Shown: positions 1 to 64,000 of the stretch, in pieces
Layout: the number at the start of each line of letters is the position of its first letter
Position numbering within the stretch: the first letter of the stretch is position 1
NCBI GenBank assembly: GCA_010093815.1
Contig: ML996569.1
DNA length: 64,000 nt
Direction: 5' to 3' (one strand)
Origin: Pseudovirgaria hyperparasitica
Lineage: Eukaryota
Notes under the pieces: model-generated
Database searches by the model: none
What the model was told of the DNA's origin: nothing
The model's input: only the letters and a program-made list of their open reading frames with translations
Position numbers and translations under genes: made by a program

Positions 1-333
1 TTGGACATCAAAAGAGGAACTACTTCTTGATCCAGTAATTCCAACACTTGCCTGTCGCTGTATACAAACATCTGCCCGAGAAGCAGAATATGAATCGTGT
101 AAAATGGAGCACAATTTAAGATTATAGACAAGTCCGACCCGAACTCCGGACCCCACGCTACGGTTTGAATTGTTGGTATTTGCGTGGCTCACATCTCATT
201 TAACTTTACAACCCCGCATAGCACCAACACTAGCCAAATGATCAATAAGCAATTTGTAACACTGCTCAGAGATATACTGGATTACTATTTATCACTCTGT
301 ATCCCGTTCTTTTGATGCATCGATTGACTTACA

Positions 334-1992
334 ATGGCCAGCAACAGCTTTCTCGCCATTGTTTCACTTATCCTCAGCGTGGGAATTACCAGATATAATT
401 CGCAGACCACTTTCCGATGGTCGACACTATGGGTGTTTCTAGTGACATACGCTCTTTTGAGCGGATCGAGATGGCTGTATAGGGTCGTAATCTACCCGCT
501 ATTCCTAAGTCCGCTCAGGAATCTGCCCTCGCCTCCTGTAGGTATTTCCACCCGGATGCTGACCAGAAAAATAACAGTGTTTTAGGGAGCACACCCCCTT
601 ATGGGACATGCTTTACAACTACTGCCCCATCCCTTGGGTCTACCATTCATCAAATGGATGGAAAGCATTCCAAATGATGGCCTCTTGTACTATAAGATGG
701 CCTGGAACACGCCTCGGATCATGACGACATCTGTAAAAGCCGCGAGTGAGGTACAGACCACGAAATCCTACGATTTCATCCGGCCGCAAAACTCTCGAGA
801 TTTCTTGGCGCCTATACTGGGCATAGGAGTGCTTCTCGCAGAAGGAGAGGAGCACAAGCGTCAGCGGAAGGCTTTGATGCCCGCGTTTCATTACCGGCAT
901 ATCAAGGATCTCTATCCAGTGTTCTGGGAGCATTCGAAAAGGATGGCGGATGCTATGGCCATTGACATGAAAGAGTCCCAGAGCAAGGTCTTGGTTTCAG
1001 ACTGGGTGACTCGCGCAACTCTCGACATCATTGGCGCTGCAGGATTTGGTCAGAGCTTCAATGCAATCGACGAACCACAAGGCGAACTCCATCAAGTATA
1101 CAAGAATGTGTTCTCCCCAAAGCCAATGTCAGTACAGCTTCACCATATCCGTCAGTTTATCCCCACAAACCTGCTTCGAATGCTGCCTATGAAACGCAAC
1201 ACCGATACCGCTGCTGCGATTCGTGTGATTCGAAGAACCGCACGCAATATCATCCGCTCAAAGCAGATTAAGCTGGGGGACAAAGAGCAGCCTGGCAACG
1301 ACATCATATCGGTCGCTCTTGACTCGGGTGGTTTCAGCGAAGAAGATCTCGTCAATCAACTCATGACTTTCCTTGCAGCTGGTCACGAGACAACCGCAAC
1401 TGCCATGATGTTCGCGACGTGGCTCCTATGTCGACATCCGAATGTGCAACAACGTCTCAGGGATGAAATTCGTGAAAAGATCCCATCTTCGCTTCTCCAG
1501 GACACAAGCAAGGCTACTGCCACGGTGTTCGACAACATGCCGTATCTCAATGCCGTCTGCAACGAGGTACTACGCATATATCCGCCCGTACCTTTTGCCA
1601 TGCGCGAAACTACAAAAGATACAACTATCGCCGGGTCGTTTATCCCCAAGGGTGTTGTGATTATCCTGCCCATCTGGGCCTTCAACCAGAACAAAGAGCT
1701 CTGGGGCCAAGACGCAGGAGATTTCAACCCCGACCGATGGATGGCCGCTGGACAAGCGAATAGCGGTGGTGCAGAGAGTAACTATGCATCTATGACATTT
1801 TTGCACGGGCCACGGAGCTGCATCGGACAAGCGTTTGCAAAGGCCGAGTTTCAGTGTCTGCTGGCGAGCCTTGTTGGTAGATTCGACATGCTGCCTGTGC
1901 CTGGCGATGACACTTTGCAGATTATAGCAGAGTTGACAAATAAGCCAAAGGGTGGGACATGGGCTCTTCTGACCGAGCTGAAGGGGTGGTGA
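334..1992 (+). CDS. Cytochrome P450 (2 exons; intron ~538-585)
   Basis: N-terminal TM anchor followed by PLRNLPSP; I-helix AGHETTA, EVLR (ExxR), PDRW, heme motif FLHGPRSCIG; the GT..AG intron joins ORFs 334-585 and 601-1992 in frame. Confidence 0.95.
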
Positions 1993-2519
1993 GATGCCTG
2001 CATGCCATTGTGTTATAATATGATGGTTGTAATATTATACTTCAAATTACCGTTTTCCACGCAGACATGTTTGGATACCATTCATGTACTGCGAGCTTCC
2101 CTGCCAAGCTGAAGCTTTCCAGACGACCATTATTCCTAATGTCCCTCCTAACTCAATGTTATCTCAACTTCCGCCTATCGACTATGCTTACCCTTGAGAG
2201 ATACAAAGCTATTAGTATTGGACCCCTGACAGAGATGAGGTTGCTAGCATGATACACTTCTGTCATAGTCGTAAGACTATGGTTGGTAGTACTTTTCATT
2301 TAAGTGCGTCATATAAGTGTAATCTTACTGTGTACTCTGTAATTGGGCTGATATATGGCGTAGGCAGACCTGTAGGTTTCGTGATGGGTTGATGGCAGTC
2401 GAGAAGAGCCTGGCTGGTAAAGCTCCTATCTCAAACAACATTCTTCAGTGATGCATCACAACAACCATACCCACCCGCAAGATCCCCACAACTCACGTCC
2501 TAGTACTGTTTCAACCCGC

Positions 2520-3653
2520 TCACGAAACAACAGCCAGATCATCTTTAAACTCCGCAAACAAAGCCGGCAAGAAAGTACCCAGATGCGTCATCTCCACCGC
2601 ACAATGCGTACTCAGATCCCTTGCCAACTGCTCCGGTTTCATGACCACATTGACAAGCGCCTTCAGTCCCGGTCCCACCCAGAACCTCGATCGAATCTCC
2701 TTACCACCACCCACTGGTTTCCTCCTTACCTGATGTGCCAGGATAATATCAAACGGTGTAAGTCCTGCGCGGGCTTCCGATGCGGGATCTTGATCGTTGT
2801 ACGCGAATAGTCGTACAAAGCCCGTGACTATCGTCTCGATGCCGGTAGCGCTGTTCTCGAGTTCAAAGTGTTGCATGCGTGGATCGAAGAAGCCGATGGA
2901 GATCTTGTAGGCTGTGGCGCCGATGTATTCGTCGATGAAGGAGGTGAGGTTCCAGTAGCGCGAGCGGTAGTCGGACTGTAATAGTGAGGTGGTCATTGAA
3001 TATGTGTATGTATGTCTGGGGAGATTAAGCTTACTTTTGCAGCATTACCAGCAAGTTCCGCTTTGTTGACGGCAGCGTATTGGTGGGCGTGCGGGTGCCA
3101 GAGCTTATATTTGGTCGTGTCGTTGACGTGCCATGAGAACCAAAAGTCGTATCTGGGCATAGGTGAGAGGAGGATGCTTTGATGTTGGTGAGAGGTCTTA
3201 CTGTTCGCCGGTGAATGTCTCCGGGACGTCGCTGCGGATCGCCATGTATAGTGATCCGTCCTTAAGAGTCGTGAAGCCATTCTCTAATGGCAGGTAGCCT
3301 GGTTGGCTCAATGCTGCGCCGGCATCTGAGAATTCAACGCCTGATTCAGCAGGGAATGGCGAGTTCTTCCGGGTTATATTAGCATGGGATAGATGAAGAG
3401 GGAGGTCAAGGAGCGTAAGTACCGCCAATCCCTCTGTGAACTCCTTGTTGAGTGCTACCTCGGAGTCATTAAAGTACTTCGACCAAGGGTGATCGAAGTC
3501 ATCTCCTCGATAGCCTAGATAGTAATGGTTGGCGTCAGGATCAACATTCGGGTCATTGAACGTTAAAGGTGTCAGAGCATCTCTGATATCAAATGCTTGC
3601 GTCTTGGCCAATGCAAGCGCCAGGGTGATTGATGCGGCATATGAGACGTGCAT
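2520..3653 (-). CDS. Secreted PhlG-like (2,4-diacetylphloroglucinol/phloretin C-C hydrolase family) protein, multi-exon
   Basis: Signal peptide MHVSYAASITLALALAKTQA; family-typical segments GYLPLENG, YDFWFSWH, YKLWHPHAH, SFIDEYIG, RSRFWVG, HCAVEMTHLGTFLP spread over ORFs 3198-3653, 2993-3280 and 2520-2996. Confidence 0.8.
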
Positions 3654-5721
3654 TATGGATTTTCTTTGACAATTAAAGGATTTGCTTCGGTCTATCTCCT
3701 AGAACTTCCACACACCTTATATCATGGTTTACCCCACAATGTTTATGTTGCGCTAGTCGGGTTCTTCCGCCGCCCGTTGTAGCCGTTGTAGGAACCGTTC
3801 CGGTGTACCGAGGCCGAGAACCAGAACGTGATATTAGAGCACTAATTCAGCCATATGGTGTTGCATTGCGGTCTCTTATTAGTATGGTATAGTACAAGAG
3901 TGCTAACCAACTTCATTTAAGATGTACACCGCTAGACATATGTCTAGACACATGATATTTTCACCTCAGGTTTGTATACCGATTGCTCCATTCATGTGAT
4001 AATATTCGACGCTTACCTGTTAAGGGATGTTAAATTCATTTTAACACTACTCTAGCCTTAGGTACCACAGCAAGCTATTTATAGGACACTTGACCTAGAC
4101 ATGTTTACATTTACCTTTGTTTCTACCTTGACTGTATGATTTTTGATAGGTAAATCATTAGTATATCATATATTCCTGTTAGGTAATGCGCAATCTACAT
4201 CTCCTATATTATCATGACTTAGATATAGAATAAAGGTATAGCTACTAAGTAGACCTTTTCTTATGAGTTCTGACTCACTTATATCATTTCAGGCAATCAC
4301 GGAGATCAATGACGCAATCTCATAGACTCTGTGAGATTGATTAGGGCCATACCTGTTCAACGAACGAGTAGGTCGACGGATTCCACTCAATTAGCGCAAA
4401 AAGACAGGCTGAGAATGCGAGTTGGGCGCATGTCTCAAGCACGTACCATTCACCTCACGGCCACAACGCCTTGTGAAGTGCATATTATGGTGGCACTCTA
4501 TTTACCGGCTGACCATTACCACGCCAACACCCATGGTTGAACACGCGGAACATTCTTTCGAATAGTCCCACTCCAACGGCTTGTTGAATCCGCGGAGTGT
4601 CGCCAACACAAAAGACATGGCGGGTAGGCTGCTATGTCTTTTGCACAGCCATGGTCGAAACAAAGCTGTCTACCTGATGCCTTTTAGGTTGGTCTCCTTT
4701 GTATCAACAATGCTAGTCTCAGGGCACGGACGCTCGAAACAAGTTTTCTACCTCATGGCTTGCCCTTTGGCCACTGTTGTAACAAGAATTCGGGCCCCAG
4801 TGCCCGGTTCAACCTTGGATCTGCATTTCTTGAATGCAAGCCTAGCCACTTCCAAAAAGTATAAGATATCTGGCTCATGGAGCGCTATTTTGATAGTTCG
4901 AAGACCCAGTCCTCATTCATGGGCACATTATCTCCCTGTTCTGGAATACTGTGATTTCGTCATCTGTCCAGCTTTCAAGATCACTGTTGTACCTCTGTCC
5001 ACTATATCTGACCCTTATCAAGGTCACTGGGACATTAGCAACGTAAACGACCAGCCTGGCCCTGGAGCAGTTGCGTTCGCATGCTTTGCCTGGGATCAAT
5101 TAGAGAAGAATAGTGAGACGCTTCAGGGCGTGGATGATAAGCTTGATAGTAAACTAAACGCAACTCAAGAGGCGAATGAAAAGGCAGACCAGGAAGCAAA
5201 GCAAGCTTTTCGTGTGGTGTTCTCTATTCTTACACTAGGAGCGGGGGGCTCGGAACGGCCCTGAGTGGGTCTGAACTTCATTCATTCTGTAGGGCTGAAC
5301 AACTTATATTTGACTTTTGGCATACTTTCAAGTTTCGTGCAGCTCCGAAATAGTTCTATGTCACCCACTGTAAGAACTAGTAATACCCAGTGTGCATAGC
5401 ATCTTGGCTAGTGCTATAACTCGAGAACTCTGTCTCCTGCGCACTCGTATGAACTAACCCACAGCTTGATACCAAGTCTGATAGCCTAGTCATGCTTTCG
5501 CAGATGTGCATTGCATATGCTGCAGTGTGGCACAGCGACAGGCCGGAACATCCACGTGCACGTCCCTTGCTTGACCTCCGGAACTTGTAGACCTCAACTC
5601 TCTTCTAGGTTCCTCCCCTCCCTCTCCTCTTCTCATTTCCCATATTTGATCCTCAAGACAGCTCCTCAAACTGAAAAAGTCCACTCTCAAGCTCTCAGCA
5701 AACGAGCTCACCTCTTCTACA

Positions 5722-7282
5722 ATGGACTGCCACAAGCCCAGCACACTGCTGAGTGAGACGGAGTGTGCAGGATGGCTCAACGTAGTAATCCAGAAGCGCC
5801 AACAGATGCTTGCCTGGGTCACAAGCCTCCATCCGCAGAAGCTCGCGTGCGAGTCAGACGGCAACCTCTTTTATGGCTCATACAACTTTCGCCAGAAGGT
5901 GACGTTTAGCGACGGCACGAGCTGGGTGGTGCGCTTCCCTCTGTTCGGGAATAACGCCCTTCGATACACCGACGAAAAGGTGGCCATGGAAGTCGAGATG
6001 ATGACGTTTATCCGCGAGAAGACTACGATCCCGGTGCCGCGGATCAGGCATTGGGGTCTTTCGAGGGCGAATCCGCTGGGGGTAGGCCCGTTTATTATTA
6101 TGGATTATATCGAGGGCGTGTCTCTTACTAGCTTTCTGATTAAACGTGATCCTGAGTTACAGTTCAGCCATGTTCGGGAGGATGTCGATGATGAGACCCT
6201 CGAGACCCTCTATAGACAGTTTGCGAATATTCTCCTCCAGCTTTTCCAGCACGACTTTGAAAGGATCGGTAGCCTGCCAGCGTTGAAGACTGGCTTTGAT
6301 GTCCCGATTCGCCCGCTAACATTCAAGGCACATGACATTCTACAAGCAGGAGGGGTGAGCACTTTCGGTAAGGCGCCCAGTCTTTTTCTATCCCTTTACT
6401 ATTATATCGACTTACCAGACACGATCAAGGTGACCGAAGCAAGGGCTTCGCCACAACAACAGAGTACTTCCAGTATGTGCTCTCGCAAGACTGGGAACAG
6501 CTCATCAAGCAGCGGAACTCGGTCAAAGGCAATGACACTGCTAGAACGAAATACGAATCGCTTAGCGCGCCTTACGGACATTGCTCCCAAGTCTCATCCA
6601 CCCAGACTACGATCGCGGCCCGTTCAAGATCATCTGCGACGACCTCAGCCTCGCGAACGTGATTGTAAGAAGCGAGGACGACCTCACCATCGTCGGGATA
6701 GTCGACCTCGAATGGTCGTATATTGGACCAGCACAACTGTTCGGCTCGGCGCCATGGTGGCTTCTCGGGAGACGACTCGTCGACGTAGATACCCGCTACG
6801 ACGAGGACCACCCCGAGACGACCGCTCGGTATCTGAAGTACCTCGAAATCTTCAAGCGTGTCCTCGGCGAGGAAGAGGCTCGAATGCCGGGCTATGATCG
6901 AAGAAATGAGCTTTCGAAACTCGTACAGTGGTCTGAAAGCTCGGGGGCAATGTGGCTCCATATGCTCCTCTCCGTCGGCTTCAACCACCCTAAAAACCTC
7001 CCATGCGTGCAGCTGGAACAGCATATCGGCAGTAAGAAGTGGGGTGCTCTCCTTCAGCAATCCGCCGGTCCAGAAATGGATGTATTCGTCGAGGAGAAGG
7101 TAGTCCAGTTAGCCCAGTACGAGAGGGACGAGAAAAAAGCGCTGAAGTTGAAAGATGGTTTTTATGCTCGCAAAATATCGATGGTGTCATTTCTTGCTAC
7201 AGTTGCGGCGCTGGAAGGATGGGATCTCACAAGCAGATTTGATCCGGTGCCTGACAACATTGAAGTTGTTAAGGATATCTAG
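5722..7282 (+). pseudogene. Aminoglycoside phosphotransferase (APH)/protein-kinase-like gene with a 2-nt frameshift
   Basis: GSYN, WVVRFP, EVEMM..IREKTTIPVPRI, GPFIIMDYIEG, CDDLSLANVIV, GIVDLEW; intron 6368-6429; the frame changes at the GCGCGC run ~6565-6570. Confidence 0.75.
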
Positions 7283-7654
7283 GGGCACGGCGACGTCGTG
7301 GTATGGCGCTTGGTAATGCACTTGAAGGATGCCACTAACCCTCCACCCCCTTGTTTCTCGTCCATTTCTTGTGGACGGTGATAATATCACCACGATTTTC
7401 TCATTCCATGCAGGAAGACGAAGTGCATAAGCAGTGAACACACTACTTACATCCAGCAACGACCAGTAGTCCTAGACACTACATATATACCATTACGCTA
7501 CGCTCGAGCATCGTACATATCCCCTAAGAATTGTGCTGCAACCAATCACAAAGACTCTCATGATATACAATGCAGGCACCAGGCACTCAGTGTGGAGTCG
7601 CCTCATATGCACATAATAGCCCTCTGCAATGGAGATACGGAATACCACACATGG

Positions 7655-7655
<1 letters not shown>

Positions 7656-7750
<95 letters not shown>

Positions 7751-7760
7751 NNNNNNNNNN

Positions 7761-7855
<95 letters not shown>
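7656..7855. repeat. (CA)n microsatellite containing a 10-N assembly gap (7751-7760)
   Basis: Pure AC dinucleotide run seen directly; true length unknown because of the gap. Confidence 0.99.
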
Positions 7856-7856
<1 letters not shown>

Positions 7857-7865
7857 TCCCAAGAA

Positions 7866-7935
7866 CATATCCCTATAACCTATCCCTATAACCTATCCCC
7901 ATAACCTATCCCTATATCCCATAACCCATTCCCAT
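7866..7935 (+). repeat. Short ~14-bp tandem repeat (CCTATAACCTATCC-like), degenerating rightwards
   Basis: ccctataacctat ccctataacctat ccccataacctat ccctata... seen directly. Confidence 0.8.
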
Positions 7936-9358
7936 ATGATCCTCTAAGCCACCCCAAGGCACATGCCATAGCTACCTGCTCCTCGCCCATACAAGCCGAT
8001 TGAGCCCTGGGCAGGACAATATACAGGCACGACACACTACTATATCATTGAATATTTACCTTTGGTAAGAGATATAGCTGCCCTCCATGTAATGAATGGA
8101 TAGAGAGAATGAAAGTCGGTCTTTCAATCTTATATCTATACATACGCAGCTACTAATAGAAGACTTGGCCGTTCTTGAGATTCAAACTCTGTCTCTAAAA
8201 TCAAACCATCTACTTCAACTATCTACTCTAAATACATACTTATTAAAGTCCTCCTTATGAAGTTATGCTTGCTTTACTATGATATAACTCTTAAACTAAA
8301 ACCAAAACCATATGATCCTTGGACCTAGTCGAACTATATTCAAAACGAGTTCAAACCCTTCTATACCTTAAGTATCTTTGTACTTATAATAGTCTAGTCT
8401 CTAACACCATGATAGTCTATCTATTAATATATATATACTATGCTACATTAGCCCCCCGTAGTCAGACTCCGGCACATCCAATCCGATTCTATCCATGCAA
8501 GCTCGATCTAGTCAAGTATCCCAACAGAGAACACAACCTCAATCTACACCTCAAGAATGACTACCAAGACGGTAAAATCCCAATCTAATTAGTTCTATTC
8601 CTTATATCAGAGTAAATATGATGGTCCGTAGCAAGCGGATACTTTCTCCCGACGGAGACGTAACACCAGGCTCTATATATAGCCAAATTAGTCGATTCCT
8701 GCAAGGTTCTGGTGCTTAAGGGTGCTCGGCGAGGTTCGGACGTCGAGTCTAGCCAGTAACACGAATTAGGTGGATATGTCAAATATTATTTATATCCATA
8801 GGTTATCACATATTTTTCTTTCCTATTTGAGGAACCTTGATCATTATCTCGCCATGTCTGTTCTTGGTTCACTTCAATTTAACGCAAGCAATCTTAGTCT
8901 CTTACTTACTGTAGATTCCAAGTTCTCACACACACATATATATCTCCAAAGCCACGGATAAATATAAATATAAAGCCCCTGTCTGTAACCACCGTCCCTC
9001 CCCCAATGAGGCAACACAGTGTCCACCACCCACACCCACCCAGCACCACACAACAAGCACACAGCCCATCCACCACCGATCCACACACAGATGCTCACTC
9101 CTGCAACGCAGACGGACATAGACTAGACACCCATAGCGATTAAGTATGTTTAGATGATGAAGAGTGCCTACCTATTATCTCCACCTCTATAAACTATTCC
9201 TCCGTAGCCACATACTAGCCTGTCGCTAGCTTGTCCATCGCCGCCACAAATCGCCCTATCATCGGATCCTTACTAGCTGCTTCTCTAATCTCTGGGAGCA
9301 ACTCGATTTTTGGCACAGCAGGTTTACCTGGCGTCTGTTGTGACTGTCCGAATACGAG

Positions 9359-10659
9359 CTATTGCGGTTGCTGATACGGCTTGGCAGGTGTCTCTGCGAA
9401 AGCACCCATCACTGCAGCCAGATCACCTTCACTTCTAGATTCCTCGCTAGCCTGTAGCACGCCCTTGCCCTTCTCCTCACTCGGCTGCACGACCTGCCTG
9501 CCATGCCATGACTTCATCAACTCGGCCATATTCTTGCGCAGGCCGTACTGCGCCCACTCGGTCCAGGCTCTCAGTTTCATGCTCACGTACCTGCTCACAC
9601 CAGGCAAGAACAGCGTGCGGCTGCGGCCGGCGAGTACGGCTTTGACAATCTCCTCGGCGACGGTCTCGGGATAGAGCGGGTAGTTGACAAAAGGGTCGCC
9701 CTGCTTGAAGCCCTGGAAGAGGGCGGTGCGGGTGTAGCCCTGTGCGACGAGCACGGTGCGGACCTTGGGGGCTTTGTATACGGTTGCGAGTTCGGCAGAG
9801 AGGCCCTCGTGGAAGGCGACGGCGGCGGCTTTGCTGCCGGCGTAGTCGACCATGTTGGGGGCGGTGACGAAGCCGGCGAGGCTGGCCACTGTCACGATCA
9901 TGCCGTGGTTGCGCTGCACCATAGACGGGAGGAGGGCCTGGGTGAGGTAGAAGTGGGCGAAGGTGTTGACGCGGAAGGTCAGGTTGAGGTCGCGCTCGGA
10001 GGTCTCGAGGATGCATTTGCCAAAGGCCACGCCGGCGTTGTTGATGAGAATGGTGGGTTCGCCGAGGGTGGATCGGATGGTGGCTGTTACGGAGGTGATG
10101 GAGTCGGGGGAGGCGAGGTCGCATTTAAAGAAGGAGACTGTGGCTGGAGCTGGGTTTCAAAGTTAGCTATGCGAGGAGTGACAGGAGGTCTGGTGCTCAC
10201 GGTCATATTTGAGGTCTTGGATGTCGAGAACTGCGACCTTGATGCCTCTCTCCGCAAGAAGCTTTACGACATGTGCTCCAATGCCATCACTGCCGCCAGT
10301 CACTACGACAACCTCCTTCTTCCAGTCGTATACATCGTTGCTCCAGTTGTTTGTGACACCGGCGTCGAGGAAGCTGTTAACGTAGCGGAATGCGCCGAGG
10401 ATGAGCAGTGTGCGTAGAGCTTTGAAGCCTCTTTCAGCGTTCAGATTCTTGGCCACGAGAGCTGATCCTTGATTTGTGTATGCGGCAGCAAGCCATAGTG
10501 GGAGAGTGATGAAGGGATTGAGGGCTGTGCGACTGATCAATCGCCCGACAGTATCGAGTGTGACACCTGAAGCTGTCAGAACTTGCACTCTTTTGTGGTA
10601 ATAGTTGCTCTCGAAGGCTTACCTTCACGATTGAGTTGGTAAGGACTTCGGAGAGGCAT
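9359..10659 (-). CDS. Membrane-associated short-chain dehydrogenase/reductase (retinol-dehydrogenase/17beta-HSD-like)
   Basis: TGGSDGIG Rossmann motif, INNAGV, YAGSK catalytic YxxxK; short first exon MPLRSPYQLNRE at 10659 spliced to GVTLDTVGRL. Confidence 0.9.
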
Positions 10660-11379
10660 GTTGACTTGAAGCTCTTGGAAGCTCTACCGTCCGTCGTATG
10701 TGATCCCAACGATCACGCTTGATAGCGTGTGAGAGACTAATTCGGAGGAATTACTCAGGGCGAACGGAGAACGTAAGCGGGGTTCTGTTTACGCGAGCTG
10801 TGAATGGGCGCGAGGGTGGTGAGAAGAGGACGGATGAGGATGAGAGAAGCTCCCCAAAGCCCGCAGCTTTAAGGCGTGAGTACCCATACTGCTCCCTGTC
10901 CCGTGGCACAGCTCCGGTAACGAGCATCATTCCCCGCACGCATCGCTTCTTTTGGTGTTGCGGGCACAAATGACGCTTTGGTCGGGGCTGGAGACTAAAA
11001 TGAATAGTTGCAAGGAATAGTGTTTGCGGGGATCCAGGATTACTGACTCGGTGTGACGTGGTTTACCGAGGGCTTTTAGCGCCAGAAGAGGAAAACTCGT
11101 GTGGAGCACTCAGTACCACGTATGTGATATGGATGAAATAAAATCAGTCGAGGACACGTATTCATGATTGGAGCATCAGCGACGTTGGTCATCGTGGAGC
11201 GTGGAAGATAGGTAGTCGGTCGAAGCCGATCCAATGCGTCTATATACAGCGGCATGAGTCGCCGTCTTTCGTTCTATCTTAGGTATATTCCAACGCCTGT
11301 CGCAATGTGAGAGAGGAGAGAGCCTCGATCCCTTGACCGATCCAACAACGCCATGTGTAAAATACAAAATATGGGACTT

Positions 11380-12497
11380 TTAGATGACATCCTTACGTTC
11401 CCAGCCCGTGGACTGCAGATGCTCGATGCCCTTGGTAGGATGCGGCTTGTTGACGTCCTTGTATGTGCTGGCATACGGGTTCGGATCATTCTTCTGATCC
11501 AGGTTGCCCAGAGTGTGATTAACCTCGCGATGCTTTGCTTCGTCCGCACGGACATAGAGCAACAAATCGCGCATCGTCCTACTGCCTTCGGGCATATTCC
11601 AGTACTTGACAGCAATCTCGGGAGCTTGCATCTTGCCCCAATTCGGCAGTGTCCCGTTGTCAATATCTTCAATCTCGCGAGTGTATGTAATCACTGCCTC
11701 TTCCTCGAGGTATCCCACAAATCGATGGCATATCCGAGGCGAGAGGATGTATGCAGCGAAGAAGGCGTTGAAGAACACACCCTGTGCTCCCAGCACCATC
11801 AACCGCATGAACCAGCCCGGCTCAGCCATCTTGAGGAATGTGAGCAGATGCATGCGCTCGTTGTAGGATTCTTCTAGCAATGTCTCCATCCAACCGTTGT
11901 CGCGCTTCATGCGTCGCATGCTGTGTAGATGTCGCATCATGCCGGCAACCATGCCCGGAACGCCGGCAACGGACTCGAGGAAGATGTTTCGAATGAGGTA
12001 TTTGCGCTCCGTCATGCCGTATTTCTGGCGAGCTGTGAGGGGATCCAGTTTTGCCAGCTCTTTGGCGGAAGCATGACGATATCCAGAGGCGATATCGAGA
12101 CCTGTTCGCAGAACTGATATGATCAGCTCCGACTCTGCAACTGTAATAGAACCCAAAACATACCTTTGACGGCCAGTAAGGCGATCTTGTCAGCCCAGTC
12201 CCGTGTCTCGCGGTGTGCGATCTGGACCTTCAACATGTCATCCTTGGCGTAGATTGGATGTTCCCACGCTGGAGGAGTCTCTCTGATGTCCCTCGTTTCA
12301 GTCTGGGGGAAAAACTCCTTTATATTACGAGTCGGCGTCGTAGTGAAACCGCGCCGAGAGGTCCATTGCTGCTGCTGTGGGGATACAGACGCAGAACGAA
12401 ATCCTACCACGGTAGCATTGCAGGCTTTGAGGAGGGTCGAAGTGGTGTTTGGTGCCGCAAGTGTACGGCAAGTTGTGACAGCCCGAGTGGATATCAT
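11380..12497 (-). CDS. aox: Mitochondrial alternative oxidase
   Basis: Mitochondrial presequence-like N-terminus; [26 protein letters not shown] and RADEAKH di-iron motifs; one intron ~12112-12162. Confidence 0.97.
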
Positions 12498-14331
12498 GGG
12501 TGTCGAAGTGTGTTGTTATGGAGAATACTGATGGGTTGATGTAAGTGTAAGAGGTTAATTATGAGGACGATGATAAGTAGGAGAGCCTTAGGACATTGCC
12601 TCTGCGAAGGAATTTATACACATTGCGCCGTAGATCGGGAGCACAGTAAAAGTGAGTCAGCTCCCAAACAATGCCTACAGTGGAATGGGTGATACGGACG
12701 ACGCCTTGATGTCCGCGGTCGAAGACAATGATCCGCATTAGGCGCCCCTGACTTCGTATTACCTACAGCATGATTGGACGTCGTCGATGTTGTCGACTGG
12801 TCATCCATACCATGAACCCGGAAAGTTACGTGAAAGCAAAGGGAATAACGGAGACAATAATGGAGACAAACCAACGGTGGCAGCGAAATGAATAACATCG
12901 GAATCTGTAGGGCTGAAGAACCGCCGCAAAAGGGAGCATAATGCCAAGACACGAGAATAATTCGGAAAGCGCGTGAGCACGTGCCTACTCAGCCCCAATC
13001 AGCCCCGATTAGTCAGCCTGCCAAACCTCCAGCAGACGGTCATCTGCTGTTGCAAATTTTCATCACTTCTTCAGCTTCAGCTTCCCCACGATTCATGGAT
13101 ACTGTGTTATAAGACTTTATGTCTACAGTCGTTGCATCTTGCGTTCAACAGCGTGTCTTCATACTGACCGTCGATGTGGTGGTCGTATGGTACTGCGATT
13201 GTCCAAGTCGAAGAACGCGAAACCACTCATTTCTGCATCAACCGAGAACTTGTTCACCTCAAGCAAGTATGCTGTATTACTGACTCTAAATTGTGACGAT
13301 GGTATGGTCGACGACTCGTTTAGCAACATACTAGGAACGAGATGTCCTCCAATCGAGATATCTGCAACATAGATTTGACGCTTGAACATCCGACGAGCTT
13401 TATATCCGTCTGGCTTTGGTAATGATGATGATTGCGACTCTAGTACAAACCATACCTTGGTCAACGAACGTCTCTGGAGAGCCAAGTCCTCATGGTGCCT
13501 CTCGGTGAACTTTACCCCTGAACATAGGCACAAAACAAGGCCGGCCACTACAGAAGCTTCGTCAGCCTTTAGCTCAGTTTTGTGTAGCGTCCAGAGCACC
13601 TTGGTGAAGCCCAATTCGTCCGCGAATAATGCAACTTGGTTGGAATTATCGCTGTCAAGATTGTGTCCAGCTTTATACAACGCTGCTAGCCTCGCACGCC
13701 GCTCAAGCCCACGCCGGACGGCTCGCTGATCTTAGTATGTCTACTACTCAGGTTCCCTTTCCAGGCGAAATCACAACAGCAATTCTAGAGGCATAATTCT
13801 ACGTCTCAAAACTTTTCGTTTTGAACGGTTGTCGACTTTGTTCCCCACGCGTGGATTATGACTTTAGGGCTGACGTCGGATCAAGCTTCGTCCGACCAAC
13901 CTCGCTACCAACAAACCAACTAATAGTAGGATGCACACTTTACTATGTTTGACAGTTAACTAGGCTGTAATAGTACATGAGCCAACAGAAAAGTACACTT
14001 TAATACAAACGAGCCGCAGGCGTCGTACTATGAACCATCACCTAATTACCAATCGCATCGGGTCGGAATCGACGCTTGCTCAAGTGAACGTCCACGGAAG
14101 GATGCCGGAACTACAAAACATCAGCTACGTATTCGCATGGCTGATTGGTAACCACTTCATAGGGTTTGTTCAGCACTATGATCCTGATAAATCGTCGATC
14201 TTGTCTAGAAAGGAGTCCATCTTACGGCACAGCATGGCGTTATAAAAGTCGAGCTCTGGCAATATCATTGAAGTCCTGCAGCTATAGACCTCGTGCATTC
14301 CTCACCTCGCCGCGAAGCCATCATCGACGAG

Positions 14332-15200
14332 ATGCTCTTCACCACTCTTTCGACTCTGGCTGTGGTCTTTGGTACGGCCTTCGCCCAGTCCAAGACCAGC
14401 ATTACAACCGCAACGTACAACGACCTTGTTTACTACGCCAACCTGAATGAAGCGACCTCCCTCTCTATCGGATCAACTTGTCCTAATCCACCCAACGGTG
14501 TCATTGCGCTCTCCTACATTGACACCGGCTCTGGCTTCGACGACACCAATGTCCACGGCGTAGTCTGGTACGCCTCCGCTCGCAACCAAATCATCATCAC
14601 CTGGGCCGGCTCCAACAACACTGCGAATTACATCGAGGACCTCAATTTCGAACAAGTCTCCTACCCCAGCAGCACCGGCTGCAATTCATGCTTGTCCACG
14701 CCGGCTTCAACGTCGCGTATAGCTCTGCGAAATCCATGGCCAATACTGCCCTTGCCGCCGCTTTCAAGAAGTACCCCTCTGCCGCCCTCATCATCTCCGG
14801 CTACTCCCTTGGCGGCGCAATCGCAGACCTGCAGTTCGCGGATCTCATTGCCACATCCTCGTATAAGATCGCCGCAGTCTACACCTATGGCGAGCCCCGC
14901 ACAGGGAACCAAGCCTACGCCAACTTCGTCGACGCAAAATCAAAGTCGACCTCGTCGAATGGCATCTACTTCCGCGTCACCCACGCCAATGATCCCGTGC
15001 CGAGACTGCCGCCGGCCGGCGCACCCATCGACTATGTGCACTGCCGCACTGAATATTGGGAGATGTCCAGTAGCGCACCGAGTGCCTCGAGTACGTATCA
15101 TTGTTTTGGCCAAGAGCCGAGTGATTGTAACGAGAAAGCGTCCGGGTCCAATGTCAATGATCATTTGTCATATGCCGGATTCGCCGGGGTGACTTGCTAA
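14332..15200 (+). pseudogene. Secreted class-3 lipase/feruloyl-esterase-like gene with a 1-nt frameshift (pseudogene or sequencing error)
   Basis: Signal peptide MLFTTLSTLAVVFGTAFA; VHAGF, GYSLGG nucleophile elbow, YTYGEPRTGN, RVTHANDPVPRLPP, DHLSY; frame break at ~14690 with no intron signals; TATAAAA at ~14241. Confidence 0.8.
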
Positions 15201-15862
15201 GTCTTGGTCTGGCCAGTATGCTCAATGTGCGGTGACAGATTCGGAACAATGTTGAACGTAGTGGGCACAAAGTATTGCGTCACAATACAAAGACGGCATG
15301 TTTCTTCCGTACCTGCCAAGAGTGTCAAATACATGGCTGTAGACTTGCATAATATTAAACAATTTATCTGTGGCATTCAACGCTCGCATGCACTTGCAGA
15401 GTCATATGTCAGCGAACTGAAGAAAGTTAAAGATAGGGGCAGCATAAAAGTGAAACTTCGGTCCCTACTCGAACAGACTAATGAATGTTCGGTCGATTTC
15501 GAGTTAAGGAACGAACATCACTACAGAGCTATTAATAAAATTTACACTTGCCGCTGAAATATGGGTCCGTGCGAGGTTTGTTGTCTCTGGGAGATGTTCA
15601 TTCACACAACGTATACAGGAACGAAGACAAAGAAACAACTCTTGAAAGAGATCTGAATAGCCTAGCTGTTATTTCAAGACTCCCTACCCATTAAAAATAA
15701 GCAGCTGTTTGTCTTTGTTATCATGCCTTTCAGATAAAGACGGCCTGCCTCTTATACTACTCCTCCTCGCTACATCAACGTTCCCACCTCCTGCAACAGT
15801 CTCTCTCCGCGATCAAGCAAGTCGCAATATATCCCACCCCCAATCAACCACACAAGCATAAC

Positions 15863-16717
15863 ATGGAATCACAAACTACCCCAACCACCTACCCCGAACC
15901 CCAACAACATCAAGAAGAAGAAGAACAACAAGAAGAAGAACTCAAAACCCTTCCTCCCCTCTTCACAATCACAAAACAACCCAACCCTTCCAAGCCCATC
16001 CTCCTCCCCATCTCCATCCGCAAAACCAACTTCACCCTCTCCGTCCCCGCAATCCACCGACAACCCACCCCCCCAACCTTCGAATTCCGCATCGCACTCC
16101 ACACCGACCCATCCTACGTCCACGAAACCCACATCCAGATCCTCCTCCAAGCTGCCCTCCATAATCCCAGCTTGCAGTGTCTGGCTCTGGATGTCAATTG
16201 GCACTTTCACCATGATGACCCGGGGAGGCGGGCGCTGATTGAGAGGGATTTTGTACGGGGACTTCTTGGCTGTGTTGTTGGGGAGCGGGAGGGGCCGGTT
16301 CGGCTGCGGTTGCGGTTTGATCGGAGGTTGTGGAGGGGGGGTGAGGATTGTGGGGATGGTGATGATGGTGACGATGGTGAGGCCAGTACGGATGGTGAGA
16401 ATAGCAGCTACGACACAGGTACAGCAAAGCCATGCCGGTCATTCTTCACGATTTTCCTACACGCAATGCTCGATATGCTCGACACGCTCGACACGCCGGA
16501 CCCACAAGGCAGGGAGGTATTGGCAAGCGCACTCGATACATTTGAGCATGGGCCCCCGGGCGTGCTTCCGGATGTCGGATATCTTGAGATCGGGAACTTT
16601 TGTGAGGGACGCACGCTTGGGTGTAGTGATAGGTTGTCGGTGGTTTGGTTGGATGCTGAGGGACGCAGGCTTGGTTGGTGGAGGGGGGTGACGATGGAGC
16701 GGTGTGTTGTTAGTTAG
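15863..16717 (+). CDS. Hypothetical protein (284 aa)
   Basis: Long ATG-initiated ORF with a plausible start context; no recognisable motif. Confidence 0.5.
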   Translation: MESQTTPTTYPEPQQHQEEEEQQEEELKTLPPLFTITKQPNPSKPILLPISIRKTNFTLSVPAIHRQPTPPTFEFRIALHTDPSYVHETHIQILLQAALHNPSLQCLALDVNWHFHHDDPGRRALIERDFVRGLLGCVVGEREGPVRLRLRFDRRLWRGGEDCGDGDDGDDGEASTDGENSSYDTGTAKPCRSFFTIFLHAMLDMLDTLDTPDPQGREVLASALDTFEHGPPGVLPDVGYLEIGNFCEGRTLGCSDRLSVVWLDAEGRRLGWWRGVTMERCVVS

Positions 16718-17135
16718 AGGTATGTTAAGCGGTCTGTTGGGAGTGCATTGTGATTTTGTCTTTGGGGCTGGGTTGTTGCGTTTCTGCTTGGGTAGGGTGG
16801 TGGGTGTGCCGATGGGTGTTTGTTTGTGTTTTGTGGGCTTTCTTCTTACTGCTGTTGAGGTGAAATGTCTTTCTTTTAGGAGATGAGCTGCACTGGAATG
16901 GTAGACTGCACTTCATCTTGACTATGTGTAGACTCACCTTCATCAAGCACAGGAACGCTTCGAACTGGCGTTCACATATATCAGATATAACTCGAAATCA
17001 TCAGTAACATTATATCGATACGTGTAGATCAAGCCATAGCGGTCTGATACACTGTGGCCGTGATAAATATCGCCCAAGATTAAACTGTTCAGAGCCAAAC
17101 ATATCACTAAACAAATTTGCCCGCCACATAACAAC

Positions 17136-20040
17136 CTACGACGCAGACTGCAACCGAGACCCAATATCCCTCGCCACATAGATCTGCCCATACAAATCCG
17201 TCACCCGCACAAACAAATCTACCTTCTCCATCTCCCCAGCCTCCACCTCCTCACCAAGCCTCCCCAACGCCCCCTCCATACACTCCCTCTCATACCCCGT
17301 CAACGCAAACAAATCCCCCTTCGCACGCCCCTCTTCCCATCCCCCCTCCCCGTCCCAAAACTCCGGAAAATCAACACTATTCACATTCCCCTCCTCCCGA
17401 TCCCGCCCCACAGACCCAAAGTCATTATACTGCCGACACAGCGTCGCGAGATGCCGCATCCCCGCCTCCGCATAATACCCTGCCCGCGCACCACCGTACA
17501 CATCCCGCCCCGCCGTCCCAATCAGACAGCCGTAGAACCAGAACGACACGGGACAGCTAGTGTGGTTCGCAGACGTGGTGCTGACCCAGGTATGATACGT
17601 CTTGGACGCCGCATACCTGCGTTCAGATCCTGTGTCTGCGCTCCGGAACCGCGCGTTGTCCTCGATTTGCTCCATGTGTGCTTGGAGGAACGCGTCCATT
17701 TCGCGCCGTAGTCGGGTTTGCGCTGATGCGGGGCTACGGAGCACGGTTGGGTGGTTAAAGAAGTGCGATGTGTATGCTGTGAGGACGGTGGTGATTTCGA
17801 CGAGGGTGTCGCTGGTGCCGGAGTCGGAGTCTGAGTCGCTAGGCGTGGGCGTGTCGATTGGTCGTGTTCCGTAGGCGGGGGAATGTTTGGGGGGTTCGTC
17901 GTGCTGTTGTGTGGGAGTGTCAGTGGGAGGTGTGTGTGAAAGGTCGGGCGTGTGGCAGATTTGGCGGATGGAGTGGCGGACGCGAGCGCGGTCGGTGGGG
18001 CTGAGGGTGTCGATAACGGATTCCATGTACTCGTCGACTTGGTAGTTTAGGAGGGAGATGTGCATCATGGTCCAGAGCTGGCTGGCGTCGAGAGCGTTGG
18101 TTGTCATGTTTGACGCAAGCCATGTTACGGGGATGTAGGTTAGGTAGCCCCCTTTCATTGCGGTTTGACGGGGGAAGATGTCGTGTTGCACGGATTCCAG
18201 CTTCTTTGTGTAATGGGAGGCTTCCACGATGGCGAGCTTTATGAGAGTTGGATTGGTCTTTGCGAAAGCTGGGAGTTTGGAGAAGAACTTGGCCATCTTT
18301 TCCATTCCCAGTTGCGCAGGGAGTGTTGGGGTCACGGGTATAGATGCAGTCTCAGATGCGACGCTTGCGGCTACGAGGTACACCGTCTGGAGCGACGGCG
18401 ACGAGTATGTCACTTTCTCGATCCAGATCTTGTCTGGCTTAACATTCGTGCCGATGAGGCTGTCCAGGAAGTGTCTGCCTTGGACAATCGCTTGACAACC
18501 TCGGAGCGTGCTCTCCATGTAGTCCAGGCGAGCCATGTGGCATAACGCGAGTATGGCATAAGCTGACACTTCTGCTTTTCCTCCCTCCCAGGATCCATCA
18601 CTATCTTGCGTGACAATAGTAAGGCGAGCCATGTTGAGCAGAATCTGCGGTATCCGGGACGTGAGCCTTGACTCCAGTGTAGCTGCGACTGGATGCTGAA
18701 GGAGCTTTACGAAGACTATAGCCAGCAGCATCGTGGAGTAGTATGGGGATATATTCTAAAAAGTTGAGCTTGGATTCGGCATGACTCGGATACACTATAA
18801 CGCACCCATTTGTCTTTTGGTAGACTTCCAGTCCATGCATCACACAGACTTGAGACTATGCTATTGATCTCAGCCACATGTTGAGAAGCATCTGCATCAC
18901 TAATGAGTGCCAGGAGAACATTGCAATTCGCGCTGAAGCTTGGGTTGCGTTCCGAACTATACGTTCTGAACAAGCTGTCAGTGCCAAATCGTTCAATGAG
19001 AGCAGACACGGGTGGTTGTCGACCAACTAGTTGCAACAACAAAACTGCTTTGGCAGTATCGTCTGCATCCTCAAGGAAGCCAGGTCCTGCGACAGAGTGA
19101 GCTCAAATTCCAGGAAAAAGCCACTCCTGTAAAACATACCATAGCCAAGACAGCCACCATTTCTATCTAATCCGTCCTGTAAGACGTCTGCAAGGTACAT
19201 TACGTTGTCTTCACCCAAATCTTGCACTGTAAGCCCGCTTTCCAGCAGCGTGGTCAACACCCACGACATCTCAAAGTAAGTACTTGGAAATGCACTGGGA
19301 AACGAGCCATTTCCTTTTCCGGCACCGTCTACAAGGGCCACGCGGAGATAAGACTCTGCTCCGTCATCCCACTTCGTAGCATTCATGAGATATGCTGCTG
19401 TTGATGAAGGCGAGCCTAACATACTACCATGAACCACGTGATGTGCGACGTTATCAAAGTCAATCACGCCCTGGAATGCCTCTAGCGAATGCAATACGGT
19501 CGTCTGTTGTGCGCCGTACAACACAGCTGGGTCAAACTTCCCCATCTTCTGTACGTGCAACTGCAAGAGAGAGTCCGGGATAGGCAGATCGACTCCTTCC
19601 TCGGCGAGCTTCTTTGCGATCGCCGGAACAATCATCTCTAATCCGACCTGGTCTGCCTTTTCGACTTGCCATGTTGTCAGAGCTAGCTCTAACCAGGTCC
19701 GCGATGGGGTGATACGTTGGAGCAGATCTTCATCACCACGGAAGCGCTCATCGTGTTTGTTATGGTGGTACAGAGCAAGGAGTCCGGCCAGGGTGTTCAG
19801 GATGCCATCTGTTTCCGATCCACCATCCTCCCAGCTCCCACATCCCTTTTGGGAGCTCAGGAGGAAGTCGAAAGCCTCTGGGAAGAGATACTGGGGATCT
19901 CCGTCACACGAGGCCTTTCGCACCATGGATACCCACGCAGTATCATAGATGGCACTGGACATGGATCCGATTGGCTTTCCATGTTTAGAAGCAGAGGCCA
20001 GTGCGTCGACCAGCTCACTGGCGTTCCCTCTTGACGTCAT
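17136..20040 (-). CDS. Bifunctional class II/class I diterpene synthase (fungal CPS/KS-type), ~933 aa, 3 exons (20040-19140, 19086-18806, 18755-17136)
   Basis: SSAIYDTAW, QxxxGSW (QW) motifs, LHSLEAF, class II DADD (19058-19069), class I DEYME (18021-18035), NSE-type RQYNDFGSVGRD, C-terminal VTDLYGQIYV; the exons sum to an open 2802-nt frame. Confidence 0.95.
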
Positions 20041-20773
20041 GATTGGGCGGGTTTTCTAGTAAAGTTTGATCGAGACTGGAAACGTGTGGTGCTGCATATG
20101 GAGGTATGCGGAAGGCTGTACGAGGGCAGATCTATTTGACCTGGCTGGAGACTGCATGATAAACTCAGGATTGAGGATACTACCTGCACAGCCGACTTTC
20201 AGGCAGATCTGCCAAGTGTCTGATAGGTTTCTCCGCAGATGCATTATCGTCTTGGACCTGCGATGGCCGGTCTGGCGCGGGCAGCTGGGTCATTCTAAGA
20301 CGAGGTATCAGGGATCTTAGAGGAGGCATGGGGTTTTGATTGCTAACCACGGCTGAAGTATGTTGGCTGACGCGTTGGCTGCTGGGGGGATTTACTAGGC
20401 AGGAAGACGTGTGATTGTGTGTCCGAATGACAATCGAACCTCCGTTGCGTGTTGGTGACTTTATGCCAGGGATATGCAGTTGGCTTCACGGCGATCAAAT
20501 CTTCTCTAAGAACAATGAAGCGAGACTGTTAGGTCCTACATGGGTAACGTTATCCGGCATTCCATGGTAGCGTCTGGGGTCAACAAGCGAAGCAAGGGGT
20601 AAAACCGGACCTCGCGACCTTTGATCCGAGGACTGCTCGATCTGATCCGATACAGACTCTGCTATTGAAACACAACAGCTTGTTGACAGGTCGGTGGTCG
20701 GCGCAGTTTACCCCTGCAACCCATGACACTAAGAAGGTTTTCTACTGACAGATATCAGAACAGAATAGCAAGA

Positions 20774-22880
20774 ATGGCAGAAACGGAGACTCCGACCGTG
20801 GACCAGACGCATACTGGTATTTTAAGATTCCCCATCTACTAATTATCGTCATGCTAATCGTATGTCAGAAAAGTCGGATCTGGCAAAAGACCTGACTGAG
20901 CCCACGGACGAGCGCAAGATACGAGGTTTCAAGGTACTTGTGCATACTCAGAGCATTTGGGCTATAGGCTATAGCTTATCGGTCTTACAGTGGGTTCTCA
21001 TCGCAGTATTGATACTGTCAAACTTACTCTTCTACGCCGTGGACAATACGATTGTTGCCGTGATACAACCTGTGAGCATCTCCTTCTGCCATAGCTACCA
21101 GAATTTGACATTTGTAGGCGATCATAAAAGCCTTTTCGAACGTCCAAGATCTGCCATGGGTCTCTGTCGGGTTTGTCGATTCAGTTGGTCTTCGTACCCC
21201 TACTTACAGAACGATAGCTTTACGCTTCCAGGGTCAGCATGTGCGCTCATTCTAGGGAAGCTGTATGGGGTGTTCGACGCCAAACTCCTATATATTGAGG
21301 TATGTGTGCACCTGTACTCCAGCACAAGCATCTAATGCGTACAAGTTCTCGCTGCTATTCTTGATCGGCTCAGCTATTTGCGGCGCCGCGCCGTCAATGA
21401 CAGCCATGATCTTTGGGCGAGTCATTGCCGGCCTAGGAGGCACTGGCATGTATCTCGGCGCATTGACCTTGATCAGCGTTCTCACAACGAAGAAAGAAAC
21501 GCCCACATATATGGGATTCTTGTCGCTTGTGTGGGGCTTTGGTACCATTATAGGGCCCCTGATCGGTGGAGCATTTACTGATAGTTCTGCAACTTGGAGA
21601 TGGGTGAGTTGCTCTAGCTTGAAAGTGGCCCTTATTGAGATATACAGGGTTTTTATATCAATGTTGTCGCTGTTGGTGTGAGTATTCCAGTGTATATCAC
21701 GATCCTACCCGGATATACCCCAGCACCTAGCTCGGACTTCGGCTCGAGGATCAGATCAGTAGACTGGTTAGGCGCCATACTAAGTGCAGGAGCATTTACG
21801 GCAGGTATCATGGCAACGAGCTTCGGTGGTACCCTCTATGAATGGAGTAGCGGACAGATCATCTCGCTTTTCACGGTTTCTGGGCTGTTGTTTGTGGCTT
21901 TCTTTGTGCAGCAGCACTTTGCTTTCTTGACAAGCAGTACCTTGAGGCTTTCACCTTTCCACCTACTGAGAATCAAGGATGTTTTCATCTGCTTTGTATG
22001 CCAAAGTAAGTTGTTGTCCTCGATTGTATTACTAGCACTAACAATGAAAGCGTCTGTGGCTTTGATAGTACCTGTCCCTTTGTACTACATTCCACTATTC
22101 TTGCAGCTCACTCGCGTATGTCTTTCCAAGATTGTCATCTTCAGTACTTTTACTCTACTGATTACCCGCAGGGCGCCTCTGCCATCGAAGCAGGCGTGAA
22201 GCTCTTGCCGCTCATCTGCACGTGGGTCTTCGCCGGCATATGTCAAGGTAAACTCATGGGAAAGCTAGGATGGTACCAGCCATGGTTCCTCCTCGGAAGC
22301 GGAATGAATCTGATCAGCGGTGTATTCATGTCACGCATCGACACAGACACAGACTTAGCTACGATATATGGTCTACAGGCAGTATTAGGTCTCGGTCTAG
22401 GCTGCTATGGACAAGCAGGCTACGCTGTTGTTCAGCAATTCGTAAAGCAGACTGAGATGCATGCAGGCATATCTCTCATGCTTGTCGGTGAGTGCGCTTG
22501 TGCGGCAGAAGAGCTTTGTGTAGCCCTCACTAACACACTATTAGCTCAGCTTACGGGGACTGTGTTGGGACTCGCAATAGGAGGCGCAATTTTCCAAAAT
22601 GTATCAATTGGTGCGCTTCACCGACTGCTGCCCACCCTGTCTGAGCGCGAAATCAGTGGTGTGATTAGCGGTGTGGGCATTGATCAGCTGAACGTAGTAA
22701 CTGCTGAAGTGCAGTCGGAGGTACGAGTGGTTTTGACCAATGCTTGTATAGAGACCTTTACAGTGATATATGCCTTTGCTGCACTTGCGTTCCTCGCAGC
22801 ATGTTTCTTCACGGTAGGTCTACAAGAACATAACTTCATAGCTCTGTGCTAATATGATGTAGCCAAAGAAGATCTTTTAG
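20774..22880 (+). CDS. MFS drug:H+ antiporter (DHA2/14-TM type), many introns
   Basis: DNTIVAVIQP, LGKLYGVFDAK, GSAICGAAPSM..MIFGRVIAGLGG, GPLIGGAFTDSSATWRW, VDWLGAIL; hydrophobic helices across ORFs 20862-22852. Confidence 0.92.
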
Positions 22881-22982
22881 TAACAAGTTTACAAAGCTGA
22901 GCAGATATAGGTTCATTCAACATCATCCATTTCTGGTAGATCTAGCTATGCCTTTCGTTGCATTATATCTGATCAACTACTC

Positions 22983-24826
22983 TTAGACTTCGAATGCTAC
23001 GATATCCGGGTCTTCGAGGGTCTTCCTTCGAAATTCCACTTGCGCTTCAGGGTCAGGGAATATGTATTCATGTAGACATACATTCTTGGGTCGTCCTTGG
23101 CCTTCAGGGTATCTGAAGTCATAGTGGAGAATCAGATGTGCCAATATAATCTTGATAGTGTTTGAGGCGAAAAATCTGCCTGGACAGCCTACCACAGTGT
23201 TAGTATTGTATGCCTAGTCCTGCTAGGATGCGAAAGGCGGGAAGTAACTCACTAAATTTCCCATGGCCAAAGTGCATGTTGTCCTTGTCGGTCGTGGCAA
23301 ACTGATACTTGTGCGCATTTCCAGGCTCATCTCGTCTGCGATAATGTCTGAAGCCGTCGAACTCGAGCGGGTATCCTGTGACCGACTCGTCTTGAGCGAT
23401 AGGGACTATGGGCATGACGAGATGAACTCCTTTTGGGAGGAACAAACCATCGGATAATGTCATAGGCTCCATGACCTGTCGTTTGAAACCGGCTGCAAGT
23501 TTTTAGCCTTCCAATCTCAACTTGGGAGTACCGTACTCACTCAGACTTGGTGGGTTCAAACGCTGGCTTTCTCGCATGAAGCTATCAAGTTTGCGCATCC
23601 GCGTCAATGTTGTTTTCTTCCATCCATTATCTGTTCTCAGTGCGCCTAGGATCTCCTCGCGAAGGTCTTCCAAATACTCAGGATGCTCACAGAGATCGAA
23701 GAACGCCTGAGCGCATGCCATACTTGTGGTATGTACCGACGCCATTGCCAATACTAGAAGTCTATGCACCAGCTTATCCGGGCGCGCGTCGCGAGGAGAT
23801 GTCGCTTCTTCCATCATCCACTGCAAAAGATCATTCGGCGGCTCATAAGTGCTTGACGGGTCCTGGATATGGCGAGCCAAGGCAGCCTGCCGTTCTTCGA
23901 CAATCGGAACCACAAGTCTTAGCGCTCCACGGAGATTCCAGGACACTTTCCAGGTCCAAGGGATCACCCATGCTGCGAGGCCTTTCAGGTAGTTGGGGAC
24001 TAGTCTCATCAAGATGACACATTTGAAGACGTTTTCGGGATACTTCACGTTGATGGCGAGCCACTCCGGATTGTCATACATGGGTGCGACGGCTGTGCGC
24101 GCAAAGTTCCGGGCAATGAGTCTGACAATAACATCGAATGCTTTGTGCTTTGCCCATTGAGTCTCAGAAGAGGCGAGTTCGACTGGAAGGGATTTTCGAA
24201 TCTCTTTGCAGATTGGCTGGATGAATGTGCCCAGCTTGGGCGTTAATCTCGTCTGTATTGTATGTGTGTGCAAGTCGCCTTCAAGCAAGATGTCAATGGT
24301 TGAAAAGGCGCCCTGAAAGTTCTACGTTCCTTAGCTTCAAGAAAATACGTGGAGGCTGTGAATCAAACTTACATCGATATTCGCAACGATGGAACTGAGC
24401 TTATGTTCAGGCAGACTGCGTAACTCATCCACGTACTTATTAGGGATTACTAAGATCTCGTTGCCTATAACCTTGAAGATCCCAGATTTGAACTATCTGA
24501 TCAGTGGCAGCTTCATATCAAAACAGTCATTAACTTACTTTCCGGTAGCCTTCTCGGATAGGCGTGTTTGCATCTCTTAGAAATTCCAACCGATTGAACC
24601 ACGGCCATTTGCTGCCAATAACCGGAGCATCTACCAGTGCATTCCCAGATGTCTTAAGCGAAGGAATGACCAAAAGGACCAGGATAATCAGGCTTAGGGA
24701 GAGGGCGAGATACCCAGAAATTCTCTTATTTTTCGATGCGTCGATGAATAATGAGCCTGGTAAAGATCCAGAGTTATCATCAGCAGCCAATCTGACAAAG
24801 TTTGTGATATTCTCGATGTGTTCCAT
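22983..24826 (-). CDS. Cytochrome P450 of the terpenoid-oxidising type (ent-kaurene oxidase/CYP503-CYP512-PaxP-like), multi-exon
   Basis: ASVHTTS I-helix, KLDSFMRESQR, TLSDG..LPKG, FDGFR, heme motif FGHGKF(S)CPGRFFA reconstituted across an intron. Confidence 0.92.
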
Positions 24827-25981
24827 ATTGTCGCCCGTCTAATTTAGCGATCGGATTTTCCTCAATGTCTTGCAAGTCTGTGTGATGATGAGACAAACCT
24901 TGTTTCAGCTTACCAGAATGGTATATGCGAAAGATATCATCGAGAAGGGCGACATTACATGATCATCGCTTCGAAGACCCATTTCTGAATGCGCAGGACT
25001 AATGGTAAGAGTAGGTCATCTGTATCTCCTTCAATCCTCTTATTGGACCATGATACCAGATGCTTGCTTAGGAAACGCCACGCCGTTGGCAAGTGCATAT
25101 GTCGGTACTTGGTCGTATATGCAGAAGGGAGGCCGTACGACTCCTATAAGTTGCAGGGGTCTGTATTATGTTACTGGGCAATCTAAGCTCATGAGTAAGC
25201 TTCGTTCTGGCCATAGAAGAAAGCTCTACTTGTAGGTTATAAGGTATGTCTACGTATACCTTGATCAATGCGGATAAAATAACTCTCATCGCAATCGAAA
25301 CCTATATAACTCATAGTAACGACCCCTATCAAGCTATGGATAGTCTTACGCTCGGTTACAGCGCCCAAAACATACATGACCTATCTTTCATCGATCAAAC
25401 ATGGATTATTGGTGATCATGCATGTAAACGTCCATCAGAATCTCAAAGCCCGAGTAGACCATGCTGTTGCATATCGATCCTTGCCAGGGAATACTGTTCC
25501 TGGTTCATCCATGTAGAGCCCTTCCAGCCTTTGTATCGGGACACACATGCCGGAAAACCATGAGCATCTGGCACTCGGCGCTGACTGAGCCGTAGGATTG
25601 CGCTCACGTATGCACTGCTCCCTGTTGACACGATGATACCAACCGTCGCATCCGGTGTGTGGCACTCGATCTGATAACGCCACCCAACGAACGGCACGCT
25701 GTACTCTGACTATAGCGTTATGTGACGACATACTGGAAGGCTGGATTCTCATGCCTGAGCCTTCCCTACTCATAGGGCGTTGTATGTGCGAGGATAGCCG
25801 ATCCCAAAACCAGTCAGCTATTGAGTTATCAATGCTGTGATGCCAAAAATAGCAATGGGGATCTTGGAACTTTTGGGGTCCTTTTTTGAGGCATGTATAT
25901 AGAATACACAGTCCAGTGGAGGTCAGACTCGAGCTTGAATCCCTTTTCTCAAGTCGACCACCTTCATCATACGACGAAGCT

Positions 25982-27209
25982 ATGTTATATCAGCGCACAA
26001 CTATTGATAACCAGGCAGGTGGTTTTCCTGCACCGCCTGGTTTCGAGAAGAACCTAGATAATCCTGACAACAATGCTCTCGCTTCTATACCCTCTGGATG
26101 GACTTTGATATCGATTGCCATCATACTGCTTATTCTGCGATTCGTTGCAAAGGTGTCTACGACGGTCAAGGAGGGGAAGTTCAACATCAAAGTCATCCGA
26201 GTAGAGGATTGTAAGTCTGACGTCAAGAATAAATTACTGTAGCTGACTGAGTTCGAAAGGGCTTGCCCTACTCGCTGTTCTTTGCGGCATCGTGCGCGTA
26301 GTACTGGTAACCTACATCGTACTGGACCTTGGTATTGGGCGCCATATCTGGGATATTCCTGGCGAGAATTTTCCGAAGATATGGCACATCTTTGACATTG
26401 AAGACATGATCTACTGCTGGGGCATTCTTTTCGCCAAGCTGTCCATTCTGTTCTTCTACCTCAGCATCTTTCGGATCAACAAGGCATTTCGGATATGCGT
26501 ATACGTGACGATGGCAATCACCACTTTATACCTTCTAGTCTCCTTCTTGACCTACGTATTCCATTGCGGCGTTCATACCTGGGTTGGTATCGCGACCAAA
26601 TGTCTCGATGGAATCACACAAGAGATTGCGATCGGCGGCTTCAACATTGCGACCGACCTTGTCATCATGGTCCTACCTTTACCTCTGGCACTAAGATTGC
26701 AACTCTCACGCAAGAAAAAGATTGGACTTGTCATAGTGCTTCTGCTTGGATCGTTCACGATCATCGCCGCGGTTTTACGGCAAGTTTTCGCCATAACCAC
26801 CCTCTCGACCAGCGACCAAACATGGAATACATCAGAGGTCGTGGTATGGAAGACAGTCGAAATGCTCGTGGCTATCATCTGCTGCAATATTTTGACGGGC
26901 CCATTCATTCTCCGGTACTTACTTGACACCAAACTTGGCTCCAGTTTGCGCAGCTTGTTGACCAAAGCGAGCCCTTCGTTTGCAACAAGTGTGCTTGGAT
27001 CTGACCCAAGCTCGCATCGCTACCCTGGGAAACGATCAGATAATGGAAGTGCAACAACTGAGAGCTATGAGGTTAATGATATCAAAAGTTGGGCAGTCGC
27101 AGCACCCGGTAGATCGGATAGTCATGAGCAACTTACGCGGCCGTCTACTGAGGGGATCAAAGTCACACGGGATTATCGTATTGATACCCATCAAGCTGCA
27201 AGAGTGTAA
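25982..27209 (+). CDS. Pth11-like/rhodopsin-domain integral membrane protein (no CFEM domain)
   Basis: PAPPG..NLDNP N-terminus, GIGRHIWD, KLSILFFYLSIF, NIATDLVIMVLPLP..LQLSRKKKIG, W..VE..VAIIC; intron ~26211-26259. Confidence 0.88.
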
Positions 27210-27461
27210 GAAAGGAAGACTCTGGCCAGTCTTATCTGAGCTGGGCGTTCACGTATCTTGCTGGGGTGGGTTATTGGAGTTGTGGGTTGGTCTCCTGTTG
27301 ATACCATTTCTATGTTTGTGTGAAAACATGTAAACTCGCGAAAGAAGTTCACATTCAGAAGACTATTATCATTATGTTAGTAGTCTGGCCGTGCAGCTCA
27401 TACAAATGTTTGCCAGCAGAGTCTAAAGCCCCATAGCCTATGAACAACTTACAACCACGAT

Positions 27462-29155
27462 TCAAACCTCCACTTGTCGCTCCACAAACTTGACAAACCT
27501 CTCATTCCTCTCCCAAAGGGCATACGTCCGTTGAGAATCCCACTTCCTCTCAATCGTTTCTCTTAACCGCCCTTTATCAAGATCACGAGAAGGCATCTCG
27601 GGGTCAAACACAAACAAGAGTCTTGCCAGAATGAGCCTCATCTCCGAGTTCGCCAGAAACCTTCCGATGCAGTTGCGCGGTCCAACGGAAAATGGCTGCA
27701 AGACCGCCTTTTCATCGTTCTCGAACGTCGATGCTGTAAATTCTGGGTCGCTACTGTCGCATGTGAAGAGTGGCGACTCGGCTGAGAGCCACCTCTCAGG
27801 TATGAAATGCTCGGGGTGGGCGAAGTTAAGTGGAGAACGATATGCAGGTAGTTGAGGTACACCCACATAGGTCTAATGAGAGAAAACCAGTTAGTATACG
27901 ACTGATATCGTGCATTGCAAGTGACCCACTCCAGGAGGAATTGTAATTCCATTGATGATATTTCCATGTGCAGGAACAATACGAGGTACTTGTCCAGGCA
28001 CCGAAGGCGCCATCCGCGAGTTCTCCGTAAGCACAGCTCTCATGTATTCCAGTTCATCGACGGCTTTCAGCGTAATCTCTTTCTCCGTGCGAAATCGTGA
28101 TCTAATTTCGCCGCTCAACTTAGCTAATTTACTTGGATGCTGAAGAAGGTGCGTGAATGTTCCCAGGAGCTGAGTAGCTGTAGTCTCCGAACCCGCAAGT
28201 ACAAGTACTGTGGACGACGCTTCGATTTCAGGCATTGACATAGGCTGTGCTGCCTTTTCGTTGCTGTCCAAAATGTATTTGAGGAAATCTGGTCTTTCGG
28301 TTCTGGTAGCCACTCGCTCGCGGACCCATTGCACCGAGAGATCGAAATGGGCATCACGCTCTTTAAAGGCGCGCTTTGGAACCATCTTGATGAGTAGCCA
28401 GAACAAGGATGGGTAGAACTTAACTGCAGACATAATGCAAGCAGCTTTCAGATTGCTGAACAAGTAGGATACCCAGTAATGGTACTTCTCCTCTTCGATA
28501 CACCCAAAAGGCTTCCCAAACATGAGATCTCCCACAATATCGAATGTGCAGTATGTTATCCAGTCTGTAATGTTCGTCACATCTTGAGTTCTGATCTTAT
28601 CGATCAGTAGGGTAACATATCTTTGGATGAGATCTTCCTGGGCTAGCAGTGCTGTAGGAGAAAAAGCATGATTCAGTATCTTCCGTTGCCTTGTGTGATC
28701 ATCCAAGTCTGCGTTGATGACCGAGAAGACTCCGTTGGGTGTCTTCTCCGTCCATATCGGATTCTTCGTGAACTCTGGTACACCAACCCGGTGGCTGTAG
28801 ATATCCTTCCACGCTGCTGCTTTGATGAACGAGAGCTCGTTGGGGGCTAGGCGCACGATCGGTCCGTATTTCTGGTGGTATCTGTGCGTGTCATGTACGA
28901 GATCTCCTCTAGCTAGAGAGATGGCAAATGGAGCTCGCGATATCGTCCATAACCAAGGTCCTGGATATTTCGCCAGGGGATGAAAGTATCGATTATACAC
29001 AATGCTGTAGATTAAGTACTAGTCTTTCATGTTACCAGCATTCTCTTTGAACTATGATCAGTCGAAATGCTTACGGAAAGTGAAACACCACATAGGATCA
29101 GGATAGCTGATGGCCATGTTTGGATAAAATCAGGAGCGAATGACGACGCGGACAT
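27462..29155 (-). CDS. Cytochrome P450 (CYP65/Tri11-like), 3 exons
   Basis: YFHPLAKYPGP, YGPIVRLAPNELSF, AGSETTAT, ENSR, PERW, FSVGPRNCIG. Confidence 0.93.
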
Positions 29156-29712
29156 CGTGGCGACACTTTTAAGAGCTTCCAGATGAATGTATCGATCATA
29201 ATTCAGTAATATCTGTCTACGAGTACTGCCCAATATCCAATCTTCAGTGTTGAGTCTGCTTTCTCACTGTCATTAGCGCCGGAGTAGTATCTACTTACGG
29301 CTACGTGATTTTGTGGATTCGAGGAAATGTATAACCCGAACTATACTACTAAATCCATTGGACAGACCGTCTTTGGAGTGTAACACAGTAGGATTATGGT
29401 ACCGGACACGCCAGACAAAGCTGTAACTGGATCGAAGACCTTAGAGGAGATCAGGAAACTGTTCCGCCTACCATGCTGATTAATCCTTCTGTTAACGGCC
29501 AATGCCCCTACTAGCTTGCTGTCAAATTTGAGGTTTCCTCCATATAGACTGGATCACGCTCAGCCACCTCACCATGGGCACGTATGAGAACAGGGCTCAT
29601 CCGGCTCTTACACCATCGCCATGACGAGCAAAGTGGTCGCGCTAATTCGAGTCACTCCTGACCGAACCCACTCAAAAGCATCCACTGTCTTTATCATCTC
29701 ATTCAGCTAGAT

Positions 29713-30509
29713 CTATGCAAACGCCAACTCCCGGCGCTGACCCCAGAAGTCGCATGGCAGAAATCGCCATGAACTAGCATGCTTCCGTGCAAACCAGTAG
29801 CGCACAAGATAATAAACAAACCCCGGAACAGCTGGAAAACGATGGATTCCACCTTCATAGTCCTTATCTACAAGACCGAAAAATAGTGGGAACATCTCAT
29901 CGGACTTGGCTGGCTTCTTGGCTTTCTCACTCCTCTTGAAGATGTCCATTAGCTTCGCATCGTCCAGATAATTTAGGCTCAACAAATCGGATATCTCCGC
30001 TTTCAGGTGCACTTGGAGAGCATCCGTAAAGCTTTCGATAATACTACAGACCTGTACCCCTGAGTACTCTGTTGGCGATGTTGTTTTAGCATACTCGTGA
30101 AGACGGCGCACCCCGTCCGTGAAATCGTGGTGCTGTTCGATGCTCTGCTGAAATAGTTCGGGCTTCCCAGCAAGCTTTGTAATTTCTGGGAAGAGAAACT
30201 CTTCTTCGGCCTCGTGATGTAACTCCAGCAAGTCGCAGTAGCAGTGTATGTAGAATAGAAAATCTGCAGCGTCGGTGCCGTTGCCGGCCGGGACTTGTTT
30301 GGCTTGTAGGTATATGGAGTTTATGCCGCGTATCAGCACATTGTGGACCTGCGCCATATCGTCGGCAATGTGGATCGCCGCATGACTTTTCTGGTTACAG
30401 GGTCAGCTCCCATATTGTAGCTGACCAATCCCCGACCTCATACCGTATCTTGCGTTTTGGAGGGCGTCTCTAGTAGAGGCCAAGGCTTGTCTACCCAGGG
30501 CTTCGACAT
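29713..30509 (-). CDS. Hemerythrin/HHE cation-binding domain protein (intron 30391-30443)
   Basis: First exon MSKPWVDKPWPLLETP; MAQVHN, HHEAEEE, EQHH and HLKAEI His/Glu clusters typical of di-iron hemerythrin-like folds. Confidence 0.85.
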
Positions 30510-31115
30510 GGCGCTGCAATCCTTCGGTGATAGGCGTCTTGGATGATATAGTGGACGTCAAGGTAGTAAAAGACATGTCGACAGAATACCGTATAAGTAT
30601 CCGCAGTCGACGAAGCACACTAAGCCTAAAGCCGCTAGTACAAATGTGAAGGATTGTTTGTGTCACGTACATCGAGATGACCGCGGCGGGATTTGTGGCA
30701 CAGCAGGGCATGATCAACCAATATGTCAGCAAATAACACCTCCAACATCACTGGTCTGTCTGATTAATCATATAAATGGGCCATTTCATGTTACCCCTGT
30801 TACCACACCACATAGCTGACTAGCGGGTTCCGAGGGATAATGATACCCGGGGTCAGACCCTGGACGCGGTATATACAATCTGGCTTACGTGTGCGCATAG
30901 TATTTGTGACCCGGACATAGTTCCTCGAATATTCGGCGCTGCATATTGCTTGTTGTCAAGTCTGGCGTAACGTTAGCCGCCGTAGACGATAGCATTTCGC
31001 TTTCAGCCTTGCTTTTCCACAGGAGCGAAGGAATAATGACGACGACTGACATCTTACACAGAACTAACCGTGTCGCGTTTCACTTTAACTCCGAATCACC
31101 ACATGTTGAATAAGG

Positions 31116-32885
31116 ATGGTGAGCTCGACGACAGTGTTAGCAGTCATCTCAGGCTTGAGCTCGCACGCGTTATACATACGCGGAGAATGGCATCTATTAG
31201 CGCCCTGGCTTGTGCCAATATACGCCACCATCGCATTCCTGGTCGAAATAGTTGTATACTTCTATGTCCTCCCAGAGAGTCAAAGCCATAGGTTGCAGTC
31301 GTCCCTGGCTGAGACTGAAAGTCTAATATTTTTCCACTTCCTCGCATTGTACTCTAGCATTGTTGTCTATCGCGTGTTCTTTCATCCGCTCCGTCGGTAT
31401 CCTGGTCCTATACTTGCAAGAATAACGAATTTCTGGCATGTATACAAATGCTTGGATGCGAAGAACCATCTCCTGCTCGAGAAGTTGCATGAACAGTATG
31501 GACCCATAGTCAGAGTGGGTAAGTCCTCGTTTCCATACTCTTTTTAAGACCTTCTCATTCGTATCATCGCTCATGTAAGCTCCAACGTCTGTGTTTGACC
31601 GGCCTTGACAGGTCCTCAGGAGCTGTCCATCGTTAGCCCAGACATACACTTGGCCATGAGTGGAGCCCGAACCAAATGCACGAAGGCTGCTCTATACGAT
31701 CTGACTCTGCCCTCAAGAGGCCTGAATGTGACAAGAAACACAAGCGAGCATGACCGTCGTAAAAAAGTCTGGGATCCAGGTTTCACAGCTTCAGGTGAGT
31801 CGCTCGTTGAGAGAATGTGCCTCCATACTGATCTAGTAGCCCTGGAATCATACCACGGCCGGATAGTCTTCTATGGAGACCAGCTCTTGCAATACCTGCA
31901 ATCGAAACAAAACCAGCCGATAGACGTTCGCGAATGTTTCTACTGGTTCGCATTCGACATAATGGGAGACCTAGCTCTCGGCCGCTCCTTCAACATGCTC
32001 CGCAATGGCCAGTGGCACAACGTCCTAGCAACCATGCGCAAAGGTATGAGCATGCTCGGCCCACTGACACCTGTACCATGGCTTGCTCGAGTCGGAATGG
32101 CGATTCCAGGGGCGATGAAAGATTGGAACAATATGTGCAAATGGTGCGAAGAGAGAATGCGAGAGCGCCTGCAAATGGGGGTGAAAGAGCTTGATATATC
32201 GCACTGGCTGATTGAGGGCTCGCGCAACGGAAACGGAGATTATGACTGGGACTGGCTGAGTGGCGACGCGCTCTCGATCATTACGGCGGGAAGCGATACT
32301 GTGGCTACGACGCTTGTGTTTGCATTCTATGTACTTGCTTTGTATCCGGAAGAGCAACGCAAACTTCGGAGGTCACTGCCTCCGGCGGTAGATATTGGTT
32401 CGCAGGAGAAGCTTGCGCAGATGGCGCATCTCAATGCCTTTTTGAATGAAGTTCTCCGATTGTATCCTGCAGTACCATCCGGCGGATACCGTATCGTAGG
32501 CGAACAAGGCTTGCCGATAGCTTCTCTGAACACAATCATACCTCCAGAAACAATAATCACTGGCCCACGCTGGAGCATCTCTCGACTGGAGAGCTGTTTC
32601 GAACAAGCGCATGACTTCATACCAGACAGATGGACCACACGCGCGCATATGGTGAAGGACAAGAGGGCCTTTGTGCCATTCAATCAAGGACGATACAGTT
32701 GCATTGGCAAGAATCTGGCGTGGATAGAGCTGAGACACATCCTTGCTTTGTTGGTCAGTCGATTCGAGGTTACCTTTGGGCCCGGCGAGGATGGCTCGAG
32801 ATTCCTTGCAGATATGAAGGATACATTTGCTGCTGCACCTGGAATGTGTTCCTTGGTCTTCAAAGATATTGGTTCGAGCGTCTGA
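31116..32885 (+). CDS. Cytochrome P450 (third cluster P450; FtmC/CYP628-like), 3 exons
   Basis: FFHPLRRYPGP, YGPIVRVGPQELS, AGSDTVA, EVLR, PDRW, FNQGRYSCIG. Confidence 0.93.
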
Positions 32886-35800
32886 TTGGGGCTGGGGAAT
32901 GTTCCTGTTTCGTGTTCAACAGTAAGTAGTGCAATTGAACACGAGCCCGCGTCGCGAATTGAGTGGGAATCAACGCCATCTTTCTCCTCCTGATATCCGC
33001 TCGTAACGCAAAATTTCAAGATGAGAATGCTAGTTACAGACCTATACTCCTTTAACACTCTCGATGGCATGAGTTGGCAAGGTTTTACCTCACCTCTCGA
33101 CAAACGAAGAAATCATAACATATTCACAAACATATCCGGCCCTGCTCTCACATTAGACGTCTGAACATAGTTGTGATTTGGCTGTGCATCCGCGGAGCAT
33201 AACTTTCTGACAAGGTAGGCAACGGTAACTTCAATACTGATAAGTCCCACAACTACCTTATTTGGCTCCCTTCGGCTTGACTTCAAACAACTTAGGGCCG
33301 AATGGACGCCCTGTGGCGCACGGCTCTAAAATTATACCGCCGCAGAAACAGCCAACTTCATAGGCCACTTACTATAGCTGCCTAATGTGATAAGAATTTG
33401 GTTATCGCAGTCTCATGTAGAAATCTGAGGCAGGCAGCGAAGCGAACCCTTCAGTCCTTGGACTACACAGAGAATACCACAGGAAGAGTGCCTGAGTTAG
33501 GTGGACATGGTGTCCTAAGCCTCAGGTGAGCGTTGTGTAGTGTGATTCCTTGGTATCTGACCAGTATTTACATGTGGCGGTGAGTCTGAGTATTTACGAG
33601 ACAGAAGGGAACAGTTCGTGACAACACCAACTCTTTCGCCTTGATAGGTGACTCGGGATCGCAGATACTCACTACGTATTGAGTTCGTATACGTATCATG
33701 AAGGAGTGTCGATGTGATTTGATAGATGGTCTGAGGCCGAGTGTCTAAGCACAAAGCGCTGCAGTCTCGGCGGCGCCTGGGCAGCACTGATGAATACACA
33801 TTCACAGCGGTGTTGCGAATGAAGGCTTTGCATTTGCTCAGGTATTGGCGTGATGTCGTCCCATTGTGCTGTGCTGAACTTCATGCAAGACGTTCTTTTG
33901 CTCTCTGTGCATATGTAGCACAGACCTCACGCATCCTGTTGAGTTACGGGAAATGTACAGTAATGCAGCGTTGCCAATGAAATGGAAAGATTGATCCATC
34001 CGACAGCTGCAGTGTAATGCAGCGATCGTTGCTCTGCGCGAAGAAGATGCAGAGCTTCCACCGCAGACAATGAGGTAATCGCTCTCATTAGAGGAATAAC
34101 TGCGAAGCAGCACTACGAATGTATCTCGAAACCATTCCTCAGGTTCGCTTCTAAATCGACTGCGCCGCTTTGCAACATACACCCCTCTCCCAGCCCTGCT
34201 CTCGTGTCTGCAATGCCATTCGCCGTTCGGCTTCAGATTAACATAAGACCGACACTAGCACAGCCCACATTCTCCTCAGCTCAGACCACCGATCCAGACG
34301 TATGGGACGTCACACGCGTCTTAGCTAATGAGTTCGGAAGTTTCGGATGCAGATGCAAACGGTGGAGTTTTTGGTGGAGGTGTTGAAGAAAATACGGACA
34401 GGGGATCCAGAGGTCGGAAGAGGTTGGTGAAGAGTCTAGAACGGATTGGCAATTAGAGAGGTAGTTAGGGCTGTGAAGAGAGGGAAAGTAAAGCGATTAT
34501 GGGAGAGGAGTAGCTTTGGATATGCAGGGTAATCTTTGTAGGAGCGGCAATTGATGCAGACTTGGTGGGCTGATACATACTGTGCTTCGGTTTGAAGACC
34601 TTAATATGTATTGAATTGTCATTTTGTTGATAGCTATTCATATTCTTCCGTTCAGTTATACTTAGATCATGTTCGATCGGAGAACCATTATAATCCTCCT
34701 GACATCAGTCAAAACACCCACTGTTTCACAGAACGAAGGCTCAATTCTTCAGGCAACTTCTGCGAAGTTGTGAGACGTGCCCTGCAGGGATCCGTGTGGG
34801 GTAAGTAGTGCCCAACTAATCTGAGTGATAGTATGATAGACCTTGGCTGTGACGGAGTCCAATAATCGATCTCCGTCTGGTCACGAGATTTTCCACAGGC
34901 TAAAATGATAAGCCAGCAGTTCTTGGCCCGCGAATATGTGCGCGATCCCAGCTCTTCCAACAATACCTGCATCTTGAAGCAGGGCAGTCCTTTCCTGGAG
35001 AGCCGTGGATGTATTCTGAGTATCATTCGGTCCACATCAAAGTATTGAATGGTCGTCGCGTACTCGGTAAACTCGTTGACGGTTTCCATGCCCACCGGAG
35101 CTATCGTGACGCTATTCACGCCAAAGTCTAACGTCGGATTCGCATGGATGCGGAGTCTGGAATCGCGGGGAAAAACTGGGGCAAAGTTAGGCCCAACGGC
35201 TTGTGTGGAGCAGCGATCCCGGACACGTTCACTTGGCGGCGCCACTGCCGCTTCCGGGATCCCCGAACTGCGCTAGATGCCACCGGCTTGAACGTTGCGA
35301 TAGTCTCTGGGATGCACCGATACAATGGCTGATCTCTGTCAAAGTGTTCAATATGTGGGGATAGGCCACTGTGGGTGTATTTACTAGAACATATTCGATT
35401 GTTTGTTTATACATGATCGTCTACTATACATTTTGGAACAAATTGAATATACGAGAAGTACGGTGTTCGAGAAAAGGGCTCTGTTCAGGGAGCTCTGGGC
35501 TTTATTCCAGCTCATCCTAGACCATGTAGGTAGGCATACAAGAGCCTTGAGCAACTCTTACTTGCGGGGTATTGACGTGGTTCAGAGTATACAATTGGTC
35601 CCTGTTCGGATAAATATACCAAAAACCTGGCCGTTAGATGAGTTAGAGACCTAGATCCCAGAATACTGCATCTACAAACACGGGACAGACCTCCCGCATC
35701 GCTGAGTGGTGATGGCTGTGCCAAGGAGGTGTTGAATTTGTTTCGAGACCAAATAGACAATCGCGTACTATTTCAGCAATGTAATATTGAACTTCTTCAA

Positions 35801-36267
35801 GGAATTATATCGGGAGTCATAGTACGTTGACCTGCGACGATTGATCTCCGATTATACCCAAGTAGCAGTCAAAATTGAAAGGAAACAACAACAATGTTTG
35901 AACACATCGCTGGATTGTCCCCTGCTAGTGGGCCCGGTTTCGGCAACGATTCGAGGACTTAATTTTACACATCGGATCAGGCCCTGCTATGTAACGTGAT
36001 TCGGTTGGACTCTGATGAAGCTCATCCTTGCTTCACACCTCCCCGCAACAAAATCAGCATGCAGCCTGTACTGAAATGGAAATGCTCCATGTAACCGGAG
36101 CGATCACCTCGAGCGGGGTCAAAGGAGCATAGTCCGCCGGGACAGCTTATATAAATTGACAGCCCTGTCCGGTTTCTGTGGGACAAAGGCATGCAACTTT
36201 TCTTGCTTGCTGAGCAACACTCGGTTCACTGTTCAACCAAGCTGCCACCTCTGAAGAACAGGGCACT

Positions 36268-38607
36268 ATGACTATCCCAGACGAAGTCGACATCATCGTA
36301 TGTGGTGGAGGATCTTGTGGGTATGTACTCTCACCATCCTGTCGATGATTATAGCCAATCAGAAAATCGCAGTTGCGTGGTCGCTGGCCGACTGGCCAAC
36401 TTGGACCACAAGCTCCAGGTCTTGCTGATCGAAGCTGGTGAGAGTAACTTGAACAATCCATGGTACGTCCTTATCTGACAACCCTGTCGGACAACTCGAT
36501 AACTGTACTCACACATCTCAGGGTATTCCGTCCTGGTATCTTCCCGCGTAACATGAAGCTGGATAGCAAAACGGCATCGTTCTACTACTCCCGCCCGTCG
36601 GAGTGGCTCAATGGTCGTCGTGCCATCGTACCAGCTGCCCATATTTTGGGAGGAGGCTCCAGCATCAATTTCATGGTAATGAAGATCAATCAGCCACAAA
36701 CATAGTACTGACATACCCAGATGTACACCAGAGCATCCGCTTCGGACTACGACGACTTCCAGGCGAAGGGCTGGACCACCAAAGAGCTGCTACCTCTCAT
36801 GAAGAAGCATGAAACATATCAACGTGCATCGCAGAATCGTGACATCCACGGTTTCGACGGCCCCATTAAGGTCTCCTTCGGCAATTATACCTATCCAATC
36901 ATGCAGGACTTCTTGCGCGCCTCGGAATCTCAAGGCATTCCCGTAACCGATGACCTTCAAGATCTTGTCACTGGCCATGGTGCCGAGCATTGGTTGAAAT
37001 GGATCAATAGGTAGAAGTCTCGCTCTCCTTGACCTAGTGGTGGACTGACAGTTGTGAAGGGACACTGGTCGAAGGTCAGACTCCGCCCATGCATATATCC
37101 ACAGCACGCGTTCGGTCTATGAAAACTTGCACCTTGCGTGCAACACCAAGGTTGAGAAGGTCATTCTCGAAGGCAATCGCGCTGTCGCTGTACAGACAGT
37201 GCCCACAAAGCCACTCCATCCCCAGGAGAACAAGACAAAGGTGTACAGAGCCCGGAAGCAGATAATTGTCAGTGGCGGAACTCTAAGCTCCCCATTGATC
37301 CTTCAGCGATCTGGAATCGGTACGTCCGTCGTTTTTCGATAGTTTTCGATGCTGAAAGTTCCAGGTGACCCGGAGAAGCTCCGCAGAGCTGGTGTCAAAC
37401 CACTTGTTGACCTGCCAGGCGTCGGCCTCAATTTCCAGGGTACGTGAAGATGCTATTTTGAAGCACAACAGAAGCTGATGATGCAGATCACTACCTCACC
37501 TTTGCACCCTACAGAGCTAAGCCACACATCGAGTCGGCAGATGATTTCCTTCGTGGGGATCCAGAAGTCCAGAAGCGGGTCTTCGACCAGTGGAACATTA
37601 ATGGAACAGGACCTTTGGCGACCAATGGCATCGAAGCCGGTGTAAAGATTCGTCCTACTGAAGAGGAATTGAAAACGATGGACAAATGGCCATGCAGTGA
37701 GTTCAGCAAGGCGGGATGGGATTACTTCAAAGACAAACCGGACAAGCCGGTCATGCATTACAGTGTTATAGCCTCATTCTTTGGCGACCACATGACGATC
37801 CCACCAGGCAAGTACTTCACCATGTTCCACTTCCTCGAGTATCCGTTCTCTCGTGGATCCACTCATATTCAATCGCCGAATCCGTACGAAACGCCGGACT
37901 TTGACGCTGGATTCATGAATGACGCACGTGATATGGCGCCAATGGTTTGGGGATACATCAAGTCTCGTGAGACAGCGAGGCGCATGGACGCGTACGCCGG
38001 TGAGGTGACCAGCCATCATCCTATCTTCCGATACGATTCAAAGGCGCGTGCGATGGATATGGACGTCGCAACCACAAATGCCTACGCCGGTCCGAACCAT
38101 ATCACGGCGAACATCCAGCATGGTAAGTCACGGCCACAGACGGAGAGATCTTGGCTAACAAGAAAAGGTTCCTGGACGGAAAGAGTCGAAGCAGGAAAGA
38201 CACCCGACAAGGCCTTCCTCAACTCTAATCAGCAAGAAGTACAGTATGATCTCGACTATACGAACGAGGACATTCGTGCGATCGAAGAATGGGTCAAGCA
38301 CCACGTCGAGACAACCTGGCACAGCTTGGGCACGTGCTCTATGGCCCCGAAGAATGGCAATTCGATTGTCAAGCATGGTGTGCTTGATGAGAGATTGAAT
38401 GTTCATGGCGTGAAGGGCCTTAAGGTCGCCGATTTGTCAATCTGCCCGGACAATGTTGGCTGTAACACGTATTCGACGGCATTGCTGATTGGAGAGAAGT
38501 GTGCCATGCTGACCGCTGAAGATCTCGGATACTCTGGGAGTGCTCTGGATATGAGAGTACCTAACTACCACGCTCCAAGAGAGATCGCGGGTCTGTCCAG
38601 GCTATAG
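36268..38607 (+). CDS. Peroxisomal alcohol (methanol) oxidase, GMC oxidoreductase family, many introns
   Basis: MTIPDEVDIIVCGGGSCG FAD-binding start, LGGGSSINFMMYTR, ETTWHSLGTC, PDNVGCNTYSTAL, C-terminal PTS1 -SRL; TATA at ~36148. Confidence 0.96.
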
Positions 38608-39075
38608 TTTTCTTTCGCCATTTAACGCGAGATGACCGCAGGGCTCATTATAATGTTAATGGAGCTATGTATTGACAGAGGGTTGGATTACTGAGTGATT
38701 ATAGCTGTACTTAATTGACAATGAAATGATGATCAATCGTGCCTGTCGAATGAATGAATAGATGCGAAGAGAGAAAGTTGATGCTGCCACAAAGGCCGTG
38801 GTTGATGGCGACGATACTGTGGCTGACTCTGTGGTACTCAGTGTCAAGCGCGCCTGCACAGCCACATTCGTGCCTCAGGCAGCAGCTCTAATGATGTCAT
38901 GGTTTCTCCTTACAAACATGCCGAACCTTGGTTGTGGAACGCCACAATGCTCGTGTGCCGTGCGCTCACCAGGTTTTCTATTACCTCAACGCATATGCCG
39001 CTGGCCATATCTTCTCTGCTGTGACACCTGGGCAGGCTGGTCTCTTCCAACTCTCCCTGTTTCCCTTCATTCGCC

Positions 39076-40764
39076 ATGTTGTGCAACAGTCGCTACTTTC
39101 TGCTCATCGCCGCAGCATTAGCTGGTCGTCTAGCTGTAGCTTCGCCAGTTCCTGAACCTACTGCTGTACCAAATCCAGTGGCCGTGCCAGAGCCAGCAAT
39201 TACTCCAGCAGACTTCAATCCTCGTATTTATGGACAATATGGAGCGCGATATGGGAAGGCTTACCGTCGAAATATCATCAGTGATGCAGCAGGGTTCTTC
39301 ACGGATATAGAGTCTGCTCTTGGAAACATTCCATCATATGTCATTTCAGGTGTGTCGCTCTCGCAGTATCCACAACGCGGTCTAATTGTGTTCCTACTAG
39401 GCATTCCAGAGTTCTTCCAGAATTTCCCGACTGGAGATGCCGTGCTCAGCTCACTGGGAATCGATGAGAGCCAGCTCGACGCGTATCCTACAGAGGTCCT
39501 GAACATACCTCCCTATGCCAATTGGACAGATCAGGGCTGGAATGTTCGTTTCCACGGAAATGTATACAAGCAGCCCAACATATCGCAAGAGAAGCTTGAT
39601 GACTTGGCTAATGTCTTTCTGATTGGGACGGACATCTCCGATCTGCCAGACGAGCAGAAGGCCAACGCAAGAAACTTGACAGCGTCAATCTTCATTGTCC
39701 AGCAAAGCGACCAGAATGTCTCTTTCTATCTCGAGCCTGCGCCGAGCGCTGGTGGAGACGGCGAGCCCGGTGGCGGCGGTGCTGTCACGCCTGGTGGGGG
39801 ATCCCAGAATGTTTCATTCCCATATGAGACCACGGCCCAAGGCGATTTCGACTCTTTCGTGGTGATTCAGAACGTTTCTGGGAGCGGTCTTATGGGTGGC
39901 AACGAGACGGAACAGATTCAACGTCTAAATGTTTACACCGACGGCACCTTGTCAGGAAACGCTACTGCGTATCTCGTTCCGCCGACGGGTCTAACCTTCA
40001 TCAGTGACATCGATGATATCCTTCGTGTTACTAAAATCTACGACCCAAAGGAAGGATTGCTCAATTCCTTTGCACGTGACTTTACGCCTTGGATGAATAT
40101 GCCTTCGATCTATGCTAACTGGTCAGAAAGCATACCGAATGGTCATTTCCACTATTTAACCACAACTCCAGTGAGTATCTCCATAACAACAGAAGAGTAA
40201 TCTCTTACTCGTTTATAGGAACAAGCGACGCGTAACTATATGGACTTCATCTACAAGACCTACCCTGGGGGTAGCTTTGACACGCGCCCCCTCAACTTCT
40301 CAGACGTGAGCGCCACCTTGTCTATACGCAAGTTCCTCTTAGATAAGGTCTTTGCCACTTTCCCCGAACGAAAGTTCGTCCTAGTCGCCGACACGTCAAA
40401 TAGCGACGTGATGAAAGCGTACCCTGAATTGGCCCACAGTCATCCGAATCAAGTGCAATGTATCTTCCTGCGCAACACATCATCAACGGACGACTCGGAC
40501 AAGTTCCCCTACGACACCTCCGGATTCGAAGGACTGAATCAACAGATGTACATGTTCTTCAACGTTCCAGATGACTTGTCGAATCTTGATATCGAGAACG
40601 GCCAGTGCTACAATGCAAGCATAGCACAGAACGTCACTTTCGGCTATCAAGACGAAGCGCTAGGTATTCATGGCGATGACGATGGTGCAGCAGGTCGTGT
40701 CGGTAGTAGTGCGACGTTTAGTCTTGTGGCTGCACTGGCCGTGGCATCTTGGCTACTTATTTAG
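39076..40764 (+). CDS. App1-like phosphatidate phosphatase domain protein with signal peptide and hydrophobic (GPI-like) C-terminus
   Basis: ISDIDDILR HAD-like motif, FHYLTTTP, FPERKFVLVADTS..D...Y, CIFLRN; introns ~39350-39400 and ~40171-40218. Confidence 0.8.
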
Positions 40765-42355
40765 ATATATGTTTAGATATATAAGCAATAATAAATCATC
40801 TCGGACGCTTGACTACATGTGCGTTACGCCTCTAATTATTCCAATTTGCGAACGTCTGCGCAAGCCTCCACGCACAACGTCTGGTCACGTCGGCTGCATG
40901 CAAATGGCGAACGGTGAACATGCGTCCCATGAACTTGCGTAATTATGCCAACGAAGCCTCCTAATGTCCGACGGACCCAAACATCGGAAATACAAAGACA
41001 TCCCAACCGTTTAGCCACGTCCCAAATCCCAACGTCCTGGATGTTGAAGAACTCGCTCATCTATAAATCTACAGGTGCCCAAATGCCTATCCGGCATCGC
41101 CCTTCCGGCAACACCATTTTCTCCCAAGACCTCACCTACCTTGTACATCACAGAAACAAAAACAATGCGGGACTGTGACCGGTAGCTCGTCAAAAATATC
41201 GTCGTTGCGTCGATTCATGCATGAAGTGCTCAACATATCTAGCTCGAGATCTCATGAGGCTTGAGATCGACCTATCGCTCGTAGAGTAATGCTTTAGCTT
41301 TGACTCAAGAGGAGTGCTGATTCTCTGGTTTCGTCTTCACATATGAGCATAGTATACCCAAGCTCCGTCCATATCTAGTATAGCAGACGAAATTCGCAGT
41401 ATATTGATGCTCATACCACTGTCGTGACTGGCTAGATCTATTGGCTCTGCCAGACATACAACCCCTTCGTTCTCATGGCAAAGCCTGTGCTATTTCAGTC
41501 GTGTTCGAGCAGAAAGATCCGCTGTGGTATCAGTTAGTTGCTGAAAGAATGGCTTGTTTGAGATGTTATAGAGGATCTTGATGGCTTTTGCTACTGTTTT
41601 GTTTGAGTCTGGGTGGTAGCTAAGTGAGCGTATGGAGGAATGGAGAGGGCTCAGGTGAAGGTTATGAAGACAGGATCATGCAGATTTTTGCGGTTGAGCT
41701 TATCATAATCGGTTGTTGACGGAGTAAGATGTTACAAGATCTGGACTGCCGGCGTACGTGACTCAGAGAACTCTATGAAGGATTAGACTAGAATATATGA
41801 TTGGGAGGTCAAGGAGGTAGCCCGTTTGATGGTGTACCGTATACAAGGTATGGAGCTACGTCTCAGATATCAAGCATGGTCACCTTGAGAACATAGTCTT
41901 TAGTAGCTCATTCCTAGCATATCACTAGCATATCATCACAGAAATGGCACAAAAGGTAAGTCTCTGCTCGTTGAGGAAAAGCACAGTGAGTTGCGATTTG
42001 AACATGGGCAGGACAGTGCTTCACATTCATTGCAAGCATAGCAGATATCATATTACGTGCAATGCTTCATTTGTGATATAGAACCATTCTAATTTCCATA
42101 AGTTGCCATAAGGGGGGAAGTCTTCCAATTTTGATGCCTACGCTTCTTTTCCGCTCATCTGCTTGACTCCTTGTTCAATTTGTATTGAAGATGACTGCAT
42201 GACTAAATTTGCTAGTCTGCAAGGCAAGGTGAGTTATCCGCATTTTGCTTCTTCTTCCCTTTTTCCCGGCAATAGAGAGTATCTTCAGTGAAGGTATTGG
42301 TATTGTTTTGCAACCGGCATCGACTATTTTCAAGGATATGAGTGTCCCACTCCTC

Positions 42356-43294
42356 TCACGAAATGTGATCGATCTTGGCCAGTTTGATCCTGTCATGCAA
42401 TAGCGATATGGCAGACTTTCCATTGTCCTTTATGGGTCTGTCTGACTCTATATCGGACGTCATCTCTTTCTGGTCGGTTATTTCTCCCTTTCGATTGTAC
42501 TGTTCCGCCAGATAGTCTGCAAGTGCCGGATCAAAGCTTTCGAGCATTTTGAGATTGAAGCGTTGCCAATTATAACATTTTGCAGATGTTACCAGCCGGA
42601 ATTCATCGTCAAGGCTCTCAGTAGAGTTGGGGGAGGAGTTGGGGGAGGAGTTGGCGATTCTGACTGTAACGCGCTTTGATAACAAGCCCGTGAGCTCGTA
42701 CAGCCCCAGCTGTGGGCATTTCTTGCCGTCGATACGAGGATCGTTGAACATTGCCTTTTTTGCTTCGATGTGGCAGTCTGTAACGAACCTATCTTTATGC
42801 AGGTAGAGCCCAATAGTGAGGGATTGCAGGGATGGCATGTAAGGAATGATGCTGCTCACTTCCTCCAGTCTCAACCCTGGGACCCTGAGCCATAACTTGA
42901 GGTTCTTAATGTTGGCCAGCGATTCGAACCTATTGCTTTTGGTGCTGCGGGCTTTCCATCTAGGGAGGCTGATGCGCCTAAGGGTCAAATCTGTAAAGGC
43001 AAACAGATTCTTCTGAAGAATTGGTAGAGCTTCCGAGTAGACTTCCCGACTGACAAGGAGGATCGCTATTTCAAAGTGATGTTCGTTGTTTACATCTACC
43101 TTGAGTGAATCTTGTTCCAACGACTTTCTTGGCTTGAAGTGATCTTTTAGAAAGACCGCGTCTTTGCTTGGTAACAAAAGGTATTCATATATCTCGTACT
43201 TTAGCTCCAACGCGAGCTTCTGAAAATTGAATGTTTTCTGTGCGGGACGAGTTGCTGACACCATAAGAGGGGCCGGTGGCTTCAACGCCGTCAT
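42356..43294 (-). CDS. Hypothetical protein with an F-box-like N-terminal segment
   Basis: FNFQKLALELKYEIYEYLL and AILLVSREVYSEALPIL, a pattern common in fungal F-box-like orphan proteins; 312-aa ORF. Confidence 0.6.
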   Translation of the reverse strand: MTALKPPAPLMVSATRPAQKTFNFQKLALELKYEIYEYLLLPSKDAVFLKDHFKPRKSLEQDSLKVDVNNEHHFEIAILLVSREVYSEALPILQKNLFAFTDLTLRRISLPRWKARSTKSNRFESLANIKNLKLWLRVPGLRLEEVSSIIPYMPSLQSLTIGLYLHKDRFVTDCHIEAKKAMFNDPRIDGKKCPQLGLYELTGLLSKRVTVRIANSSPNSSPNSTESLDDEFRLVTSAKCYNWQRFNLKMLESFDPALADYLAEQYNRKGEITDQKEMTSDIESDRPIKDNGKSAISLLHDRIKLAKIDHIS

Positions 43295-44687
43295 GGTCAG
43301 GCAGGTATGAGCTCGTAGCCAGTGTGGCGAGGGAGAAATTCAAGATGGGATGCAGCGATACGAAGTCTTTCGAGAAAACTCGACTCTACAAATGCTATCT
43401 AGCTATGAAAGCAAAATAGCACCTGCGTGTTCCAAGCGAGGCGGAGCTAGGCCTATCGCGAGAATTTATTTCGTTATAAATTCCATTAGAATAGCATTGA
43501 GACACCTATTCGTACGGACACTTTGTAAGTAAAGTGGGCTAAATGTGAACACATCTCTACGTTCACCATTGGGTGTGTACTTGTAGTAGCCGAATCAGGT
43601 ACACACATGGCACAGTATGATATCCAGTGATTGATGTAACCGATCTGTGCCCAGTAGCTAGAACTACAACACTATTGGCCTTTTCATGTATGGGATCTGA
43701 AACCGTCCCAAGAGCCACCAAGCTGTGCATGGCAGGGAATTCTTCACTGTGCCCTCGGGTTTGTTCAAGCATGTCGGTAAAATTGATTGTCGAGTATGAC
43801 AAATACATTGGCCTCGTCCATATTGGTAGCTTCATATATCGTTCGTTTTGGTAGAGGATAAGGCGTGAGCTGCACTAAGCAGTGTAAGCTCCATTACCAT
43901 CCGAAATTTGTAGAATGTGATAGCTCCGAGATCTGACCTTATTCCACACCTCGAGTTGACTTTGAGATCCCTATGCTTCTTTAAGTAAGCTGCTATTTTA
44001 ACTTTACTCTAAGGTAGGCTGAAAGCTAGGAATCTAACTTACATATCCTATACGGTATTTGGCTCCGAGGGTAGCAAGTGAAGGTCGCGGTCTAGCGTGT
44101 TGTCCGATTTGGTAATTTCGATGGTAAGTGGAGCTTGCAGATTGTCAAGCGTCCAATTGTGTTCACTGCTCCTTTGTTGACTGCGCCCTTGGAAGGGTCC
44201 AGCCTCATTTTCTCGGGTACAGGTATTTGGGTAGAGCACTATGTCTGTGACCCAAAGTCTCAAGTCAGCAGTTCGCAAATGAGGGCGCCATACCTAAACA
44301 GATATTCTGTACGACGTTTTAAGGTCACTTTCATCCCCTTACCGGAAATAGTTTACCGCGTCTGATAGTTTGAGGTAACCAAGTAGATGACTTCCCCTGG
44401 TCTAGCAGAAAGCAGCCATGACTTACCTAGGCGCGAATTGGAGGGCCTGTATGCCGTTTTCTGTCATAACGCAGTAGCAATCATATACACGATTTTTTTT
44501 TTACAATTCATACGACGTCTGGAAGTTACTAAGGGACAAATAAGGTAGAAAGGCGTATGTAATGCTTTGAGTAGATCTCTACACAGAACAGGTAGACTTA
44601 ATAGGCAAGAAAAAGCATTGAAGGATCTAGAATTCCTGAAGTCTCATCACCACTTGTATTGTGTTTCAAACGTCCTTCCCTGACCCT

Positions 44688-46235
44688 TTACAACGTATAC
44701 CGGAAACCTATATTCTCCAACTCCGTCTTATCCTGCATCCCCATCTCCATGCCCAACTTCTCCACCTCCTCCCTCGTCATACCCTTTTCCTCCGCCTCTC
44801 TATCCCTCGCCTTATTACTCCGCCACATATACACATACAGCACAATCACGCACAGCAACTTGACCACATACCCAACCAACATCGCAATATACGCCGAGTG
44901 ATACCCCGGTTTCTCACTACTGCGAAACGTCTGCGGCCCAATGATATTCCCGACACAGTACCCGACAAACAACGTGCCCGCCGTAATCTGCTTCTTCGTC
45001 GACCCGGCCACATTACTACTCACCATCGTCAAACTCATACTAAACCCCAACCCCTGAAAATAGCACAACCAGACCGCCACAAGCCTGCCCCATTTGTTGC
45101 CATCTGGCAGTCCTACAAGTAACCCAGCACCCAGGATACAAATCGAGTTCGCCACCACCATAGCCACACACCGCGTATTCGGGAAGTGTGAACACACGAC
45201 CCCGCCCACAATCAGACTCAAAAACTGCACCACGCCGCCCGGAATCTGCAGATACTGCGTGCCCAGCGTGTCGAAGCCGAAGCTACCAATGATAATGGAC
45301 GTGAAGCTCGTCAGCGCCGCATTCGGCACCTGTGCGCCCACCGCCATGACGAAGAGTAGCCACGTCTTCGGGTCGGCGAACGTCGCGAGTGCCTGCTCGC
45401 GCTTGAACACGCTATTCTTGACGCCCTGGCGATTGCCCGCGACGCGAGCGACCGCGATGCTGCGCTCTGCGGGCGTGAGATGTGGGGCGCGCGACGGCAG
45501 ATCGGGGAGGAAGAGCAAGGTTGCAACACCCTGAGTGACGGACAGGGCGCCGAAGATGAGGAAGATGTAGGACCAGCGCGGGAGGCCGGTGGAGATGTGG
45601 CCGACGGCGTAGCCGATGAGGCCGCCGAACATTGTCGCGATGCCGTTTGTGCAGTAGTAAGTTTCGAGGCGGAGGGGTTGCTCGGCGGCGGTGTACCACA
45701 TGCTCATGATGAGGACGAAGCCTGGGTTGACGGCGGCTTCGAGGGCGCCGAGGAGGAAGCGGTTTGTGGCGATGCCGGCGAAGGAGGTGCATGCGGGGGT
45801 GGTGATGAGGATGATGCCCCAGCCCAGGGTTGTGGCGCCGAGGAATTTGGCGATGGGCAGGCGTTGGAGGGCGTAGCCGGAGGGGTATTGGGCGAAGAGG
45901 TAGCCGAAGTAGAAGATGGAGGAGAGCCAGGAGAAGTCTTGGCCTTTGAGATGGAGGTCTGTTTGGAGGTTGTAGGCGGATGCATAGTTGATGCCGTTTT
46001 TGTCGAGGTATTGGAGGAGGTAGGTGAAGACGAGGATGGGCAGGATACGGCGATCGATTTTGCGGAGGACGCGTTTGGATTCGGTTGCGGAGATGTCTTC
46101 GGGAGCGGAGGAGCGGTAGACTTGGTAGCTCTCGTCGATGTTGGGGTTGGAAGAGGTGGATGATGAGGAGGTGATAGGAGTGTCGCGCTCGTGTGGGCTG
46201 GACGGGCTGGCGGATTTCTCATTGATGGCGGCCAT
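44688..46235 (-). CDS. MFS anion:cation symporter, allantoate permease (Dal5)-like, intronless
   Basis: KIDRRILP, YLLQYLDK, SWLSSIFYFGYL, RFLLGALEA, MWYT..EQPLR, SNVAGSTKK, GNIIGPQTF, FRYTL. Confidence 0.93.
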   Translation of the reverse strand: MAAINEKSASPSSPHERDTPITSSSSTSSNPNIDESYQVYRSSAPEDISATESKRVLRKIDRRILPILVFTYLLQYLDKNGINYASAYNLQTDLHLKGQDFSWLSSIFYFGYLFAQYPSGYALQRLPIAKFLGATTLGWGIILITTPACTSFAGIATNRFLLGALEAAVNPGFVLIMSMWYTAAEQPLRLETYYCTNGIATMFGGLIGYAVGHISTGLPRWSYIFLIFGALSVTQGVATLLFLPDLPSRAPHLTPAERSIAVARVAGNRQGVKNSVFKREQALATFADPKTWLLFVMAVGAQVPNAALTSFTSIIIGSFGFDTLGTQYLQIPGGVVQFLSLIVGGVVCSHFPNTRCVAMVVANSICILGAGLLVGLPDGNKWGRLVAVWLCYFQGLGFSMSLTMVSSNVAGSTKKQITAGTLFVGYCVGNIIGPQTFRSSEKPGYHSAYIAMLVGYVVKLLCVIVLYVYMWRSNKARDREAEEKGMTREEVEKLGMEMGMQDKTELENIGFRYTL

Positions 46236-46830
46236 GATAAAGAGGGAGGAGAGGATAGGAACGTGGTTGCTATAGAGCAATATAGTATGTTGTCGAACTA
46301 CCGACCGATGGACTGTAACGCAGCTCCGGAATTGGTATCAAGCAGCTGTGGACATGCTTCGGTAACACTAGAACACATAGAAAGGAAGCTAATCACCAGA
46401 AGAACAAGCATCGAATCGGAGAATACAAGCATGACCCAAGACTCTTATGGCCGTCTAGGCAGAACTGATATCAAGCCCGGTAGTGCGTTTCCGATAACCA
46501 GGTACGACGACGCAGATTGCGCACACCAGACTAACTGCTCGAGGAAACGTGGAACCTTCGGCCGATGTACTTTGATACTCAAAAACGTGGTATGGCGTCG
46601 AAAAGAAATGTGAGTGGATGGAGATGAATGATAACAGGACTTCTTGCATGGGAAGTTGTGTTTGCCATGCAGCCCCTCCATCACACCATCCACTAGTGAA
46701 CTGACGAACCATAATCCCTGACGATCCCTGAGAACAAGCATCTGTAAGAAGTTGTTTATCCACCATGACTGGTGATATATTGCATGTGAGGAAAGATATA
46801 TACGAGATATACCAGACTATAAACACAATC

Positions 46831-48157
46831 TCAATCATCTATAAACCTCTTCATATACCGCTGCAACTCGTCAAGATCTAGTGCTTCGACCCTATGTCCT
46901 GCGGTTCTCATTAGTGAGTGCATCTTTGCACTTGTGAAGAAGAGGACATACCATCAAGCCCGACCATCGTCTCCGCACCGGTCAATACGTTATAGATTGA
47001 CTCTTCCGTAACGTCTGCGGCTGCCTCAAAGAGGGCGTTGATGGTCTCGTCATTCAAGATGTCGAGACGTAGAGCTGACGGCTTGAATGGGTCAACATGC
47101 CGATGACGAGCACCCACGCCTTGGACTGGAATCTCGTTGCCTGTAGAGAATGCGAGGAAGATGTCGCCAGAAGGGTTGTGGCCGACGCCGCCGACGCGTG
47201 CCAGGCCGACTGAGATCTCGTCAGTATTTCTTCCATCTGATACTCTAAAGGCTGGGGAAACACACCTGTTGCTCGTTTTGCAAGCCTCTGAAGCTGTGTT
47301 GGAGACAGCGGAGCGTCCGTCGCAAGGATGACAATAATACTGCCATCCTTGCGGTCCTTCTCATTCTCAAGAGCCGCTTTGGCGTCGGCAAGTTTCTTGT
47401 CCTCTGCAGCTCTCGCATTTAGAATCTTCTCAAAGTGAATTCCAACATGCGCGCCTGAGATACGGAGTTGATGGAGTCGACCATAATTTGCCTGAACGAG
47501 TGCTGCGACAGTGTATTTCTTATCAACACCATCAACTTCGCCTACCACGATGCGACTGCTGCTTCCAGTACCTCCTTTGTGCCCATGGCAAAGCATACCA
47601 GTGCCGCCACCAGTATTACCTTCAGGGACCCGATCTGCGGAGGCTCTCTCGATCCCACGCACAATGTGTTCCGGCTTGACGGCGAACTGCGTCAGGTCAT
47701 TCATGAAGCCATCGAACGTCTCCGCGACAACAGGACACATGAACCAATCCACACGTCCATCCTTGTCGCAATACTCCCTGATCGCATACTCATACACACC
47801 CTGATACGCGTTACCTACAGCGAACGAATTGGTAATGATGATGGGGCAATGAAGCAGACCCGTCTCGTCGATCCAGTGGCTTCCGGTCATCTCGCCAGAG
47901 CCGTTGAAGCGGAAGATGCCGGCGTAGCATGCTTTGTGGAAGAAGTCTTTGCGGGGGAGGATGGTTGTGACGCCGGTGTTGACGGCGCCTTTGGTGGTTG
48001 TTTGCGGTGATATGATGGATTCGGTGTGGACGAGGACGCCTGGGACGTCGGTTATGGAATTGAGAGGGCCGGGTGTGTAGCGGCCGATGTAGAGGTTTGG
48101 GAGAATATCGCGTATGCGGGCTCGTCCATTTGCGGGTCTTGACGGAAGGGTAGTCAT
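46831..48157 (-). CDS. Peptidase family S58 / DmpA-like (L-aminopeptidase/D-Ala-esterase, beta-peptidyl aminopeptidase), 3 exons
   Basis: [59 protein letters not shown], autocleavage site [24 protein letters not shown]. Confidence 0.92.
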
Positions 48158-49341
48158 GGTGTTTGTCGATGTTGAGGCTGGAAGAAAGGTCCTGAATGAT
48201 CGTTCTAAGATCCCCAGGATGGCCTGGAGGATTTGAATGGTCAGATAGTGTGTGCTCGTACGCTTGATATATTAAAGAACTTGTTTATCGTAGGTATGAC
48301 AGCTAGACTAGACCAGGACACCGCAAATGTAACATCGTTCTACATCTACAAGGACGGTTGTTCAGATCCCACCATGAATGTAGATAAATAACAGGATCAA
48401 GCAGCCACTAGGGAGGGTTTACCTCACCTAAAATCTTGTGTCCAGTTACTAGGCTTGCAAGTACAATAGTCTGGCTTGGATGGACCAGGCAAGACGTGTC
48501 GCCGAGAGGAATCAGAATGAAACGGACTTGCTTGTCTGCCTGCGGTCAAGTATCGTACCCTAACGCCTCTATGTTCCTCCTTGGTCTTAGCCTCTTAGGA
48601 GAATTGTGACTTTATGGAGGCCTGTCGTTTTATGGTAATTGATGACCGTTGGTTGCATATTGCTGGCGATTCCGAGGAGAATAATGTATAGAAACTGCGG
48701 GGGGCCGTCTAGCCAAAGGCGCTGCTTACTTATACATCAGCTAGTATATAAATACGCAAACAATTGAGGAATGAGCCCTCTATCAGGACTCAGAAGGGTC
48801 ATGAGAATCAAAGATGAAGTAGATATCTATGATGGAGACTTTGAGAGAACTACATCGATCAGAAATTCAATAAAGTGTGCACAGGAATAGAACAGTTGGT
48901 TAAACATTGGTCCTGCCCGGCATTTAGCATCTTTAGGACTGATCGTCTGCCGTACTTTGCACTAGTCTTATTCAGGATTAGTGACTTCGGAGACCTCCCC
49001 GAGGATACACTTGCTGCCTTACAGCCTTGCTCTCAGGCATCAAACGACTTTTCCCTGCAGCGGCCACTACGACACTCGTGGACGTTGCATGCCTACGTGA
49101 TAAAAGGGATATACTTCTACTACGCCATATATCCGCCTCGCGGACGACTATAGATCTGTCGCTCCTCGACAATGTATGCCTCAGCATGTCAGTGCGAGCA
49201 TGGCCGTCTTTGTACCCTCCCATCAGGAGTGACTTAACCATGATATCATCGTCCGACGAGCTCCAGATATTTCTGCCCAGGTGCTAGAAAGGCTGCAGTA
49301 ACATACAAAATCCTTAAGTACGGAGAACATCTTCCCTTTGA

Positions 49342-49363
49342 TCTCTCTCTCTCTCTCTCTCTC
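49342..49363. repeat. (TC)n microsatellite in the 5' leader of the SDR gene
   Basis: tctctctctctctctctctctc seen directly. Confidence 0.9.
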
Positions 49364-49483
49364 CAACAGTTTCGTCCTCGATTCGACGAACCTACGTCTT
49401 ACAGACCAAAGCCCGGTGCCAGAACCCACAAGCGAACACCCAAGACTCTGACCAAGCTACTCCGCACACTCATCGTCGCTAGA

Positions 49484-50514
49484 ATGCCAGACCAAAAGCC
49501 AATCACAGCCTACCCAAGCACAGAGTTGAAGACGCAGGACCAAGAGGGTGGTCCGGGCCTCGATTCAGAGCTCGATCCGTCTGCCAACTGGACGCAATTG
49601 GAATTCTTTGACGACGATGGGAAACCATATCTGAAAGAGTATGAGGGCCGTGGGCTGCTGAAGGACAAAGCTGTGCTGATCACGGGTGGAGACAGTGGCA
49701 TTGGCCGCGCTGTGGCTATCCTCATGGCAAGAGAAGGTGCTGATGTCTCTTTTGTGCATCTGCCCGAAGAAGAACAGGACGCCAATAAGACTGTGAAGCT
49801 AATTGAAAAGGCTGGTCGTAAGGCGAACCCTATGGCACTGGATCTAAGGGAGGAGCAGAACTGCAAGAAGGCTATTGATGAGCATATGAAGGCGTTTGGG
49901 AAGCTAAGCGTGCTGGTGAATAACAGTGAGAGATTTTGTCAATTATCGGCGCATCTAGAAACTGATGATGACCAGGCGCCATGCAAGAAATCTGCAACGA
50001 CTTCCGTGAGATCGACCTCGCCGTTGTCGAGAAGACGTACCGAACCAACGTCTTGTCGATGTTCGCAATGACAAAGTACGCTCTGCAAGTCATGAAGCGC
50101 GGCGCGTCAATCGTCAACAGCTCGTCCGTCGCGGCCTACATGGGTAATCCGCAGCTCGTCGACTACTCCTCAACCAAAGGCGCCATCACAACATTCACGC
50201 GATCCTTGGCACAACAGCAGGCTGCGAACGGCATCAGAGTCAACGCTGTCGCACCTGGCATCATGTGAGTTCTCCTTTCCGCCCATGGTCCGAATGGATA
50301 TTCATCACTACATAGCTGGACTCCGCTTCAACCAGCCACGAAGAACAACCCTCCAGATGCCATGAACGCTCTTGGTGTTGGCGAGTGTCCGCTTAACCGC
50401 CCGGGCATGCCGGTTGAAGTAGCCACCGCATATATCCTTCTTGCTTCGCCATTAGGTTCATATGCTACGGGTGAAACGCTGCACATCTCCGGCGGCATTG
50501 AGATGCAAGGCTGA
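49484..50514 (+). CDS. Short-chain dehydrogenase (YhdF/glucose-ribitol dehydrogenase-like), 3 exons
   Basis: LITGGDSGIGRAVA..AREGAD, LVNN, YSSTKGAI, GIRVNAVAPG. Confidence 0.93.
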
Positions 50515-51168
50515 GCGTTGGTCTTGTACAACTATTAGACGGCCGACGAGTATGGGTATAGAACGGAAGCGTGTCATAGCATAGCATATCATAGCGTCAG
50601 ACGGAACATGCACATTTCGGCGATTCTCTCGCCTGACCCTGACATCCCCCGCAAAGCGCAGACCAGGGCGATACTTGGCAATCCAATATCTGTTGATCAC
50701 TCGGCTATGCGACATTCCCATTGGCGCGAGTCCGCTCCGCAAATGCCAAGCCCCCGCCTTTTGAATTCCACGATGCATCCATCGTCTTCTTCGTGTTGCG
50801 GCTCGTGGGCCCCGTGTGGAGGCGGCGTCGTGCATTTTCCACCTTCTGCGTCTGTCATACATGCTACGTACCCGTTGGCTGGATGCTTGTCATCGTCAGC
50901 CATGACGTTCAATTGGCAGACTGAATGTGTGCAAGGGCCGTCAGGTGAGCAGTCTCGGCCGCTGTCTGTCATCTTCGTTGTTATTAGAGCATGTACTAGG
51001 TCTGTACCAATACTACGAATAAGCCTCATCTCCTAGTATATCCGGACGACCCGCTCGTGGAGCCGACTCTATCACCAGCACATATATCGGTCTGCCCTCC
51101 TCCAGAGTGGCATAACATATACCAGCACAGGCTTGGGACCCGCCCTCCAACAAACACTGACGCGTGCC

Positions 51169-53335
51169 ATGAGGTCTCTCCTCCTCGGCCTCATTGGTGC
51201 CGCGCTCCCCTCCGCGCAAGCCCTCTTCATCAACGGCTCTGTAACGGCTCCCTGCGACTCGCCAATATACTGCTACGGATCCCTGCTCCATGATGTCGAA
51301 CTCGCCCGTCCCTTTGCTGACTCAAAAACTTTTGTCGATCTTCCCACAATTCGGCCGTTAGATGAGGTTCTGGCTGCATATCAGAACTTGTCCAAGCCAT
51401 TGAAGAACGACACCGCCTTGCACGATTTCCTGAACACCTATTTTGGCCAGGCAGGGGGTGAGCTGTCGGAGGTTCCGGCGGGCGAGTTGCGTACGGATGC
51501 ACAGTTTCTCGCACGAGTCCGAGATCCGGATGTGCGTGCTTTCATCGAGCAGGTCGTGGGTATATGGCCGTCGCTGACTCGGCGATACAATGCCTCCTCG
51601 TCGTCCATGTGTGACGGGTGTGTTGACTCGTTCATTCCAGTTGAGCGCCCGTTTGTCGTTGCCGGAGGACGCTTCCGCGAGCCGTACTACTGGGACTCGT
51701 TTTGGGTGATCGAGGGCTTGCTGAGGAGTGGAGGTAGTTTCGTGGGCATAGCGCGGAATATCATTGAGAACTTCCTCGATCTTGTTGAGCAGCTTGGGTT
51801 TGTGCCGAACGGCGCGCGGTGAGTTCTTCTTGTCCTGTGACTTTTTTGTTCCAGATACCGAGACGTGATAATATGGGGATGCTGATGTATCCAGTGTGTA
51901 CTATCTCAATCGCAGCCAACCGCCGCTGCTCACACAGATGGTCAAGGTGTATGTCGAGCATACAAACGATACCGCCATCCTCGAACGCGCTCTGCCCCTA
52001 CTGATCCGAGAATACGACTTTTTCACCACTAATCGCAGTGTCGACATTGACGCCTATGGCAAGACATACACCCTCAATCGCTACGCCGTGCAGAACAACC
52101 AACCGCGCCCGGAAAGCTACCGCGAGGACTACATCACCGCAACAAACACCTCCTACACCAACGACGAAGGCGCACAGTTTCCCGCCCTCCACAACCTTAC
52201 CGACTCCGAGCGCGCCACCCTCTACAGCAACCTCGCCTCCGGCGCCGAGTCCGGCTGGGACTACAGCAGCCGCTGGCTCGCAAACCCCTCCGACGACATC
52301 ACAAACACCTCCTTCCCACTCCGCAGCCTCAACACCATCTCCACAATCCCCGTCGACCTCAACAGCATTCTCTACGCCAACGAAGTCGCCATCGCCTCCT
52401 TCCTCACGACAACCGGCTCCCCAGCCGAAGCATCCAAATGGTCCGTCCGCGCCGCCGCCCGCAGCCAGGCCATGTACGACCTCATGTGGGACCCACGCTA
52501 CATGTCCTACTTCGACTACAACCTCACCTCACACTCCCGCAACACATACACGCCCCTCACCCCCGCCGGCGCCACAGACAACAACACCACACCACCACCC
52601 CCCGACGTCCCCGCCGGCCACTCCCTCTCCTTCTCCCTCGCCCACTTCACCCCCTTCTGGACATCCGCCGCCCCCGCATCCATCCTCCAGAACCCAACTA
52701 CAATGCGCCGCGTCTTCGCCCCTATCGCCGCCCGCCTCGCCGCCTTCCCCGGCTGTCTCGCCAGCACAAACACGCTTACAAGCCAGCAGTGGGACGCACC
52801 TAACGCTTGGCCCCCGCTGCAATATATCGTCATGCGCGGCATCCTGAACGTGCCCCCCACCAGCGGCACGGTGGGCGACGCAGGGGCGGATTGGACGTGG
52901 CTGCAGGACCTCGCGCGGCGTGTGGCGCAGCGGTATGTAGATGCGACGTTTTGTGGGTGGGAGGCGACGGGTGGGGGGAAGGTGGATGGGAGTGTGGAGG
53001 GCGGGCGGACGAGAGGGGTTATGTTTGAGAAGTATAGTGAGGAGCGGGTTGGGGTTGCTGGGGGTGGGGGCGAGTATGAGGTTGTGGAGGGGTTTGGGTG
53101 GACGAATGGGGTTTTGTGAGTCTTATTCTCTTTTTTTTTCTGTGTGCTGTGCTTGTGTGTGGATGAATGAATGAGCTGACTTTTTGGGTGTAGGATTTGG
53201 GTTGGGGATGTTTTTGGGGGGCAGGTGGAGAGGCCGGTCTGTCCGGGGGTGGAGGGGGCGACGAGGATGAGAGGCAGGAGTGCGGTGGAGTTGGAGAGCG
53301 GGGATGCGGTGAGGGTGAAGAGGTTTGGGAGGTAG
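51169..53335 (+). CDS. Secreted GH37 alpha,alpha-trehalase, 3 exons
   Basis: Signal peptide; DSKTFVD, AGGRFREPYYWDS, GFVPNGAR..YYLNRSQPP, PRPESYRED, SGAESGWDYSSRW, QQWDAPNAWPP, GGGGEY...GFGWTNG. Confidence 0.96.
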
Positions 53336-53640
53336 GTATAAGAGTGTGTTGATTATGAAAAGGGGGGATGAGTGGACGTGTCGATATAAGGATTTTAGCT
53401 ATTGAGCTCTCTGGAGATGACGCTGGTAATATACATAAGTCGTCAAGATAATAGAGATGTTATATCTCTACTCTTAAACCTTGTACCATGTCCAGAGTAG
53501 TAAGACGTCCATAGAGAGACACACACACACCATCCATACATCTAGACTCGAAACCCAGAATATATAATGCTCCCATTCTCACAGCCCTATAAATAACCAT
53601 AATATACAAGCCCACCCATCCCATCCAATTCCATGCCCCC

Positions 53641-56061
53641 CTAAGCCTTCCCATCCACCGGAAACCTACCCAAAAACTTAAACGTCCGCAACGCATCCAC
53701 CAGCTTCCCCACAAACCCCTCATCCGCACCCGAAGCCACAATAACCCCCTCCCCATCCGGAATCGCCACGCCTTTAAACACCCCCTTCAAATCCGCCACC
53801 GGCTTCCCCCACCGATATGCATCAAGCAGGATACTCAGCGGACGTCCGGATGGGAACTCGGGCGTGGAGGTGATGGGGCTGAAGAACGAGGGGTCAGCGG
53901 CAGCAATGACGGCGTCGAAGCCCGTGGCGTCGGCTTGTGCGTATGTCTGGGTGGTGCTGCTGCCGCCGTAGTGTTCGGCGACGACGACGAGGTCGACGTT
54001 GTGTGTTGCGAGTGCGGATTTGAGGCTTGTGTAGTCTGTAGTGTCGGCGGCGGTGGTCAGGAGGCCGACGCGCAGGCCATCGAGGCGGAGGAGCGGGGTG
54101 CCGAAGACGGCGACGCCGGCGGTTTTGTTGTCGTGGTAGTATGTTGCGTCTGGAGCTGGGGCGGTGAGGCCGAGGGCGGAGGCGACGCGGGAGGCGATAT
54201 CGTGGGAGACGCGGTTGAGTTGGATGAGGACGTTGTTTTTGACAATGTCGCTCTTGAGGTTGCTTGTTTCGAAGCGGATTGCGTTGATGAGGAATTGCTG
54301 CTCGACTGGCGGGAGGGAGTTGTAGAAGAGGCGGGGCTGCGACCAGACGTCGTTGAAGGTGGAGGAGACGGCGCGGACGAGGTTGCCGGAGAATGTGCGG
54401 CCTGGGGCGGTGAAGAAGCCGCGGCCGGAGGTTTGGTTTGCTTGTTTGGGCGAGGCTCTGTTGAGGGTGTTGGGAGAGTAGGCGGCGGTGTTGAGGGGGA
54501 TGAACATTTGGCCTGGGGGAGGTTAGTTTGGGGTTCATGATTGTACGGGTTGTGGGATGTGTTACCTGCGCCATCGCGGTTGTTGTTGTGCCAGGGTACG
54601 CGTGGCTGGTTGATGGGAAGTTGTTCGAAGTTTGGACCGCCGTTGCGGTTCAATTGCGTGTCGAGGTAGGAGTAGATGCGGCCTTGAAGCAAGGGGTCTT
54701 CGGAGAAGTCGATGCCGCGGACGATATGGCCAGGTTGGAACTGCAATTTGTAAGCGAGGCAAGCATTCACTACACAGGTAAGCTTACCATGACCTGCTCG
54801 GTCTCGGCAAAGTAGTTCCGTGGGTTGCGGTTCAATGTCAGCTTGCCGAGTTTGGTCAGGGGGACGAGCTCTTCGGGCACGATCTTGGTCGGATCCAAGA
54901 CATCAAAGCCAAACCGCAGTTGGTCTTGCTCGTCCATAATTTGTACCGCAAGCTGTTATGTCAGCGTCAGCATTCAACTACCCACACTACCATTCTCTGG
55001 AATATCTCACCTCCCACTCCGGGAAGCGCTGCTTCTCGATAGACTCAAACAAGTCCTGTCTGTGGAAATCGGCATTCTTTCCAGCCAGGACTTGCGCTTC
55101 CTCCCACACGAGACCAGTCTTCCCGGTCAGAGACTTCCAGTGGAACTTGACCAGCTTGGACGCTCCATCGTCTGTCACAAAGCGGAACGTGTGCACACCA
55201 AATCCATCCATGTGTCTGTACGACCTGACAATCCCATTTGGAGCCATGGCCCAGAACAGCGTGTGCAGCGTCGAAGGCTGCTGACTGAAAAAGTCCCATG
55301 CCGTATCATGAGCAGTGGCCGCTTGTGGAATTTCGGAGTCGGGACTTGGTTTCACCTAACAGCCGTTAGTTCTTACTTTCTCGGCATGTCACGCCACAGT
55401 CATACCGCATGGATTAGATCGGGGAACAGAATCGCATCTTGAATGAAAAAGACCGGAATATTGTTGCCCACAATATCTTGGGAAGAGTCAGCCAATTGAA
55501 CACACAGCCCGGATGATATGACAGACCAAAGTTGCCCTCGTCAGTGTAAAATCGAACCGCAAAACCATGCACATCACGCGCTGTGTCAGCAGATCCGCGG
55601 CTGCCGGCAACAGTGGAGAAGCGAATGAAGATGGGCGTCTGTTTGCCTTGCGATCCCAGGAATGAGGCAGCCGTAATGTTGGACCAGTCACCATACGATT
55701 CAAAGACACCGTGAGCACCAGCACCTCGTGCGTGGACAGCACGCTCGGGTACCCGTTCATGATCAAAGTGCTGGATCTTCTGGCGGAAGATAAAGTCCTC
55801 AAGCAAAGTTGGGCCGCGCTCCCCAGCAGACAGACTGTTTTGATCGGAGAAAGGCCCGCCTACGTCGCTCGTGAGGTAGGTATCGGTATCGTCGAGTTCG
55901 TATCGCGCGAGAAAATCATTTGTGTCCGTGGTAGCATCACGGCGATGGACGCCTGCATGTTGAGCTGGGGCATCGCGGGCCTCTTCTGCTCCCATGTATG
56001 GACATCCTGCCGCAGTAACAGATGCTGCAAAGGCTAGAAGGCCAATTGATCGGGTGAACAT
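53641..56061 (-). CDS. catB: Secreted large-subunit catalase (CatB/Cat-3 type) with C-terminal DJ-1-like domain
   Basis: Signal peptide; [51 protein letters not shown]-terminal extension with FDAV. Confidence 0.96.
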
Positions 56062-59000
56062 CTTTGTGTGGGGCTTGAAAGATGCACAAGAAGTAGCTGC
56101 GGCAGGTGGAAAGATGCACCGTGGTGCACTGCTCCTTTTATAGATTCAATGCCAACAACAGTGTGGTTGGATTGCGTGAGCCTTGCATCAGTACACAGCA
56201 CGAGTGTAGATCCACCCCGGTGTCCAAAAGGTGCAGGTAAAGATATAGTCGATTGCGCGAATGGGAAGCCTTGCGCTCGGGTTAGCAAAGGATCGCAATG
56301 GAAAGGTGAACCCATAAAATAACAATACTGATTGGGAAGGTCATGGGCGGCATGACATCTGAAAATTCGATGTAGATTGGAGCTTCGACCATCAATGAAC
56401 TTGATATGTGGAGGATTGTCATTGCTCACAGCAAGCTATGGCCATCCTGATGCCCGTTTCACGAAAATACGTGTCCGAAAGGTGATCCCATAGGTATGAT
56501 ACACTAGGCATCCCGGCCTTGTGGGTCATCGCCAGGCCCGCGCCGTACCCAACGGCAAGACCACCAAGACCGAGATAATTTGGTAATTTGTGGCGTGGTG
56601 CGTGCAGGAGTTGACCAACCACCAAGCTTGGTTCGAAAACGTATGTAGGGGCATTGAACTCGGCGGCATGCCGAGTTCCGGATCGTGTTTTCTTATGTAC
56701 AAAGTCACATATCCGGAGATCGTTCCGGGTCTTCTGTAGCCGGTGCGGTGCCCACGTTCCTGCCATCGTGTGCAGCGACGGAGGTCATGATCTCCGGAAT
56801 TTCTGGTAGGCTGGTACTGGCAGAGTGCACATTCACATTGAGAGTTGGTATGATCCATCTATATCCCGACAAGATTCTCGCAAGGGTGTACCGCATAACG
56901 ACACTCAATGTGATACGTGCGGGAACCCACAGTGGGGGATGCACAAGGCCACCGATGCTCCAATGGTTTGTGCGCAATTGCTGATCGAAGAGCCGCAATA
57001 GGCCCGTTCCTGTGCGATGCCTTATCAATCATCACACCGGGGCGTTTTCCGTGTACCGTGCCACATTGCCGCGGCTTGCAAAAGGCAAGGCCAAGACGGC
57101 TGTGTTTATGAAAGGAGGAACATGACCCTGTAAGCGCGCTTGGGAGCAAAGACACGAATGAGAGGTCATAGGTCAGCCAGTGGAAGCGATTGTCGTCGAC
57201 ATTATAGATTCCATACAAATGTCATGGACTAGTGTGGTCTCCGGTCCGGGGATTGTGACGACTGTGGGAACTTTGATTTCGAATCATGGAGGTCGAGGCC
57301 AGGACAGTAATACAGTAATCCTTACATTCGAGACCCTGCCAAGAGCCAGTCTTTTGCAAATGCGGCGTCGTCAATCCTGCTGTGACGCCTCCCGAGAATG
57401 CGGTTATTAATACCCATCATACGACACCGTTTCCGTGCATGTCGTCTAGTCCAAAAATCAGGACAGACCTGAGATTGCATTACATTGAGAGAGGTTAGCT
57501 AGGTATTAAACATCGCACTGCTTAAGCCCAATCGGGAAGTATAGCCGAAGTTTTCGGATTTAATGCAAAACCTACCTTTCTTACCAAGTTCTTTCATCAT
57601 GAATATCATCAGAGAAATGGTAATTGAGCAATCCGATCTCTCTTTCTAGGTGAATTAGTCTAAACTCTTTAAGATAACCCAGTCTCAAAGAACATCTAGT
57701 ACTTGGTTGTATGTTCTAATCGTACGAATGCATGATACTAGTAACCTATATAACTATTACTACGTAGAGGGCCGTTTATAATTAGCTTCGAAGATAGAAT
57801 GAGTAAGCCCAATGTACTACAACGGTCCAATCAAGGTTATAGTAAAGAGAATGACTTTCGCACACTTAGCTCGAACATTTACCCGAGTTTACTTACTGGT
57901 CTTTCATTCTATTATCTTCTACATATACCCTAGACGTCCTGCTTGATCAGGAAATCGTTGTGCAGCCTTGAGCCAGGGACCGATGCGGTCCTTAGTCGGT
58001 CCTGAATCATTGACCCCATGAAAAACAATGCCAAGGGCCTGTCGTTGCCAAGGCAAATAATTATACTCCGCTCCTCGTCGGTGACACGTGTGTAACCAGT
58101 GCCGCCGTAGCTGTGTTGCCTTACTCCTGGTCGAATCGTGTCGTTGGTGACAGGAAGATCCATGGTGGGTAAGTGCCCAAGAGCATGCCACGGGCGTCTA
58201 ACAGTATCACAGCCAATGCGAGGCTGTCGGTTGGTCTTGGCATGGTTGGAGATGCGCGGTCGTCGGTGATGAAGCTGTCGCAACCATGATGTTGGAACCA
58301 ATTCTATATTGAGCGAGTCAAGAGATTACAACAATCATTGAGGCTCAGAGGCCATTTCAACGGGATTGAAAGAGCAATCCGGGAACAGATAGATACACAG
58401 CACGTGATTCGTTTCATTCTGTGCGGGCAATACTCATCAAGGACGACACAATATCCACAGATGCGACCAGACAACATCCTCTAGATGTATGTTTCTGAGC
58501 TATAAGCTTCTACGGCACAGGTATGGTTTACATCCATCTAAATGCACACCCTGTTCATTCTGCATCACGTGTGCTCGCGATTGTGACGCGTTGCCAAGCG
58601 CGTATCAAGTCGGCCTCCTTTCACCACCCCTCAATGAGCACTTTTGTCTCATATTGCTGTGTCTTCTTGTGAGCGGAAGGTTGTCTTCCGCGCATGCGTA
58701 TTGTCTGGCGAGCATACTGTAGGATCTGGCCATAAAGGTCAATGACGCCACGCGGCCGCCATCGTACCACAAAAGCACAGCCTCAAGAGCCTGTATTCAG
58801 TTCCCCGATAGCTTTTCACCAGTAGAGTCCTCTTTTTCGATAGTCAGCTCGTGCTAAACATTACCGTATAGATCTTTTAGTCTTACATTCTTCTCTTTCA
58901 TCTTAGTAGTCTTCAAGTATAGTTGCGGGTATCATCTCAGGGGGTGTGATCCAATCTTGCCTGGCCAAGAGCTATGCTAGCGATCCTCCGGAAGAGCTTA

Positions 59001-61301
59001 GGCGTTTCCCTATCTAACACCGATCTTATTCTCATCTCTTTCTATTTTTCGTTCATCATGCGCAGTGGATATGTGATCTCTAGTAGAAATGACAATTCTT
59101 GCATGAGCGGGGACGCAGTGGGAATTGCCTTTTTCCCAGGGGAACGTCGTACGCTACGGCCATGGCACATCTCCCTCTCTTTGGATCTCTCTGTAAGCGC
59201 AGTGTGTAGACTGGCGCGTGTGTTGCGCGATCTAAGGATGATATGCTGATCGGTATTCGATAGTCTGGTGGACGTAAGGATTGATAGGAAGAACTGACTT
59301 GTAGTCTTGATATCGTTTGGAGACATTGTGTGGTAGAGTCACAGTATTGGTTCAAGAGGTGGCGAGGCATATTAGGTTCGGTAGGGTAGCATCTTTAAGT
59401 GAGGTCGCACTAGGAGACTCGGCATGGAGGATGGCCTGGATTTGTATCTGCTGACAATGTTAGTATCGTTCTCTGATGTGTTTTGGAATTTGGTTGTTCT
59501 GCGATGACGCGCGATGGAGTGGTGTAGCAGTGATAGTGCTCCTTTCCCATTTCATGCTTGCTCCTACGCAGAGTAATGGTCTCGTCCACGGTGTCGATTC
59601 GTCATTGTATGTCTCATCCTGCGTACATGGGACGTCTGTCGGTCACGAGAGGGCAATCGACGCTGGTGTGAGTTGTAAGTCAATCAACGCTAGCTTGATC
59701 AGGTCAGCTTGTTTATACACTGGGCGAAGCAAACGATCTCAAGCTAACATCTATCGCCTATTTACACATCCCCGAGATTGTCCTATTGCAGCTATATCTG
59801 TAGCAATCAGCCTGCCCTCGAATCGAAAGAAGTATCCCTTACTCCTACCTCCTCGACCGAATCCTTAGTCGTATACCAACCAACACCGATGCCACTGGGC
59901 CCTCGGAAGAACTTGAGGATATCAATACGTACCGCATATTTGCATCCAAGCTATGTTAAACAAGCTTTCCAGCTCCTCATTACTTTCATGTCTAGGTAAT
60001 AACACTGTCTTGATAGGCTTGCCTGGATCGGACGGATACTCTATGTGAGAACTATTAGTCTCAACGCTGTTGCCATGCTGTGTGAAGTTACTAGCTTTCC
60101 GATATCAATTTGATACAAAGAGGGCAGAGATCCCTCCCTACAATGACTTGCAACTCTACTTATCCTGGCGAGCCATGGTAAGCATCCTCTAAAAAACTGC
60201 TATACACTCGTCCATTGTCACGGCTGTGCGCTCGTTTTATGGTATATCATGAAGGCAATTCAGTTCCCTTTCTGGCGCTTATTCACGAGTCTTGGAGACA
60301 TGGCACCCTGTATGGACCGCGACATGATATAGAGCTCTAACTTGTACCTTTATCAAAAGCTCTGTTTGGAGGATTGGACGCCAACTATAATTCATACTGG
60401 GGAGCCTTAGATGACATTCAGATCATTAAACGGCTACTTAATCATAGCACAGAAGCATTGAATCTACCATAGAAGACACTCCATGATTCTCTACATGTGG
60501 TTATGTGAGACAGGATCTATGATCTTCCCCAATATTATAACTATACCGTTCTTCGTATACTAATGGTATAGTTGATCTTGGAAGTGGTGAGAACGCCATG
60601 CTTCACATGTCTTGTACTTTAATTACTAGAATACAAAGCTCCACCAAGCCTTGGAATCTTCAACGGTAGGAATGCTATACCCTCCTATCGTCGTCTTGCA
60701 ATGTGTCCCGCGGCGGACCCATGGTTTCTCTGATCATAATCTGCATTCTCACACCTGTTCCCTCCGCTACCACATTTGATATAGATTTATGCCTTGACTG
60801 CGTGTATAACTCTTCACCACTGGTATTGGGACCTCTCAACTTAAGAACAGGGTTTGGAAATTACCTTATTTTCCGCCAATGAGTATCCCAAATTGGAAGA
60901 GCTTAAGTACAGTAAGAAGACCTACAGCCTAAACAATGTCAATCTCGCTAAGCTCTCGTAAACAGACCAGGCCACACACCGTTGCCGCGTGCCTAAGGCC
61001 ATATTACACATTTGATGCCCCACAGTACTAGAAGCTACGGTGAAACTCAGTTGCTTATGTGTTTCTCTCCCGGACCCTGCTCCAACTTTTGCTCCAAATA
61101 TTCAAGTTCCATCTGTCCTCTACCATAAATCCCCAATTTCTTTCTTTGACACCCTTGATCTTTGCAATCATCGATCACATCAATCTCTCCCTCGTAGAGC
61201 CCCTGAATTTGTCTTGCATCGCCTTTAATACCTCAACAAGTGTGATAGCAACAATTCACTGAGCTACATTTCTTCGAATAAGTCACAAGCAACAGATCAG
61301 C

Positions 61302-62510
61302 ATGCAAGCATCTCCCAAGGCCCCGGTGCCTAACGAGCCAAAGAAGATCACAGAGCCTATGTCGGCCAAGAGATCCGCCTCGAGCAACGATCTAAGAGGA
61401 GAGCAGCAAGCAGTCCGCTTTAAATTTGATGAAGATGAGCAGGCTGTTGGTGAGAAGCTGTCATGCCAGTCCGCCATCAACCAGAGACACGACAAACAGG
61501 AGCCCATCGATACGGAGATTCTCATCACAATGCCAGCCAACACTGAATCCATCATACCTACTCCAACGAACCTTAGCACGAATCTTATTAACACGAACCC
61601 AAATGTCAAGAAAGACACGACTATCTTAGCCTTGGACCTCGCTAGGATGAAGAATACGTCTCAAGAGTTCGGTAGCTACATCACCAGAACAACTTCCAAT
61701 CAATATATCAATGTCCCTGGTGTCGGCAGGGCAGTGAAAAAAGGATCCTCATTCTTCGAAACATCCTCTACACAGCCTCCAAGAAAAATGGTCTGCTTCT
61801 TAGAAATTCCAGCCGAGATACGCGTTTCTGTGTACGAGTTTGTTCTCGGACCGCTCCACGAGGGATTCCACATCCCCTCTCGATTTATTGACACGTTCAA
61901 TTCACGAAAGCCACGATGTAGAGACTTCAACATCCTCCGAGTTTGTCGCCAAATCTACAAGGAAGCTATCCATATTTTCTGGAAGAACACAGTGTGTCTT
62001 AGCGGCCACTTGAATCAGACAGATCTCACAACCCGATTTACAAGGCCTGCACTTGCTTGTATAACCTACATTAGGGTCCATGTAGACATCGACATCGTTC
62101 TAGAACACGGTCTAAGAAGGAACGGTGCCCCTTTCTTGGATCTAGGTCTTCTACCTACCCTCAAGCAAATAGCGGTGGTTGTCTACAAGTGGAGCTTCCA
62201 AATGCCTTGGTTGGCGTTAGAGGCATCGGAAGAAGCAGTAAAGCTCAAATGGCTGATGCTGGATCTATTACGCACAGTCCCTTCATCTGTGAATCTTGCC
62301 TTTGAGGCACCGGGAGTGAACGGACTTGTTCGAAATCCTGTCATGATCGACACAGAGGGAGCTCCGCATCATTTCTACGACCCAGCATACCTTGAGGAAC
62401 TCTGTGATTTCTACAGAGCCGTAAAGTCAGGTTTAATGGACAATGAAAGGGCAATGCCGGAGGTGAGGGTACTACCCCGTATCAATAGGGTACGGATTAC
62501 ATTACTCTAA
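61302..62510 (+). CDS. Hypothetical protein with an internal F-box-like segment
   Basis: CFLEIPAEIRVSVYEFVL and NILRVCRQIYKEA..IFWKN; 402-aa ORF; true start uncertain. Confidence 0.65.
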   Translation: MQASPKAPVPNEPKKITEPMSAKRSASSNDLRGEQQAVRFKFDEDEQAVGEKLSCQSAINQRHDKQEPIDTEILITMPANTESIIPTPTNLSTNLINTNPNVKKDTTILALDLARMKNTSQEFGSYITRTTSNQYINVPGVGRAVKKGSSFFETSSTQPPRKMVCFLEIPAEIRVSVYEFVLGPLHEGFHIPSRFIDTFNSRKPRCRDFNILRVCRQIYKEAIHIFWKNTVCLSGHLNQTDLTTRFTRPALACITYIRVHVDIDIVLEHGLRRNGAPFLDLGLLPTLKQIAVVVYKWSFQMPWLALEASEEAVKLKWLMLDLLRTVPSSVNLAFEAPGVNGLVRNPVMIDTEGAPHHFYDPAYLEELCDFYRAVKSGLMDNERAMPEVRVLPRINRVRITLL

Positions 62511-62759
62511 GCACTCTATGTAATTGAACTTGACCACGTAGAAGTGGTTAGGAATCAGGGTCCCACGTTTGCAATCTAAATAAGTGTAGCTAGATTAGAA
62601 TACACGTATTAACTATAAGATAATCTAAAGCTACTAGTGAATACATGCAAGGAGAAAGCTAGCCAAGTATCGTTTTCTATGAATATACTATTAGAAAGAG
62701 GTCTCAAAGAGTAGTCTTAATTAACCACTATATAATTTACTAATATAAGGCGTCTATCA

Positions 62760-64000
62760 CTCTAATAGCTTAGACAAGATATAACCATTAGGTTTAGAAT
62801 ATCTAGCTAAGGATCTTATAGATAGCTTAACATTTAAATAATTTCTCTTAGTATATAAGTATAAATACACGGTGCCTAGGTAAGATAAAGTAAGGACACT
62901 TATTATATCTACTAAAATATCTTATAAGTAGTCTAAAATATAAATGATTTCTTTTTACTTAGAAGTAGAACTAAGGGTACCTAGATAAAGGTAAGATACC
63001 TTAGTAAATAAAGTCAATCTAAAACTCTCATAGGTAGTCTAACAATTTAAGGTTTTCTCTTAGCTTAAAGGCATGATTAAAAGATACTTAAATAATATAA
63101 AGCGATTTAATTCATGATACCTAGTTAAGAAGCATGTAGCTAGCTTAACTATATAATGTTTTCTCTTGACTTAGAAATACATTTTTAAAGCTACCTACTA
63201 ACGGTAACATAGTTGGAATATAGCTACCTACTTAGATTTATTATTACTATCCTAACTTAATAAGATTTCTTTTAGCTTAAGGAGCGTAATTAAAAGTATC
63301 TGGGTAATGAAAAAATAGTTAGATCTATGACACTAAGTTTAGAATCTTATAGCTATTCTAACTTTATAAGATTCTTCTTTAACCTAAACTATATAATTAA
63401 AGTTACTTTAGTAAATTAGAACCTTTAAATCTATAATACATATCTAGGGATCTTATAGTCTACTTAATTATTTAAAGTTCTTATTTAGTTTATAAACGTA
63501 ACTAATAGTATCTAGATAAGGTAAAATAGCTAGATTTATAGTACGAATCCGAGTATCTCGTAGTCTAGATAAGGTATAGTCGTTAGCTTCATAACATACA
63601 GCTAAGGATCTTATAGCTAGGTTAATTATCTATTGTTTTCCTTTAGTTCAAAAGCGTAAATAATGGTACATAGACGAGGTAACATGGTTATATTTATAAC
63701 ACATATTCAAGTTTCTTGTAGCCTGGGCAAGGTAAAATGTTTAGCTTTGGAGTATCTAGTTCAAGATCTTGTAGCCAGCTTAAGTATCCAAAGTTTTTTT
63801 CTTACTTTAGGAGCATACTTGATAGTGCCTATATAAGGTAAAATCGTTCGCTTTATGACACCTGCTCATGTATCTCATAGTCAAGACAAGGACAAATGAT
63901 AAGGTCAATAGCATGTACTCAAAAGATCTTGTAGCCAGCTCAACAATTCGATGTTTTCTCTCCTCTTAAGAGCGTAATTGAGGCTGTCTATGACAGGAAT
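62760..64000. repeat. AT-rich, RIP-affected tandem array of diverged ~53-bp monomers, running off the window end
   Basis: GATCTT(G/A)TAG-like anchors at ~62812, 62918, 63024, 63130, 63343, 63449, 63554, 63607, 63712, 63765, 63871 and 63925 (spacings ~53 or ~106); recurring AGATAAGGTAAAAT-like motif. Confidence 0.85.

Follow-up and report, generated by a model that had tools for sequence, protein, structure and literature searches.

The genes between positions 17136 and 32885 of the 64,000-nucleotide stretch analysed here (the window; Pseudovirgaria hyperparasitica, contig ML996569.1) very probably direct the formation of an oxidised labdane-related diterpenoid, and on balance we favour reading them as one expressed secondary-metabolite cluster that works as drawn below. 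The known part is a five-gene make-up typical of such clusters, while the new part consists of the addition of a hemerythrin-like gene, the cluster's one odd member, and of a synthase on a branch without a characterised member. Seven intact neighbouring genes lie in 17136-32885 at the coordinates given in the initial annotation, six of them in the three divergent pairs described there; P450b is left unpaired:

17136..20040, minus strand: predicted bifunctional class II/I labdane-related diterpene synthase (933 aa; exons 20040-19140, 19086-18806, 18755-17136)
20774..22880, plus strand: MFS transporter (535 aa, 10 introns; PF07690)
22983..24826, minus strand: P450a (544 aa, 4 introns; PF00067)
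25982..27209, plus strand: PTH11-like (fungal rhodopsin-domain) 7-TM protein (392 aa; PF20684)
27462..29155, minus strand: P450b (526 aa, 2 introns)
29713..30509, minus strand: hemerythrin-like (HHE) protein (247 aa; PF01814)
31116..32885, plus strand: P450c (543 aa, 2 introns; PF00067)

The spliced models of all seven genes contain no internal stops, their 22 predicted introns are GT-AG, and Pfam matches were obtained for the MFS, all three P450s, the PTH11-like protein (Fung_rhodopsin PF20684, 3e-45) and the hemerythrin-like protein (PF01814, 8.7e-12). Each P450 carries the ExxR and heme-Cys motifs, which together with the synthase motifs DADD, DEYME and NDFGSVGRD bears out the earlier description of intact reading frames and catalytic motifs. 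The synthase model contains NCBI protein P0088 (KAF2759880.1/XP_033602331.1) letter for letter (100% identity), and NCBI protein P0225 is identical to the hemerythrin model. Spliced contigs from runs X3 and X4, which derive from one sample and whose run type is not on record, show GT-AG joints at at least 15 of the 22 predicted introns among the joints listed, namely all 10 MFS introns, intron 4 of P450a, the single PTH11-like intron, both P450b introns and the hemerythrin intron; seven further joints beyond those listed equal the count of remaining predicted introns, and X3/X4 contigs also cover P450c. None of the 15 listed joints is present in DNA run X1. A search for a promoter word shared across the cluster returned nothing above chance.

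No Pfam domain matched the synthase at E<=0.01, and it was identified through its homologues, the PDB (phmmer, PfCPS/PvCPS, E 5e-106) and a structure model. The motifs DXDD, DEXXE and NSE/DTE that define fungal bifunctional synthases (PMC4617483) are all found, as DADD (class II, 307-310) and as DEYME (635-639) and NDFGSVGRD (838-846) for class I. The AlphaFold model (pLDDT 87) has a three-domain fold whose best match is PvCPS (9q3i) and which also matches full-length plant three-domain synthases; its class II part superposes on the normal-CPP enzyme PvCPS with a TM of 0.91 by target, and the PvCPS residues named in PMC12393454 align to E135, H184, A250, F256, W260, D309, W394, W505, E507 and Y511. 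From motifs and modelled fold the protein is predicted to be a bifunctional class II/I labdane-type cyclase. Identity to 11 relatives compared does not exceed 44%; A. niger An18g02710 (presumably AnCPS-PS) reaches 36%, a Periconia protein named aphidicolanol synthase 35% and the gibberellin synthase of Fusarium 34%.

The initial annotation had proposed phylogeny against characterised synthase types, and this sets the enzyme apart from the gibberellin type and in one large clade with An18g02710 but supplies no close characterised enzyme. In a 126-row FastTree tree with SH-like support values and no AU test, which does not have PbACS, PaDC2 and PbcA among its rows, the synthase sits in a 114-row clade (support 100) with An18g02710, rows of the gibberellin type fall outside this clade, as does the aphidicolanol synthase so named, and branches of support 100 separate the synthase from the ent-kaurene synthase clade. 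A His-Thr base dyad with the Thr in an SGT-type motif is a feature of fungal ent-CPS (PMC12393454); the synthase has PSA (Ala250) at this position and the Thr is absent, whereas both its paralogue on contig 12 and the Fusarium gibberellin synthase have PGT there and also share HVACA and WTSKTAY, which the synthase lacks as well. Because it is without these gibberellin-type signatures, an (iso)pimarane skeleton formed via normal-CPP is our best guess for its product. Basal rows of the tree also carry PSA and HTSCP-like motifs, among them the one named aphidicolanol synthase (PSA, HTACT), so the motifs exclude the gibberellin type but cannot tell normal from syn products, or tricyclic ones from tetracyclic. 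The characterised Aspergillus and Cordyceps enzymes yield isopimaradienes (PMC13644022, PMC10999977), isopimara-8(14),15-diene in the case of AnCPS-PS (PMC13644022). CiCPS-PS and AnCPS-PS share one product at 34% identity (PMC10999977), and the product of these synthases does not track identity well. A normal-CPP tricyclic skeleton has, in our estimation, a little better than an even chance.

The same cluster might instead build another skeleton via normal- or syn-CPP that is tetracyclic, rearranged or hydrated (phyllocladane, aphidicolane/stemodane, rosane, cleistanthane, manoyl oxide), which we regard as possible though clearly the less probable outcome. It would suit the long synthase branch (0.71), whose sisters are the uncharacterised P0094 and Monilinia vaccinii-corymbosi P0139 at 40-42% identity, and the varied products of the family, such as manoyl oxide and pimara-8,15-diene in Magnaporthe (PMC10512213). 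However, the synthase lies outside the basal rows with P. betae- and P. amygdali-like motifs (Table 1, PMC4617483) and retains F256 and Y511, two positions occupied by Tyr and His in plant syn-CPS (PMC12393454).

In the normal-CPP (iso)pimarane reading, GGPP would be supplied by the genome's single stand-alone GGPPS, which lies on contig 1 (G000:C1:643k) among unrelated genes. D309 of DADD would protonate GGPP to give copalyl diphosphate, most likely normal (+)-CPP, which DEYME and NDFGSVGRD would ionise towards a tricyclic (iso)pimaradiene and not ent-kaurene; here the machinery is shown and the products are the conjectural part. P450a may then turn one of the C-4 methyls (C-19 or C-18) into an alcohol or acid in the manner of ent-kaurene oxidase, P450b and probably P450c would hydroxylate the rings, after which a lactone or ketol may follow, and the MFS, a probable exporter, would carry the product out. 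The PTH11-like protein, which has seven hydrophobic segments and no CFEM domain by Pfam, is a customary companion of such clusters, and the hemerythrin-like protein is most likely a redox accessory that handles O2, peroxide or NO beside three P450s and is not essential for the skeleton.

The P450s differ in how closely they are tied to such synthases. P450a falls in the ent-kaurene-oxidase-like clan, probably CYP503/CYP68, is 36% identical to the P450 that adjoins the contig-12 synthase of gibberellin type and groups with three contig-12 P450s, with P450b and P450c across a 100-supported branch; by analogy it is a candidate C-4 methyl oxidase. P450b, which we take to be CYP65-like and which is a candidate ring hydroxylase, is sister (100/99) to synthase-linked P450s of loci L052 and L071 (48-49% identity) and at most 36% identical to 14 P450s of its own genome. 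Both P450a and P450b fall in P450 groups found repeatedly next to diterpene synthases, and these two together with the synthase support the original proposal of a labdane-related diterpenoid cluster. P450c is distant from both, with a best own-genome paralogue at 34%.

The gene content had been called unusual as a whole, and this does not hold: fungal di-TPS regions are on record without a GGPPS, with three P450s, with an MFS and with a PTH11-like gene. Only 19 of 56 such regions contain a GGPPS and 12 of 56 contain three P450s, and PTH11-like and MFS genes recur (Fischer 2015, PMC4617483). The absence of a GGPPS itself was corroborated, as the genome's own GGPPS finds no match within the window, and PF00348 has none on contig 5. 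In 15 independent related locus groups (flanks <=10 kb), genes beside the synthase are P450a-like in 13, PTH11-like in 6, P450b-like in 5, MFS in 4 and GGPPS in 3. A hemerythrin gene is beside the synthase in 0/15 within these flanks (the present one lies 9.7 kb from the synthase start), and P450c is never the best-matching class for any P450 there (its own distance being 11.1 kb). What stands of the claim is therefore the hemerythrin/P450c pair, which is without counterpart in the compared data, whereas the other five genes are typical.

This pattern raises the possibility of a five-gene cluster (synthase, MFS, P450a, PTH11-like, P450b) with hemerythrin and P450c as unrelated neighbours, for example a detoxification module, a reading that we consider unlikely though worth keeping in view. 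Beyond the lack of recurrence of either gene in related loci, it agrees with P450c showing, over long alignments, at most 29% identity to synthase-linked P450s and lying closest to a P450 of its own genome, on contig 9, whose neighbourhood is unrelated. Against it stand the tight packing, with 557 bp from the hemerythrin stop to the P450b start, a second hemerythrin gene that likewise adjoins a terpene synthase, and X3/X4 contig cover that extends through P450c and in either run has dropped almost to zero by 34.5 kb, a weak boundary argument because it comes from only one sample. We lean towards co-regulation of P450c and hemerythrin with the rest of the cluster.

The hemerythrin-like protein scores 45.9 bits for PF01814 (cut-off 25.3) and has a full 4-His/2-Glu di-iron ligand set (H38, H80, E84, H109, H150, E154) that is conserved across 83 aligned relatives and, as far as the two proteins align, in register with that of YtfE, which makes it, on sequence grounds, a probable iron binder. 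Its model (pLDDT 97) would share a four-helix bundle and ligand spacing with YtfE, FBXL5 and mycobacterial Rv2633c, from which it differs in belonging to a fungal family, in adjoining terpene cyclases and in an extra conserved C-terminal part of about 80 aa that known hemerythrin folds barely cover. In fold comparison FBXL5 (Z 9.9, rmsd 2.9, 142 aligned) and an Rv2633c homologue (Z 9.4) are among the top-ranking matches, with Z values that are middling for helical bundles, and Foldseek returned nothing at E<=0.001. The literature examined yielded no function for the fungal family, which is broad (895 representatives at E<=0.001) and has members in other fungi that respond to low oxygen or xenobiotics; dmxR11 of the polyketide (cryptosporioptide) cluster shows that a fungal cluster can include a gene of this kind.

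It is doubtful, though conceivable, that the protein acts on the terpenoid itself as a non-heme di-iron tailoring enzyme or dedicated partner of P450c (desaturation, oxidative C-C cleavage, decarboxylation to a nor-diterpenoid). The complete ligand set, the conserved extension and the 606-bp divergent promoter in common with P450c would fit such a role, as would the genome's only close paralogue, which is of a different subclade and lies less than 1 kb from a class I terpene synthase whose locus also adjoins a P450 and a PTH11-like gene; the chance of this is about 0.2% for two other hemerythrin genes and eight cyclase genes under random placement, a figure that ignores the gathering of such genes in variable regions. 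The absence of hemerythrin from all related locus groups, the breadth of its family and the low-oxygen, xenobiotic and polyketide contexts of its relatives argue against tailoring, as does Bogoriella megaspora, where the relatives of synthase and hemerythrin are about 4,300 locus tags apart.

Known systems offer partial parallels to the favoured reading, and, as had been anticipated, no gene-for-gene match was found among the characterised clusters checked. The di-TPS regions of A. niger, T. reesei, C. globosum and Botrytis (PMC4617483) likewise combine a bifunctional synthase with a PTH11-like gene and two or three P450s, and no GGPPS is listed for them; the likeness to the first three was judged by gene class, and An18g02710 shares the large clade of the synthase, yet only 36% identity. 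The Chaetomium globosum region (di-TPS, GST, MFS, three P450s, PTH11; PMC4617483) also has the MFS. Unlike A. niger-type regions, the present cluster has a hemerythrin gene and is without methyltransferase, hydrolase, multicopper oxidase and GST, the last absent from the seven models that fill 17136-32885. The A. nidulans pbc/sphaeropsidin cluster (PMC13644022) likewise gives oxidised isopimaranes with a bifunctional synthase and one P450, but none of its other genes (GGPPS, HMG-CoA reductase, GST, SDR, methyltransferase, Zn2Cys6 regulator) occurs in 17136-32885; a crude regex that is blind to introns found no Zn2Cys6 pattern in the window. The Arthrinium sacchari AsCPS/AsPS and Cordyceps CiCPS-PS clusters, proposed for myrocins (PMC10999977) and compared by description, convert normal-CPP to sandaracopimaradiene and have flanking P450s, but a GGPPS is present in them, and in A. 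sacchari the two cyclase activities are divided. The Phoma betae aphidicolin cluster, reported to contain GGPPS, ACS, PbP450-1 and -2 (PMC4950769), shares the bifunctional synthase and P450s, whereas the present cluster has three P450s, no GGPPS and a synthase outside the clade of the Periconia aphidicolanol-named protein.

The genome holds only two bifunctional synthases of this type, the other being that of the gibberellin-type cluster on contig 12. A cassette on contig 1 (G000:C1:2832-2842k; P450a-like, GST, multicopper oxidase, PTH11-like, P450b-clade P450) covers most of the gene classes seen in the An18g02710 cluster of A. niger, both of its P450s keep their heme motifs, and no synthase match occurs in C1:2810001-2856000. 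That this cassette finishes the product in trans is a quite improbable arrangement; it could instead work with the synthase on contig 12, modify diterpenes of host or rust, or be no more than a relic. A cluster for gibberellin (ent-kaurene), as the automatic NCBI name 'Ent-kaurene synthase' and the kaurene-oxidase clan of P450a would have it, is very improbable and was rejected, in line with the initial annotation, since in spite of the enzyme architecture shared with the Fusarium, Sphaceloma and Phaeosphaeria clusters the base-dyad Thr (SGT/PGT), helix motifs and clade all differ and only P450a of the three P450s is of the kaurene-oxidase clan.

Fungal labdane-related clusters are few and under-studied, and P. 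hyperparasitica is a mycoparasite of rust fungi. The synthase has no Pfam match, and domain-based miners can therefore miss it; as its branch is without a characterised member and the genes are spliced and expressed in at least one sample, the cluster lends itself to practical study. Rust pustules are where the producer lives (PMC3317363), and an antifungal product is therefore plausible. A bolder view, which we think improbable, is that the hemerythrin-like family includes terpenoid-tailoring di-iron enzymes, recruited twice beside cyclases and P450s, and that a diterpenoid of new oxidation pattern or new skeleton is used against the rust host. If the hemerythrin is not catalytic, the cluster adds another uncharacterised example to a familiar type; if it is, a function would be assigned to a large fungal family and a new class of oxidase to terpenoid tailoring.

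Spliced modelling of the region 15000-36000 yielded seven genes without internal stops, all of their introns being GT-AG, which confirms the initial annotation in its claim of seven intact genes with three divergent pairs.

Genes of the cluster (17136-32885) from spliced models; a Pfam family was assigned to six of the seven, the synthase being the exception
20040-17136, minus strand, synthase, 933 aa
20774-22880, plus strand, MFS transporter, 535 aa
24826-22983, minus strand, P450a, 544 aa
25982-27209, plus strand, PTH11-like protein, 392 aa
29155-27462, minus strand, P450b, 526 aa
30509-29713, minus strand, hemerythrin-like protein, 247 aa
31116-32885, plus strand, P450c, 543 aa

In contigs of two runs from one sample (X3 and X4), GT-AG joints are found for all 10 MFS introns, intron 4 of P450a, the two introns of P450b and the single introns of the PTH11-like and hemerythrin-like genes, together with seven further joints not listed individually, the same number as the predicted introns remaining. 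Contig pieces of these runs also stop at predicted exon borders of the synthase, P450a and P450c. None of the 15 listed joints is present in the DNA run (X1). X3 and X4 were taken as RNA solely from the spliced joints, since the database records label no run as RNA, and contig depth was left out of any ranking of the genes. The joints in X3 and X4, absent from the DNA run, show that the seven genes are real and that they are transcribed in this one sample, which says nothing on joint regulation. A comparison of four upstream regions found two shared 8-mers against 1.56 expected from shuffles, and none of these promoter words lies above chance. In GC and GC3 (0.52-0.61 for the latter) the seven genes overlap with most of their neighbours in the flanks, so base composition gives no hint of a recent transfer.

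An open reading frame convergent with the synthase (15863-16717, plus strand, 284 aa) is covered by contigs of the spliced runs and was kept outside the cluster; it matches no Pfam or NCBIfam family, and its look-alikes in the Atlas are weak. The GMC gene at 36272-38607, which we take to be of the alcohol oxidase family, was placed outside the cluster; it resembles a conserved alcohol oxidase with a terminal peroxisomal SRL. It opens an ordinary right flank (36272-57000) that continues with an APP1 phosphatase, an MFS transporter, a peptidase S58, an SDR, a trehalase and a large catalase. At the right end (62001-64000) GC drops to 39% and then to 30%, which AT-rich or RIP-affected repeat DNA would fit. 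To the left of the cluster lies a separate metabolic gene group.

Left-hand gene group
G000:C5:1230001-1240000 (contig 5 of the same genome, locus L082): sulfotransferase-like gene, alpha-galactosidase, P450, anthrone oxygenase
586-10618 of the window: P450 (586-1992), DAPG-hydrolase (PhiG) domain gene (about 2500-3700), APH-like ORF, SDR

The synthase carries the motifs DADD, DEYME and NDFGSVGRD, a trio of the type described for fungal bifunctional enzymes (PMC4617483), and for its last exon an NCBI protein labelled 'Ent-kaurene synthase, partial [Pseudovirgaria hyperparasitica]' matches at 100% identity. A Pfam search of the full 927-aa NCBI synthase (17136-20040) gave no match at E<=0.01; likewise, the synthases of this kind in PMC11600568 were recovered via local BLAST, outside those listed from antiSMASH. 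The class II half matches Penicillium normal-CPP synthases (sequence E 5e-106), and in the predicted model of the synthase (pLDDT 87) it superposes on one of them, 9q3i, with a TM of 0.91 by target. By sequence comparison the enzyme is isolated: no non-self match among the 207 listed for the last exon exceeds 42% identity over that exon as a whole (8000 candidates scored in each search), and of 11 relatives compared at full length Trapelia coarctata comes nearest, at 44%.

A search of the genome found only one synthase paralogue, on contig 12. This paralogue shares PGT, HVACA and WTSKTAY with the Fusarium gibberellin synthase, the window synthase having Ala250 (PSA), HTSCP and WIEKVTY at hand instead. 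Fungal ent-CPS is described as using the Thr of an SGT motif, and A256 as one of the residues at which the Penicillium enzyme PvCPS differs (PMC12393454). A synthase phylogeny was built with FastTree, without bootstrap; its 126 rows comprise the query, its contig-12 paralogue, 21 loci and those 103 proteins among the 207 that are 850-1130 aa long, the self match being excluded. It groups the contig-12 paralogue with the Fusarium enzymes (support 100) and places the query as sister to an unnamed protein and DSL72_006216 of Monilinia vaccinii-corymbosi (support 100), within a 114-row clade (support 100) that includes An18g02710 of A. niger. We infer that An18g02710 is AnCPS-PS, because An18g02710 is the sole A. 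niger di-TPS in PMC4617483. Characterised Aspergillus enzymes yield isopimaradienes (PMC13644022), as does CiCPS-PS, though it is 34-39% identical to them (PMC10999977). Taken together, motifs, tree and isopimaradiene-making relatives place the synthase outside the gibberellin type, so that the earlier distinction of the cluster from that type is borne out. The product favoured, with slightly more belief than doubt, is a normal-CPP (iso)pimaradiene; the motifs are also compatible with other skeletons. On the Monilinia sister enzyme, nothing was found among the 15 papers listed out of 438.

The neighbourhood was compared with related loci from a metagenome scan that gave 57 loci, 56 of which have a synthase match and fall into 25 groups; 15 of these groups include a locus that is 14 kb or longer. 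Near the synthase, a P450a-like gene occurs in 13 of these 15 independent groups, a PTH11-like gene in six (counted with the low-complexity filter off and confirmed by Pfam), a P450b-like gene (>=38% identity) in five, an MFS gene in four and a GGPPS in three. No group has a hemerythrin match with either of two profiles or P450c as the best-matching class; these zeros are weak, because no flank exceeds 10 kb and the two genes lie 9.7 kb and 11.1 kb, respectively, from the synthase start in the window. Of the 56 regions surveyed by Fischer et al. (2015), 19 have a GGPPS and 12 have three P450s; PTH11-like genes are listed for regions of A. niger, T. reesei, C. globosum, Botrytis and R. rufulum, and the word 'hemerythrin' is absent from the nine supplement files searched (PMC4617483). 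On these counts and that survey, five of the seven genes make up a familiar set and the absence of a GGPPS is the norm; of the unusual gene content proposed initially, only the pair of hemerythrin-like gene and P450c has no equivalent in these data. The stand-alone GGPPS of the genome lies on contig 1 amid unrelated genes, and the remaining PF00348 matches appear to represent FPP synthase, Coq1 and domains linked to terpene synthases.

The P450s differ in their affinities. On contig 12, a P450 gene is transcribed divergently from the gibberellin-type synthase, and P450a shares 36% identity with it. The kaurene oxidases of fungi belong to CYP503 (PMC7758035). P450a is probably a member of that clan. 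In a tree from which one duplicate row was removed and to which locus L093 contributed no usable piece, synthase-linked P450s of loci L052 and L071 form the sister group of P450b (100/99). Around them, a larger clade (100/99) takes in P450s linked to synthases in five groups, plus one of the 14 P450s tested from the genome of the cluster itself. P450b is presumably CYP65-like. P450c is 25% identical to P450a and P450b and is also distant from the P450s linked to synthases; the paralogue closest to it in the genome (34%) sits in an unrelated neighbourhood.

Related loci elsewhere in the genome
G000:C1:2832000-2842600 (contig 1, loci L111 and L112), cyclase-less cassette: P450a-like gene (41%), GST, multicopper oxidase, PTH11-like gene, P450b-clade P450
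G000:C12:1029309-1041564 (contig 12, loci L010 and L011), gibberellin-type cluster: CPS/KS with PGT/HVACA, three P450s of one clan
G000:C12:761000-771700 (contig 12, loci L079 and L080), second terpene locus: P450, class I terpene synthase, hemerythrin-like gene, PTH11-like gene, then O-methyltransferase

The own-genome member of the P450b clade belongs to the contig-1 cassette, which lies amid housekeeping genes. Most gene classes of the A. niger An18g02710 cluster are present in it, and it looks like a cluster of that type that has lost its synthase or that acts in trans. Two more P450b-related P450s lie near terpene synthase genes (G000:C11:282000-289500 and G000:C4:619400-629300), one of these synthases being apparently a prenyltransferase-cyclase chimera. 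The gibberellin-type cluster, whose CPS/KS clusters with the Fusarium gibberellin synthase and near which no GGPPS match was found, resembles the short Sphaceloma GA4 set (PMC7758035). A large mixed cluster on contig 24 (G000:C24:280000-300000, loci L108 and L109) contains an FAD oxidoreductase, an SDR, at least three P450s, a terpene synthase domain, a reducing PKS and a trichothecene-acetyltransferase-like gene. A search for the TRI5 family gave no match at all and carries no information.

The family of the hemerythrin-like protein is broad, with 895 representatives at E<=0.001, those with a name coming from ascomycetes. In an alignment of 83 sequences H80, E84, H109 and E154 never vary, and H38 and H150 hardly do; when a profile is aligned to YtfE, the HxxxE pairs of the two fall in register. 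With its predicted model (pLDDT 97), hemerythrin-like domains appear near the top of a fold search at middling Z, covering mainly residues 16-168, so that a conserved C-terminal part is left unaccounted for; NCBIfam, a single-sequence PDB search and Foldseek returned nothing specific. The genome has three PF01814 matches including the cluster gene. The second is 27% identical and lies amid housekeeping-type genes; the third is of another subclade but is the one close paralogue, matching in two pieces at 43% and 53% identity, and it lies less than 1 kb from the class I terpene synthase of the second terpene locus, an enzyme with intact DDxxD and NSE motifs. Four gene classes of the window recur at that locus (P450, terpene synthase, hemerythrin-like, PTH11-like). 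Random placement would bring a hemerythrin gene this close to a terpene synthase in about 0.2% of cases, but secondary-metabolism genes are not so placed. Several observations speak against a role specific to terpenes: hemerythrin is absent from all 15 synthase groups, the Bogoriella relatives of synthase and hemerythrin have non-adjacent locus tags (the sole comparison in another genome), family members are described as induced in Phlebia under low oxygen and in Fusarium by xenobiotics, and dmxR11 belongs to a polyketide cluster (PMC9890505). A redox-accessory role is ranked above a catalytic one, and a function as a di-iron terpenoid-tailoring enzyme is held to be improbable.

Among openly available papers, with most subscription journals outside the search, no pairing of a hemerythrin with a diterpene or terpene cluster was found, nor, among the Pseudovirgaria titles listed, one on terpenes; the passage found in PMC8403587 deals with swainsonine. 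The cluster is uncharacterised in the sense of having no match in this mostly open-access literature. Pseudovirgaria hyperparasitica, a mycoparasite of rust sori (PMC3317363), has a real, expressed cluster of known type, with a synthase from an uncharacterised branch and one odd gene pair.
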